Shown here in pieces: positions 1-59,491 of a stretch of 59,491 nt of DNA. Under the pieces are notes generated by a model, which had not been told where the DNA came from, did no database searches, and saw nothing but the letters and a program-made list of their open reading frames with translations. Position numbers and translations under genes: made by a program. Within the stretch, counting starts at the first letter, position 1, and every line of letters starts with the position of its first letter. This DNA is from an uncultured Anaerolineaceae bacterium (lineage in GTDB: Bacteria > Chloroflexota > Anaerolineae > Anaerolineales > E44-bin32). The stretch spans positions 1 to 59,491 of the forward strand of contig CAZJUE010000001.1 in assembly GCA_964549025.1 (NCBI GenBank). Direction: 5' to 3'.

Positions 1-42
1 CCAGATCTTGGTCATCGGTGGCTTTTGCTTGGCAGGAAGGGG

Positions 43-1044
43 TCAGTCTCGCAGCGCCCGCCCGGTCAGGTCGAGGAACACCGCTTCCAGATCCGGTTCC
101 TTGACCTCCACCGATTGGATCTCCAGGCCCGACCGCTCGGTCAGCTGGATCAAATCTGGCAGCGCCTTGCGGCCACGCTTGGCCCGCACGATCAACAGCC
201 CGCTGACATTGGCTTCGAGCTCTCCCTCTTCGCCGGGCGGGTCAAAAACCGCCTGCGTGATGCCCTCGATCTCAGTTTGCATACGCTGAAGCAGGCTGTC
301 ATTGATCGTCTGGTCGCCCACCTTGAACACCAGCTGATCCTGCTCGCCGACCAGCTGGATCAATTCGCCCTGGGTTCCCAATGCGATGATCTCGCCATGA
401 TCGATGATGCCTACCCGGTCGCTGAGCTCCTGGGCTTCCTCCATCAGGTGGGTGGTGTAGAGCACGGTCATGCCGTATTCGTCGCGCAGTTGCTTGACCT
501 GGTCGAGGATCCGGCGCCGGCTCTGGGGGTCGATGCCGACCGTCGGCTCGTCCATGTAGACCAATTGCGGACGGTGCAGCAGGCCGACTCCCACGTTCAA
601 GCGGCGCTTCATGCCGCCTGAGAACGAGTCCACCTTGTCGTTCTGCCGCTGGGCCAAGCCGACGAACTCGAGCATCTCATCGACCCGCTCGCCCAATTGA
701 GCGCCACCCAGCCCATACAGCCGGCCGAAGAACTCTAGATTCTGACGGGCGCTCAAGCTGGGGTACAGCGCCACCTCTTGTGGAACTACACCCATCAGTT
801 TCTTGGCTTCCAGCGGCTGCTTGGAAATCGAGAAGCCTCCGATGGTCGCATCGCCGCGAGTAGGCTCCAGCAGCCCGCTGATCATCGAGATGGTGGTGGT
901 CTTCCCGGCGCCATTGGGGCCGAGCAGGCTGAAGATCTCGCCCTTGTGGATCTGCAGGTCGATGCCTTTAACCGCTTCAATATCGTCGCCATTCGACCCG
1001 AAGTAGGTTTTAGCCAGATCGTGGGTCTCGATCATCATATCCAT
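43..1044 (-). CDS. ABC transporter ATP-binding protein (ABC-2 / exporter type)
   Basis: ORF 43..1167 has Walker A GPNGAGKTT, ABC signature FSGGMKRRL and Walker B LVYMDEPT. Start trimmed to MDMMIETH (ATG 1042-1044) because the upstream 41 codons run into the rhodanese gene end. Confidence 0.9.
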   Translation of the reverse strand: MDMMIETHDLAKTYFGSNGDDIEAVKGIDLQIHKGEIFSLLGPNGAGKTTTISMISGLLEPTRGDATIGGFSISKQPLEAKKLMGVVPQEVALYPSLSARQNLEFFGRLYGLGGAQLGERVDEMLEFVGLAQRQNDKVDSFSGGMKRRLNVGVGLLHRPQLVYMDEPTVGIDPQSRRRILDQVKQLRDEYGMTVLYTTHLMEEAQELSDRVGIIDHGEIIALGTQGELIQLVGEQDQLVFKVGDQTINDSLLQRMQTEIEGITQAVFDPPGEEGELEANVSGLLIVRAKRGRKALPDLIQLTERSGLEIQSVEVKEPDLEAVFLDLTGRALRD

Positions 1045-1093
1045 TGGTTCACGCTTCCTGAGGGGATTCGGCGGGTGGTTGGGTGCGGCCGCG

Positions 1094-1492
1094 CTAGGCC
1101 AGTACGCCCTCCAGCGGGTAGCCGGCTTGCTCCCACTCGGCCAGTCCGCCAGAGAACCGCTGGACATGCTTGTAGCCCCGGTTTTCCAGAAGGTTGTAGG
1201 CCATCATGCTGGCCGGGCAGAGCCGATCCGAGCAATACACGACGATTTCTTCGTCAGGGTCGAGTTCCTCCAGCAGCGTTTCCGGCTCGTGCAGGTCGAT
1301 AGATCCCGGGATGTGCTTGCCCTGAAAAGCCAGGTCACCCAGCGTCATGACCAGCCGGAACTGATCTCCACGATCCAGTTTGGCTTTGAGTTCCTCAGCG
1401 CTGATCTCGTTCACTGCAATCCCTAGGGACCGTTCCTGGCCAGCATTATAGAAGATAGCTGAGTCGATCTCGGCAGGAATTTTCCCTGCCAA
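1094..1492 (-). CDS. Rhodanese-like sulfurtransferase domain protein
   Basis: 132 aa single-domain protein with GKHIPGSI and active-site loop VVYCSDRLCPAS, typical of rhodanese. Confidence 0.8.
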   Translation of the reverse strand: MAGKIPAEIDSAIFYNAGQERSLGIAVNEISAEELKAKLDRGDQFRLVMTLGDLAFQGKHIPGSIDLHEPETLLEELDPDEEIVVYCSDRLCPASMMAYNLLENRGYKHVQRFSGGLAEWEQAGYPLEGVLA

Positions 1493-1591
1493 GCTGCGTG
1501 AAATCAGAAAGCGCCCGCAAGCGGGCGCTAGTGGCTGATGAAAGGGTGCGGGCGGGCTCTCTGCGCGGCCACAGCGGCGCGCGCGCGGCGA

Positions 1592-2191
1592 TTAGCCCAG
1601 TGGCGACTCGCCGGCGGCTTCGGGGCGGAAGTAGGGGTTGGCGCCGCTCGCGTGGTCGGTGGTATCGACGATCGACTGGATGGCGGGGATCGCCTCAGTG
1701 ATCATCTGCTCGACTCCCTGGCGCAGCGTTACGCTGGCCATACCGCAACCCTGGCATCCTCCACCCATCGATACGTAGGCCACGCCCTCGCGCACGTCCA
1801 GCAGCGTGACCTGCCCGCCGTGCATGGCGATGGCCGGATTGATCTGGCGCTCGATGAGCTGGTGCACTTCGGCCCCCGCGGGTTCGTGCCAGAGTGGGTT
1901 CGGATTCTCCATCGAGAAGCCGGCCTCGTCCTCGTATTCCAAGCTGGCGCCCTTCAGGTAGCGGGCGCTGATCGGATCGATGAGCAGTTCCAGCCCGTCG
2001 ACGGCCTGCACCAGGTCTTCGGGTTCGCGCAGTGTTTCGGGCACGAAACTCAGACGATAGCGAAATTCGTCCTCCGATCTGCCGACGATCTCAATTCGCA
2101 GCGAGAGGTCGGAGCGGTCCACAATCTGGGCGCGCTCTTCAATCTGCTCGCGGGCGGCTGGACTGATTTCGAGCGTTTTTTGCTGCATCAC
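1592..2191 (-). CDS. nfuA: Fe-S cluster biogenesis protein NfuA-type (degenerate A-type N-domain plus Nfu C-domain)
   Basis: C-terminal INPAIAMHGGQVTLLDV...GGGCQGCGMASVTLRQGVE matches the Nfu CxxC scaffold motif. Length of 199 aa and two-domain layout match NfuA. Confidence 0.85.
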   Translation of the reverse strand: MMQQKTLEISPAAREQIEERAQIVDRSDLSLRIEIVGRSEDEFRYRLSFVPETLREPEDLVQAVDGLELLIDPISARYLKGASLEYEDEAGFSMENPNPLWHEPAGAEVHQLIERQINPAIAMHGGQVTLLDVREGVAYVSMGGGCQGCGMASVTLRQGVEQMITEAIPAIQSIVDTTDHASGANPYFRPEAAGESPLG

Positions 2192-2310
2192 TATTACTTA
2201 TTGTAACGATTCCTGGAGCGCTTTGCGGGGAACTGCCACGATTCAACCCGGCGAGCCGCCGGGCGGGAGCATAATAGAATGAGTTTGCGTCGTAGAAGTG
2301 AGGCCATCAC

Positions 2311-3435
2311 ATGACTGAAGCCCCCAGCTTTCCCCAACTCGAATCGGTCTCGCGCCTGCTGCTCGGCCCCGGCCCCAGCAACGTGCATCCACGGGTGATG
2401 CAAGCCATGAGCGCGCCAGTGGTCGGCCACCTGGACCCGGTGTTCTTGGCGACCATGGATCGCATCCAGCAGCTGCTGAGGTACGTGTTCCAGACCGAGA
2501 ATCAACTGACCATTCCGGTCTCAGGCACCGGCAGCGCGGCGATGGAAACCGCGCTGTGCAATCTGATCGAGCCGGGCGATGCCGTGCTGGTTTGTGTGTG
2601 CGGCTTCTTTGGGGAACGCATTGCTGAGATGGCGCGGCGCTACCGGGCCGATCTGGAGGTGCTGAATCGACCGTGGGGAGAGGTGTTCACCGCCGAGGAA
2701 GTCGAGCAGGCTCTGAAGCAACGACCGGCGAAACTGGTGGCGGTGGTGCACGGCGAGACCTCGACTGGCGCCCAGCAGCCTCTGGAGGATTTGGCGCAGG
2801 TTGCGCAACAACATGGGACGCTGTTGGTGGTGGATGCGGTGGCGACGTTGGGAGGAGTGCCGCTCAAAGTGGATGAGCTGGGCATCGATGTGTGCTACAG
2901 CGGCAGCCAGAAATGCCTGAGCGTACCCCCGGGGCTGGGGCCGATCACCATGAGCTCGCGAGCTGCGCAAACGCTTGCCGAGCGCAAGACTCCGGTAGGG
3001 AATTGGTATTTCGATCTGAGTGGCGTGCTGCAGTATTGGGGGAAGGAACGGACCTATCACCACACCGCCCCGATCTCGGCCAACTTTGCCCTCTATGAAG
3101 GTCTGCGGATCGTGGCCGAGGAAGGATTGGAGGCCCGCTGGGAGCGACACCGTCGCTGCGCCGAGATGCTGTGGGAGGGGCTGGCCGAGCTCGATATGAC
3201 CATGCTGATCCCGGAGGCGCATCGCATGATCACAGTGACGACGGTTGGCGTGCCGGAGGGAGTGGACGAGCTGGCTATGCGCCGGCGCCTGAGCGAGCGG
3301 TACAACATCCAGATCGCCGGTGGACTGGGCGCCTTCAAGGGCAAGGCCTGGCGCATCGGTCTGATGGGTCATTCGGCGCAGGAGCGCAATGTCCGCATGC
3401 TATTGGCTGCGCTGGATGACGTGCTCCATGGCTGA
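2311..3435 (+). CDS. Class V aminotransferase (serine-pyruvate / alanine-glyoxylate aminotransferase family)
   Basis: 374 aa with LLLGPGPSNVHPRV N-terminus and PLP-lysine motif SGSQKCLSVPPGLGP. Confidence 0.85.
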   Translation: MTEAPSFPQLESVSRLLLGPGPSNVHPRVMQAMSAPVVGHLDPVFLATMDRIQQLLRYVFQTENQLTIPVSGTGSAAMETALCNLIEPGDAVLVCVCGFFGERIAEMARRYRADLEVLNRPWGEVFTAEEVEQALKQRPAKLVAVVHGETSTGAQQPLEDLAQVAQQHGTLLVVDAVATLGGVPLKVDELGIDVCYSGSQKCLSVPPGLGPITMSSRAAQTLAERKTPVGNWYFDLSGVLQYWGKERTYHHTAPISANFALYEGLRIVAEEGLEARWERHRRCAEMLWEGLAELDMTMLIPEAHRMITVTTVGVPEGVDELAMRRRLSERYNIQIAGGLGAFKGKAWRIGLMGHSAQERNVRMLLAALDDVLHG

Positions 3436-3520
3436 GCAAGCGGCCGCTGATTTGGGGTTGGGCGTGCATCCTTCCCGCCGTCGACATGAATGCGCCGTTT
3501 GAAAGCTACGCCGTTGGGGC

Positions 3521-3548
3521 TTGACAATCTGACCAGGATTAGTACAAT
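3521..3548 (+). promoter_or_regulatory. Sigma-70-type promoter upstream of ssb
   Basis: TTGACA (3521-3526), 16-nt spacer, TACAAT (3543-3548). Followed by an 11-bp perfect stem GCTCCAAGAGC-gcc-GCTCTTGGAGC in the leader. Confidence 0.5.
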
Positions 3549-3658
3549 TGTTCTAGTGCGGTGGGGCAACGCAACGGCTCCAAGAGCGCCGCTCTTGGAG
3601 CTCCGCACGGCCACCCGGGCCGGAAACGAATATTGACCCCCACCGGAAGGGAGATCCC

Positions 3659-4060
3659 ATGTATCACAAGATCGTTCTGGTTGGCAATCTCGGGCGAGAT
3701 CCCGAGATGCGGTACACGCCGAGTGGCCAGGCGGTAACCAATATGTCGGTCGCCACCAACCGGCGCTATACCGACAGCTCCGGAGAGCAGCGCGATGAGA
3801 CCGTATGGTTCCGTGTTTCTGTCTGGGGCCGGCAAGCCGAGACCGTCCACCAATACCTGCGCAAAGGTCGACAGGTACTGGTCGAAGGGCGCATGGTTCC
3901 GGATGAGAATGGCAACCCCCGAATCTGGAACCGGCAGGATGGATCACCGGCAGCCTCATTTGAGGTGAACGCGCAGACCGTGAAGTTCCTGGGTGGCCGA
4001 GACGACAACTTCGCCACCGAGGAGATGGGTCCCGCCACCGAGGATGAGATCCCCTTCTAG
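3659..4060 (+). CDS. ssb: Single-stranded DNA-binding protein
   Basis: OB-fold N-terminus VGNLGRDPEMRYTPSGQAVTN...WFRVSVWGRQAE and acidic C-terminal tip EDEIPF. Confidence 0.95.
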   Translation: MYHKIVLVGNLGRDPEMRYTPSGQAVTNMSVATNRRYTDSSGEQRDETVWFRVSVWGRQAETVHQYLRKGRQVLVEGRMVPDENGNPRIWNRQDGSPAASFEVNAQTVKFLGGRDDNFATEEMGPATEDEIPF

Positions 4061-4069
4061 ACAACCTGC

Positions 4070-4098
4070 AAGGCCCTCAAGCTCAGCTTGAGGGCCTT
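4070..4098 (+). terminator. Stem-loop after ssb (possible weak terminator or attenuator)
   Basis: 13-bp perfect stem AAGGCCCTCAAGC-tca-GCTTGAGGGCCTT. The downstream T-run is poor (ccccatattt). Confidence 0.45.
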
Positions 4099-4123
4099 CC
4101 CCATATTTACGGAGCAGCGAGAG

Positions 4124-4435
4124 ATGTCCACGCAACCTAAGGGAAAGGTGCAGGTGCACGTGCCTGCCAACCTGTCCCCCATCTATGCCAACTTCGCTAT
4201 GGTCACCAACTCGGCCTCGGAGATCGTGCTTGATTTCGCCCAGGTGATGCCACGCGTGCCACGGGCGATGGTGCGGGCTCGGGTGGTGATGACCGCGCTA
4301 AACGCCAAATTGCTGATGCGGGCGCTGACCGAGCACGTCGCACGCTACGAGTCGCAGTTCGGCGAGATCCAGGTTCCGGAAGGACCTCACCTGGCGGACC
4401 AGCTGTTCAAAGGCATTCCGCCGGAAGGCGAGTAA
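4124..4435 (+). CDS. DUF3467-like small protein
   Basis: PIYANFAMVTNSASEIVLDFAQV resembles the DUF3467 core as I remember it. ATG 4124 is preceded by GGAG. Confidence 0.65.
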   Translation: MSTQPKGKVQVHVPANLSPIYANFAMVTNSASEIVLDFAQVMPRVPRAMVRARVVMTALNAKLLMRALTEHVARYESQFGEIQVPEGPHLADQLFKGIPPEGE

Positions 4436-4439
4436 GCCA

Positions 4440-5081
4440 ATGGATAGGTTGGAGGAGTTTGGCGAGCGAATCCTGACCTATCTGGAAGCCAAGAACCAGG
4501 CGCGCGACGCGGCGCTGCAGCGGTCGCGTACGCTGATCCGGCACTGCGCCACCGCCATACGAGCCGCTCACCGCGAAGATCGCAAGCAGGCCCGCCAAGA
4601 ACTCGATCAGGCCAGACAGCTGGTGGAAGTGCTGCGTGACGAGTTAGCTCCCTTCCCGGATCTGTATCACGCCGGCTATACCCAGGACGCGCTCAAGGAG
4701 TACGCGGAAGCTTCGATCGTGTACGCATTGTTGGCGGCCGATCCGCTACCCGACCCGGATGAACTGCGGATCGAGTACGCTGCCTACCTGGGTGGATTGA
4801 GCGAGGCAGTCGGTGAGCTGCGGCGGCGTGCGCTTGACGTCTTGCGCCACGATCAATTCGAGGAGGCCGAGCGACTGCTGTCTATCATGGACGACATCTA
4901 CGGCCTGCTAGTAACGGTCGATTTCCCGGACGCCATCACCGGCAAGCTGCGACGGTTGACCGACCTGGTGCGCGGCTTGGTAGAGCGCACCCGCGGCGAT
5001 CTGACCACCAGCGTGCAGCAAGGCGAGTTGAAGGACGCCCTGCGATCGCTGGAAGAGCAGCTGGGCCGGGAGCCGGATTAG
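4440..5081 (+). CDS. Translin-family protein
   Basis: All-helical 213 aa protein with YLGGLSEAVGELRRRALD, matching the translin/TRAX YLxGLxDxxGELxR motif from memory. Confidence 0.65.
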   Translation: MDRLEEFGERILTYLEAKNQARDAALQRSRTLIRHCATAIRAAHREDRKQARQELDQARQLVEVLRDELAPFPDLYHAGYTQDALKEYAEASIVYALLAADPLPDPDELRIEYAAYLGGLSEAVGELRRRALDVLRHDQFEEAERLLSIMDDIYGLLVTVDFPDAITGKLRRLTDLVRGLVERTRGDLTTSVQQGELKDALRSLEEQLGREPD

Positions 5082-5084
5082 GCT

Positions 5085-5981
5085 GTGAGCCAGCCCAACC
5101 AGGCCAACATCCCTGCCAAACGGTTGGCGGTGCTTGCCAATCCACAGCTGGAGCACGCCACTCGGCTCGCCAAGACCATTGCCGAGCGCTTGGGTGCTCT
5201 CGAGCGATCCGCCTTTTGGGGTGAGATCCATGACGAGCAAACGCGCGGCAGGCTGGCGGATGACCCGTTGGATCTGACCATTGCGCTCGGCGGCGACGGA
5301 ACCATGTTGCGCGCCGGGCACTTGTGTGCCCCACTCGGCATCCCGATCCTGGGGATCAACATGGGCCGCCTGGGGTTTCTGACCGAAGTGCAGCAGGATG
5401 GCTGGGAAAGCGCCATCGATCGGGTGGTCGCCGGAGACTACTGGCTGGAAGAGCGGATGATGCTGCAGGCCGCCCATCTGCGTGGCGAGCAAACGCTCGG
5501 AACCTGGGAGGTGCTCAACGAGTGCTTTGTCGGCCGTGGCAGCGTGGTGCGTCCGGTCGATCTGACCGCCGAGGTCGATGGGCGCTACCTGACCACTTTC
5601 GTGGCGGATGGGTTGATCGCCGCCACCCCAACTGGTTCGACCGCCTACGCATTGGCTGCTGGAGGGCCGATTCTGCCGCCGGAATTGCGCAATATCCTGT
5701 TGGTTCCGGTAGCGCCGCACCTGTCGGTCGATCGAGCGGTGGTGTTGCACGAGGGATCTGCGGTTCGCATCACGGTGAGCACAGCCCATCAAGCGATCCT
5801 CAGCATCGACGGCGGCGAGCCGGTGGTGGTCGAAGACCAGGACAGCATCGAAGTGCGAGCCGGCAGCCATGTAGTCCACTTCGCCAGGCTGCAGGACCCC
5901 GGTTACTTCTATCGCAATCTGACTTCTTGGATGAATCCCTCCCGCGTCAGCAAAGCCGGCAAAGGCGCGGCCGTCGGATGA
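5085..5981 (+). CDS. nadK: NAD kinase
   Basis: GGDGTMLRA and GINMGRLGFLTE motifs. GTG start at 5085, 3 nt after the translin stop. Confidence 0.9.
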   Translation: MSQPNQANIPAKRLAVLANPQLEHATRLAKTIAERLGALERSAFWGEIHDEQTRGRLADDPLDLTIALGGDGTMLRAGHLCAPLGIPILGINMGRLGFLTEVQQDGWESAIDRVVAGDYWLEERMMLQAAHLRGEQTLGTWEVLNECFVGRGSVVRPVDLTAEVDGRYLTTFVADGLIAATPTGSTAYALAAGGPILPPELRNILLVPVAPHLSVDRAVVLHEGSAVRITVSTAHQAILSIDGGEPVVVEDQDSIEVRAGSHVVHFARLQDPGYFYRNLTSWMNPSRVSKAGKGAAVG

Positions 5982-6499
5982 CCGATGTGGTACTGGTCTG
6001 TGCCAATCACCCCGACCGCGAAACCAGCTTGCGCTGCAACCGCTGCGGCAAGCCAATTTGCGTCAGCTGTGCAGTGCAAACCCCGGTCGGCTATCGCTGC
6101 AAGGAGTGCATCCGCGGTCAGCAGGCCAAGTTTGAGACCGCCGGGTACCTGCGATTGGTTGCGGTGGCGCTCATCGCCGCCGTGGGAGCCAGTATCGGCG
6201 CCTTCCTGCTTGGTTTCCTGGGTTTCTGGGGATTGCTGCTCGCGCCGGTTGCTGGAGGCGGCATCGCTGAAATCGTGCGCCGGGCCGTTCGGCGGCGCCA
6301 CAGCCGCCGGTTGCCGGTGGCGGCTGCGGCAGGAGCAGTGGTCGGCGTGCTGGCCTATCTGGCTGTTCAGTACGCACCAGCCGTGCTGCTGGGTGGATTC
6401 AATCTGGCGCAGTTCGGTTTCGGCCTGCTGTGGCCGGTGGCGCACGGCGTGCTGATGATTGGGGCGCTGTACGCACGCCTGCGCGGTATTCGACTGTAA
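5978..6499 (+). CDS. B-box-type zinc-finger membrane protein
   Basis: N-terminal CANHPDRETSLRCNRCGKPICVSCAVQTPVGYRCKEC Cys/His cluster followed by about 4 hydrophobic helices. ATG 5978 overlaps the nadK stop (ATGA). Confidence 0.65.
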   Translation: MTDVVLVCANHPDRETSLRCNRCGKPICVSCAVQTPVGYRCKECIRGQQAKFETAGYLRLVAVALIAAVGASIGAFLLGFLGFWGLLLAPVAGGGIAEIVRRAVRRRHSRRLPVAAAAGAVVGVLAYLAVQYAPAVLLGGFNLAQFGFGLLWPVAHGVLMIGALYARLRGIRL

Positions 6500-6505
6500 A
6501 GCCAT

Positions 6506-8221
6506 ATGCTCAAACAGCTGCGCATCACGGACTTCGCCATCATCCACGAGCTGGAATTGGATTTCCAGCCTGGCTTCACGGTGCTTACCGGCGAGACCGG
6601 TGCCGGCAAGTCGATCATCATCGATGCGGTCGAATTGCTGCTGGGGGGGCGTGCCGAGGCCAGCATGCTGCGCCAAGGCGCCGACCTGGCGATCGTGGAA
6701 GGGGTGTTTGAGATCGATTTGCCGGAGGTGCGTGGTCAGCTTGAGCAGGAGGACCTGCTCGACGATCCGGACACGCTGGTGCTGGCGCGCGAGATCCGTC
6801 GGGAGGGCCGCAACCTGTGCCGGGTGAACGGTCGGGTGGTCAACCTGGCGCTGCTGCGCTCGCTGGGGGAGTGGCTGGTGGACGTGCACGGGCAGTCCGA
6901 GCATCTCAGCCTATTGCGGGTCAAGGAACATCTGCCGATCCTGGATCGCTTCGGCGAGCTTGATATCAGCGAGTACCGAACTGCCTACCGGCGGCACAAT
7001 AAGCTGCGCGGCGAGATCGAACAGCTGCAGTCTGCTGAGCACGAGCGGGCCCGTAGGGAAGACCTGTTGCGCTACCAGATCAACGAAATCGAAGCCGCCG
7101 GCCTGGCATCCGGCGAGCTGTCGGAGTTGCAGGCCGAGCGGGACCGGTTGGCCAATGCCGAGAAATTGGCCGGGCTGGCGCTCAATGCGCTGGAGGCGCT
7201 GGAGGGGGATTCCGGCAGTGGAAGTTCCACATTGGACCGACTGGCCGATTCGACCGGGGCCTTGTTAGGTTTGGCAGAGGTCGACGCCAGCATGCGGCCA
7301 ACCGCCGAACGAGCCCAGGGATTGACCGAAGAGATCAGCGAATTGGCAGGCGAGCTGCAAGACTATCTCGAACAGGCCCAGCCAGATCCGATCCGGCTGG
7401 ACGAGGTTGAGGCCCGCCTCGGCTTGATCAAGGACTTGCAGCGCAAATACGGAGACGACATCCCGGCCGTCCTGGAATACGCCGCACAGGCGGCTGAAGA
7501 GCTGGAGAATGTGGTGGATTCCGAGCGGCGGCTGAGCGAACTGCGCAGTGAGCGCAGTCGCCTGCTACAGCAGCTGGGGTCGCTGGGCCCGGCTTTGTCC
7601 GGCCAGCGACGCCAGGCCGCTGTCGAACTGTCCCGCTTGATTGTCCGGGAATTGGACGAACTGCACATGGAAGGTGCGCGCTTTGAAGTGCGGCTGGAGT
7701 GGGCTGACCACCAGGACGGGGTGCAAGTCGACGACCGCAAGGTCGGCTTCGGCTCCCGCGGATTGGATCAGATCGAATTCCTGATTGCGCCCAACCCGGG
7801 TGAGGGCTTGAAGCCGCTGGTCAAAGTGGCCTCCGGCGGAGAGACCTCCCGGCTGATGCTCGGGCTGAAGAGCGTGCTCGTGCGTGCCGATCGTCGACCG
7901 ACGTTGATCTTCGACGAGATCGATCAAGGCATCGGCGGCCGGGTGGGGGCGGTGGTGGGCGGCAAACTCAGGCAGCTGGCCAACGACCACCAGGTACTGT
8001 GCGTTACCCATCTGCCGCAACTGGCGGCCTGCGCCGATCAGCACCTGCGGGTGGAGAAACAGGTCGACGCCGGCCGCACGCTGACCACCGCGCACCAACT
8101 GGCACCCGAGGCACGACTGGCCGAGCTGGCAGAGATGCTGGGTGGCGATAGCCCGGCGAACCGCCGCTCGGCAGAAGCGCTGCTGGCGGAAGCCAGGCGC
8201 ACCGTAACGCAGCCCGCGTAA
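6506..8221 (+). CDS. recN: DNA repair protein RecN
   Basis: N-terminal Walker A GETGAGKS, long coiled-coil middle and C-terminal SGGETSRLMLGLK...LIFDEIDQGIGG (SMC-like signature and Walker B). Confidence 0.95.
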   Translation: MLKQLRITDFAIIHELELDFQPGFTVLTGETGAGKSIIIDAVELLLGGRAEASMLRQGADLAIVEGVFEIDLPEVRGQLEQEDLLDDPDTLVLAREIRREGRNLCRVNGRVVNLALLRSLGEWLVDVHGQSEHLSLLRVKEHLPILDRFGELDISEYRTAYRRHNKLRGEIEQLQSAEHERARREDLLRYQINEIEAAGLASGELSELQAERDRLANAEKLAGLALNALEALEGDSGSGSSTLDRLADSTGALLGLAEVDASMRPTAERAQGLTEEISELAGELQDYLEQAQPDPIRLDEVEARLGLIKDLQRKYGDDIPAVLEYAAQAAEELENVVDSERRLSELRSERSRLLQQLGSLGPALSGQRRQAAVELSRLIVRELDELHMEGARFEVRLEWADHQDGVQVDDRKVGFGSRGLDQIEFLIAPNPGEGLKPLVKVASGGETSRLMLGLKSVLVRADRRPTLIFDEIDQGIGGRVGAVVGGKLRQLANDHQVLCVTHLPQLAACADQHLRVEKQVDAGRTLTTAHQLAPEARLAELAEMLGGDSPANRRSAEALLAEARRTVTQPA

Positions 8222-8248
8222 CGCATCTGGCGCTGCACCAAAGCAAAA

Positions 8249-8282
8249 CGCCCGGAGCCACAGTGGCTCCGGGCGCAATTTT
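8249..8282. terminator. Bidirectional rho-independent terminator between recN and clpC
   Basis: CGCCCGGAGCC-acagt-GGCTCCGGGCG stem flanked by aaaa upstream and caatttt downstream. Confidence 0.7.
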
Positions 8283-8299
8283 CGCCTGACCGCGGCTGG

Positions 8300-10774
<2,475 letters not shown>

Positions 10775-10909
10775 TTATGGATCCCTCCTGGCGTGCTTTC
10801 GCACGGATCGGCCGGATTATAGCATTCGGCCCCTTTTGGGGCCTTAGGGGGCGCGTTAGAAATGCGTATGAATCAGGAATTGCGCAGGAACGTGGGCCTG
10901 TGCTGCAGT

Positions 10910-11557
10910 TTAGCGGTCGCGCAGGACGGCAAAGGCAGTGCCATCGCCCGCCGGAAAGACCGAGGCGATCAAGCGCGGATCACCGGCCAGGCGTGCGTTG
11001 AAATCCCGCACGACGTCCACAGTATCCTCGTGGTTTTCCGGATCGGCGACCCGGCCGTGCCGGAAGGCGTTGTGGGCGGCCAGAATCCCGCCGGGCCTCA
11101 GGTTTTCCAGCGTCCAGTCCAGGTAGCTCGGGTAGCCTTGCTTTTCGGCATCGATGAAGACGAAGCCGAACGGACCCTCGGCTGCTAGACCCGGAAGCAG
11201 GTCATGGGCATTGCCGACGCGGATTTCCACTCGATCCGCTACTCCGGCCAGCTCGAAGTGCTCCTGCGACACCGCCGCGTGAGCCGGCTCAACCTCCAGC
11301 GTGATCAACTTGCTGCCCTGGGGCAGGCCGCGGGCAATCCACACTCCGCTGTAGCCTCCCAGGGTGCCGATTTCCACCGCTCGCTGCGCCTGGCTGGTCG
11401 CCGCCAGGAACTGCAGGAAACGGCCCTCCTCCGGCTGCACTGTAATTGCCGGCAGGCCGCGCTGCGGAATGGCCGCCCGGATAGTGGAAAGCAGCTCATC
11501 TTCGGCTGCAAACTCCTGCCGCAGGTAGTGCTCTAGCGCATCGTTGTAAGTGGGCAC
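10910..11557 (-). CDS. Class I SAM-dependent O-methyltransferase (caffeoyl-CoA OMT / YrrM family)
   Basis: 215 aa with VEIGTLGGYSGVWIA SAM-binding motif and FVFIDAEKQGYPSYL, typical of family 3 O-methyltransferases. Confidence 0.8.
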   Translation of the reverse strand: MPTYNDALEHYLRQEFAAEDELLSTIRAAIPQRGLPAITVQPEEGRFLQFLAATSQAQRAVEIGTLGGYSGVWIARGLPQGSKLITLEVEPAHAAVSQEHFELAGVADRVEIRVGNAHDLLPGLAAEGPFGFVFIDAEKQGYPSYLDWTLENLRPGGILAAHNAFRHGRVADPENHEDTVDVVRDFNARLAGDPRLIASVFPAGDGTAFAVLRDR

Positions 11558-11604
11558 GGTACCTCTCTCTCTGGCCGCTGGATTATATCCACTACAATCG
11601 CGGC

Positions 11605-12720
11605 ATGGATGGTCGGCAGCAAAGCGCCGGAACCGCGGAATCCATTGCCGGCAAGCTACTGGCTTGGTATCGGGAGCATGCCCGCCCGCTTCCTTGGCGC
11701 CGCACCCAGGATCCGTATGCCATTTGGGTAGCGGAGGTCATGCTGCAGCAGACCCGGGTGGAGGCGGTGCGTCCCTACTACCAGGCCTTTCTGCGTCGCT
11801 TTCCCACGTCGGAGGCGCTGGCAGAAGCGCCGCTGGATGCGGTATTGAGAGTGTGGGAGGGCATGGGCTACTACGCTCGTGCCCGCAACCTGCACCGCGC
11901 TGCTCAGTTGGTGGTCGAACGCCACGCTGGCGAATTGCCTTCCGAACGGAAGCAGTTGCTCGCACTGCCCGGTATTGGCGAGTACACCGCTGCTGCGCTG
12001 CGTTCAATCGCCTTCGGCGCCGACGAGCTGGCGCTGGAGGGAAACCTGCGTCGGGTGTTGTCCCGCCTGTTTGAAATGCGCCAGGATCCGCGCTCACCGG
12101 CCGGTTCCCAGGAGCTGCAACGGCTCGGCGAATCGATCCTGCCGCCTGGGCGTTCGTCGGAGTTCAATCAGGCGCTGATGGACTTGGGAGCGACGGTGTG
12201 CACGCCGCGCTCCCCGAGTTGCGAACAGTGCCCGCTGAACGACGACTGCCAAGCTTACCGCCATGGAACGCAGGCCGAATTGCCCCAGCGTCGGCCGCGT
12301 GCGGAACTGCCGCTGCGGCAGGCGGTGGCGGCGATCTGGGAACTTGACGGCAAGGTGCTGATCGAGCGTCTGCCGCCTGATGGCTTGTTGGGTGGGCTAT
12401 GGGCCTTCCCGGGTGGATTCTTGGAGCGGTCCGAGTCGCCGGTGGAGGGGCTACGGCGCACACTTGCCGATCGGCATGGAATCCAGCTGCTTGAATACCT
12501 GGCATTGCCCAGCCTGGAGCACAGCTTCACCCACTTCCGGCTGCGGCTGTATCCGTACCATTGTCAGGCCACCATCAAAACAGGAGCAACGGACGGCAAC
12601 GACCCACCCCGCGCGGTGCGAGAGACCGACGACCTGCTGTGGGTTGAGCCGAGGCGGCTTGAGCACTATCCAATGGGTAAGCTGGATCGCCAGCTGGCTG
12701 CCGAGCTGTCCCTTCAGTAA
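11605..12720 (+). CDS. mutY: A/G-specific adenine DNA glycosylase
   Basis: WVAEVMLQQT, HhH motif LPGIGEYTAAA, 4Fe-4S cluster CTPRSPSCEQCPLNDDC and a C-terminal NUDIX-like domain. Confidence 0.9.
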   Translation: MDGRQQSAGTAESIAGKLLAWYREHARPLPWRRTQDPYAIWVAEVMLQQTRVEAVRPYYQAFLRRFPTSEALAEAPLDAVLRVWEGMGYYARARNLHRAAQLVVERHAGELPSERKQLLALPGIGEYTAAALRSIAFGADELALEGNLRRVLSRLFEMRQDPRSPAGSQELQRLGESILPPGRSSEFNQALMDLGATVCTPRSPSCEQCPLNDDCQAYRHGTQAELPQRRPRAELPLRQAVAAIWELDGKVLIERLPPDGLLGGLWAFPGGFLERSESPVEGLRRTLADRHGIQLLEYLALPSLEHSFTHFRLRLYPYHCQATIKTGATDGNDPPRAVRETDDLLWVEPRRLEHYPMGKLDRQLAAELSLQ

Positions 12721-12833
12721 CAGCCCAATTGCAGCTGCGCGCCCCGCGCTGTGGGTGGTCGGGTCTCTCTCCACTCCTTAATGAAGAGTCATAGGGTCGC
12801 CGTGATAGAATCGCCTACTCGTCGGTACCCCTA

Positions 12834-14153
12834 ATGCGGCGGCTGTTCCTATCGATATCGATTCTGTTGTCGGGCCTGTTGGTGGCCTGTTCCTCAAGCG
12901 GAATCCGCCTGCCGCAAAGCCCTCTCACCGCTGCACTGGAGCGAAAAAGCGGCCTGATCGCATTCGTTGGCCCGGATGGCAACGTTTACACCATCGATCA
13001 AGGCGGCGGCAATCTCACCATGCTCACCGATGATGCACATCCCATGGAAGACGGGGTATCGCTTTTTTACCAGTACCCCACCTGGTCCCAACGGGATAAC
13101 CGGCTGGCCTTCATCCGGCGGGAGGTCACCGAAGACGGGCAAGCCGAATCCAGCATTTTCGCTACCCAAGCCGATGCGGAAGGCCCGATCGAGATCTTCG
13201 CCAGCCGCGAGCAACACCCGATCTACCTCTACTGGTCGCCCAGTACTGAATGGGTGAGTTTCCTGAGCTCGCTACCCGGCTCAGACTCGCTGGCTATGCA
13301 ATTGGCGCCGGCGGCCGGCGGGGAAATCGAAGTGATCGATACCGGGAGTCCTTTCTATTGGGATTGGGCGCCGCACGGGATGGAAGTGATGGCGCACGTC
13401 GGTGGATCGGCGGCGTCGAATCCGGAAGGGGCGAAACTTTCGCTGCTGCAAATCGACCCAGTGGTGCGGGAGGTTGGGCTGGGGATCCAGCCCACCCAAT
13501 TCCAGGCCCCGGCATACTCGCCGGATGGCGAGTACGTCATGTTGGCCGGGGACGGCGGCGGGCAATCCCAGCTCTTGCTGACCAACCCTAACGGCATCGT
13601 GGTGGACTCCCTGATTGATTTCGACGGGAGCGTGGCGTTTGCCTGGTCGCCCCGGGACAATGTGGCAGCGGTGGTCACCGCAGAACCGGGAGCCAGGCTG
13701 CCGATCGGCCGACTGAGCTTCATGGATCTGCGCAATCCGGCCTCCCCGGAGACGATCAACACCGAAGCGGACCAGGTGCTGGGGTTCTTCTGGGCTCCTA
13801 ATGGCAGGGAGTTGGCCTATTTTGTGGTTCAGGTAGTCGAGAGCGAAGGCAGCGCCGATGGCTCTGAATCCGGGAGCCCGATCGTATTCCTCGAGCTGTA
13901 CGTGGCGGATTCCCGAAGCGGCGAGAGCGAGCGCATCTGGCTCTTTCGACCGACCGCGCCGTTCCTGGACATGCTGGTGTACTTCGACCAGTATCAGCGC
14001 TCGAGCACCATATGGTCGCCCGACAGCAATTACCTGGTGGTTCCGGTCGTGCTGGAGGACGATCGGCAGGGCTTGGCCATCGTGCGGTCATCCGGCGGTT
14101 TCGAACCGAGGCTGTTGATCGAGGCTCAGCTGGGGGTGTGGTCCTGGGAATAG
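12834..14153 (+). CDS. Lipoprotein with TolB/DPP-IV-like beta-propeller repeats
   Basis: Lipobox LLVAC. Repeated blade motifs YWSPS, WAPHG, YSPDG, WSPRD, WAPNG and WSPDS. Confidence 0.6.
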   Translation: MRRLFLSISILLSGLLVACSSSGIRLPQSPLTAALERKSGLIAFVGPDGNVYTIDQGGGNLTMLTDDAHPMEDGVSLFYQYPTWSQRDNRLAFIRREVTEDGQAESSIFATQADAEGPIEIFASREQHPIYLYWSPSTEWVSFLSSLPGSDSLAMQLAPAAGGEIEVIDTGSPFYWDWAPHGMEVMAHVGGSAASNPEGAKLSLLQIDPVVREVGLGIQPTQFQAPAYSPDGEYVMLAGDGGGQSQLLLTNPNGIVVDSLIDFDGSVAFAWSPRDNVAAVVTAEPGARLPIGRLSFMDLRNPASPETINTEADQVLGFFWAPNGRELAYFVVQVVESEGSADGSESGSPIVFLELYVADSRSGESERIWLFRPTAPFLDMLVYFDQYQRSSTIWSPDSNYLVVPVVLEDDRQGLAIVRSSGGFEPRLLIEAQLGVWSWE

Positions 14154-14184
14154 CGGCAAGTCGCCGCACGAATTCCGTGGAATG

Positions 14185-14218
14185 AAAAAGAGGCCGGGTT
14201 TCCCGGCCTCTTTTATTT
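14185..14218. terminator. Bidirectional rho-independent terminator
   Basis: AAAAAGAGGCCGGG-ttt-CCCGGCCTCTTTTATTTT lies between convergent genes. Confidence 0.75.
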
Positions 14219-14236
14219 TGCGAGAGGGAATCGCAG

Positions 14237-16177
14237 CTAGTCTTGCTTGACGTCCTCGTCGGAATCATGCGATTCGGTGGACTTATCGGGAGTTGCGCCT
14301 TCGGGTAGTTCGCTGGCCGCCAACTGCTGACGGCGTTGGTAGGCCAGCCCACTGCGGTTCACCCCCAGTTGCTCCAGCACGCTCTCCATCGCTTCGCCCT
14401 CGTCCACAGCCATCTGCAGGCTGTTCTTGCCCAGGATGTCGATCACTTCTGCGTTCGAAAGTTCGTGTTTCTCGAGCAGCGCCTCGACTAGGGCTTCCAC
14501 CTCGTCGGCGTGCTGGATCAGCGTGCGCTCGACCTGCTCTTCCAGCGACTTCCAGACGTTCTCCACCCGCTCATCCGAGAAGCGCAGCTCCTTGACGTCC
14601 ACGTACAGCTCCGACACCGGCGGGCCGAAGAAGCCCAGCATCGCTAGCTTGCGGAGCTGCATACGGGCGGATTGGAAATCGGAGGTGGCGCCGGTCCAGA
14701 ACTCGCCCATGAAGAGCTTCACGCAGATGTGACCGGCCAGGGCGACCATGATGTCGGCCACGATGCGGCGCAGCGGCTCGCCATAGATTTCGACTGTATC
14801 CACCGGCAGCACATAGCCCATGATGCCGCGGGCGCGTCGCACGATGCTCACCCGCGAGATGCGCTGGTCGGGCATCATGTAATGCTGCAGCACGGCGTGC
14901 CCGGCTTCATGGTAGGCCACTTGACGCAGCTGCAGCGGGTCCATCTCGCGCACCGGATTGGCCATCCCGACGATCTGTTCCTGGATGGCCTGATCGATGT
15001 CCTCCTGGACTACGAGGTCGCGACCCTCGAACAGGGCATGCCGCACCGAATCCTTGGTGATAGCCGACATCACCTGCGCCGGGGTGGCGCGAGGGGTATC
15101 TGCCACGATGGCTTCGATGTCGACTTGCTCTGGATCGTGACGAATCTTGGACAGGTAACCCTCGATGATCGCTCGCCGGCCGGCGCGATCTGGGCGGTCG
15201 ACTTGGATCACCTGATCGAAGCGTCCGGGCCGTAGCAAAGCCGGGTCGAGAATGTCGGGGCGGTTGGTGGAGCCCATGAACAACACGTGCCAGTTGCGCA
15301 CCGGCTGCGGCCGGCCGAGCAGCTTGGCCAGCCTGGCCTTAAGCTTCTCGATCCGGCTGGGTTCACCGATCCCGTCCATCTCGTACAGCAACCGGGTCAA
15401 GGCGCCATTCATCATCATGCCGCCCATCATGCCGCCCATCATGCCGACGCCTTGGTTGGCGCCCTGCACGCCGGAGCGGCTCATACCCACCGCATCGATC
15501 TCGTCAATGTAGGCGATGCAGGCGCCGTATTCACGGGCCAGCTTGCGGGCCTTGCGCACGAAGCTCATCATCTTCAGGGTGTCCATGCCCCAGAACATGC
15601 CGCGGAAGCCGGAGCCCTCCATGGACATGAAGGCCACGCCGGCCTCGCCGGCCATCGCCTTGGCCAACAGCGTCTTGCCGGTGCCCGGCTCGCCTGTGAG
15701 CATCAACCCATTGATGTATTGGCCGCCCATCTTCACGAATTCGTGACGGTCGGCCAGCAGGCTGATCCACTGCTTGACCAGCTGCACCAGGTGCGGCTGG
15801 CCCCAGTAGTCATCGAAGGTGACCGCTTTGGGATCGCCCGGCTTGATGACTACGGTGCGGGTGCGGCTGATGAACCAGAAGAGCGCGCCGAACTGCACCA
15901 CCATGAAAAGCATGGCGAAGACCAGGTTGGCCAGAAAGCCAAGCACCAACCCGATCATGTTCATTACATCGGGGTTCACACGAGTCCAGCCGAGCAGCAT
16001 CAGCGCCAGACCCAGCCACCAGTAGCGGCGGGCGAGGTTGGCCAGGCGGCCTAGAATTTGCCTCGGCAGTGGGCGCGGCCCGAGCTCGATCGAGCGTCGG
16101 CGCTCGGCCTCCGCGAGCCGATCCAGCGGGTCTTGATCTCGAGTACGCCGTGCTGCTACCTGCTTCTGCTCACTCAT
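14237..16177 (-). CDS. FtsH-family AAA+ zinc metalloprotease (divergent paralog)
   Basis: Walker A GEPGTGKT, Walker B YIDEIDAVG, SRH STNRPDILDPALLRPGRFD and zinc motif HEAGHAV. The two N-terminal TM helices are joined by a very short loop. Confidence 0.85.
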   Translation of the reverse strand: MSEQKQVAARRTRDQDPLDRLAEAERRRSIELGPRPLPRQILGRLANLARRYWWLGLALMLLGWTRVNPDVMNMIGLVLGFLANLVFAMLFMVVQFGALFWFISRTRTVVIKPGDPKAVTFDDYWGQPHLVQLVKQWISLLADRHEFVKMGGQYINGLMLTGEPGTGKTLLAKAMAGEAGVAFMSMEGSGFRGMFWGMDTLKMMSFVRKARKLAREYGACIAYIDEIDAVGMSRSGVQGANQGVGMMGGMMGGMMMNGALTRLLYEMDGIGEPSRIEKLKARLAKLLGRPQPVRNWHVLFMGSTNRPDILDPALLRPGRFDQVIQVDRPDRAGRRAIIEGYLSKIRHDPEQVDIEAIVADTPRATPAQVMSAITKDSVRHALFEGRDLVVQEDIDQAIQEQIVGMANPVREMDPLQLRQVAYHEAGHAVLQHYMMPDQRISRVSIVRRARGIMGYVLPVDTVEIYGEPLRRIVADIMVALAGHICVKLFMGEFWTGATSDFQSARMQLRKLAMLGFFGPPVSELYVDVKELRFSDERVENVWKSLEEQVERTLIQHADEVEALVEALLEKHELSNAEVIDILGKNSLQMAVDEGEAMESVLEQLGVNRSGLAYQRRQQLAASELPEGATPDKSTESHDSDEDVKQD

Positions 16178-16208
16178 GGGGAACTCCCTACCTTTAACTT
16201 AAGTTTGG

Positions 16209-16217
16209 ATTGTAGCA
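16209..16217 (-). promoter_or_regulatory. Extended -10 element (TGCTACAAT) for the ftsH-like gene
   Basis: The minus strand reads TGCTACAAT about 32 nt upstream of start 16177, followed by SD GGTAGGGAG. Confidence 0.35.
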
Positions 16218-16259
16218 TTCGGGCCAATTCGACGCTCTCAAGACTCTTCAAACCTTAAT

Positions 16260-17504
16260 CTACTCACCGATCAGCAAGTTCAACGCCGTCCGGATCACCG
16301 GGTCATCGCCGGGCACGATCTCGTCCCAGTCGGCCTCCACCGAAAAGTCAGGGCGCAAGCCGGCCTGGCTGAGGTCCTGGCCGGCGGGCGTGACATACGA
16401 TGACTCGGCGAAAATCAGCAGCGATCCATCGTCCAATGTCTGCCGTCGGAAGCTCAGGATGGCGCCCTCGGTCGGCATGCCTACCAGCGCGGCCCGGCCT
16501 CTGGCCTGCAGCGCGCCGGCGAAGATCTCCGGTGAGCCGCGAGTATCGGGGCCAATCAGGACCACCAGGTCGATGGTTTGCGAGCCACCGATATCGAGCC
16601 CGGCGACCACCACCGGCTGCTCGCTGGTCCGAGAGTAGTAGTAGCCCAGCTCACCATCCGACAGCAACGTAAGCATCTCGGCCAGCGGCCACTGGCCGCC
16701 GGAGCCCGCGATGCGCAGGTCCAGCACCAACCCATCGAGTGGAGGATCCTGTTCGGCGCCGCTTTGCAGCAGGCCGGCCAGCGACTCGGCCACCGAGGCG
16801 TCGGCAGTCACCGGCACCAAGGCGTACGCAACGCTGGGGGTGAGCAAGGCGCCGCGCAGGCCGTCGACGATGGTGACCTGGCCGCGACGTACACGGACCG
16901 CCCGCGGTTCCTGTGCCGGGGAGACGACCTCCAACACCACCTCGGTTCCCGCCGGGCCGCGCACCCGATCGATGACCGCCTGGCCCTCGTCGGCAGTCAC
17001 CGGAATGCCATCCACCGCGTAAATCGCATCGTGAGGCTGCAGGCCGGCCTGCTCGGCCGGCGAGTTCTGAATCACTGACAGCAGGATGATGCGCGAGTTT
17101 GGCTCGCCACGCACGGCAACGAAGGCGCCGATGCCTTCGTAGACCGCGCTGGCCTCCAACTCCGCCTGAATGCGCTCGGCGCGTGAGGTGTATCCGGCGG
17201 TTCCTTCTGGCAGCTGCGATACCAGCTCGCTGAGCGCCTGGCTGAACTGCTGGTCGTCCAAGCCGGCTTCAATCTCGTGACGCACCGCTGCCGACTCCGC
17301 CGACCAATCAACGCCGCCGAGGTCTGCGAACAGATAGTCCGAGCGGATCAACTCAGTCAGCTCCTCCAGCACAGCCAGCTGTTGGCCGGTGACCGCAGCG
17401 GTCGGAGCGATGGTTGGGGTCGCAGGCTCAGCGCCACCGCACCCGGCAAGCACGGCGGCGCCGCCCGAGAGCAATAGCGCGAGTAGGAACTCATATCTGC
17501 GCAT
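16260..17504 (-). CDS. S41-family C-terminal processing peptidase with PDZ domain (lipoprotein)
   Basis: Lipobox VLAGC and PDZ segment ILLSVIQNSPAEQAGLQPHDAIYAVDGIPV, followed by a peptidase domain (TRGSPEIFAGAL). ATG 17504 is preferred over GTG 17525. Confidence 0.78.
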   Translation of the reverse strand: MRRYEFLLALLLSGGAAVLAGCGGAEPATPTIAPTAAVTGQQLAVLEELTELIRSDYLFADLGGVDWSAESAAVRHEIEAGLDDQQFSQALSELVSQLPEGTAGYTSRAERIQAELEASAVYEGIGAFVAVRGEPNSRIILLSVIQNSPAEQAGLQPHDAIYAVDGIPVTADEGQAVIDRVRGPAGTEVVLEVVSPAQEPRAVRVRRGQVTIVDGLRGALLTPSVAYALVPVTADASVAESLAGLLQSGAEQDPPLDGLVLDLRIAGSGGQWPLAEMLTLLSDGELGYYYSRTSEQPVVVAGLDIGGSQTIDLVVLIGPDTRGSPEIFAGALQARGRAALVGMPTEGAILSFRRQTLDDGSLLIFAESSYVTPAGQDLSQAGLRPDFSVEADWDEIVPGDDPVIRTALNLLIGE

Positions 17505-17688
17505 CTCAAATACAATGCCTGGCACTTCGCGATGAAGGGCCTGGGGTTGGATTTAATACGGCGTGGAAGGGTGTTACGTTCATTTTATGGTTTGGGCAAC
17601 CGCTGGCTCAATGGGCCGACAGCGTCACTCGCGCCTGGAAGGCAGGCCGCTACCAAGGTCATGCACAGTGCCCGCGGCGAGCCAAAGG

Positions 17689-18591
17689 TCACTCGAGAAA
17701 TACCTGCGCACCGTGCCGGTCCACCGGTAGCACCAGCCGACGGGCCGCTACCCCGACCTGCTGGAAGGCGGCGACCATCGCGTCGCCGATTAGGGCCAGA
17801 TCGCGCTCAGCCAGGGCGACCAAGCCCGGGCCAGCCCCAGCTAATGCCACCGCCGCCGCCCCTGCCTTCCGGGCGGCCAGGACGACTGCCTTGAAGCCTG
17901 GAATGTGCGGACTGCGGTAGGGCTGGTGCAGGCGGTCGTCCATCGCCTCCGCCAGCAGCGAGAAATCGCCGGCGCGCAGCGCCTCCACCATTAGTGCCGA
18001 CAGGCCGATGTTGAAGGCTGCGTCGCCCAACGGAACGGTCTCGGGCAGGGCTTCCCGCATACGTCGGGTGGGCAGCTCGAGTTCGGGCAACACCGCCACC
18101 AGCTGGTCGATGGCCGGTTCCACGCGGCGGTAGAGCGGCGGATCCCGGCCCGGCCCGACGATCACCAGGCCGCCGAGCAGCGCCGCGGTGACGTTGTCCG
18201 GGTGGCCCTCGAGCTGGGTGGCGAGCGCCAGCAGCTGGGCGTGTGACAGCTCGGTCTCCAGCAGCGCGTCGGCGGCCAGCAATCCAGAGATGATCGCCGC
18301 GGCGGACGAGCCCAGTCCGCTGGCCAGTGGAATACGGTTATGGCAGAGCAGCTCGAGGTCCGGGAGGCGCTTGCCATGCGCGTTGGCAAGCAATTGTGCA
18401 GCCTCGACAATCAGATTGTGGCTGTCGGTCGGGAGCTGTCCCTGGCCTTCGCCTTCCAGACGGAGCCGCAAGCCGCTGTCGCTCGGTGCGGCGCTGAGTT
18501 CATTGTGCAGCTGCACGGCCAGCGCCAGGCAGTCGAATCCGGGCCCCAGGTTGGCGATGGTTGCAGGCGCCCGGATCCGCACGTGTGTCAT
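17689..18591 (-). CDS. thrB: Homoserine kinase
   Basis: GHMP kinase motif PLASGLGSSAAA. 300 aa, adjacent to thrC. Confidence 0.9.
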   Translation of the reverse strand: MTHVRIRAPATIANLGPGFDCLALAVQLHNELSAAPSDSGLRLRLEGEGQGQLPTDSHNLIVEAAQLLANAHGKRLPDLELLCHNRIPLASGLGSSAAAIISGLLAADALLETELSHAQLLALATQLEGHPDNVTAALLGGLVIVGPGRDPPLYRRVEPAIDQLVAVLPELELPTRRMREALPETVPLGDAAFNIGLSALMVEALRAGDFSLLAEAMDDRLHQPYRSPHIPGFKAVVLAARKAGAAAVALAGAGPGLVALAERDLALIGDAMVAAFQQVGVAARRLVLPVDRHGAQVFLE

Positions 18592-18645
18592 GGTTTGCGC
18601 CCTATCCGGCCCTCGGTTTGCCGATTTCCCGCAGCGCCATTCGAG

Positions 18646-19686
18646 TTACTGCGGTTCCAGCAGCGATTCGACGGCGTCCAGCGTCGCCGGAACAGCATGC
18701 ACAGCTGCGGCTGTAGGAACGGTCTCCGGGTCCTTCAATCCGTGCCCGGTGCATACGCATACAACCGTTTGGCCGTCGAGCTGCAACCCATGCTGCACCG
18801 CCTGCCGCAACCCTGCCAGGCCGGCGGCTGAAGCCGGCTCTACCCAGATTCCCTCGCGCGCCAGATCGCGCTGACTTTCCAGGATTGCCGCATCCCGCAC
18901 TGCGACCAGCTGGCCGCCGGACTGTTCCACTGCTTCCAACGCCTGCTCGCCGCGCGCCGGTCGGCCGATACGGATGGCGGAGGCCACGGTCCGCGGATCG
19001 TCAACTGCGCGTCCCTCCACCAAAGGGGCGGCGCCGGCTGCCTGCACTCCCAGCAGCCGGGGTAGCGAGTCGTTCAGGTACTGGCGGAAGCCCATCCAAT
19101 AGGAAGTGATGTTGCCGGCGTTGCCGACCGGCAGCGCCAGCCATCCCGGTGCGGCATCCAGCGCATCACAGATCTCGAACGCGGCGGTCTTCTGTCCCTC
19201 CAACCTGAAGGGATTCAACGAGTTGACCAGCCTCACCGGGCGGCGCTCGGACAGCTGCCGCGCCAGCTCCAGTGCCTGGTCGAACGAGCCTTCCAGCTGT
19301 ACGACGTGCGCGCCGTGGGCTTGCGCGCCGGCCAGTTTGCCAGCTGCGACCGCGCCGGAGGGGAGCAGCACCAAACACTGCAGGCCGGCGCGCGCGGCGT
19401 AGGCAGCGGCGCTGGCAGCGGTGTTGCCGGTGCTGGCGCAGATCACGCTGCGAGCTCCCCGGCTGACCGCCTCACTGATGGCGACCGTCATGCCGCGGTC
19501 CTTGAAGGAAGCGGTGGGGTTCAGTCCTTCGAATTTGATCAGCAGCCGCGCCGCACCGATCTCGTCCGCCAACGCCGGCAGCGGGATCAGCGGCGTATTG
19601 CCCTCCAGCAGCGTGACCGCTTGCGTCTCGCCTGGCAGCTCGATCCACTTTCGATAGCGCTCGATCACCCCGTGCCAGCCCGACAT
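18646..19686 (-). CDS. thrC: Threonine synthase
   Basis: PLP-lysine motif NPTASFKDRGM and GNTAASAAAYAA. 346 aa. Confidence 0.9.
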   Translation of the reverse strand: MSGWHGVIERYRKWIELPGETQAVTLLEGNTPLIPLPALADEIGAARLLIKFEGLNPTASFKDRGMTVAISEAVSRGARSVICASTGNTAASAAAYAARAGLQCLVLLPSGAVAAGKLAGAQAHGAHVVQLEGSFDQALELARQLSERRPVRLVNSLNPFRLEGQKTAAFEICDALDAAPGWLALPVGNAGNITSYWMGFRQYLNDSLPRLLGVQAAGAAPLVEGRAVDDPRTVASAIRIGRPARGEQALEAVEQSGGQLVAVRDAAILESQRDLAREGIWVEPASAAGLAGLRQAVQHGLQLDGQTVVCVCTGHGLKDPETVPTAAAVHAVPATLDAVESLLEPQ

Positions 19687-19821
19687 GGCGGCATTCTAGC
19701 ACCGACGATAGTGGGCGCCCGATCTGCAATACCGAGCAAAACGGTGCATGGGCGAGCAAGCGGCCGACGGTGGGCATGCCCCCTGCGCTGAACCAGACCG
19801 CGCAAATCGCCGAGTTCGGCC

Positions 19822-19850
19822 TTGACAAAGCCCGCTCACTAGATTATTAT
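19822..19850 (+). promoter_or_regulatory. Near-consensus sigma-70 promoter
   Basis: TTGACA (19822-19827), 17-nt spacer, TATTAT (19845-19850), inside an AT-rich island of an otherwise high-GC window. Confidence 0.6.
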
Positions 19851-19870
19851 CTAGCTAGATAATGATCTAG
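19839..19870. promoter_or_regulatory. Two abutting 16-bp palindromic operators (CTAGAT-N4-ATCTAG twice)
   Basis: CTAGATTATTATCTAG followed directly by CTAGATAATGATCTAG. Together they form a 32-bp palindrome with one mismatch that overlaps the -10. Extra CTAGAT-like half-sites occur at about 19867 and 19900. Confidence 0.6.
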
Positions 19871-19927
19871 TAGATAGTTGTCTATTCGATATTTACCGAC
19901 TAGATCAATATTGAACGGAGGTCCGAG

Positions 19928-20152
19928 ATGATACACGATCTACATTCCCTGGCTCGGGCTCGTGAGCGCCAGATCCAGCTTTCGGTCAATGGCCATCGTC
20001 GGGTTGCCCGGCGCAGCCGCCGCCGCAACCGAGCCGCCGCCCTGGTCCGTCGAGCGGCGTGCCGCCTGGGTTCCTGGATGGTGTCGGTTGGCAGACGGTT
20101 GGAGTGCTACGAACTTCCGCTGCTGAGCGAGTCGGATTACGCACGGGGATAG
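19928..20152 (+). CDS. Small Arg-rich basic protein (74 aa), unknown function
   Basis: ATG is preceded by GGAGG at 6-nt spacing. The ORF is framed by the promoter-operator above and a terminator below. I recognise no domain. Confidence 0.5.
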   Translation: MIHDLHSLARARERQIQLSVNGHRRVARRSRRRNRAAALVRRAACRLGSWMVSVGRRLECYELPLLSESDYARG

Positions 20153-20158
20153 CATGAG

Positions 20159-20188
20159 CAGGCCCGGGATAGGCTTCCGGGCCTGTTT
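20159..20188 (+). terminator. Rho-independent terminator after the small ORF
   Basis: CAGGCCCGG-gataggctt-CCGGGCCTG followed by TTTG. Confidence 0.6.
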
Positions 20189-20275
20189 GCTAATGAATCG
20201 CGCTTCGGTGCGCGAGCAGTGGCTGGGTTGACCAGCAACAACGCATCGGCTATCGGCCAGAGGAAGGCACAATAG

Positions 20276-20680
20276 ATGGATCGGCAGCCCCCATTGGACT
20301 TGGAACAGGTACGAGCTTTCGTCATCGCCGGCCACGGCGATCTGGCCAAGACCAAAGAACTGCTGCAAGGCAACCCGGGGTTGCTCAACGCCGCTTGGGA
20401 TTGGGGCGGCGGCGATTGGGAGACCGCACTAGGCGGGGCGGCACACACCGGCAGCCGGGCAGTGGCCAGGTACCTGCTGGAGCAGGGGGCCCGGATGGAC
20501 GTCTTTGCCGCTGCCATGCTGGGTGAGGTCGAAATTGTGAGCGCCCTCTTGGCCGCCCAGCCGCAGCTGGCCAGCGCCGCCGGGCCGCATGGCATCCCGC
20601 TGCTGGCCCATGCTCAAGTCGGCGGGGAGCCGGCCCGTGCGGTGGTTGAGCTGCTGGAAGGGATGATGGTGGCCAAGTGA
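20276..20680 (+). CDS. Ankyrin-repeat protein
   Basis: 134 aa with repeated helix-turn-helix units (ETALGGAAHTGSRAVARYLLEQGARMD, FAAAMLGEVEIVSALLAAQP, GIPLLAHAQVGG), typical of ANK repeats. Confidence 0.72.
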   Translation: MDRQPPLDLEQVRAFVIAGHGDLAKTKELLQGNPGLLNAAWDWGGGDWETALGGAAHTGSRAVARYLLEQGARMDVFAAAMLGEVEIVSALLAAQPQLASAAGPHGIPLLAHAQVGGEPARAVVELLEGMMVAK

Positions 20681-20780
20681 GGCCGATAGTGCGGATTTCC
20701 GGTACTTCGCTCGACGCGCTAGTGGACGGCAGCGCGAGAGAACAACCGGCTTGGAAGGCGAGCCCCCCGGGGAGCTCACG

Positions 20781-22163
20781 ATGACCCAACCTGCGGCCAC
20801 AGTAGGCGCCCCCTCGCGAGGCCCGGAGGGCATGACCGCTTTTACCGTCATCTGGCTGGGACAGCTGGTCTCGATGCTGGGGACCGGGATGACCCGTTTT
20901 GCCATCACTATTTTCGCCTGGCAATTGACCGGCGAGGCCACCACGCTGGCGATGGTCGGCTTCTTTGCCTTCGGCCCCACGGTATTGCTCAGCCCGTTCG
21001 CCGGAGCGATCGTCGACCGGGCCAACCGCAAGCTGGTGATGATGCTCAGCGACCTGGCGGCCGGCATGATGTCGGTCATCATATTGTTCTTATTCTTGAC
21101 CGATCAACTGCAGATCTGGCACCTGTACGTCACCGGTGCCTTCGCCGGCGCCTTCGAGGCCTTTCAGTTTCCGGCCTACTCGGCAGCCATCACGTTGATG
21201 CTTCCCAAGGAACAATATGCTCGCGCCAGCGGCATGCTATCGCTGGTGCAAAGCGCTTCCGGGATTGCCGCGCCGTTCCTGGCCGGTGCGTTGATCGGAA
21301 TCATCGGCATCGGTGGGATCCTGACCATCGACATCGCGACCTTCGCGGTGGCGGTGCTGGCGCTGTTCATCGTGTTCGTCCCGCAGCCGGCGGAAACTGA
21401 AGCCGGTCGCGCCGGGCGCGGCAGCATCTGGAAGGAAGCCGGCTATGGCTTCCGTTACATCCTCGATCGGCCCAGCCTGCTTGGCTTGCAGCTGGTCTTT
21501 TTCGCCATCAATTTCGTGGCCTCCTTCGGTATCATCCTGATGGCACCGATGGTGCTTGGCCGCACCGGGGACAATGGGCTGGCGCTTGGCACCGTGCAGG
21601 CCTTTTTGGGGGTCGGCGGCGTTGCAGGAGGCGCCTTGCTCAGCCTGTGGGGCGGTCCGAGACGGCGGGTGCACGGAGTCCTGCTGGGCATGGCTGGCTC
21701 CAGCCTGGTGGGCCTAGGGCTGTTGGGGCTGGGCCGCGGGGTGGCGCTGTGGTCGGCCGGGGCGTTCTTTGCCATGTTCTTCATACCCATCATTAACGGC
21801 TCCAACCAGGCGATCTGGCAGGCCAAAGTTGCGCCCGACGTGCAGGGCCGAGTGTTCGCGGTGCGGCGACTGATCGCTCAGATCACCGCGCCGCTGGCGT
21901 TCGTTTTGGCCGGGCCGCTGGCCGATCAGGTCTTCGAACCCGCTATGGCGGCCGGCGGAACTCTGCAGCCGCTGCTGGGCGGCCTGCTGGGAAGCGGCAC
22001 CGGGACCGGTATTGCGGCCATCTTTTTGCTGACCGCCGTACTGGGTGCGGCCAGTGGCTTGGCAGGATATCTGTTCCCCGCAATCCGCAACGCGGAAGAC
22101 CTGTTGCCCGATCACGATCGCGAGCTGGTAGCGGCCGCCGCTCCGGCGACGGCCGAGGCATGA
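20781..22163 (+). CDS. MFS transporter (EntS / MFS_3-like)
   Basis: About 12 predicted TM helices, with N-terminus FTVIWLGQLVSMLGTGMTRFAI and loop motif GAIVDRANRK. ATG 20781 is preceded by GGGGAG. Confidence 0.85.
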   Translation: MTQPAATVGAPSRGPEGMTAFTVIWLGQLVSMLGTGMTRFAITIFAWQLTGEATTLAMVGFFAFGPTVLLSPFAGAIVDRANRKLVMMLSDLAAGMMSVIILFLFLTDQLQIWHLYVTGAFAGAFEAFQFPAYSAAITLMLPKEQYARASGMLSLVQSASGIAAPFLAGALIGIIGIGGILTIDIATFAVAVLALFIVFVPQPAETEAGRAGRGSIWKEAGYGFRYILDRPSLLGLQLVFFAINFVASFGIILMAPMVLGRTGDNGLALGTVQAFLGVGGVAGGALLSLWGGPRRRVHGVLLGMAGSSLVGLGLLGLGRGVALWSAGAFFAMFFIPIINGSNQAIWQAKVAPDVQGRVFAVRRLIAQITAPLAFVLAGPLADQVFEPAMAAGGTLQPLLGGLLGSGTGTGIAAIFLLTAVLGAASGLAGYLFPAIRNAEDLLPDHDRELVAAAAPATAEA

Positions 22164-22201
22164 GCAATCTTACGGATTTGATTAGAAGGAGCGAGTAGAA
22201 G

Positions 22202-23332
22202 ATGACTGAGAACGGGAATCAAGTACATGACCCCAGGTTGTTCTGGGATATCGGTACGGCCTACGATATGTTCGTTAGCCTGTCCGTGCTGCACGAACCA
22301 TCGGCTTTTGGTCTGCGCGCCGCCTGGGCGGCTGGCATGCGCTCGCGCTTGCCATCTGAGGAGCGCGAAACGCTGGAGCAGTTTCAACAGATGAAGTTCT
22401 GCAAGATGCCGTTCCACTGGATCAACGGCCTGCCGGAACCGAAAGACGGCCGCACGGCGATCAACGTGCTGACCCAGCTACCGCCCGAACAGCGCTTGCA
22501 TGAGTTGTTCTTCGAGCCGGAGACCCCCGAGTCGATCCAACCGATCCTGGACGAGGTCGCCGGAGCCGGGGCCTGGGATGACTCGCACCTGGAACAGGTC
22601 CTTGAGATTTTGTCCGAGAAGTCCAAGGAACACCGGCCTTCCCGCGAGGCGGTGGAGACTCTGCTGGATTGGTGGTCAGACCTGGAGGCCTCCGGAGATC
22701 GGCTGCTGACTGCACTGCGCACCTATCAGGAGGTGTTCTTCGCAGAGGAAGAGAACCGCATTCGCCCTGCATTGAAAGAGGCTCAGGCGCGAGCGCAGGA
22801 CCTGGCGCAGCGGCTTCCGGTCATGGATCTACTGGAGGAGCTGTCGCAAGGCGTTCGGCTGGAGGAAGGCATCGAGGCGCCGGAATTGGTGCTGGCTCCT
22901 TCGTACTGGGGTACGCCGCTGTTGATCTTTGGACAAATCACTGAAAAGCGCGAGATCATCCTGTTCGGCGCGCGTCCCCAGACCGCCTCGCTGGTTCCGG
23001 GAGAAGTGGTTCCCGACGCGCTGGTGCAGGCCTTGAAAGCGCTCTCCGATTCCACCCGGCTGCGGATCCTGCGCTACCTGGCGGAGGAGCCGCTCACCCC
23101 CTCGCAGCTGTCGCGGCGCCTGCGGCTGCGCTCGTCCACCGTAATCCACCACCTGGATATTCTGCGCCTGGCGACGCTGGTGCAGTTCCGGATCGGTGGA
23201 CACAAGCAGGACCGACGCTATGCCTTGCGGCATGACGCCATCGCCTCGGTGTTCGCCGCCTTGGACGGATTTTTGGATCAGGCGGAGGGGATCGAAGTCG
23301 AGCAGTTGGAAGTCGAAGTCATTGGAGACTGA
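22202..23332 (+). CDS. ArsR/SmtB-family wHTH regulator with large N-terminal domain
   Basis: C-terminal LKALSDSTRLRILRYLAEEPLTPSQLSRRLRLRSSTVIHHLDILRLATLV is a canonical ArsR HTH. The roughly 270-aa N-domain is uncharacterised and may be DUF5937-like (from memory). Confidence 0.78.
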   Translation: MTENGNQVHDPRLFWDIGTAYDMFVSLSVLHEPSAFGLRAAWAAGMRSRLPSEERETLEQFQQMKFCKMPFHWINGLPEPKDGRTAINVLTQLPPEQRLHELFFEPETPESIQPILDEVAGAGAWDDSHLEQVLEILSEKSKEHRPSREAVETLLDWWSDLEASGDRLLTALRTYQEVFFAEEENRIRPALKEAQARAQDLAQRLPVMDLLEELSQGVRLEEGIEAPELVLAPSYWGTPLLIFGQITEKREIILFGARPQTASLVPGEVVPDALVQALKALSDSTRLRILRYLAEEPLTPSQLSRRLRLRSSTVIHHLDILRLATLVQFRIGGHKQDRRYALRHDAIASVFAALDGFLDQAEGIEVEQLEVEVIGD

Positions 23333-23356
23333 CCCCCCAGCTCTCCATCCAATGCA

Positions 23357-23388
23357 AAACACTGCGGCCCAGCCGGGCCGCAGTGTTT
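23357..23388. terminator. Bidirectional terminator between the ArsR-type gene and the ABC exporter
   Basis: AAACACTGCGGCCC-agcc-GGGCCGCAGTGTTT, a perfect 14-bp stem. Confidence 0.7.
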
Positions 23389-23466
23389 GATTCTGGGTGA
23401 GCCGGCTCCGCTGTCAACAGCCAGGTTGCAAGCAGCGCAGCCGAGTCGCCGATCCGTGCAAGCTGA

Positions 23467-25284
23467 CTAGGCCCTCTGTGGCTGCGGCTGCAGGGCCTCG
23501 AACTGGTCGTCCAGCGTGCGTCGGAATTGTTGGGTGTACAACCGGTAATAGTGCCCGCCCTCCCGCAGCAGCTCACGGTGGGTGCCGGATTCGGTGATCC
23601 GGCCACCTTCGATGACCAGGATCCGGTCGGCGCGCTTAATGGTCGACAGTCGGTGGGCGATGATGAAGCTGGTGCGCCCCTCCATCATGGCTTCAATGCC
23701 GCGCTGGATCAACACCTCGGTCATGGTATCCACCGAGCTGGTGGCCTCGTCCATGATGAAGATCTCCGGATCGGCCAGCACTGCCCGTGCCAAGCTGATC
23801 AGTTGTTTCTGGCCGACCGACAGCAGCACTCCGCCTTCGCCGACCTCGGTTCCGTAGCCCTCATCCATCTGTTCGACGAAATCGTGGGCACCGGCGATGC
23901 GCGCCGCCTGCTCGACCTCAGCCTGACTGGCAGCTAGCCGACCGTAACGGATGTTGTCCAGGATGGTCCCGGAGAACAAGTGCGGTGTCTGCAGCACAAT
24001 GCCCAGGCGGGAATGGATGGCGTGCAGCGACAGATCCAGGTAGTCGTGTCCGCCAATCCGGATGGTCCCGCCGGTGGGCTCGTAGAAGCGCGCCAGCAGG
24101 TTCACGATGGTGCTTTTGCCGCCGCCGGTCGGGCCGACCAGCGCCAGCGTCTCGCCTGTCCGAACCTTCAAGTAGAAGTCGCGCAGCACCGGCTTCTCAG
24201 GTTCGTACCAGAAATCGACTCCCTCGAAGACGATATCGCCCTGGATGGTTCCCGGGTCGTAGGCTCCCTCGCGGTCGTCGACTTCCGGCACCGAATCCAT
24301 CAACGAGAAGATGCGTTCAGCGGAGGCCAGTGCATGCTGCAGCTCGGCGTACACTCGCGCCATCTCCTGGATCGGCCACAGCATCATCACGATGTAGGAC
24401 ACGAAGGCCTGTATGCCGCCCAGCGTCATCCCGCCTACCGGTAGCTGCACTCCTCCGTACCAGACTACGCTGCCGATCGCCAGCGCGCTGACCAACTGAA
24501 CTACCGGCAGGAACAGTGCCGACAGCCATGCTGCGCGGAAGCTGGCCCGGTACATCTCACCGGTCAGCTCGCCGAATTCAGCCAGGTTGCGCTGCTCGCG
24601 GCTCATCGCTTTGGTGACCCGCACGCCGCTGATGCTTTCGTTGAAGGTACCGGTGATCTTGGAATTTACCTTGCGCACCCTGCGAAACTCGCTCAAGATG
24701 CGTTTGCGGAACTCCAGCGCGACCACCACGATCACTGGCACGATCAGCAGCACGATCAAGGCCAGCCGCCAGTTGATCAGCAGCATGAACACCATCGAGC
24801 TGAGGATGCTGAGCAACCCCCAGGAGGTGTCCAGCAGGCCCCAGGTCACCAGCTCGGCTACCCGATCGGTGTCGGAGGTTACCCGCGACATGATCCAGCC
24901 CACCGGCGTACGATCGTAGTACGACAGCGACAGATCCTGCAGTCGATCGAACAGCTGGCGGCGCATGTCGTAGCGCACCCGCTCACCCAGCACGCCCGCC
25001 AGGTAAATGAAGCCGAACACAAAGAAGGCCTGGCCGAAGATCAGCGCTGCGTAGCGCGCCACCCAGCGCAACAGCTCGGCTCGATCGTTGGCCAGAATGC
25101 CTTGGTCGATGATCTCCTTGCTGATATAGGTGAACAGCGAATCCAGCAGCGCCACCATGGCGATCATGATCAAGAAGCCGATCAGCCAACGCCGGTGCGG
25201 CCGGGCTTGTGCAAAGATCCTCCGCAGCGTCTTGCCGCTGAAGCTGGTAGTGAATTCCTCTTCTTCGAAGCCGTAGCTAGACAC
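23467..25284 (-). CDS. ABC exporter, fused permease-ATPase (heterodimer subunit B)
   Basis: Six-helix TMD, then Walker A GPTGGGKST, signature LSVGQKQLISLAR and Walker B IFIMDEATSSVD. Confidence 0.9.
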   Translation of the reverse strand: MSSYGFEEEEFTTSFSGKTLRRIFAQARPHRRWLIGFLIMIAMVALLDSLFTYISKEIIDQGILANDRAELLRWVARYAALIFGQAFFVFGFIYLAGVLGERVRYDMRRQLFDRLQDLSLSYYDRTPVGWIMSRVTSDTDRVAELVTWGLLDTSWGLLSILSSMVFMLLINWRLALIVLLIVPVIVVVALEFRKRILSEFRRVRKVNSKITGTFNESISGVRVTKAMSREQRNLAEFGELTGEMYRASFRAAWLSALFLPVVQLVSALAIGSVVWYGGVQLPVGGMTLGGIQAFVSYIVMMLWPIQEMARVYAELQHALASAERIFSLMDSVPEVDDREGAYDPGTIQGDIVFEGVDFWYEPEKPVLRDFYLKVRTGETLALVGPTGGGKSTIVNLLARFYEPTGGTIRIGGHDYLDLSLHAIHSRLGIVLQTPHLFSGTILDNIRYGRLAASQAEVEQAARIAGAHDFVEQMDEGYGTEVGEGGVLLSVGQKQLISLARAVLADPEIFIMDEATSSVDTMTEVLIQRGIEAMMEGRTSFIIAHRLSTIKRADRILVIEGGRITESGTHRELLREGGHYYRLYTQQFRRTLDDQFEALQPQPQRA

Positions 25285-27076
25285 CGGCCAATTCCTTTTC
25301 GAGTTCGACCTCGATGCGGGTCTGCGCCTGGTAAATGCTCCGGTATAGGCCCGGCTGCTCCAATAGCTGATCGTGGGTGCCGCGCTGCACGATGCGGCCG
25401 TCTTGCAGCACCAGGATCAGATCGGCGCTCATCAGGCTCTGCACCCGGTGGGCAATCACGAAACTGGTGCGGCCGACCATCAGCCGTTCCAGCTCCTGGC
25501 GAATCAGAGCCTCGGTTTCGGTGTCGACCGAGGAGGTGGAGTCGTCCATGATCAGGATGCGCGGATCCATCAACAAAGTGCGAGCGATCGCCACCCGCTG
25601 CTTCTGACCGCCGGAGAGCGTCACCCCACGTTCACCGACCAGGGTGTCGTAGCCCTCCGGGAAGGTCTGGATCACTTCGTGGATGGCGGCCGCCTCTGCC
25701 GCAGCTTCGATCTCGAACTGCTCCACCTGCCGTCCTACTCCGTAGGCGATGTTTTCGCCGATGGTGCGAGAAAACAGAAACGGTTCCTGTTCCACGATCC
25801 CGATGTGCCGTCTCAGGTAGCTGCGAGCGTAGCTGTTGAGCTCCAAGCCATCTAGTCGCAGACTACCGCCGTTGTACTCATAGAAGCGCGGCAGCAAATT
25901 CACCAGGCTGGACTTGCCCGAACCGGTCGGTCCCAGCAGCGCCACCACCTGTCCGGGCTCGACCCTGAAGCTGATGTCGTGCAGCACCGGAGCACCGGAC
26001 TGGTACTGGAAATTCACGCCATCGAACACCAATTCGCCGCGCGGCGGCGCAGTCGGTGCGTGCCGACCGGACTCCAGCGGCTCCCTCTCCTCCCGCAGCA
26101 CATCCGCTACCCGCTTGTACGAAACCAGGCCGCTGGACATCTGCACTACCAACCGTCCCAGGTTGCGGATCGGCCAGATGATCCAGATGATGATGCCGGC
26201 GTAGGCCAGGTAGGTACCGATCGTCATACGACCGTCCATCACCATCAGTGCGCCGAGGGTGTAGCCGTAGAGCATCTGCAACCCCGACAGGACGTCGGAA
26301 ACCGGCCAGTAGAACGAGTGCATCATCATCCACCGGCGGCCGCGCAGGAATTTCTCCCAGTTGTCGCCGTCGAACTTATCGCGCTCAAAAGCTTGCCGGG
26401 CGAATGCCTTGACCACCCGCACCCCGGCAAGGTTTTCTTGCAGGGTGGTGGAGAGCACCGCTTCCTGGTCCTGATAGGCCTCGTAGGCCTGTGATACCCG
26501 CCGGAAAAAGAACAGCGACATCCCCACGGTTACCGGCACCACCAGCACCGAGCGTATGGCGAGTTCCGAATCGAGCCGAAGCAGTACCACGAAATTCACC
26601 AGGAACAACAGGGTGATCCGGCCGGCGCTGACTGCTTGGTCGGAGAAGAAGCGGCGGATGGCGTCGATGTCGGAGGTCGAGCGCTGTACCAGCTCACCGG
26701 TCCGGGCCTGATCGTGGTAGCGGAACGGAAGCCGCTGCAGGTGGTCGAACATATACTCGCGCAGCCGCTTGGCAATGCCCTCGGCGGTGCGGGCCGCCAG
26801 CCGGCCGCTCAGGTAGGTGAAGCCGCCCTGGGTAATAGCGATGGCGATGAACCCCAGCGCCACCCAGGGGAGCACTTGCAGCAGGTCCTCGCGCACCAAT
26901 ACCTCGTCGACGAATTGCCGGAGCAGCAGGTAGGTCGCCACCCGCGCTACTGCCGCCAGACCCAAACTGAGCGCCGCCAGGGTGAAGATCAACCGGTAGC
27001 CGCGCAGCAGCCGCAGCAGGCCGACAAGCCGCCGCTCGCTTAGCGTGTCACGTAGATCGGATGTGGCAGTGCTCAT
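25277..27076 (-). CDS. ABC exporter, fused permease-ATPase (heterodimer subunit A)
   Basis: TMD, then Walker A GPTGSGKSS, signature LSGGQKQRVAIAR and Walker B ILIMDDSTSSVD. The 8-nt overlap with the downstream partner suggests co-translation. Confidence 0.9.
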   Translation of the reverse strand: MSTATSDLRDTLSERRLVGLLRLLRGYRLIFTLAALSLGLAAVARVATYLLLRQFVDEVLVREDLLQVLPWVALGFIAIAITQGGFTYLSGRLAARTAEGIAKRLREYMFDHLQRLPFRYHDQARTGELVQRSTSDIDAIRRFFSDQAVSAGRITLLFLVNFVVLLRLDSELAIRSVLVVPVTVGMSLFFFRRVSQAYEAYQDQEAVLSTTLQENLAGVRVVKAFARQAFERDKFDGDNWEKFLRGRRWMMMHSFYWPVSDVLSGLQMLYGYTLGALMVMDGRMTIGTYLAYAGIIIWIIWPIRNLGRLVVQMSSGLVSYKRVADVLREEREPLESGRHAPTAPPRGELVFDGVNFQYQSGAPVLHDISFRVEPGQVVALLGPTGSGKSSLVNLLPRFYEYNGGSLRLDGLELNSYARSYLRRHIGIVEQEPFLFSRTIGENIAYGVGRQVEQFEIEAAAEAAAIHEVIQTFPEGYDTLVGERGVTLSGGQKQRVAIARTLLMDPRILIMDDSTSSVDTETEALIRQELERLMVGRTSFVIAHRVQSLMSADLILVLQDGRIVQRGTHDQLLEQPGLYRSIYQAQTRIEVELEKELAGV

Positions 27077-27278
27077 ACTTGCTCCAACGCGAACGAACGA
27101 AATCCCTCACGGGAGGTCGTTTCGGGTGGGAGGTCCACCGCGCATGCCCTCGCGGTGGATTCAGTTGAATCCGTATTTGTGGTGGGGGCTCGTTAGAAGG
27201 ACGGAGTCCCCGCGAGAGGAAGGGCGCGCGTGGGGTCGGTCAGTACCGGATCATGACGTCCCATTCTAGCACAGCATG

Positions 27279-28223
27279 TCAAGCCTGTTTTTCCAGCACA
27301 AGCGCTACTGCTCCCAGCAATCCGACGTCGGCGCCCAACCCAGCAGGGAGGATTTCGACCGACTGAAAGACCGGGGACATCACCCGCTTCGCCACGGTCT
27401 CGCGAATCGGCTGGAACAGCCAGTCGCCGGCTTGACTGACCCCGCCGCCGATCAGGATCCGCGCCGGCTCCAGGATGTGGATCAGGTTCACCAGGCCGAG
27501 CCCGATGTAGGTACCGGCTTGGGCCAGCAGTTCGATCGCCAGCTGATCGCCGCCGTCGGCGGCTTCGGTCACATCGCGGGCCCTGAGCTCGCCACCGAGC
27601 TCCGCCAGGCTGCTCTCTGCTCCTTGCTCGATCCGCTGCTGGGCTTGGCGCGCGATGGCCGGCCCGGAGGCCAGCGCCTCCAGGTGCCCCGGTTGTCCGC
27701 AGCCGCAGATGGGTCCATCGATCACCAGCGTCTGGTGCCCGATCTCCGCCGCGTAGCCGTGGGCGCCGACCAGCAGCCGGCCGCCGCTGATGATGCCGCC
27801 GCCGATGCCGGTGCTCACGGTGACATAGATCAGATCGTCCACGCCCTGTCCGGCGCCAAAACGACGCTCGCCGAGAGCGGCCAAGTTGGCGTCGTTGCCG
27901 GCGTAAGCGGGCAGCCCGAAGCGGCCGCTGATGCGCTCGGTCAGCGAGAACGGCTCCCAGCCGGGCAGGTTGGGCGGATCGTGCAACCGTCCTTCGGCGT
28001 CAATCGGCCCCGGGGCCCCGATGCCGATGCCGATGATCTGCTCTTTCGGGACGTTGTCGATCACCGTCTCGATGCACTCCAGCACCCGTCCAAAGGCCGC
28101 CTCGGAGCCCTCTTCCGGCCGGGTCAGCTGATCGGTGCGTGCGGCCTGCTCGCCTTCCAAGTCGGTGCGGATTGCCCGGATTTGGGTGCCGCCCAGATCG
28201 ACTCCGATCACCCACTGCTCCAT
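27279..28223 (-). CDS. ROK-family sugar kinase (glucokinase-like)
   Basis: VIGVDLGGTQIR ATP-binding motif and ROK zinc motif CGCGQPGHLEA. ATG 28223 is preceded by GAGGTG. Confidence 0.85.
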   Translation of the reverse strand: MEQWVIGVDLGGTQIRAIRTDLEGEQAARTDQLTRPEEGSEAAFGRVLECIETVIDNVPKEQIIGIGIGAPGPIDAEGRLHDPPNLPGWEPFSLTERISGRFGLPAYAGNDANLAALGERRFGAGQGVDDLIYVTVSTGIGGGIISGGRLLVGAHGYAAEIGHQTLVIDGPICGCGQPGHLEALASGPAIARQAQQRIEQGAESSLAELGGELRARDVTEAADGGDQLAIELLAQAGTYIGLGLVNLIHILEPARILIGGGVSQAGDWLFQPIRETVAKRVMSPVFQSVEILPAGLGADVGLLGAVALVLEKQA

Positions 28224-28468
28224 TCGATCACCTCGCCTGCGCTGCTCAGACAAAGCGCAATCTTAGCACCGCGCGCCAGTCTGGACCGCCCCCGCCGCGC
28301 AACATTTCGCTAATCTACGCCGATAGAATATGCCCTGCGAGTCGGTAAGCTGCAGTGGCTACGCCGCATCCTATCTTGAGAAGCGGCCAGGGCTGTGGCA
28401 GACTGGTTACCGCAACGGAGACGAACTGCATGGTGAGTTGTGCGCTGATGAAGCGTTTTGGAGACTAG

Positions 28469-29200
28469 ATGGGCCCAGCTGACATAACCATCGGCCTGGC
28501 GGCATTGGCCGGATTGGCTTCTTTCCTTTCTCCGTGCGTGCTGGCCTTGGTGCCGGCCTACGTGGGCTACCTCGGTGGCCGGTCGGTGACTCCTGAGGGA
28601 GTGACGGTTGAGAATCGCTGGACCACCTTCAGCCACGGGCTGGCGTTCGTATCGGGCTTCAGCGTGGTTTTCATTGGGCTGGGGCTGAGCGCCTCGGCGC
28701 TGGGCAGCTTGATTTTCGAGTACCGCTCGCTGGTGGCACGGATCGGCGGCGTGGTGGTGGTGTTGTTTGGGCTGCACACCATCGGGGTGATCAACATTCC
28801 GCTGTTGGACTATGACACCCGTCGCCAGTACGCGCCCAACCCTGGGCTGGGCTACCTGTCCTCGGCCTTGATGGGCGTGTTCTTTTCGGCCGGATGGGCG
28901 CCCTGTGTCGGGCCGGTGCTGGGGGCGATCCTTACCTTGGCGCTGAACAGCGCCAACCTGCAGCTGGGGGCCGTGCTGCTCACCGCATACTCTATTGGCC
29001 TGGCGGTGCCCTTCCTGTTGGCCGCTCTCGGGATCGGACGCATCGCTGAATTGATGCGCCGCTACAGCAAGACCATCCGCTACCTGTCGATTGCCACCGG
29101 AGTGGTGTTGGTGATCGTCGGGGTGTTGCTGGCCAGCGGCCGCCTGGAGCAGTTCTTCGCCCGCTTCTCCTCTACCTTCTTCATCGACTTCGGTCTGTAG
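28469..29200 (+). CDS. ccdA: Cytochrome c biogenesis thiol-disulfide transporter CcdA
   Basis: Six TM helices with FLSPCVLALVP and SAGWAPCVGP cysteine motifs. Confidence 0.85.
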   Translation: MGPADITIGLAALAGLASFLSPCVLALVPAYVGYLGGRSVTPEGVTVENRWTTFSHGLAFVSGFSVVFIGLGLSASALGSLIFEYRSLVARIGGVVVVLFGLHTIGVINIPLLDYDTRRQYAPNPGLGYLSSALMGVFFSAGWAPCVGPVLGAILTLALNSANLQLGAVLLTAYSIGLAVPFLLAALGIGRIAELMRRYSKTIRYLSIATGVVLVIVGVLLASGRLEQFFARFSSTFFIDFGL

Positions 29201-29330
29201 CTTCAACTGCCGTAGACAAGCAAGCAGACTGTGCGGCTTTGGCCGAGCCGTAGCGCTGCTACCGTCAGATCAGGCTGCACCGGGCCGGTGCCAGCTGCGC
29301 AGCGGCGCGTGGTGGCTCTCGGCCTGCGGG

Positions 29331-30761
29331 TCAGCCAAAACTGCGCCGTAGCGCGGCCTGTGCGGCGTGGTAGCCGTTCATACCGTGCACCCCGCCGCCG
29401 GGCGGAGTAGCCGAGGAACACAGGTACAGATTGCGAGCTGGCGTAGTGTACGGATTCAGCCGCGGCGCCGGACGGGTGAACAGCTGTCGCAAGTCCTGAA
29501 CGCCGGCATTGATGTCACCCCCCACGTAGTTGGCGTTGTAGTTCTCCATTTGTGCCGCGGTGTAACTGTGGCGGGCCAGGATCCGGTCGCGAAAGCCGGG
29601 TGCGAAGCGCTCGATCTGGGCTTCCATGCGCTCGGCCATGTCCGTTGTGGAGCCGTTGGGCACGTGGCAATAGCCCCAGGCAGTGTGTTTGCCCTCTGGC
29701 GCCCGGCTGGGGTCGATCACGGTCTGCTGAGCAAAAATGATGAACGGTTGCTCCGGGTGCTTTCCTTCCCATACAGCCCGCTCGCCAGCCGCGATCTCAT
29801 CCAGCGTGCCGCCGATATGGAGAGACGCAGTTCGGGCGCACTCCTCAGCTGACCACGGAATCGGCCCGTCCAGGGCCCAGTCCACTTTGCAGACGCCCGG
29901 CCCGTAACGGTAGCCCTGCAGTTGCCGTCGGTATCTGGCCGGCAGCCGGTCGCCGGCAATTGCCAGCAGTTGCTTAGGCGCGGTATCGAACAGCACCGCC
30001 CGGGATTCCGGCAATTGATCAAGTGCCTCGATCCGGGTGCCGGTGACGATCTCACCCCCCAGGCCTCTCAGGTGTTCCCCCAGCGCCTCGGTGATGCGCT
30101 GCGATCCTCCAGCGGCGACCGGCCAGCCGACTGCGTGGCCCAGGATTCCCACTCCGAAGGCGAAGGCCGAGCTGGCCCAGCGCTCCAGCGGCATAATCGA
30201 GTGGGCGCCCAGTCCGCCCCACAGCGCCCGTCCCTCGGTTGTCTGCAGCCGGGCGTTGGCCAGACCCACCACCGAGCGCAGCGCCAGCAGCCCGAAGTAG
30301 GCCAGCAAGAACGGCCGCCGTGGCGGGAGTGGCAGCGGGCCTTGGATCTCGCGGAAAAGGTCCTGCCAATTGGCCACCAACCGTCCCATCAACTTTCGAT
30401 AGGCTGCTCGATCGGCGCCCAGTTGCGAGGCCGTGCGCTCCAGATCCGGCCACATCAGCACTGCTTTCCCTCCGTCCAACGGGTGGGCAAAGGAGGCCTC
30501 TGGATACACCCAGCGCAAGCCGTAACCGGCCAGCGGAAGCGAATTGAAAAAGGTCGAACTGGCGCCCAGCGGGTGGATGGCAGAGCAGACGTCGTGCTGG
30601 AAGCCGGGCAGGGTGAGCTCGGTGGTGCGGGTGCCGCCGCCGATGCTGTCGGCGGCCTCGTAGACGATTACCGATCGGCCGGCTTGCGCTAGCGTAATGG
30701 CCGCGGCCAGACCGTTCGGGCCGGACCCGATCACTGCGGCGTCATATTGGTTGCGTGGCAT
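29331..30761 (-). CDS. FAD-dependent oxidoreductase, phytoene desaturase (CrtI-like) family
   Basis: N-terminal dinucleotide fold DAAVIGSGPNGLAAAITLAQAGRSVIVYEAADSIGGG. 476 aa with C-terminal CSSATPPGGGVHGMNG. Confidence 0.8.
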   Translation of the reverse strand: MPRNQYDAAVIGSGPNGLAAAITLAQAGRSVIVYEAADSIGGGTRTTELTLPGFQHDVCSAIHPLGASSTFFNSLPLAGYGLRWVYPEASFAHPLDGGKAVLMWPDLERTASQLGADRAAYRKLMGRLVANWQDLFREIQGPLPLPPRRPFLLAYFGLLALRSVVGLANARLQTTEGRALWGGLGAHSIMPLERWASSAFAFGVGILGHAVGWPVAAGGSQRITEALGEHLRGLGGEIVTGTRIEALDQLPESRAVLFDTAPKQLLAIAGDRLPARYRRQLQGYRYGPGVCKVDWALDGPIPWSAEECARTASLHIGGTLDEIAAGERAVWEGKHPEQPFIIFAQQTVIDPSRAPEGKHTAWGYCHVPNGSTTDMAERMEAQIERFAPGFRDRILARHSYTAAQMENYNANYVGGDINAGVQDLRQLFTRPAPRLNPYTTPARNLYLCSSATPPGGGVHGMNGYHAAQAALRRSFG

Positions 30762-30794
30762 CGATGAGGCGGCGATCGCGGTAGGGATGCCTAG

Positions 30795-31538
30795 CTAATT
30801 CGCCCGGCCGAACAATCTCCCCACCAGGCGGACCGGCAGGTTGAGCGTGCTACGCAGGACCGCGTTGTACCAGATGTTCTTGGCCTCCGACCACTGCACC
30901 CGTGGATCCACCAGGATCTTGTGGCTCTGTACCTGGCCGGCGATTCCGAATTGATCAGCCAATTGGGTCAGTACGTGCGTCCACAGTCGCTCCTGCTGAG
31001 CGGAGCCCCCCAGCACCCGATAGTGGAACTCGCCAATCGGATCGCTGGCCCGCTCCAGAGATTGGATCTGGGCCACGGTGGCGGATTCATCGACGTAGGC
31101 GCTGAAGGTGTTCCAGCCCGATACCGGGTGACCCTCCGGGCACATCAGCGTGAAGGACTCGTCGTCGCTGTAGAGCACCATGACACCGGTTTCAACCGGG
31201 CTTGGAACCAGCGGAAGTGTGGCGTTGATCAACACGATTTCACCGGGCTCGACCCCAGCCACCGAAGTATAGAAGCGGCTGTCATCCGGCATTAGTTCCG
31301 GCAAATTCTGCTTCCACTGCGCAACCACTTCTTGCGGGGTGACCTCGGCGCCCGACAGCCGAACCCGGTAGGTTCGTTGCCAAAGCTGCCCGAAGCCCTG
31401 CAGTGGGCCGACGACCTGACGCCCCTCAACGTTGAAATTAACTGCGCCGGCTGGAACGTCTGTTACGTGCAGCTTGGAAACCGGCTCGGCCCAGTGGGCT
31501 TTATCTCGTGCCACGACATTGTCCAATTCGGCGCTCAT
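30795..31538 (-). CDS. Conserved protein of unknown function, paralog A (possibly DUF1990-like)
   Basis: 247 aa, aligns end to end with ORF 31611..32369. Shared blocks are GRQVVGPLQGFGQ.WQ.TYRVRLSG, GVMVLYSDDESFTLMCPEGHP and AKNIWYN. The domain assignment is from memory and uncertain. Confidence 0.6.
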   Translation of the reverse strand: MSAELDNVVARDKAHWAEPVSKLHVTDVPAGAVNFNVEGRQVVGPLQGFGQLWQRTYRVRLSGAEVTPQEVVAQWKQNLPELMPDDSRFYTSVAGVEPGEIVLINATLPLVPSPVETGVMVLYSDDESFTLMCPEGHPVSGWNTFSAYVDESATVAQIQSLERASDPIGEFHYRVLGGSAQQERLWTHVLTQLADQFGIAGQVQSHKILVDPRVQWSEAKNIWYNAVLRSTLNLPVRLVGRLFGRAN

Positions 31539-31610
31539 CAGTCGGTAATGCCTCCATGCTCGGCGGGTCGGCTGGGAAGAGCGCTACCCACTAGCCCGCG
31601 CATATGCAGG

Positions 31611-32369
31611 CTATCCCTCGCCCCGGCGAAATACTCGTTTGAGCAGCCGAACCGGGGTGTACAGCGTACTTCGAACCGCGGAGTTGTACCAGATGTTCTT
31701 CGCCTGCGACCACTGGAGCCGGCTGTCGACCAGCGTCTTGCGGGTCTCGACCTGCCCGGAGACGCCATAGTGTGTCGCCAGCTGAGTCAACACGTGGTTC
31801 CAAATCCGCTCCTGCTGCTTTGATCCTCCCATGAAACGGAAGCCAAATTCAAAGATCGGGTCGTTTGCCCGAGCCAGGCTCTGGATCTGAGCCACCGTCG
31901 TACCGTCTTCGTCGGCGGCGCTGAAAGTGTTCCAGCCTGCTTCAGGATGGCCTTCCGGACACATCAGCGTGAAAGACTCGTCGTCGCTGTAGAGCACCAT
32001 CACGCCGGTGGCGATCTCGCCGGGAATGCCGGGCAAAGTGGCATTGATCAGCACCAATTCCCCCGGAGCGACTCCCGCTACCGAGGGATAGAAACGCGAA
32101 TTCCCCGGCATCAGCGTGGGTAATCGTTGCTTCAGGAATTTCACGACTTCGCTCGGACTGACGTCCGATCCGCTAAGCCGCACCCGGTAGGTCTTTTGCC
32201 ACATCTGGCCGAAGCCTTGCAGCGGGCCGACCACTTGCCGGCCGTCGACGTTCAGGCTGACTGCCCCACTGGGCACATCACCGACCCTCAATTTGGAGAC
32301 CGGTCCGGCCCAATAGGGTGCATCCCGGGATTCGACAGGATTGCTATCTGCGCTCACTTTGTCCTCCAA
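31611..32369 (-). CDS. Conserved protein of unknown function, paralog B
   Basis: 252 aa tandem paralog of 30795..31538 (see shared blocks there). Confidence 0.6.
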   Translation of the reverse strand: MEDKVSADSNPVESRDAPYWAGPVSKLRVGDVPSGAVSLNVDGRQVVGPLQGFGQMWQKTYRVRLSGSDVSPSEVVKFLKQRLPTLMPGNSRFYPSVAGVAPGELVLINATLPGIPGEIATGVMVLYSDDESFTLMCPEGHPEAGWNTFSAADEDGTTVAQIQSLARANDPIFEFGFRFMGGSKQQERIWNHVLTQLATHYGVSGQVETRKTLVDSRLQWSQAKNIWYNSAVRSTLYTPVRLLKRVFRRGEG

Positions 32370-32410
32370 GTCTTTGGTCCTTCCTTCAGCTCCAGCGATT
32401 GCTTTTGGGG

Positions 32411-32761
32411 TCAGATTGCAGCCAGAGCATCCGCTTCGCTGTCGTAGATCTGTATGGCTTCGTTCAGGCGAGTGAGTTCGAAGATCTGCTTGTAGTGGTC
32501 GGTCAGGCCGTAGGCCAGCAGCTGCTGTTCCTGCCGGTTGGCCCGGATCAGCAAGGTGACCAGCAAACCAATGCCGCCACTGTTCATGTACTCCAACTCC
32601 TCGAAGTTCAACACGATCGCGCCAGCCCCGTCACCACTGGCTTTAGTGTAGGCGTCCATCAAGGCGTTCTCGGCGAACGATGTGATTTCGCCCTGGATGT
32701 CCACCACGCTGGCCGTTTCGGCGATCGGTCGCACCCGCATGGTTACCTTTGATTCGGTCAT
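32411..32761 (-). CDS. STAS-domain anti-sigma-factor antagonist-like protein (SpoIIAA/RsbV type)
   Basis: 116 aa with LNFEELEYMNSGGIGLLV containing the conserved phosphorylatable Ser, and a C-terminal FELTRL motif. Confidence 0.85.
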   Translation of the reverse strand: MTESKVTMRVRPIAETASVVDIQGEITSFAENALMDAYTKASGDGAGAIVLNFEELEYMNSGGIGLLVTLLIRANRQEQQLLAYGLTDHYKQIFELTRLNEAIQIYDSEADALAAI

Positions 32762-32840
32762 ACTCGGATCTCCTCCGTGATGGTTTTTCCTCGGCCGCGC
32801 AGGCTGCGCGGCTCCGACTAGTCAGCCCCGCTCTGTGCGG

Positions 32841-33194
32841 CTATCCGTGCTTGAGCGCCGCGGTTTCGTCGCTCACGATCTCCATGAAATCCGACAGCCG
32901 GGTGATTTCGAAGATCTCAGCGTAGTGTTCGGTCAGGCCGTAGGCCACCACCTTGCGCTGGTCCTTGCGCGCCTTTCCTAGGATGCTGACGATCAGCGCG
33001 ATCCCGGTGCTGTTGATATAGTCGACGTCGGAGAAGTTCAACACCAAGGTCTCCTGATTCAAGGCACCGGCCTGCTCGTAGGCGGCGCTCAACACCGCTT
33101 CCGCGAAGCCGTTGATATCGCCTGCCAGATCAACCACCGCAGTGCCGTTGGCCTGGCGTACGTCCGCTTCAGCTTGTCTCTCTGCCATGTCCAC
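32841..33194 (-). CDS. STAS-domain anti-sigma-factor antagonist-like protein (SpoIIAA/RsbV type)
   Basis: 117 aa with LNFSDVDYINSTGIALIV and FEITRL. The start overlaps the end of the upstream phosphatase-kinase gene. Confidence 0.85.
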   Translation of the reverse strand: MDMAERQAEADVRQANGTAVVDLAGDINGFAEAVLSAAYEQAGALNQETLVLNFSDVDYINSTGIALIVSILGKARKDQRKVVAYGLTEHYAEIFEITRLSDFMEIVSDETAALKHG

Positions 33195-34773
33195 CTCCCT
33201 GCAAATGGAGGATCAACTCCACCGTATGGTGCCGATCGTCAGTGGTCACTTTCAGATCGTCCACCATGTTCTTGATCAGAAACAGGCCCCAACCACGGGG
33301 ACTCTGCATGCCCTCCAATTTGGCCTCCAAATCGGGCGTCTCCGGATTTGGAATGTCTTTGCCGCCGCCGCGGTCGGTAATGAACACCGAAAGCCTATCG
33401 GGCGAGCTTTCCAGCCGAATGTTCACCGGCCGATCCTCCTGGTACCGGTTTCCGTGCTCCATGGCGTTCATGGTTGCTTCGCCGACCGCGGTCTTGAGTT
33501 TCTCCAGCCGCCCGCTGGGCAGGCCGAGCGGTTTCACCGCCTCGCTGATCTGCTCGATAGCCAGGCGTTCGTTCCCAACTTGGCTCGGCAGGCTGAATTC
33601 AAGCTGCACCTGTGGGCTCGTATTCGCGGCCGCCTTCCCCAGGTCCGGATTGGCGCCCGCGGCCGCGCATTCCAGCGCCAGCAAAGTGACATCGTCTTCA
33701 TGTAGCCAACCACGCCCAGTGAACTTCTCCAGCTCGGCAACCAGTGTGTCAATTAGATCCGGCCCACCGGGATGCTCTGCCATCAGCTGTTTGACTCGCG
33801 GAAAACCGAACATCTCGCTGCGCTCGTTGTGCGCCTCAGCTAACCCGTCGCTCTGAAACAGTACGGTGTCGCCGGGGGACAGCTCGATCTGGTTTTCCTC
33901 GTACTGCATATCCGGCATTAGACCCAGCGGCATTCCCGTAGCTTTGAGCTCGGTCACTCCTTCCCCCGATCGGCGGAAGGCTAGCCCGTGGCCGGCGTTG
34001 GCGAAACGCAGGGTGCGCTTGGCCGGGTCGAGCACTGAGTACAGGCAGGTGACGAACATATTGTCCGGGATGTCGGGGACCAGCTGATCGTTGACCCGCG
34101 CCAGCACCCTGCCGGGCTCCACCAGCCGCTCGGCGGCCGCCCGCAGCACACTGCGGGTGGTGGCCATCACCATGGCGGCGGGCACTCCCTTGTCGGTCAC
34201 GTCTGCCACGATCAGCACCAGTTTTCCATCCGGAAGCTTCAAGAAGTCGTAGAAATCGCCCCCGACCTCGCGGGCCGGGCGGTAATAAGCTGCCACTTGC
34301 CAGCCGGGAATCTGTGGCAGCTCGCGAGGTAGCAAGGTCTGCTGGATCAGGCGTGCGATCCGCAGCTCCTGTTCCAGCCGCTCGCGGCGGCGGGCCTCGT
34401 CTTTCTGCTGACGCACCAGTTGCGCCACTCGCAGCGCCGGGGCGGCCTGGATAGCCAGGCTGCTGAGCAGCGCCCGGTCGTCCACCGAGTACTCCTGTTC
34501 GCTCAGACGGGGTCCCAGGTTCAGCACACCGATCAGCTCGCCTTGCGCCACCAATGGAATTGTCAGCCGAACCCCGGCCTGCTTGAGCGAATCCAGCGCC
34601 GGTGACTCCAGCTCAAGACGGTCTACCTCCACAACCCCGCGCGCCGACTGAAGGTAGCCGATGAGCGGATCGTTCGGTGCGATCTGGATGCTTCCGTCGT
34701 CGACCTGTGGGTCGTCGGTCTCTTCGCCCGATCGGGCCAAAATCCTCCAGAGATTGCTTATCTGGGTGCTCAT
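33169..34773 (-). CDS. Fused GAF-like / PP2C (SpoIIE) phosphatase / HATPase_c (RsbW-like kinase) protein
   Basis: GAF-like LTIPLVAQGELIGVLNLGPR. PP2C motifs REVGGDFYDF, VADVTDKGVPAAM and SDGLAEA. C-terminal GEATMNAMEHGN...DRGGG...GWGLFLI are the kinase N and G boxes. ATG 34773 is preceded by GGAGGA. Confidence 0.85.
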   Translation of the reverse strand: MSTQISNLWRILARSGEETDDPQVDDGSIQIAPNDPLIGYLQSARGVVEVDRLELESPALDSLKQAGVRLTIPLVAQGELIGVLNLGPRLSEQEYSVDDRALLSSLAIQAAPALRVAQLVRQQKDEARRRERLEQELRIARLIQQTLLPRELPQIPGWQVAAYYRPAREVGGDFYDFLKLPDGKLVLIVADVTDKGVPAAMVMATTRSVLRAAAERLVEPGRVLARVNDQLVPDIPDNMFVTCLYSVLDPAKRTLRFANAGHGLAFRRSGEGVTELKATGMPLGLMPDMQYEENQIELSPGDTVLFQSDGLAEAHNERSEMFGFPRVKQLMAEHPGGPDLIDTLVAELEKFTGRGWLHEDDVTLLALECAAAGANPDLGKAAANTSPQVQLEFSLPSQVGNERLAIEQISEAVKPLGLPSGRLEKLKTAVGEATMNAMEHGNRYQEDRPVNIRLESSPDRLSVFITDRGGGKDIPNPETPDLEAKLEGMQSPRGWGLFLIKNMVDDLKVTTDDRHHTVELILHLQGGGHGRETS

Positions 34774-34798
34774 CTGTCCTCCATTGTGCTTGGCATGA

Positions 34799-34837
34799 GT
34801 CCCGAAAGCGTTACGGCTGAGATGGGAGCAAGCTTCC
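34799..34837 (-). promoter_or_regulatory. ECF-like promoter candidate (GGAAGC-N16-CGTAACGCTTTCGGGAC), copy 1
   Basis: The minus strand reads GGAAGC (34837-34832), 16 nt, then CGTAAC (34815-34810). The 19-nt core 34799-34817 matches 44985-45003 at 18 of 19 positions. Confidence 0.4.
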
Positions 34838-34945
34838 AGGTAGCGGTATGGCGATCCTCGAACCGCCTGAGGCGGCTGCATTGCGACATGGCGAACCTTG
34901 GACCGCGCGGGCCTGGTGGCGCGATTGCATCGTTTGCACCCGGGA

Positions 34946-36388
34946 TCACTCGCTGCGTTCCCATTCCGCTGCGTGGAGCGCCCGCCACTCCGGGCTCAAT
35001 GGCACAACGCCAAGCTGTCGAACAATCTGTCGGGCCGCCAGCCCGACCACCGCGGTGAAAGTGGGGTAGGCCAGCTCCATCTCAGCCAATTGCTCGACCC
35101 ACATCCCGGCGGCCATACCGGCCGCCACCAGCTGCACGATTTCCAGCGCTTGTTCGCCAGCGGCGTGCGCACCCAGGATCCGATGGTTGTCCTGCGAAAT
35201 GATCAACTTGAAGATTCCCTCTGGACGCCCATCGATCACCGCCCGGTCCAGTTCGGAATACGGAACCACGGCGGTTAGATACTCGGCTCCGGCCTCAACT
35301 ACCGCCTGCTCGGTCAGTCCGACGCTGCCGTATTCAGGATCGGTAAACCCGCCGTGGGGCACGATCTGGTGTTCGAAGCGCAGTTCCGGACCGAGTACCG
35401 CGTTTTCGGCCGCAATGCGTGCCTCATAACCGGCGCTTTGCACCAGCATCATCCGTCCCGTGATGTCGCCGGCGGCGAATATGTGTGGGGCGCTGGTCTG
35501 CAAGTGTTGGTTGGCCGGCACGTAGCCGCGCTCCACCACCACCCCGGCCGCCTCCAGGTTCAACCCCTCGACGTTGCCGACCCAGCCGACCGCCAGCAGC
35601 ACCGCCTCGGCGCTCAGTTTTTGCTCTTCTTCCTTGCGGCTGTAGACCAGCTGCAAATCGTCCGTCTGGCCATTGATGCGCTGCACGCCGTCGATGCCGG
35701 TAATCACTTGGATGCCCCGCTCGGTGAAGCCGCGCTCAACTTCCTCGGAGATCGCCCGATCTTCTATCGCCAGCAAGCGCGGCGCCAGCTCGAGAATGGT
35801 CACCTCAGAGCCAAAAGCAGCGAAGTTGGAAGCCACCTGGCAGCCAGTGGCCGCCCCTCCGACGATGATCAGCGACCGCGGTTGGCGCTTTAGGGTCCAG
35901 GTGTCGCTGTGGGTCAGCGACAACTCCGAACCTGGGAAATCGATCCGACGCGGGTGGCCGCCTACACACAGGATGAACTTCTCACCGTGCAGTCGTTCAC
36001 CGCTGGCGAGCGCAACGGTGTGTGGACCGATGAAACTGGCCGAGCCGACCGCGGTCATGGTGTGCGCACCGGAATCTTCCAGGTGCTGGATCAGCTGCTT
36101 CTTTTCGTGAATGCCATACACTACCCGCCGGGTCCGCCGTAGCAGCTGCCCGAAATCGACCTGCGGCGGCGAACCCATCAGGCCGTACTCGACAAACTGC
36201 TCCGACTCGCGTTGCAGGCGGGCGGCTTTGGCCAGCACCCGGGTGGGAACGCAGCCGTCATTGGTGCAGGTGCCGCCCATGCGGTCGCGCTCGACCAGCG
36301 CCACTGAGGCGCCCAGCTCGCAGGCTCGCAGCGCGGCGGTGACTCCTGCGGGTCCCCCACCAAGCACCACCACATCGAATTCCTTCAC
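34946..36388 (-). CDS. Pyridine nucleotide-disulfide oxidoreductase (dihydrolipoyl dehydrogenase / mercuric reductase-like flavoprotein)
   Basis: VVVLGGGPAGV FAD fold, redox-active GGTCTNDGCVPT, a second dinucleotide fold IIVGGAATGCQ and a dimerisation-domain YPTFT motif. Confidence 0.85.
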   Translation of the reverse strand: MKEFDVVVLGGGPAGVTAALRACELGASVALVERDRMGGTCTNDGCVPTRVLAKAARLQRESEQFVEYGLMGSPPQVDFGQLLRRTRRVVYGIHEKKQLIQHLEDSGAHTMTAVGSASFIGPHTVALASGERLHGEKFILCVGGHPRRIDFPGSELSLTHSDTWTLKRQPRSLIIVGGAATGCQVASNFAAFGSEVTILELAPRLLAIEDRAISEEVERGFTERGIQVITGIDGVQRINGQTDDLQLVYSRKEEEQKLSAEAVLLAVGWVGNVEGLNLEAAGVVVERGYVPANQHLQTSAPHIFAAGDITGRMMLVQSAGYEARIAAENAVLGPELRFEHQIVPHGGFTDPEYGSVGLTEQAVVEAGAEYLTAVVPYSELDRAVIDGRPEGIFKLIISQDNHRILGAHAAGEQALEIVQLVAAGMAAGMWVEQLAEMELAYPTFTAVVGLAARQIVRQLGVVPLSPEWRALHAAEWERSE

Positions 36389-36403
36389 GTTGCTCCCTCG
36401 TGG

Positions 36404-37642
36404 CTATTCATTGCCAGTTCGCCTTCTCACCCAGAGCGATAAGTGGGATGGCTGCATGGTTTCCTGAGCGGTCTCCAATAGCGCCGATTGCATGAGCTCC
36501 AGATCCACCTCCTCGCGCAGGCGAGCCGAAAGCTCGTCCAGCACTCCTTGTGCGTCATACTTGGCCCGATTGAATCGGCGATCGACCGCGTTTTGCACCC
36601 GAAGGCGTAATGGGTTGAACAAGGCAGCCACAACCAGCGTCGAAACCACGACTCCGAACTGGCTCTGGAACGGAAGCAGCTGTTGCGCCAGCGTTACGGA
36701 GCCAGCGAAAACCGCGGCCAAGAGACTGACGACGATTGCATACGCCGCGGTGCGAGAAATGATCCGGTCGATGTCGTAAAGCCGGTATTTAAGGATGGCG
36801 ATCCCGATGGTGGTGGGCAGGCCGACGGACACAAAGATCAATAGGACCGCGTCGAGCTGCCCAGCTGCGGTAAATCCAAATACTGCTCGGGCCACAGTCG
36901 TCAGGAGCAAGGGCGCGATACCTGCGGTGGCGACAAAGAGGACCCATTTGATCTGCTGTCGAGCGTCGCCGACCGATTGCCGGTAGCGCCTGAGCAAGCC
37001 AACCAGCGACAGCACAACTGCCAGAGCCAACAGCGGCTCCACCGCCGAGCCTACGGCGGTGTTGATACGCTCGACCGCGGGAAGGTGGAGCGGATTGCTT
37101 GCACTCAGCAGGCATTCGGTGACAACTCCCTCCGTCCACACGGGCTCAACGCACACGGTTGACGTTCCGAACGCAGGGAGCAAAAGATACAACAGAATCA
37201 GGACACCGTTCGCCCAAAGCACAATCCGCCATCGGCGACTGGGAAGCTGGCCGTCGGGGAACAGCAGCACGCCGGGTCCAAGGATCAGCAGAATCGACAG
37301 GGCATACAGCCACCCACCCGTCTGAATCAGAACGGCGGCCGCGGAATCGTTTCCCGCATGGGCCTGGAGTGGGGCCATCGTTTCAATCACGTTACCGATC
37401 GTCCCTGCTACCCCGAAAGCCAGGAAGATCCATCCCAGTGGATTCCACGGAAGTTTGATCGCAATCAGCCATCCCACCAACGGGAAGACCAAAAACGAAA
37501 GCGCGAACCCCACGTCAAATGCAGCTAGCGCCTGGGCGCCTTGCGATCCCAGGATGAAAACGAACGCCAGCCATGTCGTGACAACCGATACCAATAAAAG
37601 CGTGGCCAGCGCGCTCGTCCAGCGGCGGCGTGAGCTGCTCAT
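36404..37642 (-). CDS. Polytopic membrane protein, kinase-less sensor-like family (member 5)
   Basis: LLFPDGQLPSRRWR, ARQQIKWV, ILKYRLYDIDRIISRT and C-terminal FNPLRLRVQNAVDRRFNRAKYDA...ETMQPSHLSLWVRR. Strong SD AAGGAG. Confidence 0.7.
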   Translation of the reverse strand: MSSSRRRWTSALATLLLVSVVTTWLAFVFILGSQGAQALAAFDVGFALSFLVFPLVGWLIAIKLPWNPLGWIFLAFGVAGTIGNVIETMAPLQAHAGNDSAAAVLIQTGGWLYALSILLILGPGVLLFPDGQLPSRRWRIVLWANGVLILLYLLLPAFGTSTVCVEPVWTEGVVTECLLSASNPLHLPAVERINTAVGSAVEPLLALAVVLSLVGLLRRYRQSVGDARQQIKWVLFVATAGIAPLLLTTVARAVFGFTAAGQLDAVLLIFVSVGLPTTIGIAILKYRLYDIDRIISRTAAYAIVVSLLAAVFAGSVTLAQQLLPFQSQFGVVVSTLVVAALFNPLRLRVQNAVDRRFNRAKYDAQGVLDELSARLREEVDLELMQSALLETAQETMQPSHLSLWVRRRTGNE

Positions 37643-37775
37643 TACCGCTCCTTAAGCCAGAGCGCACCAAGCGAGAGGAGGATCGATCGCTCGAGGATCC
37701 CAAGCGGATCGATCATCCACGAGCGTTTGCGCGGGATTGCAGACCGAGGTCGAGAATCCATCCTCCGAACTCAAC

Positions 37776-38525
37776 TCACTGCTCGACGATAAGGGTGCCG
37801 CGCATCCCGGCTTCAGTATGACCGGGGATCGCACAGACGAACTCGTACCTGCCGGGCTGCGCCTCGAAGGTAACTGACAACTCGGCTCCGACCGGCACCC
37901 GCAGATCGACGCCCAGTTCTTCGATGGTGAAGGTGTGCCAGAACAAATCGTCATTGGCCATGGTCACTGTGATTTCCCCGGCCGGGGCAGCGATCTCGGA
38001 ATCAGAAAATGCAACGTTCTTAGCCAGCAGCAGAACGTCCCCGGTTGCCGGCTCTGGGCGCGCGGCGCTGTTGCCCCAGATTATCAACCCCAGCAGCAAC
38101 CCAATCGAAGCGATCAGCCCCATCCGCGGAGCGCTGGTGGACAGTGAGTTTTCGGCCACGAGGAATCCAACAGCGGATACCAGGCCTAGCAACGCGACTG
38201 CCGCCAGTACTGCGGAGGTCATCGTCGACGACAGTTCGGAACCGACGCGGATATTGGTTATCGCCGCAGTCAGCATGAAGAACAGGGTGATGGCGGATGC
38301 GGCGGCCAGGCCGACGGCCCCCAGCCGCCCTCTGCGTACCCGAGTCATCCAGGTTGCCGCCGCGAATCCGACGGTCACCACCCCGCCCTCCAGGTCACCG
38401 AGTCCCAAAGAGACCAGGCCCATGGTGCCGGCGGCCAGGATGCCGGCGATGGTCACCAGTCGCCGCCAGGTCAGTCCCTGACCGACCGGCTCCGGATCGA
38501 CGTTACGCTGCGTGGGAATGCTCAT
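37776..38525 (-). CDS. Membrane-anchored cupredoxin (type-1 copper) protein
   Basis: About 5 N-terminal TM helices, then a cupredoxin domain with ligand pattern FWHTF...FVCAIPGHTEAGM (His...Cys-x3-His-x4-Met). Confidence 0.75.
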   Translation of the reverse strand: MSIPTQRNVDPEPVGQGLTWRRLVTIAGILAAGTMGLVSLGLGDLEGGVVTVGFAAATWMTRVRRGRLGAVGLAAASAITLFFMLTAAITNIRVGSELSSTMTSAVLAAVALLGLVSAVGFLVAENSLSTSAPRMGLIASIGLLLGLIIWGNSAARPEPATGDVLLLAKNVAFSDSEIAAPAGEITVTMANDDLFWHTFTIEELGVDLRVPVGAELSVTFEAQPGRYEFVCAIPGHTEAGMRGTLIVEQ

Positions 38526-39097
38526 GGTTGGGTACCTTTCGGTTCAAGCTCTCGAATCCAGAGCGAGAGGTGCGCCGGCTGCAGACCCAGAAAGAAGACC
38601 ACATCACTGGAGAAGATCAGCGAGGTTGCCCGCAGCAACCCACGCGCGGCCGGCAGGTCTGGTCGCCGGAGGTATGCGAATACCGCCATCGCCAGCATGT
38701 AGATCAGGAACAGGTAGCCAGGCCAGTTGGTCAGCAGGCTCGGAAGCAGATTGCGCGCTGCCAGCCGATGGGAGAGCTCGATGAACTCGGATTCGCGATC
38801 CAGCAAATAGGCAAGCTCGACCGGCGGCTGCGCCGTGCCTGGCATTGGGCGGGCCAGCAACGATTCAATTGATGGACCGTTCACTGCAACTATTCGATCA
38901 CGCCGCTGTAGCGGCGATCGCTGGTCTAGGATCTCACCGACGTACAAGCCCTGACCTTCCCGCGGTTCCCTCTGCAGGTCGAGCAGCACCCCATCTCCTG
39001 GCAGCAGTACTCTTGCACCGACGTAGATTGCGCTTGGAAGCACCAAGGCGACGCTCAATACGATCAGCCAGCGACTAGCTGAGGGGGCCGCGTTCAT
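38522..39097 (-). CDS. Short member or derivative of the sensor-like membrane family (member 4)
   Basis: N-terminal TM helix plus a PDZ-like stretch (YVGEILDQRSPLQRRDRIVAVNG). Retains the FAYLRRPD motif and the terminal LQPAHLSLWIRE tail. ATGA overlaps at both ends. Confidence 0.5.
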   Translation of the reverse strand: MNAAPSASRWLIVLSVALVLPSAIYVGARVLLPGDGVLLDLQREPREGQGLYVGEILDQRSPLQRRDRIVAVNGPSIESLLARPMPGTAQPPVELAYLLDRESEFIELSHRLAARNLLPSLLTNWPGYLFLIYMLAMAVFAYLRRPDLPAARGLLRATSLIFSSDVVFFLGLQPAHLSLWIRELEPKGTQP

Positions 39098-39972
39098 TGA
39101 CCGATAGCTGGATCACCAGCATTGCCCCGCAGCCAGAGCGATACAAGGGTGGGCTGCATAGTCTCCTGCCCTGTATTCAGCAGGGACGACTGCATTTCTG
39201 TCAGGTCCACTTCGTCTCGCACCGATTCGCCAAAGGCGCTCAAGGTCTGCGCCGCGTCGTAATCCGCGCGGAAGAATCTCCGATTCACCACCGTTTGTAT
39301 CCGCTGGCGCAGCGGATTGAAGAGCGCCGCGATCAGGCCAATGAGCAGAGCCGCCAGCTGCGCAACCGTCCCCGGAGAGGACTCCATGCTGGGCACCAGC
39401 TGCTCCAACAATGGATCAGCAAACGCGAGCAACGCCAAGGGAAATGCCAGGTAGCGGCCCCAGTCGGGGACGAAGCGGCCGTCTGGAAACAAGAAGATCA
39501 TCAGAATGATCAGCCCAGAGCCAATTGCGCTCAGCGTGTTGTAGAGCGGCGCCAGCGCCGGGGTCTGCTCCGACAAGATGGAGACGTTGTCCGAGATCCC
39601 GTTGATTCCAACCGCAATTAAGGCCATTGAAGCCAGCAATCCGATCCAGTCATCCGACCGGCGCAGATAGATCACTACCCCCAGGCCTGCCCAGGTGAGC
39701 AGCAGCAACTCGGAAGTGGGCAGGAAGCTGGCGTAGAAATCGTGAGAGACCCCCAGCTCTTCGAGCACCGCAAGTTCTTGAGCGGCGAGCTGGAAGGCAG
39801 TGCAATCGTCGCCGCTGCAGAGCTCCTGGTAGTTGGCGATGCTTACAGGACAGGCCGCGACAAAGACCGCGAAGTAGATCACTGCCAGGAGAATCCAAAG
39901 CAGGCGCGCTGACCCCAGCGCCAGCCCAGGCGGCCGCGCGCTCTCAGAGGGACTGGAGATCCAATTGCTCAA
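39094..39972 (-). CDS. Polytopic membrane protein, kinase-less sensor-like family (member 3, short)
   Basis: IYLRRSDDW, LFPDGRFVPDW and C-terminal FNPLRQRIQTVVNRRFFRADYDA...ETMQPTLVSLWLR. Lacks the QQTKW and YRLWDID middle section. TTG start overlaps the upstream stop. Confidence 0.62.
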   Translation of the reverse strand: MSNWISSPSESARPPGLALGSARLLWILLAVIYFAVFVAACPVSIANYQELCSGDDCTAFQLAAQELAVLEELGVSHDFYASFLPTSELLLLTWAGLGVVIYLRRSDDWIGLLASMALIAVGINGISDNVSILSEQTPALAPLYNTLSAIGSGLIILMIFLFPDGRFVPDWGRYLAFPLALLAFADPLLEQLVPSMESSPGTVAQLAALLIGLIAALFNPLRQRIQTVVNRRFFRADYDAAQTLSAFGESVRDEVDLTEMQSSLLNTGQETMQPTLVSLWLRGNAGDPAIGQ

Positions 39973-41273
39973 TGCAGCTGGTGTCCACTTCGCCGGTCCC
40001 TCAGCCAGATGGAAGTTTCGACCGGCTGGACGGTATCCTCAACCACGTCCAGCACTGCCTCGCTCACGTCTGCCAATCCGAAAGCCTGCTGTATCGTGCC
40101 TCCAAACTGCTTAAGGGCAAGATCGGCGTCGTATCGGGTCCGGTAGAAGCGCCGGTCGACCGCAGCCTGGATTCGTCGTCGAAGCGGATTGAAGAATGCG
40201 GCGACGATCAGGGTAGAGCTCACGATCGCCAGATTACTGGTACCCGCAGCTTCGGTTGGAACTATGTCTCCCAGCACGCCGCGAAAGATCTGTTCCAGCG
40301 CAAGGACGCTGATGGCGTAGATGCCGGCCAACAATACGGTCAGGGCTCCGTATCCGAGCGTCCGGCTGACCAGCCGATCGATGTCCCACAGGTGGTGGCG
40401 CGCCACCGAAACCCCGATGGCCAGCGGCATCAGCGCAAACGAGCCCAGGCTGACGGGTACGACCAGGAGTTCCCAGAACAGGCTGGGTATTCCGGGCGAG
40501 CGAAGCACCGGGAGGACGATGATTGGAAGCCACATCGCAGCCAGGGTGAGGGTCATGGCCGCGAACCCATAGACCACCCACTTGGTCTGCCGTCTCTGTG
40601 CCTGATCCCGGGTACCTCTCAGCCGTTGAAGCTGAGCCAGGGCTGCAGCGCCAAACCAGGCTATTAGCCCCAGAAACGGAATAAAGTCGTTGAGCTCCTT
40701 CAGGTCCGGTTTGCGGGTGGGTGGCGGCGCCACGATCCAGCTGAGCGCGAAGAGCAGCGAAACCACCGCAAAGCCCTTGGTCCAGCGCGGCACGAAACGA
40801 CCATCGGGAAACAGGCAGATCGAAATTACCACCGAGCTCCACGCCAACGCTCGGTGCACGAGCACCGGTATGTGCCAGGCTGGGTGCAGTTCGCGCAACG
40901 AGGTGGCGAAATCGCTCATGGACAATCCGAAGGCCAGCAGCGCAAACGAAACAAAGAGCACCATCCAGTCGTCCGATTTGCGTGCGAACAGCAATACACC
41001 GAAGGCCATCAGAGCCACCGCGAATACGACCTCAATCCCCATGATGTAGGAGGCCAGGAATCGCACCGAAAGCCCGAGCCGGTCGAGGGCTTCCGCATAA
41101 TCGGTCGCCAGGATCGAGCCGCTGTTTAGATCAGTCCAGCGCGCCGGCAGACCGATCAGAAAGATTGTCAGCGTCAGCGCGGCAGCAGCCAGCCAGCCGA
41201 GCCGCGCCCGGGTCAGTGCCGGTCGGCGAAGGTTGGTGATGGATGCTCGAGTGCGGGGGGCTTTATCGGCCAT
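39969..41273 (-). CDS. Polytopic membrane protein, kinase-less sensor-like family (member 2)
   Basis: LFARKSDDW, LFPDGRFVPRW, RRQTKWV, HHLWDIDRLVSRT and FNPLRRRIQAAVDRRFYRTRYDA...DTVQPVETSIWLR. Confidence 0.7.
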   Translation of the reverse strand: MADKAPRTRASITNLRRPALTRARLGWLAAAALTLTIFLIGLPARWTDLNSGSILATDYAEALDRLGLSVRFLASYIMGIEVVFAVALMAFGVLLFARKSDDWMVLFVSFALLAFGLSMSDFATSLRELHPAWHIPVLVHRALAWSSVVISICLFPDGRFVPRWTKGFAVVSLLFALSWIVAPPPTRKPDLKELNDFIPFLGLIAWFGAAALAQLQRLRGTRDQAQRRQTKWVVYGFAAMTLTLAAMWLPIIVLPVLRSPGIPSLFWELLVVPVSLGSFALMPLAIGVSVARHHLWDIDRLVSRTLGYGALTVLLAGIYAISVLALEQIFRGVLGDIVPTEAAGTSNLAIVSSTLIVAAFFNPLRRRIQAAVDRRFYRTRYDADLALKQFGGTIQQAFGLADVSEAVLDVVEDTVQPVETSIWLRDRRSGHQLH

Positions 41274-41283
41274 CGCGGTCCGC

Positions 41284-42570
41284 CTATTGCCGTGAGTCCG
41301 GACCGGACTGCTTCAGCCAGATCGAGCTCCGAACCGGCTGTACCGTCTCCTCCACCACTCCGAGCAGTACCTGGCTGAGCTCTTCCAGTTCGACCTCGTC
41401 GCGCACGGTGCCACTGAATCCCGCCAAGGCGCGCGAGGCATCGTAGCGCCGCCGGTAAAAGCGGCGGTCGATGACGTGCTGGATGCGGTTGCGCAATGGA
41501 TTGAAAACCGCCGCGATGCCAAGCGTAGTGGCTACGATGGCCAACTGGTCACCCTGGCCGGTCAGCAGCCGGAACAAGTTGGTGAGCAGCGCCACCCCGG
41601 CCAAGTACAGCACCGCCAGCGTGCCGGTGAGCGCGCCGTATACCAGGGTGCGGTTGATGATGACGTCGATATCCCACAGGCGATAGCGCAAGATGGCGAT
41701 CACGAAGGAGATGGGGAAGATCAGCGTCGCCAGGATGAATCCGGTCAGCCCGATCAGTCGGGCCGCCAGCGTGATGGCAAACAGCGAAGCCCCGACTCGC
41801 TGATAGAAGATGTTGGGAACGGTGAGCCCGCCCAGCTGAGGAAGGATTACGAATGGCAGGAAGTAGCCGAAGGGGCCCATCACCGCTAGCACCAGGCCCA
41901 AGATCGCCCATTTGGTCTGCTGTCGCTGGAGCGGGCTGGAAACTGATAAGTACCGGTGGAACTGAGCGTACAGCCCGGCGCCCGACCAGATCACCAGCAC
42001 CAGCAGCTGCAGCGGCACCGGCCAGGCGGCGACGCTGAGCGGGGATTCGGGGAGGAAGATGGCGAAGGCCATGATCAGTCCCCAGGACCCCACCATGCCG
42101 GCGGTCCAGCGCGGCACGAAACGGCCGTCGGGGAACAGGTAAAGCAAGCTGAGGCCAGAAACCAATCCGATATAGGTTACACAGCGCACCAGGAACAGCC
42201 AGACCGGCAGCACCTCCCCGGCCGGATACATCAGCGACAGCGGGATCCAGGCGCCATTGCTGACCAGCGCCAGCGCCAAAGCCAGCGCCATCCACTCGTC
42301 TGATCGTCGCAAGAAGACGACCACGCCGATCACCAGGTGGAAGGTCACCATCAACAGGTACAACGCCGTCAGATAGGCGCCGTACCCTTCCGGCGTTAGA
42401 CCCAGGTCCTCCACCGAGCGCAGGTCAACCCCGGTCGACAGCCGCCGGAAGAGGCCGGGAATGCCAAAAGCCACCAATCCAACGATTAGCAGCGTCAGCC
42501 CGATCCACAACACGCGGGCCGCGCGCCGCAAGGCTACGGTGTTTTGCTGGTGCAGTGGCTCGGCAGTCAA
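41284..42570 (-). CDS. Polytopic membrane protein, kinase-less sensor-like family (member 1)
   Basis: VFLRRSDEW, LFPDGRFVPRW, QRQQTKW, ILRYRLWDIDVIINRT and FNPLRNRIQHVIDRRFYRRRYDA...ETVQPVRSSIWLK. Confidence 0.7.
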   Translation of the reverse strand: MTAEPLHQQNTVALRRAARVLWIGLTLLIVGLVAFGIPGLFRRLSTGVDLRSVEDLGLTPEGYGAYLTALYLLMVTFHLVIGVVVFLRRSDEWMALALALALVSNGAWIPLSLMYPAGEVLPVWLFLVRCVTYIGLVSGLSLLYLFPDGRFVPRWTAGMVGSWGLIMAFAIFLPESPLSVAAWPVPLQLLVLVIWSGAGLYAQFHRYLSVSSPLQRQQTKWAILGLVLAVMGPFGYFLPFVILPQLGGLTVPNIFYQRVGASLFAITLAARLIGLTGFILATLIFPISFVIAILRYRLWDIDVIINRTLVYGALTGTLAVLYLAGVALLTNLFRLLTGQGDQLAIVATTLGIAAVFNPLRNRIQHVIDRRFYRRRYDASRALAGFSGTVRDEVELEELSQVLLGVVEETVQPVRSSIWLKQSGPDSRQ

Positions 42571-42587
42571 ATCAGATCCCCGATCGG

Positions 42588-43451
42588 CTATTGCAGAGTC
42601 TGCAAGTACATCCAGACGGCAGCCAGCTCATCGTCGGTCATTTCGCCCACCAGCTTCCAGGGCATCAGGCGCGGGTCAAGATCCTCTCCTCGCGGAGTCT
42701 CCCCGGTGCGCAACGCGTGGACGAAATCGGACTGGCTCCAATCTGCCAGATCGCCGCTCTGGGTGAGGTCCAGGCCAGCCCCGGCAGTCGGACCACCACG
42801 CAAGTCGGCACCGTGGCAGATAGCGCAGGCTGTGGCGAGATACTCCCCGTACTCGACGGTAGCGCCGGGTTGTGGCGCGGTCGGGCGCTCGGCGGCGTGA
42901 TCGATGGTCTCAGCCGGGATCAACGAATCGTCGGTGAGCAAAGTGAGGTAAGTCAGCAATCCCAGATTCCTCTCTGGCAGCTGATTGGCGACCGGCGGCA
43001 AGCTCTTGAGGTAGGCGATGATCGCTCCGAGATCACTGTCGCTGATGTAGTAGTAGGAGTTGGAGGGCATCACGATCAGCGGCCGTTCCTCGGGATCCAG
43101 GCCATGTCGGATGGCACGGACCCAGTCCAGGTCGCTGAAAGAGGAACCAACCCCGCCAGCGCCGGAGGTGAGGTTCTTGGCCGAAACCTGTCCGCTAAGC
43201 GGATCATCCAGATATAGCTCACCCTGCAGTTGATCGCCGTGGCACAGCCGGCAGAAGAAGACCGAGCTGACCAGGTGCTGACCGCGCTCGATCGCGGCCT
43301 GGTCGGTTGGAACCGTGATCGGCTCGACCGAAACGGAATGGCGAAGCTCGAGCCGTTGCTCAACGTCGTTCCGGATCACCGTGGTGGCCAGCAGCAGCAG
43401 CGCGGCGGCCGCTACGGCAAGAATCAGCAAATAGCGAAGCAGCCTGCGCAC
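42588..43451 (-). CDS. Dihaem c-type cytochrome with N-terminal membrane anchor
   Basis: Two CxxCH motifs (CRLCHG, CAICHG), each followed by a candidate Met ligand (VMPS, LMPW) and an AYL/MYL..L tail. N-terminal hydrophobic anchor. Confidence 0.85.
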   Translation of the reverse strand: MRRLLRYLLILAVAAAALLLLATTVIRNDVEQRLELRHSVSVEPITVPTDQAAIERGQHLVSSVFFCRLCHGDQLQGELYLDDPLSGQVSAKNLTSGAGGVGSSFSDLDWVRAIRHGLDPEERPLIVMPSNSYYYISDSDLGAIIAYLKSLPPVANQLPERNLGLLTYLTLLTDDSLIPAETIDHAAERPTAPQPGATVEYGEYLATACAICHGADLRGGPTAGAGLDLTQSGDLADWSQSDFVHALRTGETPRGEDLDPRLMPWKLVGEMTDDELAAVWMYLQTLQ

Positions 43452-43455
43452 TCGG

Positions 43456-43878
43456 CTAGGCCTCAGCCTGGCCGGTCAGCCCGGCGGCCTGAGTGCTTTC
43501 TTGCGGTTGCTCCAGCAGCAGCTCGCGCGCTCGTTTGGCGTGCAGGTAGGACACGTAGGTCAAGATGGAAGCGTTCAGCGGGTGCAAGGCTGCCAGGTAG
43601 GGCAGCTCATCCCGCAACCCGGGCAGCACGGTCTGCACGATGTGTAAAACCAGCACTGCCACCAACCAGCCCACCAGCCTGCGGGGGATCCAGCGCAGCA
43701 ATCCCAGCACGATCAGCACCAGTCCTGGCAGCTCGGAAGACCAGCCGAACTCCGTGTGGGTCTGCCACAGGCTGTTCCGAACAAACAGGGACATGCCGGC
43801 CATCACGATGGTGGCCAGCAGCCAGATCACCATCAGCCAGGCAAACCCAATGTAAAGGTAGCTCAAAATCCTGCGCAT
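43456..43878 (-). CDS. Small integral membrane protein (4 TM), unknown function
   Basis: 140 aa with four hydrophobic segments and a conserved-looking LHPLNA. Lies 4 nt upstream of the cytochrome c gene. Possibly DUF6220-like (memory only). Confidence 0.55.
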   Translation of the reverse strand: MRRILSYLYIGFAWLMVIWLLATIVMAGMSLFVRNSLWQTHTEFGWSSELPGLVLIVLGLLRWIPRRLVGWLVAVLVLHIVQTVLPGLRDELPYLAALHPLNASILTYVSYLHAKRARELLLEQPQESTQAAGLTGQAEA

Positions 43879-43946
43879 CGTTCATTCCTCCCAAGGCCCT
43901 TTGCGGGAGCCTCTGCATTCTAAACCGCTGATTCAGGCGGAGGCGT

Positions 43947-44435
43947 TCAGAACGGCTTGAACATCATCAGCCATAAGATCACCAGCGTGCCGCCAAACCC
44001 CAGAACTGCCAGCTGAACCGGCCGCAAGGAGGCCTTGACGGCCAGGATCTCTGGCTCGCTGGCCGGTTCCAGTGCCGGCTGATCGCCGGAGCCCTCGAAG
44101 TACGGCAGCCCGATTACCTTCCGTAGCTTGTGGTAGTGCGCCCGACTCGACCATCCCATGTAAATGCTCATTCCGATCAAGATTAGCAGCGAAGTCCAGA
44201 TCCAGCCCTGGCCCCACCAGTGACCCATGAAGCCGCCGACTACCCCGCCGACCAGCAGCAGCAGCAATGACAGTGCGAACATTGGCCAGCTGTAACTGGA
44301 AAGCTCGAGCAACGCTCGCACTCGATCGAGACTGCGCTCCCGCTGGATTTGAAAAGTCATGACAGTGGTGCCGCCATGAGCCAGCATAAAGCTCATGACG
44401 CCCAGCACATGCAGAAAGATAACCCACCGATACAT
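43947..44435 (-). CDS. DUF2269-like integral membrane protein, paralog 2
   Basis: 163 aa, 4 TM. ATG 44435 (MYRWVIFLHV) chosen because the longer ORF to 44726 overlaps the upstream paralog. C-terminus ILWLMMFKPF is identical to the paralog. Confidence 0.6.
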   Translation of the reverse strand: MYRWVIFLHVLGVMSFMLAHGGTTVMTFQIQRERSLDRVRALLELSSYSWPMFALSLLLLLVGGVVGGFMGHWWGQGWIWTSLLILIGMSIYMGWSSRAHYHKLRKVIGLPYFEGSGDQPALEPASEPEILAVKASLRPVQLAVLGFGGTLVILWLMMFKPF

Positions 44436-44449
44436 CACCACTCTCCCAT

Positions 44450-44944
44450 TTAGAACGGTTTGAACATCATCAACCACAGGATTGCTGCCAGGCCCACTAC
44501 GCCGATACCCGTGAGCAATACCGGACGCAGCCTGGCCTGTAGCGTGGCAACTTCCTCCGGCGACGCAGCTACCGATTTGCGGTCTTCCTTCTTCTGCGGC
44601 GCTTCGTATGCGTCTGGATCCAGCGCGTGGGCGACCCGCATGTTGCCCATTCGACCGATCACCGACATCAGTACTCCCACCACCACAAAGAGGCCGAGCG
44701 ATAGCCAGACCCAGCGCTCTTCCCACCAGCTGCCCATGAAGCTCAGCATGATACCGCTGATCAGTAGAGTGAGAATCGGCACGCCCATGCCACGCTCGCC
44801 GACCTCCCGGACCGCCAGAATCGCCCGGACCCGTTGCGGATTTTGCTCACGCTTCAGCCCGAACATTGCGCTGGCCGTAGCGCCGTGCACCAAAAAAAAG
44901 GCGATCGCGCTGGCAACATGAACGTACAAGATGAGTTGATACAC
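44450..44944 (-). CDS. DUF2269-like integral membrane protein, paralog 1
   Basis: 164 aa, 4 TM. GTG start is preceded by AAGGGAG. C-terminus ILWLMMFKPF. Confidence 0.6.
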   Translation of the reverse strand: MYQLILYVHVASAIAFFLVHGATASAMFGLKREQNPQRVRAILAVREVGERGMGVPILTLLISGIMLSFMGSWWEERWVWLSLGLFVVVGVLMSVIGRMGNMRVAHALDPDAYEAPQKKEDRKSVAASPEEVATLQARLRPVLLTGIGVVGLAAILWLMMFKPF

Positions 44945-44984
44945 AAGCGTCTCCCTTTCGGCGTCCTAATCTATTTCAGCTGCC

Positions 44985-45024
44985 GTCCCAAAAGCGTTAC
45001 GGCCAGCTCAACCGGAACGCTTTC
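44985..45024 (-). promoter_or_regulatory. ECF-like promoter candidate (GAAAGC-N17-CGTAACGCTTTTGGGAC), copy 2
   Basis: The minus strand reads GAAAGC (45024-45019), 17 nt, then CGTAAC (45001-44996). The core matches copy 1 at 18 of 19 positions. It also forms the inverted repeat AAAGCGTT-N17-AACGCTTT (44991-45023). Confidence 0.4.
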
Positions 45025-45056
45025 GTTATGCACAAGCAGTACAATCGCGTGCAGAG

Positions 45057-47921
45057 ATGGAGTTGAAGCTGCATTTGCTCGGCCCGCCGCAGGTGCTGGT
45101 GGGGGATCAGCCGCTGAGCGTTGACACGCGCAAGGCGACGGCATTGCTCATATACCTCAGCCTAACCGGGGAGGTCCAGCGCCGCGAGAGCATCGCTGCC
45201 ATGTTCTGGCCCGAGAGCGACGGTCCACATGCGAAGGCTGCCTTACGCCGAACGCTTTCGTCGCTGCGGAAGGCGTTGGACGGGCGCTGGTTGGAGGCCG
45301 ACCGCGAAGTGCTCTCGCTCTCCGCCGACTGGATGGACTGCATTCGGTTCCGTGAGCTGGTGGAAAGCACTCGCGCCCACAACCATCCCTCCGACCGCGG
45401 CTGTGCGCGCTGCATCGCCCCGCTTAGCGAAGCTGCCGAGCTCTACCGCGGCGACTTCTTGCTGGGTTTCACGTTGCCGGACAGTCCGGGATTTGACGAT
45501 TGGCAGTACTTCCACCTGCTGGCCTACCAACGGTTGCTGTCCGAGGCGCTGCAGCGCTTGGCGGCCGTACATCAGGAACGGCAGGATTTCGAACTGGCCG
45601 CAGAGTATGCCAACCGGTTGCTCGCTCTGGACCAGCTCAACGAATCCGCTCATCGCTGGTTGATGTCGATCTACGCTCGCTCTGGAAATCGCCAGCTGGC
45701 GCTCCGGCAGTATCAGGACTGTGTTCGGGTGCTGCAGGAGGAGATCGGAGCGCCACCGTTGGATGAGACCGTCGAGTTGCATGAGCGAATCGTCGCCGGG
45801 GAACTGGAGGATTATGCCACTCCCGTTGGCATACCCGAGCTGCCGCCTCACCAGACGGCAGTGATTGCCGGCGATTTGCCGCTGATCGCTCGAGAAGACG
45901 AACTTTCTGCGATGCGGGCCTGGTATGCCGGAATCCAAGGTGCCTCGCGAGTGCTGATCGTCGAGGGCGAATTGGGGATCGGCAAATCCCGACTGGCAGC
46001 CGACTTTGCCAGCGAGCTGGCCGCCGCGGGGGCCAGGCTGGTGGAAACCCGCTGCTATCCAGACGAGTCCACCTACGCCTACCGCCCGTGGATTGACGCC
46101 CTGCGCTCCGGGCTGGAATTGCCTGAAGCCAAGCAGCGGCTCGATCAACTGCCCGACTTATGGTTGGCGGAGGCGGCCCGCCTGATACCCGAGCTTTGGG
46201 AGCTCTTCCCCCGGCTGGAGCCGCAGCAGGAGGCCGTCGGCCCCAGTGGTCAGGACCGCTTTCTGGAGTCGCTGGCCCAGGTCACCTCCGCCATGCTGGC
46301 AGGAGAGCAGCCGGGGGTGGTGCTGCTGGACGACCTGCACTGGACAGATGAAGCTTCACTGGACTTCTTGACCTATCTCCTGAGACACGTAAAGCAGCAA
46401 CCGATGTTGGTGGTGGCTGGCTGGCGAATAGAGGGTTTGGACGGCGAGCAGCAGCTGCGCCAGCTGATGGCTCGCTTTCCGTCAAGCAGCAGCCGGACCG
46501 TCCAGCTGGATCGCTTGGACGCCGATCAGCTGGCTCAACTAGCCCACGCGATCGGCATTGAGGACACCGGTCTGATCAAGCTGTTGCAGCGAGAAACCGA
46601 GGGACTGCCGTTCTTTGTCGCCGAGTACCTAGCCGCCATTGAGCCGCAAGCAGGCCAGGCGCCGCCCAAGACGCCGGCCACCATACGGCAGGCGATCGAC
46701 CGTAGATTGAATGCGCTGAGCGGCACTGGCAAGCAATTGCTCAGCACTGCGGCGGTGATCGGGCGGTCATTTGAATTCGAAACCCTTCGGATGGTCAGCG
46801 GTCGCAACCTGGAGGAGACCGTCGCCGGCATCGAGGAGCTGGCCGGGGCCGGTTCGATTCGCGAGTACCCTTCCAGCTCGCCGCGACTTGGTCCGGTCTA
46901 CGACTTTGCGCACGAGAAATTGCGCGAGGTCGCGCTGGAAGGCACCACCCAGGCCCGCCAGCGTTTGCTGCATGCTCGCGCAGCGTCAGCGCTTATCCGT
47001 TTACAGGGACATCGTCAGAGTGAGCTGCTGGCCGACCGCATTGCGCACCACCTGTTGCGGTCGGGTGACGAAGCCGGTGCGGCAGCGATGTATCTTCAAG
47101 CGGGGGAGCACGCTCGGTCGGTGTACGCCAATGAGGAAGCACTGGCCCACTTTCGCAGCGCGCTGGCGCTGGGGGAGGGTGATGAGGCCGCGCTGCACGA
47201 TTCGATCGGCGATCTGCTCACATTGCTTGGCCGCTACGATGAGGCACTGCGCAGTTACCAGGCGGCCGGTGCACAGCTTGAGCAAGGAACCGCGGCCGGC
47301 ATCGAACGCAAATTGGGCGCGCTATACCAGCGGTGGGGGCGCTGGGAACGCGCGCAGCATCATTTCGCGGCTGCGGCCGAGCAGGCGCAAGCCCCGGCCG
47401 AATTGGCGCGAATCTACGCCGATTGGAGCCTGAACGCACACCGCCAGGGAGAACCGGAGCAGGCGGAGCAGCTGATCCAACAAGCGCTTGAGCAGGCACA
47501 GGCTGCTCAAGATCGCGGCGCACTGGCCCAATGTCACAACATCCTGGGCGTCTTGGAACGCGCACGGGGTCGGGCTGAGACAGCCATCCAGCATCTGAAG
47601 CACAGCCTGGAACACGCCGATCAGCTGTCCGATCCGGCTGCGCGCGCGGCGGCGCTGAACAACCTTGCGCTGGCTCTGGCGCAGGACGGTCAATTGGACC
47701 AGGCGTTAGAGGCTGGCAGAGAGGCCTTGGAGATCAGTGAGTCACTCGGCGACCGACATCGGGCAGCCGCACAGCACAGCAACCTGGCCGACCTGCTGCA
47801 TCAGGCCGGCGAGACACAGCAGGCGCAAGAGCACCTTACCGCCTCAGCCGAGCTGTTCGCCGCGGTTGGCGTGGAATCGGGCGAGTTCGAGCCGGAGATC
47901 TGGAAGTTGGTGGAGTGGTGA
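45057..47921 (+). CDS. SARP/AfsR-family regulator (wHTH-BTAD, AAA ATPase, TPR)
   Basis: N-terminal OmpR-type wHTH (LHLLGPPQVLVGDQPL...RKATALLIYL), BTAD (AHRWLMSIYARSGNRQLALRQYQ), P-loop GELGIGKS and C-terminal TPR-like repeats. Confidence 0.85.
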   Translation: MELKLHLLGPPQVLVGDQPLSVDTRKATALLIYLSLTGEVQRRESIAAMFWPESDGPHAKAALRRTLSSLRKALDGRWLEADREVLSLSADWMDCIRFRELVESTRAHNHPSDRGCARCIAPLSEAAELYRGDFLLGFTLPDSPGFDDWQYFHLLAYQRLLSEALQRLAAVHQERQDFELAAEYANRLLALDQLNESAHRWLMSIYARSGNRQLALRQYQDCVRVLQEEIGAPPLDETVELHERIVAGELEDYATPVGIPELPPHQTAVIAGDLPLIAREDELSAMRAWYAGIQGASRVLIVEGELGIGKSRLAADFASELAAAGARLVETRCYPDESTYAYRPWIDALRSGLELPEAKQRLDQLPDLWLAEAARLIPELWELFPRLEPQQEAVGPSGQDRFLESLAQVTSAMLAGEQPGVVLLDDLHWTDEASLDFLTYLLRHVKQQPMLVVAGWRIEGLDGEQQLRQLMARFPSSSSRTVQLDRLDADQLAQLAHAIGIEDTGLIKLLQRETEGLPFFVAEYLAAIEPQAGQAPPKTPATIRQAIDRRLNALSGTGKQLLSTAAVIGRSFEFETLRMVSGRNLEETVAGIEELAGAGSIREYPSSSPRLGPVYDFAHEKLREVALEGTTQARQRLLHARAASALIRLQGHRQSELLADRIAHHLLRSGDEAGAAAMYLQAGEHARSVYANEEALAHFRSALALGEGDEAALHDSIGDLLTLLGRYDEALRSYQAAGAQLEQGTAAGIERKLGALYQRWGRWERAQHHFAAAAEQAQAPAELARIYADWSLNAHRQGEPEQAEQLIQQALEQAQAAQDRGALAQCHNILGVLERARGRAETAIQHLKHSLEHADQLSDPAARAAALNNLALALAQDGQLDQALEAGREALEISESLGDRHRAAAQHSNLADLLHQAGETQQAQEHLTASAELFAAVGVESGEFEPEIWKLVEW

Positions 47922-47928
47922 GGCCAGC

Positions 47929-48801
47929 CTAGGCTGGCTGCCACTCGATCAGCGCCCCGGCCACCCAGGTGGGCGGCGGAGACTGATATAGGTCGGTTGC
48001 GTCGGTGACCGCCAGATCCAGGATCTGGCCGGTCATTGGGCCGCGCAGGTAGCGCAGGACTTGGCCAGCATCGCGGGCGTCGCTCTTGGCTTCCACGCAG
48101 TGCTTGTTGTAGCCCCAATAGTCTCCGGCCGCGAGCAAGGCGATGCCCTCTTCGATTTTACGGCGTGCCAAGTCCAGGCCGCCGGACTCCGGTTCAAGCG
48201 CTTCCTCGGGGTCGTCTCCGTAGCCGATGCCGTGGTGGAACGGATCGGCAGTCGATACCAATGCCGCCCCCTCCGACAGCTCCTGTAGCTCGTCAATTCC
48301 TGGCAGCCGCTCGGGCTGGCCGCCGGCCAGGTACGGATAGCGCTCGACCACTTGCGGGCCCTCGATCCCCCGTCGGCCGGTTTCGGCTTTCCAGAAGTGG
48401 CGGAAGCTGTACAACGCGTGGTCGCCCAGCCACTCGCCGCGGCCGGTGATGCCTGGACCCTGGATGCCCCAAAATTCGTAGTCGCTCGGATCGGCGCCGT
48501 TTGCCACCGCCACCCGAGCCTGCTCCATCGCATCGGTAAAGGCGTGCAGCACGCTGATCACCACCACTCGTTCGGCTCCGCAGTCCAGGCAGGCGCGCAC
48601 CGCGGCGGCAATCTGGTGCCCACAGTCGGCGACGCCGGCGTGCGGGAACACGATCACCCCGTTGGCGGCCAGCGCGCCAGACAGGTCCCACTGCTCGGAC
48701 CGTTCGAGCAACTCCAGCGTGCCGCGCTCTCCCAGAGCCTCATGCTCCTGGCGATACATCTGCTGGATCTGTCGCTGCAGTTCATCTCGGTTCAAGTCCA
48801 T
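47929..48801 (-). CDS. Memo-like / LigB-fold protein (tentative)
   Basis: VIVFPHAGVADCG and VSTADPFHHG resemble the PHAG and SxDxxH motifs of Memo / AmmeMemoRadiSam-B proteins. The assignment is from memory and weak. Confidence 0.4.
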   Translation of the reverse strand: MDLNRDELQRQIQQMYRQEHEALGERGTLELLERSEQWDLSGALAANGVIVFPHAGVADCGHQIAAAVRACLDCGAERVVVISVLHAFTDAMEQARVAVANGADPSDYEFWGIQGPGITGRGEWLGDHALYSFRHFWKAETGRRGIEGPQVVERYPYLAGGQPERLPGIDELQELSEGAALVSTADPFHHGIGYGDDPEEALEPESGGLDLARRKIEEGIALLAAGDYWGYNKHCVEAKSDARDAGQVLRYLRGPMTGQILDLAVTDATDLYQSPPPTWVAGALIEWQPA

Positions 48802-48884
48802 CGCTGATTGCCTTTCATGTGTTCCGTTTCAAATCGCCGGGGAGCGGCGGCCCAACGGTGGGGCAGCCCTCCGTGCAAACCTCG

Positions 48885-49883
48885 TCAGAGCGCTTCGATG
48901 CTTGGCAGCTCTAAGCCGGTGAGCTCCACCAGCCGGCGATACGGGTTGAGCACGTGAATCTTGTATTCGCCGTGCAGCGCCTTGCGGGTGATGCGGTGGA
49001 CCGGAATCTCCACCCGCTTGTCCAGCCAGGTGAGGATGGTCAACATCCGGCTTCCCAACTTGAGCACCTCGAAGTACTCGAAGTGCTGCACCGGGGCGCC
49101 GCGGTGCAGCTGGTAGCTCTGCAGCATCGGATGGCGAAACCGCTCTCCCAGCATTGTGCCGACCAGCAGCACTGTCCAGGCAAGGTCCATCCGGTAATCG
49201 CCCACTGCGGCAAAGGACCAATCGATTGCCACCAGCGCGCCATCCCGAACCAATAGATTCTCGGGGTGGAAATCGTTGTGCAACAGCACCGGCCGATCGG
49301 TGACTTGCGGCCGGCGATGGTCAAGCCAGGTTAAATGGGGTTCAAACTCATGCAGTTGGTAGCGTTCGGCGGTGCGGTGCATTTCGCGCAGCAGCTCGTC
49401 CGGAGACTGCGGGGCAGTGTGCGGGAGTGCTTGCTGCCAACGGGTGCGGTGAATCTGAACTAGCAGTGCTGCCATCCGGTCCAACTGTCCCAGGATCTGC
49501 GAGTCGGAAGCGTCGGCCAAACGCTCGCGCAAGTTGGCTTCAGGAAGGTGTTCCATCACGATGAAACTGGCGTCAGGTTGATGGATAACCTGGATCACCG
49601 CTGCGACCGGAATTCTCAGCCGGATCAAGTTCTGCAGCAGCTTGAATTCTTTGACCGCCCGATCGTGACTAGCCAGACCACGATACAGGCGGAGCGCCAA
49701 CTGCTGCTCGGCTGGGCCCGATGGGGCGTCAAATCGGATGCCCACTCGATACAAATCGGTCTCCCAGCCGGCACCGAGCGGCTCCAACTCCAGCACCTGC
49801 AATCCGGGTCGATCGGACAAGTTGTGCCGGAGCTCGGTCGCCAAGCGCTCGCGTTGCCTGGCGTCGACCGCCGCCGCGCTCAC
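48885..49883 (-). CDS. Phosphotransferase-family (APH / choline-kinase-like) kinase
   Basis: Catalytic loop LLHNDFHPENLLV and IDWSFAAVGDYRMDLAW. GTG start overlaps the upstream stop (GTGA). Confidence 0.8.
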   Translation of the reverse strand: MSAAAVDARQRERLATELRHNLSDRPGLQVLELEPLGAGWETDLYRVGIRFDAPSGPAEQQLALRLYRGLASHDRAVKEFKLLQNLIRLRIPVAAVIQVIHQPDASFIVMEHLPEANLRERLADASDSQILGQLDRMAALLVQIHRTRWQQALPHTAPQSPDELLREMHRTAERYQLHEFEPHLTWLDHRRPQVTDRPVLLHNDFHPENLLVRDGALVAIDWSFAAVGDYRMDLAWTVLLVGTMLGERFRHPMLQSYQLHRGAPVQHFEYFEVLKLGSRMLTILTWLDKRVEIPVHRITRKALHGEYKIHVLNPYRRLVELTGLELPSIEAL

Positions 49884-50680
49884 CTGGCAATCACGAAGGC
49901 GGTGGTGGGGTGGGGCACTTTACCGCTCACCGGATCACGCAGCGAGCGGTAGTAATCCGCCAATGCGTCCAGTTGCTGAGGGTCCAACTTGCGGCAGTCC
50001 AGCTGGGTGAGAAAGCTGAGCAACGCAAGCCGATCCGCCATACTCCCCGAGCTCAGGGGATCGACGTCACACTCGGCCTCGATCAGCAGCATATCGAAAT
50101 CGAGGCCCGCGGCTGACAACATCCGCTCCAAATCGTCCGCAAAACACCCGTCGGTAACTTGCTCGTAGATGGCGTTGATGCCCCCGCGCTGCGGGCTGAA
50201 GAGCAGCAGCTGGCCGCCGTCCGCCGCCAGCCCGTGGGCCCGGTGGAGGTTCTCCATTGGATCGCCGACGAGGTATTCGAATGTATGCACCATCAATACC
50301 AGCTCAAAGCGTTCTGCGGTGTGGTAGTGCGCAAAGTCAAGCTGGAGAACTTGGTAGTCGAGCCGATCGAGGAAGCTGGACCGCAGCCGGTTCCTCAGCA
50401 GCCGACAGGCATCTGCATCGATATCGACGCCGACGAACCGTTTCGGTGCGCCGCCGTTGGCTTGGATGCCCTGCAGCATGGGGATTTCGAACAGCCCGGT
50501 GCCGGAGCCTATGCTCAAGAGGGTCGATGGGGCCGGGTCACCTGTCAAGCGAAGCAGCTGAGCTAGCATGCGCCGGCCTTGATTTGTGGCTTGCCGAAAG
50601 AAGGTCTGGCACTGGGAATAGTAACGGCCGCTCAGTCGGACCAGCGACCGGTCTGATCGATCGAGCTGCGGTAGGCTCAA
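49880..50680 (-). CDS. Class I SAM-dependent methyltransferase (histamine-N-methyltransferase-like layout)
   Basis: SAM motif LLSIGSGTGLFEIP followed by VGVDIDADAC. The overall order of blocks resembles HNMT (memory). The TTG start overlapping the upstream stop is uncertain. Confidence 0.65.
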   Translation of the reverse strand: MSLPQLDRSDRSLVRLSGRYYSQCQTFFRQATNQGRRMLAQLLRLTGDPAPSTLLSIGSGTGLFEIPMLQGIQANGGAPKRFVGVDIDADACRLLRNRLRSSFLDRLDYQVLQLDFAHYHTAERFELVLMVHTFEYLVGDPMENLHRAHGLAADGGQLLLFSPQRGGINAIYEQVTDGCFADDLERMLSAAGLDFDMLLIEAECDVDPLSSGSMADRLALLSFLTQLDCRKLDPQQLDALADYYRSLRDPVSGKVPHPTTAFVIAR

Positions 50681-51483
50681 TCGGCACTCCGGGTCAATCG
50701 GATCAAGTTAATCGTTTGGGGAAAGCGGTATTCGCTGTCGTGGCGGTATTCGTGCAGCAGCGGCGCGAAGAACTGGCGCGCAGGCAAGCCCTGGTCGAGC
50801 ACACACTTGCGCAAATATTCTTCCAGCACATCGGCCGGCTTGGCGGGAACCCGGTGTTGGGTGTGGACCGGAAAGACCTGGAAACCTGCATCCAGTGAAC
50901 GCAGCAGCTGTGCTGAGTCCTCGAAGGTCATGAAGGGGGATCGGTGAGGGTGATGCTCGCGATAGTAGCTGTGCAAGCGTTGGTAGCTGCTTTCGGCGGT
51001 GAGCTGATAGACAAAGCACACCCCGCCGGGGGAGAGCAATTCCAGCAGGCGCTGATACACTGCAGGCATCCGGCCGAGCTCCACAGTGGTGAATGAGTGG
51101 ATGGCCCAGATGAGATCGTACTCGTAGTCTCCAGCGGGAAGACGATCCGGGATCTGCTCGATTGCGCACTCGATGCTGCGACCGAAGGCGAAGTGCTGAA
51201 GCCTGCCAAGCGCAGCCTGCGCGCGCTGCAAGCTGATGGCTGAAATGTCCAGCAGGTCGGCCCGCAACAGAACGGACTCGCCGAGCTCCGGGTCGAGCAC
51301 ACTGGGGAAAATGCCGGTGCCGCAGCCGACATCGAGCAATCTGGAACCCGGGGCGCTGGCCAACTGCGCTGGAAACGGATAGCTTTCGACCAGCGCGCGG
51401 TATTCGGTCGAAGCTACTTCGATCCAGGTTGATTCGTCCCAGTCGCTGTGGGCGTAGAAGTGTTTGGCCGGTCTCCGCTGCAT
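50677..51483 (-). CDS. Class I SAM-dependent methyltransferase
   Basis: SAM motif LLDVGCGTGIFP, then DLLDIS and LLSPGGVCFV. ATG 51483 chosen to avoid overlap with the upstream gene, which ends at 51488. Confidence 0.8.
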   Translation of the reverse strand: MQRRPAKHFYAHSDWDESTWIEVASTEYRALVESYPFPAQLASAPGSRLLDVGCGTGIFPSVLDPELGESVLLRADLLDISAISLQRAQAALGRLQHFAFGRSIECAIEQIPDRLPAGDYEYDLIWAIHSFTTVELGRMPAVYQRLLELLSPGGVCFVYQLTAESSYQRLHSYYREHHPHRSPFMTFEDSAQLLRSLDAGFQVFPVHTQHRVPAKPADVLEEYLRKCVLDQGLPARQFFAPLLHEYRHDSEYRFPQTINLIRLTRSAD

Positions 51484-51487
51484 ACCG

Positions 51488-52204
51488 TTAGCCGTAGTTG
51501 GGGTCGTCCGATGCTTGCGGCTGCTGGCTGTAAAGGTAGGAATCCAGGCCTTGCTCAGCCGGGAAGACCGTTCCCGGTCGGTCGTAAGCCAGGATGATGT
51601 TGATCCGCTCCCGTTCTCCATGCACCGCGCTGACGCTGTGCCAGCAGCGATCAGCCCGCATGCTCACCAACCGACCGGTTCGCGGCGCCACCCGCACCTT
51701 GCGACCAAAGACCCGCATCAATGGCGCGAACTGGATCAGGCGGTCCAACGCGCGCTGCAGCCCCGAGCTGCGCCACCGGCCCAGCAGGATGCGGTAATTG
51801 GGGTAGAGCTCGGTCTCTCCACCCTCAACCTGATTCAAATAGAGGATGGCGGTGACCCGGCTGCGGTCATAGTGCCAACGGTACGACGACCGACCGGGCT
51901 GCATCAGGTTGACGTTGACGCCTGCGGTGAGGTTGCCAAGCGGGGCCAGGCGCTCGCCGGACGCCTGCTGAACGTACTGCTGGACGGGGCCGGTGTAAAG
52001 TTCCCAAATTTCAGGTAAGTGCTGCTGGATCTGGGTCCCGTCGATCACCTTATAGCGCAGCGGGCGTCCCTTGGTCGGGCGATGGATCTCTGGCAGCTGG
52101 TGAGTCTGACGGTACTGCTCGATTTGATCGAGCAGTCGCCGGCATTGCTCTGTCTCCAGGTAACTGTCGACCACGTCGTAGCCGTGTTCTCGCAATGCGC
52201 TCAT
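51488..52204 (-). CDS. 2OG-Fe(II) oxygenase (prolyl-4-hydroxylase-like)
   Basis: HxD facial triad WHYD, distal His in CWHSVSAV and a basic residue in ERERINI. Confidence 0.72.
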   Translation of the reverse strand: MSALREHGYDVVDSYLETEQCRRLLDQIEQYRQTHQLPEIHRPTKGRPLRYKVIDGTQIQQHLPEIWELYTGPVQQYVQQASGERLAPLGNLTAGVNVNLMQPGRSSYRWHYDRSRVTAILYLNQVEGGETELYPNYRILLGRWRSSGLQRALDRLIQFAPLMRVFGRKVRVAPRTGRLVSMRADRCWHSVSAVHGERERINIILAYDRPGTVFPAEQGLDSYLYSQQPQASDDPNYG

Positions 52205-52355
52205 CGAGTATGCACTGGGGCAGCTTCTTCGGAGTTCCGGAGTAGGGTGCTCACCGCGTGGGTATGCAGTCTTTTGGCTGGCCGAGCCGGGTTACCGGCC
52301 GGAGAGTGAAAAAGAACCTCGAAGCCAGCGCTCTGACTGACCTGGAGGTCCGAGG

Positions 52356-52429
<74 letters not shown>

Positions 52430-52569
52430 GACGCAGGCGGATTATAGCAGGCAGATCGACCGCGTGGGCGGGAAGCTCAAGTTCGACGGGCGTCGGTGCG
52501 CATCGGCGAGACAGTTGGCGGAGCGCCGAATGCTATAATGCGCCGATTCCCCCGCAAAGCGCATCCCGG

Positions 52570-53718
52570 ATGCAGAGTGAACAATTCCCTGAACCCGATC
52601 AGCACAGTCCCGCTCGCATGCGGCGGGCGCGCAGACGGTTAAGCCAGCTCCAAGCGGACGAGCGCGAAGCGTACCTGGACGGCCTGGCAGCCGCAGTCAC
52701 ACCGGGTTTCAGTTACTTCCTGTATGCAATATTGGCCGGCTTGCTGCTCGGCCTGGGATTCGCCTTCGATCAGCGGGCGCTGCTGGTGGCCGCTGCACTG
52801 TTTGCGCCGCGCCTCGGACCGCTGGCCGGCTTGTCGTTGGCGGCCGTCTCTGGATCGGTGCGGTTCTTTATGCGGATGGCATTGGCGCTGCTGGTCGGCC
52901 TGGCGCTGGTCGGCGCAGCTGCGGCGTTGGTGTTCTGGCTGGGAGTTGGTCAGGAATCCGAAGGGCTGCTGATCTATGAACATGACAGCTTGAATCTGAT
53001 CGACTTCGGCTTGCTGCTGGTTGGCGCTGTGCTGTTGACCGCCCGGTTGGCACGGTCTGAACGGGTGGCCGGATTGCCCGGCGCGGCGGCTGCCTACGAA
53101 CTGCTGCTGCCGCTGGGAGCGGCGGTGGCCGGCTACTTCCAATCTGACTTCGAGTTGTTGCAGGGTGCAGCGCTCACGTTGGGTTTGCACCTGAGTTGGG
53201 CGCTGGCGGTGGGCTTATTCACACTGGTGCTGATGGGCTTCCGACCGCTCACCGGCAGCGGCCGTTCGCTGGGGGCCGCGATCGGCATGATCGGCCTTTT
53301 GACCATCGCCAGCGCAGCTGGGCTGGGTACCTCGGTATTGGCCTCGCTGCCAACCCCGACTCCTACGCCGACTGCCACCCCGACCTCGACCAATACTCCG
53401 ACACCGTCTCTCACGCCCACGGCGACCGCTACCCCAACGCTGACCCCTACCGCCACGCCAACCGCTACCGATACAGCCACTCCCACCCCTACGCCGCCTT
53501 CAGCGCTGGTGCTTGGTACCGGGCTGCAGGGCGCCATCATCCGGGATGCACCGGCTGGAAGCCCGGTGGATCTGGTTTCTGAGAACGAACGCCTGCTGGT
53601 GCTCGACGGCCCGGAGATCGTCGAACTGCAGGAGTGGTGGCTGGTCCGCAAGGAAGATGGCACCGAAGGCTGGTTAGTCGGGCGCTATCTGGCGACGCTG
53701 ACACCTGCGGCGCCGTGA
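52570..53718 (+). CDS. DUF389-like membrane protein with Pro/Thr linker and C-terminal SH3b-like domain
   Basis: Multi-TM region with LFAPRLGPLAGLSLA, a PT-rich linker and a C-terminal GAIIRDAPAGSPV...WWLVRKEDGTEGWLVGRYL (bacterial SH3-like). Confidence 0.6.
   Translation: MQSEQFPEPDQHSPARMRRARRRLSQLQADEREAYLDGLAAAVTPGFSYFLYAILAGLLLGLGFAFDQRALLVAAALFAPRLGPLAGLSLAAVSGSVRFFMRMALALLVGLALVGAAAALVFWLGVGQESEGLLIYEHDSLNLIDFGLLLVGAVLLTARLARSERVAGLPGAAAAYELLLPLGAAVAGYFQSDFELLQGAALTLGLHLSWALAVGLFTLVLMGFRPLTGSGRSLGAAIGMIGLLTIASAAGLGTSVLASLPTPTPTPTATPTSTNTPTPSLTPTATATPTLTPTATPTATDTATPTPTPPSALVLGTGLQGAIIRDAPAGSPVDLVSENERLLVLDGPEIVELQEWWLVRKEDGTEGWLVGRYLATLTPAAP
53351..53499 (+). repeat. Low-complexity Pro/Thr-rich coding repeat (linker)
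   Basis: Translates to PTPTPTPTATPTSTNTPTPSLTPTATATPTLTPTATPTATDTATPTPTPP. Confidence 0.9.
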
Positions 53719-53835
53719 TTCGCCGGCGAGCGGCTGCCGAGGCGCATTAGCGCCGCAGTTAGGGTGAGCAACGCTTTCCAGGGCGCACGCAGGCCCTCCT
53801 CGTGTGGGCAGCGAACGGCGCTAAAGCGGCTTACC

Positions 53836-53864
53836 TTGACAGTCACTGGAAGAGACAGCATAAT
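53836..53864 (+). promoter_or_regulatory. Sigma-70-type promoter about 320 nt upstream of the SBP gene
   Basis: TTGACA (53836-53841), 17-nt spacer, CATAAT (53859-53864). Confidence 0.5.
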
Positions 53865-54192
53865 CAAACCACCAATCTCAGCGGGTATGCTTCGTCTGTT
53901 CGTCTGATCGGAGCTGGGCGGCTCCTGCCGGAGGTGCGCCTTCCTCTCCCGCAACTTGTGACCAGAGAAACAGCCAGTCGGTCAGACACGCCCACTGAGG
54001 TCAGGCGGCAACGCCTCGCTTGACGCTCTGGTTACACTGCGCAACACCTGCCACACCACCGTGAGGTAAGTTTCTGTTGCCTGCACGCCCACTGTGATAA
54101 CAATGGAAAGACGAAAGGAGGACTGCGACACATTTGACCCCTGTAAGCCTAAGATCTACCCATAAATCGGTAAATTTCTCCAGGAGGGGAGT

Positions 54193-56709
54193 ATGAAGAG
54201 CAAGTGGTTGAAGTGGTTCGCATTGTCAGTCATGCTGGCGCTTTTAGCGGCCGCGTGTGGTGGTACTGCCACGCCGGAAGAACCCGCCCCACCGCCGCCG
54301 GAAGGCCCGCCACCGCCGCCCGCAGAGGGGGCGATGATCGACTGCATGGGAGCCTCTTCGGGTGACCAGGTCACCGTAATGTATCAGTGGTCTGGCACAG
54401 AGGAAGAGCGGATCAATGCCATCCTGGCGCCGTTCGTAGAAGAGTGTGGCGTCGAAGTCGTTTCAGAGTCGACCCGCGACGCGGCGGTGCTGGACACCCG
54501 AGTGCAAAGTGATCCGCCGGACGTGTTGTTCTGGCCCTCGACCGCGCCAGCGCTGCTGTATACCGATCAGATGCAGGATCTGGGATCGGTCGGCGCCCAC
54601 GCAGAGAACTACGCTGACTTCTGGATCGAGCAAGGAACCTTTAGCGGTCGCTGGCTGGTTTTGCCGGCCAAGGCCGACATCAAGACCATCATCTGGTACA
54701 GCCCGATCCAATTCGAGACCTTTGGCTACGAAGTGCCAACAACCTTCGAAGAATTGGACGCCCTGGTTGAGCAGATGGTGGCGGACGGCAACACGCCGTG
54801 GAGCATGGGCTTCGAGAGCGGTGCAGCCACTGGTTGGACCGGCTCGGACTTCATCCAGGACCTGCTGCTGACCCAGCAGGGGCCGGAGTACGTGATGGGG
54901 CTGATCGACGGCTCGGTCTCGTACGATGACGCTGGCGTGGCAGAAGCCTATGAAACCTACGCAGCCTGGGCCTCCGATCCGGATTACACGGTAGGCGGCT
55001 CCACCGGGACGGTCAACACTGGTTTCCTGGATGCCATCTACCAGGTGTTCTCGGATCCGCCGGAGGCCATGATGGTGAAGCAGTCCGGCTTTGCCGGGGG
55101 CGAGGTCGTTTCTCAGTTCCCGGACCTCGAGTACGGGACCGACTTCGACTTCTTTGCCTTCCCTGGTGCCCAGGGCATGCAGGGCGGAGCTGACTACATG
55201 ATGGCGTTCGGCGACTCGCCGGCTGCGCATGCTCTGGTCGGGTATCTGACCAGCGAAGCGGGCGGCGAGGCCTGGGCGCAGGCCGGCTTCGATCTGTCGC
55301 CCAACAACGGCGCCACCGGAAACTACGCCGACGAGCAGTTGGCCAAGAAGGGCGATGCGCTGGCCGGAGCCAGCGGTTTCACTCCAGACCTGGGCGATAC
55401 GATCCCGGCACCATTCGGCCAAGCCGAGTGGAAGGCGATCGTGGATGTCGTCCAGGGCGGCGACGTCGATGCCGCGCTGACCGCCGCAGCGGTATCACAG
55501 CGCGCCGGGCTGGCGCTGGCGCCCTCGATCGACTGCATGGGCGTCTCGGCAGGGGACACTCTGTCGGTGATGTACCAGTGGTCGGGTGCCGAGGAAGAGA
55601 AGATCAACTCGATCTTTGCGCCGTTCGTGGAAGAATGTGGCGTCGAGATCGTGGCTGAGTCGACCCGCGACGCAGCGGTGTTGGACACCCGCGCCAACAG
55701 TGATCCTCCGGATCTGCTGTTCTGGCCATCCTCCGCACCGGCGTTGCTGTATACCGATCAAATGCAGGATCTGGGCTCGGTCGGCGCCCATGAAGAGAAC
55801 TACGCCGACTTCTGGATCGAGCAGGGAACGGTCGACGGTCGTTGGCTGGTGCTGCCGGCCAAGGCCGACATCAAGACCATCATCTGGTACAGCCCGATCC
55901 AGTTCGAGACCTTCGGTTACGGTGTTCCGACGACGTTTGATGAGCTCGACGCGCTGGTGGAGCAGATGGTGGCCGATGGCAACATCCCCTGGAGCATGGG
56001 CTTTGAGAGCGATGCGGCTACCGGATGGACCGGCTCGGACTTCATCCAGGACCTGATGCTGACCCAGCAAGGGCCGGAGTACGTGATGGGGTTGATCGAC
56101 GGCTCGGTTTCCTACGACGATGCCGGGGTGGTTCAGGCCTACGAGACCTACGCCGCCTGGGCTTCGGATCCGACCTACACGGTGGGTGGCGCAACCGGGA
56201 CGGTCGAAACCGGCTTCCTGGACGCCATCTACAAGGTGTTCTCGGATCCGCCCGAGGCCATGATGGTCAAGCAGTCCGGCTTCGCCGGAGGCGAGGTCGT
56301 TGCTCAGTTCCCGGACCTCGAGTACGGAACCGACTTCGACTTCTTCGCCTTCCCGGGCGCCCAGGGCATGCAGGGCGGCGCCGACTACCTGATGGTGTTC
56401 GGCGACTCGCCCGCAACCCAGGCGATGCTGGCCTATCTGACCAGCGCCGAGGGTGCCCGAACTTGGGCGCAAGCAGGCTTTGACCTCTCGCCCAATAAGT
56501 GGGCGGCCGGTCAGTACGCCGACGAGCAGCTGGCCAAGAAGGGCGATGCGCTTGCCGGAGCGACCGGTTTCACCCCGGACCTGGGCGACACGATCCCGGC
56601 TCCGTTCGGCACCGCCGAGTGGAGTGCGATCATCGATGTGGTTCAGGGAGCGGACCCGGCCGAAGCACTGGCGGCAGCAGCCGCAGCGCAACAGCAGGCG
56701 CTTCAGTAA
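54193..56709 (+). CDS. Lipoprotein with two tandem CUT1-type ABC substrate-binding domains
   Basis: Signal peptide plus lipobox LLAAAC and a Pro-rich tether, followed by two full-length family-1 SBP units (residues 49-445 and 446-838) that align over their whole length. Confidence 0.85.
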   Translation: MKSKWLKWFALSVMLALLAAACGGTATPEEPAPPPPEGPPPPPAEGAMIDCMGASSGDQVTVMYQWSGTEEERINAILAPFVEECGVEVVSESTRDAAVLDTRVQSDPPDVLFWPSTAPALLYTDQMQDLGSVGAHAENYADFWIEQGTFSGRWLVLPAKADIKTIIWYSPIQFETFGYEVPTTFEELDALVEQMVADGNTPWSMGFESGAATGWTGSDFIQDLLLTQQGPEYVMGLIDGSVSYDDAGVAEAYETYAAWASDPDYTVGGSTGTVNTGFLDAIYQVFSDPPEAMMVKQSGFAGGEVVSQFPDLEYGTDFDFFAFPGAQGMQGGADYMMAFGDSPAAHALVGYLTSEAGGEAWAQAGFDLSPNNGATGNYADEQLAKKGDALAGASGFTPDLGDTIPAPFGQAEWKAIVDVVQGGDVDAALTAAAVSQRAGLALAPSIDCMGVSAGDTLSVMYQWSGAEEEKINSIFAPFVEECGVEIVAESTRDAAVLDTRANSDPPDLLFWPSSAPALLYTDQMQDLGSVGAHEENYADFWIEQGTVDGRWLVLPAKADIKTIIWYSPIQFETFGYGVPTTFDELDALVEQMVADGNIPWSMGFESDAATGWTGSDFIQDLMLTQQGPEYVMGLIDGSVSYDDAGVVQAYETYAAWASDPTYTVGGATGTVETGFLDAIYKVFSDPPEAMMVKQSGFAGGEVVAQFPDLEYGTDFDFFAFPGAQGMQGGADYLMVFGDSPATQAMLAYLTSAEGARTWAQAGFDLSPNKWAAGQYADEQLAKKGDALAGATGFTPDLGDTIPAPFGTAEWSAIIDVVQGADPAEALAAAAAAQQQALQ
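54337..56706 (+). repeat. In-frame tandem duplication, unit 1191 bp (397 codons)
   Basis: ATCGACTGCATGGG occurs at 54337 and again at 55528. The copies are collinear and many of the differences fall at synonymous third positions. Confidence 0.9.
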
Positions 56710-56720
56710 GTTCGTAGTGC

Positions 56721-56752
56721 AAGTTGGGGCGATCTCCGGATCGCCCCAACTT
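56721..56752 (+). terminator. Intercistronic stem-loop after the SBP gene (attenuator or mRNA stabiliser)
   Basis: Perfect 14-bp stem AAGTTGGGGCGATC-tccg-GATCGCCCCAACTT between the SBP and the first permease gene. Confidence 0.6.
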
Positions 56753-56780
56753 GTTCATCATCGGGGGAAGGAGGAGTAGC

Positions 56781-57695
56781 GTGGCTGCCCCAAGGATCAT
56801 GCAGCAGGGACAGCGGATTCCCTGGCTGTACGCGCTCCCCGCGCTCATCATCATCTTTGTCTTTATCGTCTATCCCACGGTCAACACCGGCTACTTGAGC
56901 CTGCTTGATCGCCGGAGCGAGGGCCCGGCGACGAACGACTGCTCTGAGGGGGATCCGTGCTGGGGGATCCTTGAGAACTACCGTTATGCACTAACCAACC
57001 CGGAGATGACCACCGCGCTTCGCAACAACGCCCTGTGGTTGTTGGTGATGGTCCCGGGAACGGTAGCCATTGGTTTGGTGATCGCTGTCCTGGCGGATCG
57101 AGTCAGATACGAAGCGTTTGTCAAATCGATCATCTTCATGCCCATGGCGATCTCGTTTATCGGGGCCGGCGTGATATGGCGCTTCATGTATGCCATCGAA
57201 GCCGGATCCGGCGATCAGTGGGCATTGTTGAACGCCATCATCGTGGGGGTCGGGCTGGATCCGGTGCCGTTCATCAGCACCCGCGGCATCAACAACTTCG
57301 CCCTGATGGCGGTGGGGATCTGGCTGTGGGCCGGCTTCTCGATGACCATCCTCTCAGCGGCGCTGAAGAGCTTGCCCGGTGAGGTGTTGGAGGCCGCGCG
57401 GGTCGACGGGGCGACGGAGTGGCAGGTGTTTTGGCGCATCATGATCCCGATGATCATGCCCACCATCACGGTGGTCACCACAACCATGATCATCATCGTG
57501 CTCAAGATCTTCGATATCGTTTTTGTGATGACCAACGGCAACTTCGGGACTGAAGTAATCGCTAACCGAATGTTCAACTTGATCGTCACCGACACAGGCC
57601 GCTCGACTGCCATCGCTGTGCTGCTACTGGTGCTGACCATCCCGGTCATGATCTTCAATGTGCGGCGCTTCCGTGAGCAGGAGGCGATCCGATGA
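56781..57695 (+). CDS. Carbohydrate ABC transporter permease (MalF/CUT1 type)
   Basis: Six TM helices and EAA loop LEAARVDGATEWQVFWRIMIPMIMP. GTG 56781 is preceded by AAGGAGGAG. Confidence 0.85.
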   Translation: MAAPRIMQQGQRIPWLYALPALIIIFVFIVYPTVNTGYLSLLDRRSEGPATNDCSEGDPCWGILENYRYALTNPEMTTALRNNALWLLVMVPGTVAIGLVIAVLADRVRYEAFVKSIIFMPMAISFIGAGVIWRFMYAIEAGSGDQWALLNAIIVGVGLDPVPFISTRGINNFALMAVGIWLWAGFSMTILSAALKSLPGEVLEAARVDGATEWQVFWRIMIPMIMPTITVVTTTMIIIVLKIFDIVFVMTNGNFGTEVIANRMFNLIVTDTGRSTAIAVLLLVLTIPVMIFNVRRFREQEAIR

Positions 57696-58912
57696 GACCG
57701 TTTGAGCGTCTGAACGCCATCTTTCGTCGACTGCCCACTCACCTGGCGCTGGTAATCTTGATCGTAGCCTGGATAACGCCCACAGTCGGCGTCTTCGTTT
57801 CATCTTTCCGGTCGCGAGAAGCAGTGCGTACCTCTGGTTGGTGGAATGTCTTCCTGCCGCAAGAGGTCGAGGGCGAGGCGGAGTACACCACCTATTGCGC
57901 CGAGTGCCACGGCGCGGACGGTGCCGCGATCGCAGCCGCGGACCTGAGCGATCCCGCCATGGCTGCGGCGTACCCGCGCTCGAATCGGCTGCTGGTGGTG
58001 CTGCGGGCCGAAATCGATGGCCAGCCGCACTTGCAGGATCCGGCGCTGCCGGACGATCCAAATCAGGCGCTGGAATTGCTGGCGCCCATCCTGAGCTACA
58101 TGCAAACCCTTTCGGGCGGTCCGGCCGGGGGAGGAGTGAACGAGCTTAGCGTAGGTAACTATGCCGACGCGTTGGTCGGCTACAAAGGCACCAAGGATTA
58201 CCTCTCCGACTGCGAGGAAGGCGTCGAAAGTACGTTGGCCAAATACGATTGTGACGCGGGTGACGTGCTCAGTCCGGAGGGGATGGGGCGAGCGTTCTTC
58301 AATACCGTACTGGTAACCGTTCCGGCCGCCACCCTGCCGATCATTTTCGCTGCGCTAGCCGGCTACGCCTTCGCATGGATGGACTTCAAGGGGCGGTTCT
58401 GGGTGTTTTCGCTACTGGTTGGACTGCAAATCGTCCCACTTCAGATGGCGCTGGTACCGATCGCACAGCTGTACACTGATCTTGGATTGCAGAACACCTT
58501 CCTGGGCATCTGGCTGTTCCATGCCGGCTTTGGACTGCCTTACGCCATCTATTTGATGCGCAACTTCCTGGGCAGCCTGCCGACCGAGATCTTTGAGTCG
58601 GTTTATATCGATGGTGCCAGCCACTGGACCGCGTTCTGGAACCTGGCGGTGCCACTCTCGATTCCGGCCATCGCCTCCTTGGCGATCTACCAGTTCATCT
58701 GGATCTGGAATGATTTCCTGGTTGCCAAGATCTTCCTGACCGGCAGTCCAGTGTTGACGGTCCAAATCACCAACCTGATTGATCCGCGGGGCGCCAACTG
58801 GCATATCCTGACCGGCGCCGCCTTCCTATCCTTCCTGGTTCCGATGGCGGTGTTCCTGGGGCTGCAGCGCTTCTTCGTGCGCGGCCTGACCGCCGGAGCG
58901 GTAAAGGGATAA
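57692..58912 (+). CDS. Carbohydrate ABC transporter permease (MalG type) with cytochrome c-like insert in loop 1
   Basis: EAA loop FESVYIDGASHWTAFWNLAVPLSIP and a MalG-like VGNYADAL...FFNTVLVTV. An extra roughly 95 aa after TM1 contains YTTYCAECHGADG. ATGA overlap with the upstream permease. Confidence 0.85.
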   Translation: MRPFERLNAIFRRLPTHLALVILIVAWITPTVGVFVSSFRSREAVRTSGWWNVFLPQEVEGEAEYTTYCAECHGADGAAIAAADLSDPAMAAAYPRSNRLLVVLRAEIDGQPHLQDPALPDDPNQALELLAPILSYMQTLSGGPAGGGVNELSVGNYADALVGYKGTKDYLSDCEEGVESTLAKYDCDAGDVLSPEGMGRAFFNTVLVTVPAATLPIIFAALAGYAFAWMDFKGRFWVFSLLVGLQIVPLQMALVPIAQLYTDLGLQNTFLGIWLFHAGFGLPYAIYLMRNFLGSLPTEIFESVYIDGASHWTAFWNLAVPLSIPAIASLAIYQFIWIWNDFLVAKIFLTGSPVLTVQITNLIDPRGANWHILTGAAFLSFLVPMAVFLGLQRFFVRGLTAGAVKG

Positions 58913-58935
58913 AGGCAGGCCTCGTTCCTATCAAA

Positions 58936-58968
58936 AAGCGCCTGGGGTCACCCAGGCGCTTTCGCTTT
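58936..58968 (+). terminator. Rho-independent terminator of the sugar ABC operon
   Basis: AAGCGCCTGGG-gtca-CCCAGGCGCTT followed by TCGCTTTC. Confidence 0.65.
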
Positions 58969-59081
58969 CAGCCAATACAGCACAATGCTCGATCTTCGGT
59001 AGAATCGCCTGACCGGCCCATAGGCACTTCCTGCCGGAGTGAAATCTCATTGTGAAAACGAATTTCCGACCCGCTGAGACC

Positions 59082-59491
59082 ATGATCCTGCTCGTCAGAT
59101 TGGGTTGGGCGGCCGCCGCACCACTGGCAGCCGGCTTATCCGGCAAGCTGAGCGACGAGCTTGCCTGGTTGATCGCCGGCTGGCTGGTGCTCTCCGTGGC
59201 GGCTCACTTGATCAGCCCGCGCTGGCCATTGCTGACTCCTGCGATCGACTTCGCCTTCGTGAGCACCGCGGTCATCCTGACTGGCCCGGCCGACAGCCCG
59301 CTGTGGTGGTCGCTGCTGGTGGCCGGAGGGTTGGCCGGGCTGCAGCACGGAACGCTGGCTGCGCTGGCGGTGCCCAGTCTGTCGCTGCTGGCGGTAATGG
59401 GTTACGAGTTGTTCGCCGGTACGGCGCAAGCCGAGCAGCTGGGGCCGCTGGGACGGGCCATGCTGGCGGTGCTGCTGCTCACGCCACTGAT
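59082..59491 (+). CDS. Polytopic membrane protein, 5' partial (runs off the window)
   Basis: Open frame from ATG 59082 (or GTG 59052) to the window end encodes consecutive hydrophobic helices (LAWLIAGWLVLSVAA, FAFVSTAVILTG, WWSLLVAGGLAGL). It is absent from the ORF track, probably because no stop lies in the window. Confidence 0.35.
   Translation, partial: MILLVRLGWAAAAPLAAGLSGKLSDELAWLIAGWLVLSVAAHLISPRWPLLTPAIDFAFVSTAVILTGPADSPLWWSLLVAGGLAGLQHGTLAALAVPSLSLLAVMGYELFAGTAQAEQLGPLGRAMLAVLLLTPL

What the first reader, a model, noticed from the sequence alone, without database searches (positions are those of the whole stretch)
54337..56706. Complete sugar-binding protein duplicated in frame to give a two-SBP lipoprotein
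Residues 49-445 and 446-838 of ORF 54193-56709 are two full-length CUT1-type substrate-binding units. They repeat with an exact 1191-bp period, since ATCGACTGCATGGG occurs at 54337 and 55528. There is only one signal peptide and lipobox (LLAAAC), and the second unit has none. The copies are not identical at DNA level. In the shared peptide KADIKTIIWYSPIQFETFGY the only differences are synonymous (caa/cag, ttt/ttc, ggc/ggt). Amino-acid changes cluster in a few spots such as TFSGRW versus TVDGRW and NNGATGNY versus NKWAAGQY. This argues for an old, selectively maintained fusion rather than an assembly artefact. Tandem SBDs are known for some amino-acid ABC importers. I am not aware of them as a described feature of CUT1 lipoprotein SBPs.
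Basis: seen in the sequence. Interest (0 to 1): 0.62.

Follow-up and report, generated by a model that had tools for sequence, protein, structure and literature searches.

The report
Two-unit sugar-binding lipoprotein, concertedly evolving
One gene encodes a membrane-anchored sugar-capturing protein made of two complete copies of the same binding module; this doubled form is real and conserved in many Anaerolineae (Chloroflexota), where recombination between the two copies often keeps them nearly identical, a design not described for sugar ABC transporters in the papers I could search.

Summary
ORF 54193-56709 (838 aa) has one lipoprotein signal and two full CUT1-type sugar-binding units with an exact, ungapped 1191-bp period. 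The units are 81% identical in DNA and 84% in protein. It is not an artefact. The longest identical run is 49 nt, contigs from independent runs in two studies span the junction, and about 88 doubled homologues exist. These include a cultured isolate (Levilinea saccharolytica) and long-read assemblies. Both units are under purifying selection (dN/dS 0.12 between halves, dS 0.8) and each keeps 101 of 102 family-conserved residues.

The new result concerns the family. The two units of one protein are 70-100% identical, while orthologues fall to 44-50%. Several species carry 750-880-nt identical tracts next to 23-26% divergence. This is concerted evolution by intragenic gene conversion. The window belongs to a clade where conversion has lapsed and the C unit keeps its own loop signature (KW, residues 769-774).

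The best reading is a two-receptor lipoprotein feeding the adjacent permease pair, probably for alpha-glucosides or glucose. The closest known design is the tandem domains of GlnPQ, but membership fails. I rate it a new variant of a known kind. In passing, the second permease carries a conserved CXXCH cytochrome-c-like loop.

The parts
53836..53864 (+). Promoter-like site TTGACA-17-CATAAT (11 of 12 matches), about 330 nt upstream of the start codon
   Evidence: This is a consensus match only; one site was found and 1.1 were expected by chance.
54182..54189 (+). Shine-Dalgarno-like AGGAGGGG, 3-4 nt before the ATG
   Evidence: Read directly from the sequence.
54193..56709 (+). Tandem-SBP gene, 838 aa plus stop
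54193..54258 (+). Lipoprotein signal peptide ending in LLAAAC. Cys22 is the presumed lipidated residue.
   Evidence: One search gives the coordinates. Cys22 is invariant in 71 homologues, and most homologues have a canonical L-[AVG]-[AG]-C lipobox. Lipidation itself is inferred.
54259..54336 (+). Pro/Glu/Ala-rich tether (aa 23-48), disordered in the model
   Evidence: pLDDT is below 50 for residues 23-34 and 39-45. An imperfect 21-24-nt tandem repeat covers it.
54337..55527 (+). SBP unit N (aa 49-445), including the 7-residue junction GLALAPS (55507-55527)
55528..56706 (+). SBP unit C (aa 446-838)
55306..55323 (+). Variable loop of unit N, NGATGN (aa 372-377), between invariant Asn371 and Tyr378
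56497..56514 (+). Variable loop of unit C, KWAAGQ (aa 769-774). This is the C-unit-specific 'KW' signature shared by C units of 16 proteins in which only the C unit carries it.
56721..56752 (+). Perfect 14-bp core stem (AAGTTGGGGCGATC / GATCGCCCCAACTT) with a 4-nt loop, between the SBP gene and the first permease gene; the predicted fold adds a few flanking pairs
   Evidence: -39.1 kcal/mol, z = -3.7. A role in raising SBP relative to permease expression is inferred.
56724..57695 (+). Permease 1 (MalF/AglF-like, BPD_transp_1). The real start is probably GTG 56781, behind GGAGGAG.
57692..58912 (+). Permease 2 (MalG/AglG/GlcU-like, BPD_transp_1) with a roughly 150-aa extracytoplasmic loop carrying CXXCH (CAECH, 57896-57910)

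Best explanation
The gene encodes a lipid-anchored substrate-binding protein of a CUT1-type (MalEFG-like) ABC sugar importer. A whole binding module has been duplicated in frame, so one anchor and one Pro-rich tether carry two complete, functional sugar receptors joined by a short linker. Both receptors presumably capture the same or very similar sugars. An alpha-glucoside or glucose-type substrate is the best guess. They deliver the sugar to the permease pair encoded immediately downstream; the ATPase is encoded elsewhere. The doubled form is a conserved feature of a subfamily of Anaerolineae (Chloroflexota) SBPs. In most lineages RecA-type intragenic gene conversion keeps the two units nearly identical (concerted evolution). 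This argues that the benefit is two equivalent binding sites per tether, giving higher local receptor density or reach, rather than two specificities. The window belongs to a clade in which conversion has not acted for a long time (dS about 0.8). There the units have fixed unit-specific differences, concentrated in residues about 336-378 around a loop between two invariant residues, so some divergence in affinity or specificity is possible. Shown: the architecture, its conservation, purifying selection on both units, concerted evolution with conversion tracts, and linkage to the permeases. Inferred: lipidation, the ligand, that both units bind and dock, and the selective reason.
For: Architecture and fold. 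The AlphaFold model has pLDDT 90 and pTM 0.77, with the junction at pLDDT about 88. Its PDB neighbours are single-unit sugar SBPs 2b3b, 5xpj/5dvf and 3oo6-a.
Both units intact: each keeps 101 of 102 columns that are at least 95% conserved in 187 other units. dN/dS is 0.12 between halves and 0.08-0.23 for N-N and C-C comparisons between species.
Real and conserved: 88 homologues carry two units, 79 of them complete, at 44-85% identity. 33 intact doubled genes occur among the 80 GTDB species-representative loci retrieved, including Levilinea saccharolytica KIBI-1, the complete chromosome OZ252150.1 and nanopore MAGs. The junction is spanned by contigs of two studies.
Concerted evolution: identity between the units of one protein is 70-100%, against 44-50% for distant orthologues. 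44 of 79 N/C pairs are sister leaves and no deep N/C split exists. DNA identity between halves spans 66-99.8%. Identical tracts of 849, 878 and 748 nt lie beside 23-26% divergence in L028, L030 and L034, P<1e-5.
Old duplication in this clade: N and C units of P0001-P0005 form separate clades. The KW loop marks the C units of 16 proteins and both units of 3 converted ones. Excess of orthologous over paralogous identity is confined to residues 337-381 and the tail.
Transport context: two BPD_transp_1 permeases follow directly. A LacI regulator is present in 69 of 81 related loci and a GH13 glycosidase in 50 of 81. JGI names the orthologues 'alpha-glucoside transport system substrate-binding protein'.
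Against: No ligand, binding or transport data exist. The substrate guess rests on automatic names, on neighbours in other genomes and on distant structural relatives at 14-22% identity. The window itself has no GH13 gene, LacI gene or MalK-type ATPase near the operon. Pfam does not recognise the window protein beyond a borderline SBP_bac_11 hit. Whether a receptor held between a tether and a second receptor can dock on the permeases is untested. Operons with a single-unit SBP and the same permeases exist, so the second unit is not required for transport. No unit-specific signal is shared between the deepest clades, so one origin for the whole family is not shown. Many near-identical doubled genes come from short-read SPAdes contigs, where the copy number (2 or more) cannot be verified.
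Confidence: 0.75

Rival explanations
1. Assembly artefact: a single SBP gene, or two strain variants, was wrongly joined into a tandem.
For: The window comes from a metagenome assembly. At least one 'single-unit' database entry (P0091) has the leader of the doubled Levilinea gene, which shows that assemblers do mishandle this repeat.
Against: The halves are only 81% identical and the longest shared run is 49 nt, so short reads separate them. Independent contigs from runs X1 and X3, from two studies, cross 55527/55528, and no contig fits two places. The in-frame junction is conserved in orthologues. Doubled genes occur in an isolate and in long-read assemblies.
Confidence: 0.01
2. The family pattern reflects many independent, recent whole-unit duplications, possibly after collapse to one unit, rather than an old duplication homogenised by gene conversion.
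For: The repeat period varies from 1188 to 1218 nt. In several lineages with near-identical halves the junction repeats 15-36 nt of that lineage's own leader end (L006, L016, L017, L026, L060), as a fresh duplication with a breakpoint in the tether would produce. Single-unit forms are interspersed in the tree. One 90%-identity cluster holds both 449-480-aa and 811-889-aa members. No N/C signal is shared between the deepest clades. Tandem forms also occur in relatives only 32% identical.
Against: Partial tracts (748-878 nt identical beside 23-26% divergence) cannot come from whole-unit duplication. The C-unit-specific KW loop is shared across a clade whose whole-unit trees group N with C by protein. 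Junction linkers are always short (about 5-16 aa) and start from nearly the complete C-terminal tail, although the 25-60-aa tethers offer many other breakpoints. The two processes are not exclusive. This rival concerns family history only; in the window the duplication is old either way (dS 0.8).
Confidence: 0.2
3. Only one unit is a working receptor. The other is a non-binding spacer or scaffold that lifts the active unit away from the membrane or through the wall.
For: Single-unit SBPs serve orthologous permeases. The membrane-proximal unit is tethered at both ends, which could hinder docking. This second point is inference.
Against: Both units keep 101 of 102 highly conserved residues and evolve under equally strong purifying selection. 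Gene conversion copies sequence between the units, which is hard to reconcile with different roles.
Confidence: 0.08
4. In the window's clade the two units have become functionally different (different sugars or affinities), as with SBD1 and SBD2 of GlnPQ, and selection against conversion preserves the difference.
For: Six N/C differences are fixed in P0001-P0005: three substitutions (M336L, A345T, N377Q, all within 336-377) and three junction positions (442-444) that have no counterpart in the shorter C tail. Further conserved unit-specific residues include a Trp (W770) in a loop flanked by invariant Asn and Tyr. The KW signature persists in C units over a wider clade. The excess of orthologous identity is localised to residues 337-381. 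Aromatic residues commonly stack on sugars in CUT1 SBPs (general knowledge).
Against: The position of the loop relative to the pocket is not established, because no coordinates were available to me. In P0009, P0013 and P0016 the KW loop was copied into the N unit. All strongly conserved residues are the same in both units.
Confidence: 0.35

Closest known systems
GlnPQ (Lactococcus lactis and streptococci), an ABC amino-acid importer with tandem substrate-binding domains SBD1-SBD2
   Same: Two complete substrate-binding modules lie in series in one polypeptide on the outer face of the membrane of a type I ABC importer. This multiplies the binding sites near the translocator (PMC8025302).
   Different: In GlnPQ the SBDs are fused to the transmembrane domain. 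They are small cluster-F amino-acid binders of about 230 aa with different specificities, joined by a flexible linker. Here the tandem is a separate lipoprotein gene and the units are about 395-aa CUT1 sugar binders. In most relatives the units are kept nearly identical, and the junction is modelled with high confidence.
AglEFGAK (Sinorhizobium) and GgtBCD (Synechocystis) alpha-glucoside / glucosylglycerol CUT1 transporters (KEGG K10232-K10234)
   Same: The operon plan is SBP then two permeases. Many relatives also have a LacI-type regulator and a GH13 alpha-glucosidase-like gene. JGI gives the orthologues this name automatically.
   Different: To my knowledge those SBPs are single units. The window has no GH13, LacI or ATPase gene next to the operon. 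The ligand is untested.
Single-unit glucose/galactose-type CUT1 SBPs with solved structures: Thermus thermophilus GBP (2b3b), Pseudomonas putida ppGBP (5dvf/5xpj), Actinoplanes AcbH (3oo6-3ooa)
   Same: These are the best sequence and fold matches for each unit.
   Different: Identity is only 14-22%. Every match covers one unit (TM-score normalised to the query at most 0.39). No solved structure spans two units.
Long-lasting concerted evolution of prokaryotic paralogues (PMC6053082, which reports 26 such genes)
   Same: Copies within a genome are more alike than orthologues between species, and mosaic conversion tracts are present.
   Different: Here the converting copies are two halves of one open reading frame (adjacent 1.2-kb direct repeats), not separate genes.

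Membership tests
CUT1 (TC 3.A.1.1) carbohydrate ABC importer substrate-binding protein | Two-lobed class II / cluster D SBP fold of about 400 residues | tested here: met
   AlphaFold model with pLDDT 90. The top 30 Foldseek PDB hits are sugar SBPs of 383-406 residues, E down to 5e-18, TM normalised to the target 0.62-0.79. This holds for each of the two units.
CUT1 (TC 3.A.1.1) carbohydrate ABC importer substrate-binding protein | Sequence match to the family models (Pfam SBP_bac_1 / SBP_bac_8) above threshold | tested here: inconclusive
   The window protein gives only SBP_bac_11 at 25.4 bits against a cut-off of 25. PF01547 and PF13416 are on record for several orthologues. phmmer and profile matches to PDB CUT1 SBPs reach E 2e-8 to 1e-17.
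CUT1 (TC 3.A.1.1) carbohydrate ABC importer substrate-binding protein | Encoded next to a MalF-type and a MalG-type permease | tested here: met
   BPD_transp_1 in ORFs 56724-57695 and 57692-58912. NCBIfam hits are GlcU (E 3e-37) and MalG (E 2e-25). The same order is found in all but one of the related loci where enough downstream DNA is held.
CUT1 (TC 3.A.1.1) carbohydrate ABC importer substrate-binding protein | MalK/MsiK-type ATPase partner | tested here: not met
   No such gene lies near the operon in the window. In CUT1 systems of Gram-positive bacteria the ATPase is often shared and encoded elsewhere (general knowledge), so this does not exclude membership.
CUT1 (TC 3.A.1.1) carbohydrate ABC importer substrate-binding protein | Binds a sugar and delivers it to the transporter | not testable with these tools
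   Needs ITC or thermal shift and uptake assays.
Tandem-SBD ABC importers of the GlnPQ type | Two or more binding domains in series in one polypeptide | tested here: met
Tandem-SBD ABC importers of the GlnPQ type | Binding domains covalently fused to the transmembrane domain | tested here: not met
   The SBP gene ends with TAA at 56707-56709. A hairpin and a separate ribosome-binding site and start codon precede permease 1.
Tandem-SBD ABC importers of the GlnPQ type | Polar amino-acid (cluster F) binding domains | tested here: not met
   All sequence and fold matches are carbohydrate SBPs.
Alpha-glucoside transporter AglE/GgtB (K10232) | Orthology or annotation as AglE/GgtB, with an alpha-glucosidase in the cluster | tested here: inconclusive
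   JGI gives this name automatically to many orthologues. A GH13 gene is present in 50 of 81 related loci but not in the window. No direct comparison with characterised AglE or GgtB was made.
Bacterial lipoprotein | Signal peptide with a lipobox and an invariant Cys at +1 | tested here: met
   The signal is MKSKWLKWFALSVMLALLAAAC. Cys22 is invariant in 71 homologues, and most have L-[AVGS]-[AG]-C. The window's -3 residue is Ala, which is tolerated but not canonical. Lipidation was not tested.
Concerted evolution by gene conversion (a process, not a family) | Copies within a genome are more alike than orthologues, and mosaic identical tracts are present | tested here: met
   Met for the family. 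In the window itself there is no recent tract: the longest identical run is 49 nt, permutation P = 0.03.

The most novel reading that the evidence does not exclude
Tandem CUT1 SBPs are a selected, lineage-wide design of Anaerolineae: a semi-rigid two-receptor lipoprotein. Frequent intragenic gene conversion holds the two 1.2-kb units together, and selection retains both despite the instability of long direct repeats. The window represents lineages that escaped conversion and are specialising the distal unit through a Trp-bearing loop. If so, the family is a natural series running from 'two identical receptors' to 'two different receptors' on one tether. In addition, the cognate permease carries a haem-c-type domain in its outer loop, which would link sugar import to a redox cofactor.
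Probability: 0.3. Interest if true: 0.7.

Novelty: new variant of a known kind. Interest (0 to 1): 0.52.

Why it matters
Work on how several binding domains share one ABC translocator (competition for docking, linker length, effective concentration) rests almost entirely on GlnPQ and OpuA, where small amino-acid or betaine domains are fused to the membrane protein. A free, lipid-anchored tandem of large sugar receptors is a different geometry for the same question. It comes with natural controls: single-unit orthologues using the same permeases, and pairs ranging from identical to 66% identical in DNA. A cultured carrier (Levilinea saccharolytica KIBI-1) exists. For molecular evolution it is a clear bacterial case of concerted evolution inside one reading frame, with visible conversion tracts and a sub-region that resists homogenisation. 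For annotation, short-read assemblies can collapse such genes, so SBP counts in Chloroflexota MAGs may be too low.

Tried and rejected
1. Pfam and NCBIfam on the window protein gave only marginal hits. The family assignment had to come from PDB sequence and fold searches.
2. The look-up of encoding contigs for the window protein found nothing on record.
3. I looked for columns with a family-wide N-versus-C consensus and found none. Orthologous-minus-paralogous identity between the deepest clades is 0.00 everywhere. A single origin for the whole family could therefore be neither shown nor excluded.
4. I considered the junction motif (..AL-G/S-G-x-P..) as evidence of one origin. I rejected it as weak, because the tethers are Pro/Ala-rich anyway.
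5. No three-unit version appeared among the best hits.
6. I could not map the variable loop onto the binding pocket. No model coordinates are returned, and the alignment to AcbH at about 17% identity is too uncertain.
7. The structure prediction of permease 2 with 20 mostly partial homologues gave pLDDT 54 and was unusable, so no fold search was run.
8. A homologue search with the permease loop returned only 32 proteins, mostly fragments, all annotated (where named) as carbohydrate or alpha-glucoside permeases, nearly all from Chloroflexota with one labelled Spirochaetota.
9. Eight literature searches found no paper on tandem sugar SBPs or on CXXCH-bearing ABC permeases (and the review checked). 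van der Heide & Poolman 2002 is not held.
10. Rfam found only a tRNA in the window and nothing in the roughly 330-nt leader.
11. No GH13, LacI or MalK-type gene lies near the operon in the window.
Full report
OBSERVATION. The window has an 838-codon ORF at 54193-56709 on the + strand. The 14-mer ATCGACTGCATGGG occurs only at 54337 and 55528, with none expected by chance, and a direct repeat with a 1191-nt period is found. Units 54337-55527 (aa 49-445) and 55528-56706 (aa 446-838) align without a gap. They are 81.0% identical in DNA and 83.9% in protein, and identity by codon position is 88/92/63%. The shared peptide KADIKTIIWYSPIQFETFGY differs only by caa/cag, ttt/ttc and ggc/ggt, and there are 61 amino-acid differences in 393 positions. 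One signal peptide ends in LLAAAC. Cys22 is invariant in 71 homologues. The second unit follows the junction GLALAPS without a stop codon or a signal peptide.

WHAT EACH UNIT IS. Pfam sees only a borderline SBP_bac_11 hit, and NCBIfam gives weak GlcS and NgcE matches. Against PDB sequences, one unit matches AcbH (E 2e-8), the Thermus glucose-binding protein 2b3b and other CUT1 sugar SBPs. A profile of 71 homologues raises this to E 1e-17. An AlphaFold model of the whole protein is confident: pLDDT 90, pTM 0.77, and about 88 for the junction residues. Its PDB neighbours are all single sugar SBPs of about 390-400 residues (2b3b, 5xpj/5dvf, 3oo6-a, 7eho). Each covers only one unit, with TM normalised to the query at most 0.39. 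No solved structure spans two units. Two BPD_transp_1 permeases follow directly, and the second resembles GlcU/MalG. The gene is therefore a CUT1-type SBP gene with two complete units.

NOT AN ARTEFACT. The longest identical stretch between the halves is 49 nt, so ordinary reads tell them apart. Logan contigs from public metagenome runs of two studies cover both units. Contigs in runs X1 and X3 cross the junction at 55527/55528, and none fits two places. A search of 5.8 billion protein clusters gave 88 homologues with two units, 79 of them complete, at 44-85% identity, mostly from Anaerolineae/Chloroflexota MAGs. Among the 80 GTDB species-representative loci retrieved, 33 carry an intact doubled gene. 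These include the cultured Levilinea saccharolytica KIBI-1 (L008), a complete chromosome (OZ252150.1, L023) and nanopore MAGs (L027).

SELECTION IN THE WINDOW. Between the halves, Nei-Gojobori dS is 0.80, dN is 0.094 and dN/dS is 0.12. dS is uneven along the unit, from 0.3 to above 1.3. Between species, N-N and C-C comparisons each give dN/dS of 0.08-0.23. Each unit keeps 101 of the 102 columns that are at least 95% conserved in 187 other units. A Cys pair (C51/C85 and C448/C482) is invariant in each unit. Neither unit is decaying.

THE FAMILY PICTURE: CONCERTED EVOLUTION. In 79 complete doubled proteins the two units of one protein are 70-100% identical, while identity to the query's units falls to 44-50%. 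In a neighbour-joining tree of 189 units, 44 of 79 N/C pairs are sister leaves. The rest coalesce within small clades, and there is no deep N-versus-C split. At the DNA level, identity between halves in 34 genes runs from 66% to 99.8%, and 18 are at or above 97%.

The pattern is not simply one of recent whole-unit duplications. L028 has an 849-nt identical run beside 25% divergence. L030 has 878 nt beside 26%, L034 has 748 nt beside 23%, and L018 has a 502-nt identical core. All give P<1e-5 when the variable sites are placed at random. These are partial gene-conversion tracts.

The duplication also predates speciation within clades. N units and C units of P0001-P0005, the window's clade, form separate groups. 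A C-unit-specific loop, SPN-KW-A-x-G-Q/K-Y, is shared by the C units of 16 proteins (P0001-8, 10-12, 14, 20, 21, 23, 24). It occurs in both units of P0009, P0013 and P0016, whose halves are 93-98% identical, which means the loop was copied from C to N there. The excess of orthologous over paralogous identity is confined to residues 337-381 and the tail.

Long perfect direct repeats are prone to recombinational deletion (general knowledge). Their persistence in many species therefore argues for selection in favour of the two-unit state.

Some caveats apply. Repeat periods vary from 1188 to 1218 nt. In some lineages with near-identical halves the junction repeats 15-36 nt of that lineage's own tether end, so fresh re-duplication after collapse is also plausible. 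No N/C signal links the deepest clades. Many near-identical cases come from short-read SPAdes contigs, where a copy number above two cannot be excluded. At least one 'single-unit' entry (P0091) looks like a collapsed or recombined version of the doubled Levilinea gene.

WIDER RELATIVES. HMMER against 1.84 billion representatives found 181 proteins at E<=1e-30. Tandem forms also occur in relatives only about 32% identical: P0133 (81% identity between its units), P0135 and P0153 (both 100%). Where named, these come from Promineifilaceae and Thermoflexales, both Anaerolineae. The unit is also found behind a phosphonate-type SBP domain, a Ser/Thr kinase, a caspase domain and a STAND NTPase.

FUNCTION. 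In related loci a LacI regulator (69 of 81) and a GH13 glycosidase (50 of 81) accompany the operon. JGI names the orthologues alpha-glucoside transport SBP and permease. The nearest structures bind glucose or galactose. The window itself has none of these neighbours and no MalK-type ATPase nearby.

My best explanation is a lipid-anchored two-receptor SBP that feeds the adjacent permeases with an alpha-glucoside or glucose-type sugar. Homogenisation in most lineages points to two equivalent sites, giving more receptors or more reach per tether. In the window's clade, fixed differences around residues 336-378 allow some specialisation. These include Trp770 in a loop between invariant Asn and Tyr. 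Binding, docking, lipidation and the ligand are all inferred.

COMPARISON WITH WHAT IS KNOWN. Tandem binding domains are well studied in GlnPQ (PMC8025302). There they are small amino-acid domains fused to the membrane subunit, with different specificities. Here two defining features of that class, fusion to the TMD and the amino-acid cluster, were tested and not met. The system may work like GlnPQ in multiplying receptors, but it is not a member. Eight full-text searches found no description of tandem sugar SBPs, and a 2021 review of SBP-dependent transporters does not mention them. Concerted evolution of separate prokaryotic paralogues is known (PMC6053082). Here it acts within one reading frame. 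I file the finding as a new variant of a known kind.

VERDICT. The added value is the family-level concerted evolution and the fact that the architecture is widespread in Anaerolineae. Interest is moderate (0.52). The architecture is already present, unremarked, in public databases, and the mechanism is unproven. It is nevertheless a clean and testable system.

Noticed in passing
window 57692-58912 (CXXCH at 57896-57910; loop about 57854-58291): The MalG/AglG-like permease 2 has a roughly 150-aa loop after TM1 with a CAECH haem-c-type motif. All 74 orthologous permease-2 genes found in the related loci (beside both single- and double-SBP genes) carry CXXCH at the same place, together with conserved Y65, G74, G77, P88, R96, H113, a Cys pair (C174/C187) and G197-M198. 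The loop weakly matches cytochrome c domains: Pfam PF13442 E 5e-4, CcoP 8snh_G E 0.002, TsdA E 0.03. No paper was found. The AlphaFold model was too poor to use (pLDDT 54). A cytochrome-c-like domain in an ABC sugar permease is unexplained and may be more unusual than the tandem SBP..
   Followed up: partly
window 56721-56752: A perfect 14-bp core stem with a 4-nt loop (-39 kcal/mol, z = -3.7) lies between the SBP stop codon and permease 1, without a T tract. It overlaps the TTG that the ORF list gives as the permease start, so the real start is probably GTG 56781, behind GGAGGAG. It may stabilise the SBP part of the transcript or attenuate read-through..
   Followed up: partly
proteins P0100, P0101, P0108, P0112 (relatives, not in the window): The same CUT1 unit (about 70% identical) is fused behind a different binding domain, Phosphonate-bd PF12974 (E 6e-54). 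This is a hetero-tandem of two SBP types in one protein. More distant relatives carry the unit behind a Ser/Thr kinase, a caspase domain, a STAND NTPase or cytochrome P460..
   Followed up: partly
P0091 versus L008 (Levilinea saccharolytica, NZ_LGCM01000045.1): A 460-aa 'single-unit' database protein has the same leader as the doubled Levilinea gene. It reads as N-unit start plus C-unit remainder, so it is either an assembly collapse or a real recombinational deletion in a sister strain. One 90%-identity cluster (that of P0153) also mixes 449-480-aa and 811-889-aa members. Counts of single versus doubled forms in metagenomes are therefore unreliable..
   Followed up: partly
L025 and L065: In these two doubled genes the reading frame is broken inside or before the second unit. 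L065 is a nanopore MAG, so a sequencing error is likely. L025 is a SPAdes contig, so either an error or a pseudogene is possible..
   Followed up: no
proteins P0095, P0098, P0103 and others (501-aa group): A group of single-unit relatives has a conserved N-terminal extension of about 100 aa in place of the lipobox and tether (...VVVQKDDWLSKYADKYLGN..WPAIF...NPDLIEVGWTICIP). It has no Pfam match. It looks like a small wall-binding-type domain, which would be a different way of anchoring the receptor..
   Followed up: no
window 53836-54192: A near-consensus promoter-like site (TTGACA-17-CATAAT) lies about 330 nt upstream of the SBP start, which would leave a long leader. Rfam finds nothing there. 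Most relatives have a LacI regulator upstream, but the window has a DUF389 membrane protein with a Thr/Pro-rich linker and an SH3-like end (52570-53718) instead..
   Followed up: no

Follow-up and report, generated by a model that had tools for sequence, protein, structure and literature searches.

The known regulation of ABC importers, which are among the best-studied transporters, acts on the ATPase (e.g., EIIAGlc on MalK) or on transcription. In the DNA studied here, a stretch of 59,491 nucleotides from an uncultured Anaerolineaceae bacterium that we refer to as the window, a sugar permease gene encodes a CxxCH haem-attachment motif between the first transmembrane helix and the conserved membrane core. 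The locus therefore raises the question of whether a cytochrome c domain has been built into a carbohydrate importer and, if so, what a haem would do at this position.

A MalG-type permease with an enlarged first loop

Domain and family matches identify the predicted gene product as the MalG-type membrane subunit of a CUT1 carbohydrate ABC importer under LacI regulation (Table 1). The initial annotation had described a 406-aa MalG-type permease with extra sequence between TM1 and the conserved core, and re-reading of the ORF and its coordinates bore this out. The core of the translated ORF contains an EAA-type coupling motif (ESVYIDGASHW...PLSIPA). The NCBIfam models MalG, GlcU and UgpE, which are 272-296 aa long, match residues ~197-406 of the permease only (E 3e-37 to 2e-21, below the equivalog cut-offs), so that ~155 residues lie between TM1 and TM2, ~95 of which belong to the insert. 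In Foldseek searches the full-length AF2 model matched MalG/SugB-type membrane cores only, among them SugB (8hpm_B; E 1e-6, probability 1.0) and MalG (3puv_G; E 1.6e-6, probability 1.0), and was uninformative on the insert. Homology with MalG suggests a cytoplasmic N-terminus (N-in topology), and the TM1-TM2 loop that bears the insert would be extracytoplasmic, as the corresponding loop is periplasmic in MalG. The substrate of the importer is possibly trehalose or another alpha-glucoside; relatives carry the JGI name 'alpha-glucoside transport system permease'.

Table 1. Features of the permease locus and of the cytochrome c-related genes, with positions in the window and residue numbers of the 406-aa permease.
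Feature	Position	Strand	Basis
CcdA-type thiol-reductant transporter, cytochrome c maturation part	28469..29200	+	DsbD_TM, E 1.7e-14
Dihaem c-type cytochrome	42588..43451	-	Two CxxCH; PF00034 E 5e-13, PF13442 E 8e-12
Promoter candidate, sigma-70-like, TTGACA-17-CATAAT	53836..53864	+	11/12 consensus match
Solute-binding lipoprotein, 838 aa, tandem fusion of two CUT1-type modules	54193..56709	+	Single ORF
MalF-like partner permease, up to 323 aa	56724..57695	+	BPD_transp_1, E 7e-17
MalG-type CUT1 ABC permease with cytochrome c insert, 406 aa	57692..58912	+	ORF call, Pfam, NCBIfam
TM1, residues ~16-37	57737..57802	+	Helix 16-37 in AF2 model
Cytochrome c-type insert, residues 55-148, in MalG P1-equivalent loop	57854..58135	+	PF13442, hhalign
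CxxCH haem-attachment motif, C69-A-E-C72-H73	57896..57910	+	Read directly from sequence
His113, candidate distal (sixth) haem ligand	58028..58030	+	Kept in 239/240
Second part of enlarged loop, residues 150-197, with Cys pair	58139..58282	+	Conservation
C174	58211-13	+	Invariant, 240/240
C187	58250-52	+	Invariant, 240/240
BPD_transp_1 ABC-importer membrane core, residues 222-399	58355..58888	+	Pfam PF00528, E 5e-14
Terminator-like hairpin, 12-bp stem, 23 nt past stop codon	58935..58962	+	RNA fold

The insert resembles a complete class I cytochrome c domain

The insert of the window protein, searched alone against PF13442, gave an E-value of 3.5e-5 at 24.5 bits, just under the 27-bit gathering threshold. 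PF13442 was matched by 45/45 family inserts (E <= 0.01, best 1.9e-7) and non-cytochrome families were matched by none. A precomputed PF13442/PF00034 match is present in ~75 of the 120 members of sister subgroup C. An hhalign comparison of the insert profile with a canonical cytochrome c domain yielded a probability of 96% (E 2.7e-9) over 98 columns, and the best PDB sequence match of the insert is CcoP (E 1.8e-6). The profile search detected cytochrome c families only, and neither a PAS nor a Cache domain, in the insert. A word-indexed search with the insert alone returned a single fragment, the method being weak for short queries. In the full-length AF2 model the insert forms helices at residues 62-68, 70-73, 88-92, 97-105 and 123-140 (pLDDT 77-90); the helices 62-68 and 123-140 flank the short ones, consistent with the all-alpha arrangement of cytochrome c. 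The isolated insert, modelled haem-free, reached moderate confidence (pLDDT 71.5, pTM 0.32) and had no significant PDB match in Foldseek. Such a poor isolated-domain model is expected, since AF2 models proteins without haem.

The sequence EAEYTTYCAECHGADGAA is found in the insert, with TGC at 57896-98 (C69), TGC at 57905-07 (C72) and CAC at 57908-10 (H73). Only two ORFs of at least 70 aa in the six frames of the 59.5-kb window contain a CxxCH, the permease and the dihaem cytochrome c. Together with the invariance of the motif in 240/240 homologues, this argues against a chance occurrence. The initial annotation had placed a CxxCH domain of cytochrome c-like character in the first extracytoplasmic loop, and the profile evidence upholds this: by its sequence, the predicted protein has a complete cytochrome c domain of the class I type within the first of its loops that face outward. 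We infer that the insert carries one covalent haem.

A conserved histidine is the probable distal haem ligand

Three candidate sixth ligands, M90, H113 and M137, had been put forward earlier, and of these H113 stood and the two methionines fell. After correction of two alignment shifts, H113 is retained in all family members but one (P0389). M90 is conserved in only 5 of 119 members and M137 in only 93 of 240. Because M90 and M137 are unconserved and H113 is conserved, His/His ligation is likely. His113 sits 1-2 residues past the position aligned to the canonical Met ligand (G-T-M-P, G-Q-M-P); in the insert this position is Q111/P112, the Met of G-x-M-P is absent and the conserved H113 is next. 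As judged from the alignment, the haem is thus probably ligated by His73 and His113, with H113 replacing the usual Met in a non-canonical variant of the domain. A His/His haem of this kind would be expected to be low-potential and may switch ligands. All 240 members have Y or F at the N-terminal aromatic position (Y65), and G74 and the C-terminal helix are likewise retained.

The enlarged loop continues beyond the cytochrome c-type insert into a second part, in which N156, Y157, D159, Y164 and D191 show full or almost full invariance among homologues. The two invariant cysteines of this part, C174 and C187, presumably form a disulfide.

The fusion is widespread and conserved in Anaerolineae

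The cytochrome-permease fusion constitutes a large family of Anaerolineae (Chloroflexota) with three subgroups and is present in at least 96 GTDB species representatives, including the cultured Levilinea saccharolytica. NCBI, JGI, ENA and Logan assemblies, as well as the isolate genome, all yielded the same architecture at a fixed distance from the core motifs. Each of the 240 full-length members contains exactly one CxxCH, and the motif is invariant in 72/72 genomic orthologues. Conservation of the CxxCH among insert-bearing homologues had been suggested as a check on the haem domain; the Cys and His residues are kept in every one, which leaves the assignment standing. C69, C72 and H73 (240/240) and H113 (239/240) hold across the three subgroups, down to ~40% insert identity. 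The conservation of the ligands extends to paralogous operons within one genome; two paralogous systems per genome are frequent.

The median dN/dS is ~0.10 for the insert versus 0.03 for the core. The initial annotation had left room for the insert being a structural relic. This option is disfavoured by the purifying selection on the insert together with the invariance of the motif. Apparent stand-alone versions with signal peptides (P0140, P0218 and P0175) were also observed; they lie on short metagenomic contigs that are possibly chimeric and were therefore given no weight.

Operon context and cytochrome c maturation capacity

The gene order SBP-MalF-MalG(cyt) is kept in the window and in 80/80 loci, and the binding protein, with one or two modules, is located upstream of the permeases in all loci. 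The two halves of the binding protein in the window are 86% identical over 376 aa, its N-terminus MKSKWLKWFALSVMLALLAAAC is a putative lipobox by sequence, and among solved proteins it comes closest to the sugar-binding AcbH, though the match is weak (E 2e-8). The MalF-like partner permease, conserved in 80/80 loci, has neither a large periplasmic P2 domain nor a CxxCH, and its stop codon shares bases with the start codon of the 406-aa permease gene (ATGA, 57692-57695). Of the 80 loci, 53 have a LacI regulator upstream and 9 encode TreT in the vicinity. In its make-up the operon is that of an ordinary sugar-uptake system of the LacI type. It contains no gene for a signalling or redox partner, and no oxidoreductase is conserved in or beside it among the 80 loci. 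The TTGACA-17-CATAAT element is regarded as a candidate only, since the match count is not above the shuffled expectation. The hairpin downstream of the permease gene folds at -25 kcal/mol (z = -6.3) by direct folding and was unflagged by a consensus terminator scan. The operon ends at this terminator-like hairpin and contains no ATPase gene; for CUT1 systems a shared ATPase of the MalK/MsiK type encoded elsewhere is plausible.

Both CcdA and the dihaem cytochrome c reported earlier for the window were recovered (DsbD_TM; PF00034 and PF13442). Since a dihaem cytochrome c is encoded, the organism makes c-type cytochromes. A Pfam scan of neighbouring ORFs detected CcdA only and no cytochrome c synthase (ResB/CcsA, ccsBA) in the window. 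A cupredoxin, i.e. an extracytoplasmic redox protein, is also encoded in the window. Levilinea encodes ACIII, NirS and NrfA (PMC4653796).

Proposed role of the haem domain and alternative explanations

Our best guess, which we hold tentatively, is that the haem domain senses redox state or a gas at the loop where the binding protein docks. In E. coli, docking takes place mainly at MalF P2, and MalG P1 makes contact with MalE (PMC6906923). Because the P1 loop of MalG touches the binding protein, and because a MalF-type P2 is lacking from the partner permease here, the loop with the haem domain is a candidate docking surface. The haem domain would be matured outside the membrane via the System II/CcdA pathway and, with the adjacent Cys174/Cys187 subdomain, would probably form the docking surface for the binding protein, which is often duplicated. 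A change in the oxidation state of the haem, or the binding of O2, NO or CO, might then alter the ligation by His113 and the conformation of the loop, this being the least certain step. The altered conformation would tune docking of the binding protein and thereby tie sugar import to external redox or gas conditions without a signalling cascade. Sensing of redox state or NO is known for extracytoplasmic c-haem domains (PMC8396549, PMC12889525). The narrower proposal, that a His/His haem c at the docking site is a built-in redox/O2/NO switch for carbohydrate uptake at the protein level, is a possibility about which we are somewhat more doubtful.

A close competitor of the sensing reading is a role in docking that is purely structural. 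The haem c would be real, but would only fold and stabilise a compact extracytoplasmic docking platform for the binding protein in the role of MalF P2, with no redox or gas sensing, the cytochrome fold having been put to a new use. We regard this as somewhat unlikely, although several observations fit it well: the partner permease is without P2 and P1 is the known contact loop for the binding protein, the context is one of ordinary sugar uptake, which includes a LacI regulator but lacks a redox partner, and a haem that serves folding only would lead one to expect equally strong conservation of its ligands. TfcP provides a precedent for an accessory cytochrome c that does not transfer electrons and needs its haem for stability (PMC8833165). 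The replacement of Met by a strictly conserved His (239/240), however, would be an unexpected constraint for a purely structural haem, and many non-haem folds could do the same at lower biosynthetic cost.

Another explanation is that the haem, exposed at the surface, swaps electrons with an extracytoplasmic sugar oxidoreductase that acts on the glycoside being imported, with Cys174/Cys187 or with external redox shuttles, so that transport would be coupled to redox reactions at or close to the substrate. Electron carriage is the typical task of class I cytochrome c domains, the loop has an invariant Cys pair ~60-100 residues further downstream, and the window also encodes the extracytoplasmic dihaem cytochrome c and the cupredoxin. 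We nevertheless consider electron transfer improbable, as no oxidoreductase is conserved in or beside the operon in the 80 loci, the membrane core is without cofactor sites that could carry electrons across the membrane, and a lone His/His haem without partners makes a poor wire.

Less probable still is a haem-free descendant of a cytochrome c domain in which Cys69, Cys72, His73 and His113 bind a metal or form a redox-active disulfide. The sub-threshold Pfam score of the window protein and the dissimilarity of the isolated-domain model to cytochromes in Foldseek would agree with such a derivative, but the CxxCH spacing (240/240), Y65 (Y/F), G74 and the C-terminal helix are kept as is typical of haem-binding domains, and the hosts possess maturation machinery. 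An artefact, i.e. a frameshift, a misassembly or a chimeric contig in which part of a cytochrome became fused to a permease, was discarded with near certainty, as hundreds of independent assemblies show the architecture; it is present in NCBI, JGI, ENA and Logan data, in the 96 or more GTDB species representatives and in the isolate genome.

Novelty and implications

The combination of a cytochrome c domain with a sugar permease appears to be undescribed. No description of such a fusion was found in the literature searched, in agreement with the initial annotation, which had called it undescribed; the co-annotation of PF00528 and PF13442 is nonetheless silently present in databases. We know of no ABC importer with a covalent redox cofactor in its membrane subunit. 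If the proposal is correct, the importer would be the first of the ABC type to have a redox cofactor covalently attached within its membrane subunit, and a haem domain at the docking loop would represent a new regulatory or structural principle for the ABC superfamily and a further case of cytochrome c recruited beyond respiration. Anaerolineae are very abundant in anaerobic digesters, sediments and wetlands. Facultatively anaerobic members of this abundant group would then match carbon import to external redox conditions without a signalling pathway. The fusion proteins are at present annotated as 'ABC transporter permease subunit' only, and a survey in which CxxCH proteins are taken as a sign of respiratory or extracellular electron-transfer capacity would misinterpret them. 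A cultured host, Levilinea saccharolytica KIBI-1, exists and the hypothesis is therefore directly testable.

Comparison with known systems

The permease shares with the CUT1 second permeases MalG, SugB and AglG (TC 3.A.1.1) a BPD_transp_1 core with an EAA motif, a MalG/SugB-like model and a LacI-controlled operon that also encodes a binding protein and a MalF-like partner. Its P1 loop, in contrast, is ~110-130 residues longer, and in comparison with characterised CUT1 permeases the cytochrome c domain and the Cys-pair subdomain are found only here. With PF13442-type class I domains, such as that of CcoP of cbb3 oxidase, the insert has in common the predicted N-terminal helix, the aromatic residue four before CxxCH-G, the distal-ligand loop and a predicted amphipathic helix at the C-terminal side that ends in Y-[ML]-x-x-L. 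It differs from them in that a conserved His 1-2 residues on (G-x-P-H) takes the place of the distal Met (G-x-M-P), and from CcoP-type haem domains in its location between two TM helices of a transporter instead of in a respiratory protein.

TfcP, which functions with Myxococcus type IVa pili, is a cytochrome c whose distal ligand is likewise a residue other than Met; it acts as an accessory protein and not as an electron carrier, and depends on its haem for stability (PMC8833165). TfcP, however, occurs by itself as a soluble protein of the periplasm, has His/Cys ligation and belongs to an unrelated machine, whereas the insert is part of a permease. The Ig-like MalF P2 of E. coli is also a folded domain in a periplasmic permease loop, and it recruits the binding protein (PMC6906923). 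We propose it, by analogy, as the positional and functional analogue of the insert, from which it differs in subunit, loop and fold and in being without a cofactor.

The closest functional analogy is provided by the PAS-like Geobacter sensors GSU0582/GSU0935 and the haem-Cache sensors. In these proteins, as predicted here, a single covalent haem is located on the outer face of a membrane protein; in the sensors it reports redox potential or NO (PMC8396549, PMC12889525). They have a PAS or Cache fold and a chemoreceptor or kinase output, whereas the insert is a class I cytochrome c domain in a transporter. The only domain of the permease besides the insert is the ABC permease core, and no MCP, kinase or cyclase output is fused to it. 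The insert may work like the PAS and Cache c-haem sensors while standing outside their family.

A MalG-type permease with a CxxCH-bearing insert

The initial annotation had described a lengthened MalG-type permease with a CxxCH-bearing insert, in a window that also encodes CcdA and a dihaem cytochrome c. The permease ORF, the motif with its coordinates and both cytochrome-related genes could all be read in the window (see table). The peptide EAEYTTYCAECHGADGAA is present in the permease ORF, and a six-frame survey of the window's ORFs of at least 70 aa yields just two with a CxxCH motif, the permease and the dihaem cytochrome c. The ABC-importer membrane core (Pfam BPD_transp_1, E 5e-14) spans residues 222-399, and the NCBIfam MalG, archaeal GlcU and UgpE models (272-296 aa) align to residues ~197-406 only. 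As these models cover only the C-terminal part, the permease exceeds ordinary MalG-type permeases in length by ~110-130 residues. The surplus is located between TM1 (helix 16-37 in the AF2 model) and TM2. Every defining feature of a CUT1 MalG-type permease that was tested is present, and the protein is a member of this type.

Features of the permease operon and of cytochrome-related genes in the window
Feature	Position	Strand	Remarks
CcdA-type protein	28469..29200	+	DsbD_TM, E 1.7e-14
Same-strand ORF run	36404..44726	-	Dihaem cytochrome c, cupredoxin, at least five Pfam-less ORFs
Pfam-less ORFs of this run	41284..42570, 39969..41273, 39094..39972, 38522..39097, 36404..37642	-	
Cupredoxin-domain protein	37776..38525	-	In the same run
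Dihaem cytochrome c	42588..43451	-	In the same run
DUF389 membrane protein	52570..53718	+	Upstream of operon
Lipoprotein solute-binding protein (SBP)	54193..56709	+	Single 838-aa polypeptide, first operon gene
MalF-like permease	56724..57695	+	Stop overlaps ATG of MalG-type permease gene
MalG-type permease with insert	57692..58912	+	ORF, 406 aa; last gene of three-gene operon
Insert	57854..58135	+	Residues 55-148
Cys69	57896-98	+	First Cys of CxxCH
Cys72	57905-07	+	Second Cys of CxxCH
His73	57908-10	+	His of CxxCH
Cys174	58211..58213	+	Invariant, 240/240
Cys187	58250..58252	+	Invariant, 240/240
Strong hairpin	23 nt past permease stop		-25 kcal/mol, z -6.3; closes operon

The insert as a non-canonical cytochrome c domain

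Scanned alone, the insert matched PF13442 (Cytochrome_CBB3) with E 3.5e-5 and 24.5 bits, just missing the Pfam gathering score of 27 bits, and PF00034 with E 0.003. When 45 inserts of the family were scanned singly, all matched PF13442 (best E 1.9e-7) and 27 matched PF00034, and no other family was found among their Pfam matches. Precomputed matches to PF13442 or PF00034 are present on ~75 of the 120 proteins of a sister subgroup. The best solved relatives of the insert profile are the haem domains of CcoP, a cbb3 oxidase subunit (E 1.8e-6 to 5e-5). The profile was also aligned with the second domain of the window's dihaem cytochrome, from CxxCH through the C-terminal YLQTL helix (E 5e-4), and, over 98 columns, with a canonical domain of P0147, a free five-domain cytochrome (96% probability, E 2.7e-9).

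The full-length AF2 model has a pLDDT of 77-90 over the insert and places a helix ahead of the CxxCH, then short helices in the middle, a hairpin and finally a long C-terminal helix, the pattern expected of a class I cytochrome. Foldseek returned only MalG/SugB cores with the full-length model and no significant match with a model of the insert only (pLDDT 71.5, pTM 0.32; haem absent from both models). The family-level sequence signal for a cytochrome c domain is unambiguous, and profile, motif and location uphold the earlier structural reading of a cytochrome c-like domain in the permease loop. The insert lies outside the PAS and Cache haem-sensor families. It shows the CxxCH motif, profile similarity and location of class I cytochromes c and lacks their Met ligand in alignments to canonical domains, and is best classified, from its sequence, as a non-canonical member of the class I/PF13442 domains.

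In the alignments to the canonical domains of CcoP and P0147, the Met ligand of the G-x-M-P loop aligns to Q111 or P112, directly before His113 (G-Q-P-H-L). Among the sixth ligands proposed initially, M90 (5/119) and M137 (93/240) are not conserved and only His113 stands, being kept in 239 of 240 full-length proteins after correction of two alignment shifts. The aligned position and the conservation make His113 the best candidate, implying His/His ligation, so that the sixth ligand of the putative haem is probably His113 and not a Met. Bis-His c-type haems have low potentials, and in some proteins of this kind the distal His is lost on reduction, a behaviour of the sort exploited by haem sensors. 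The single family member without the distal His (P0389, …INGQPQVQT…) may reflect a sequencing error or a natural variant that is five-coordinate or uses another ligand.

Conservation and distribution

Close homologues are numerous (6773 matches at E<=1e-10), and the best 120 of these matches are all 384-408 aa long, 119 of them 403-408 aa, with at least 66% identity. An exhaustive search of 1.84 billion cluster representatives with the insert only (cut-off E<=1e-3) yielded 205 proteins. The best of these carry the insert at the same place (residues ~42-147) in permease-like proteins; the remainder are multihaem cytochromes, similar mainly around the motif. Beyond the main type, this search brought up subgroup B (P0155, 403 aa, insert 39% identical) and subgroup C (~394 aa, '...CASCHGPDGK...GQPHMG...'). 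Subgroup C forms a second paralogous operon beside the main type in the same genomes (loci L058 and L065), where the permeases of the two types share 40-50% identity and both carry the cytochrome insert. At these loci (~9.4-12.9 kb) the two operons adjoin, an arrangement seen in some Anaerolineales genomes. Three short metagenomic proteins (P0140, P0218 and P0175) combine a signal-peptide-like N-terminus with a near-identical subgroup C insert (…CAKCHGADGKALPQADL[ST]NP…GQPHMGD…); these may be secreted domains that stand alone, and hence candidates for the donor lineage, or else chimeric assemblies.

Conservation of CxxCH in homologous insert-bearing permeases had been set beforehand as a test, and exactly one such motif is present in each of 240 full-length proteins spanning the three subgroups. 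Among closely related gene pairs, dN/dS has a median of 0.10 in the insert, against 0.03 in the membrane core; the insert is clearly under purifying selection, though less constrained than the core. The insert is missing from a paralogous MalG-type gene (locus L032, 30% identical), indicating that it is specific to its clade and not general to the permeases of the organism. A scan of GTDB species representatives identified 96 encoding loci, all from Anaerolineae/Chloroflexota and including the isolate Levilinea saccharolytica KIBI-1. Two L. saccharolytica permease genes near both ends of contig NZ_LGCM01000045.1 (L012 and L013) are 100% identical in nucleotide sequence (dN = dS = 0), and may represent a very recent duplication or an assembly repeat collapsed or duplicated at the contig ends; two binding-protein genes precede one of these copies. 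The initial observation is confirmed, and the insert is conserved, maintained under selection and widely distributed across taxa.

Full-text literature searches turned up no account of an ABC importer permease with a cytochrome c domain. In public annotations, homologues go no further than 'ABC transporter permease subunit' or 'alpha-glucoside transport system permease'. Precomputed domain tables do show PF00528 together with PF13442, so databases already record the architecture, though no interpretation was found. The protein appears to be a known transporter type with an unprecedented, putatively cofactor-bearing accessory domain.

Operon organization and cytochrome c capacity

The gene order SBP, MalF-like permease, insert-bearing MalG-type permease is kept in 80 of 80 loci, with a LacI-family regulator upstream in 53 and a TreT-type trehalose synthase nearby in nine. 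Relatives are named alpha-glucoside transport permeases by JGI, and the nearest solved relative of the SBP is, by a weak match, the sugar-binding protein AcbH. Together these features describe an ordinary carbohydrate-uptake operon, the insert excepted, whose substrate may, at a guess, be trehalose or some other alpha-glucoside. The SBP consists of two complete binding-protein modules in tandem that are 86% identical to each other; related loci encode a single module, a pair of neighbouring modules or, as in L082 and L083 (836 aa), the same fusion. Tandem fusion is in itself unusual for a CUT1 binding protein, and it may be related to the enlarged docking loop. No ABC ATPase gene is present 3' of the permeases (58913..59491), where a hydrophobic ORF begins at ~59054, beyond the operon hairpin; the transporter presumably draws on an ATPase whose gene lies elsewhere. 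In the DUF389 protein, a long linker rich in Pro and Thr (…PTPTPTPTATPTSTNTPTPSLTPTATATPTLTPTATPTATDTATPTPTPP…) leads to a small C-terminal domain, and the gene of this protein also adjoins the operon in several related loci, there downstream on the opposite strand.

The CcdA-type protein and dihaem cytochrome c of the window, together with ACIII, NirS and NrfA in the genome of Levilinea, though described as an obligate anaerobe (PMC4653796), indicate that the hosts are able to make c-type cytochromes. In the ORF run around the dihaem cytochrome, at least five ORFs of 191-434 aa have no Pfam match at E<=1e-3. This run may be an uncharacterised extracytoplasmic redox module, and some of its ORFs may be spurious, given the G+C content of 63%.

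Possible role of the putative haem domain

Cys174 and Cys187 are located in a second conserved loop segment (residues ~150-197) together with invariant N156, Y157, D159, Y164 and D191, and this segment is probably an extracytoplasmic, disulfide-stabilised subdomain adjoining the haem domain. Cross-links between the binding protein and P1, the first periplasmic loop of MalG, form at every stage of the cycle in E. coli MalFGK2, and the main docking element is the large P2 domain of MalF (PMC6906923). The enlarged loop corresponds to P1, and no domain the size of P2 is present in the MalF-like partner (at most 323 aa). By analogy, we infer that the haem domain and the Cys-pair subdomain would form the docking surface for the SBP. 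Redox state or a diatomic gas might then change His113 ligation and loop conformation, and thereby tune docking and transport. We favour this mechanism tentatively, at somewhat less than even confidence, because the distal ligand of the outward-facing putative haem is strictly conserved and is not a Met.

The main rival, that the haem is merely a structural cofactor of the docking platform, is only somewhat less likely, and the domain would then resemble TfcP, a non-canonical cytochrome c that is an accessory factor rather than an electron carrier (PMC8833165). Electron transfer from the haem domain, with a partner or the Cys pair as acceptor, seems improbable, and a haem-free derivative of cytochrome c, set beside a CxxCH retained throughout the family, slightly more so. 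An artefact is scarcely conceivable. The favoured redox- or gas-dependent tuning of docking has its nearest functional parallels in the periplasmic c-haem sensor domains found in Geobacter chemoreceptors and in the haem-Cache domains (PMC8396549, PMC12889525).
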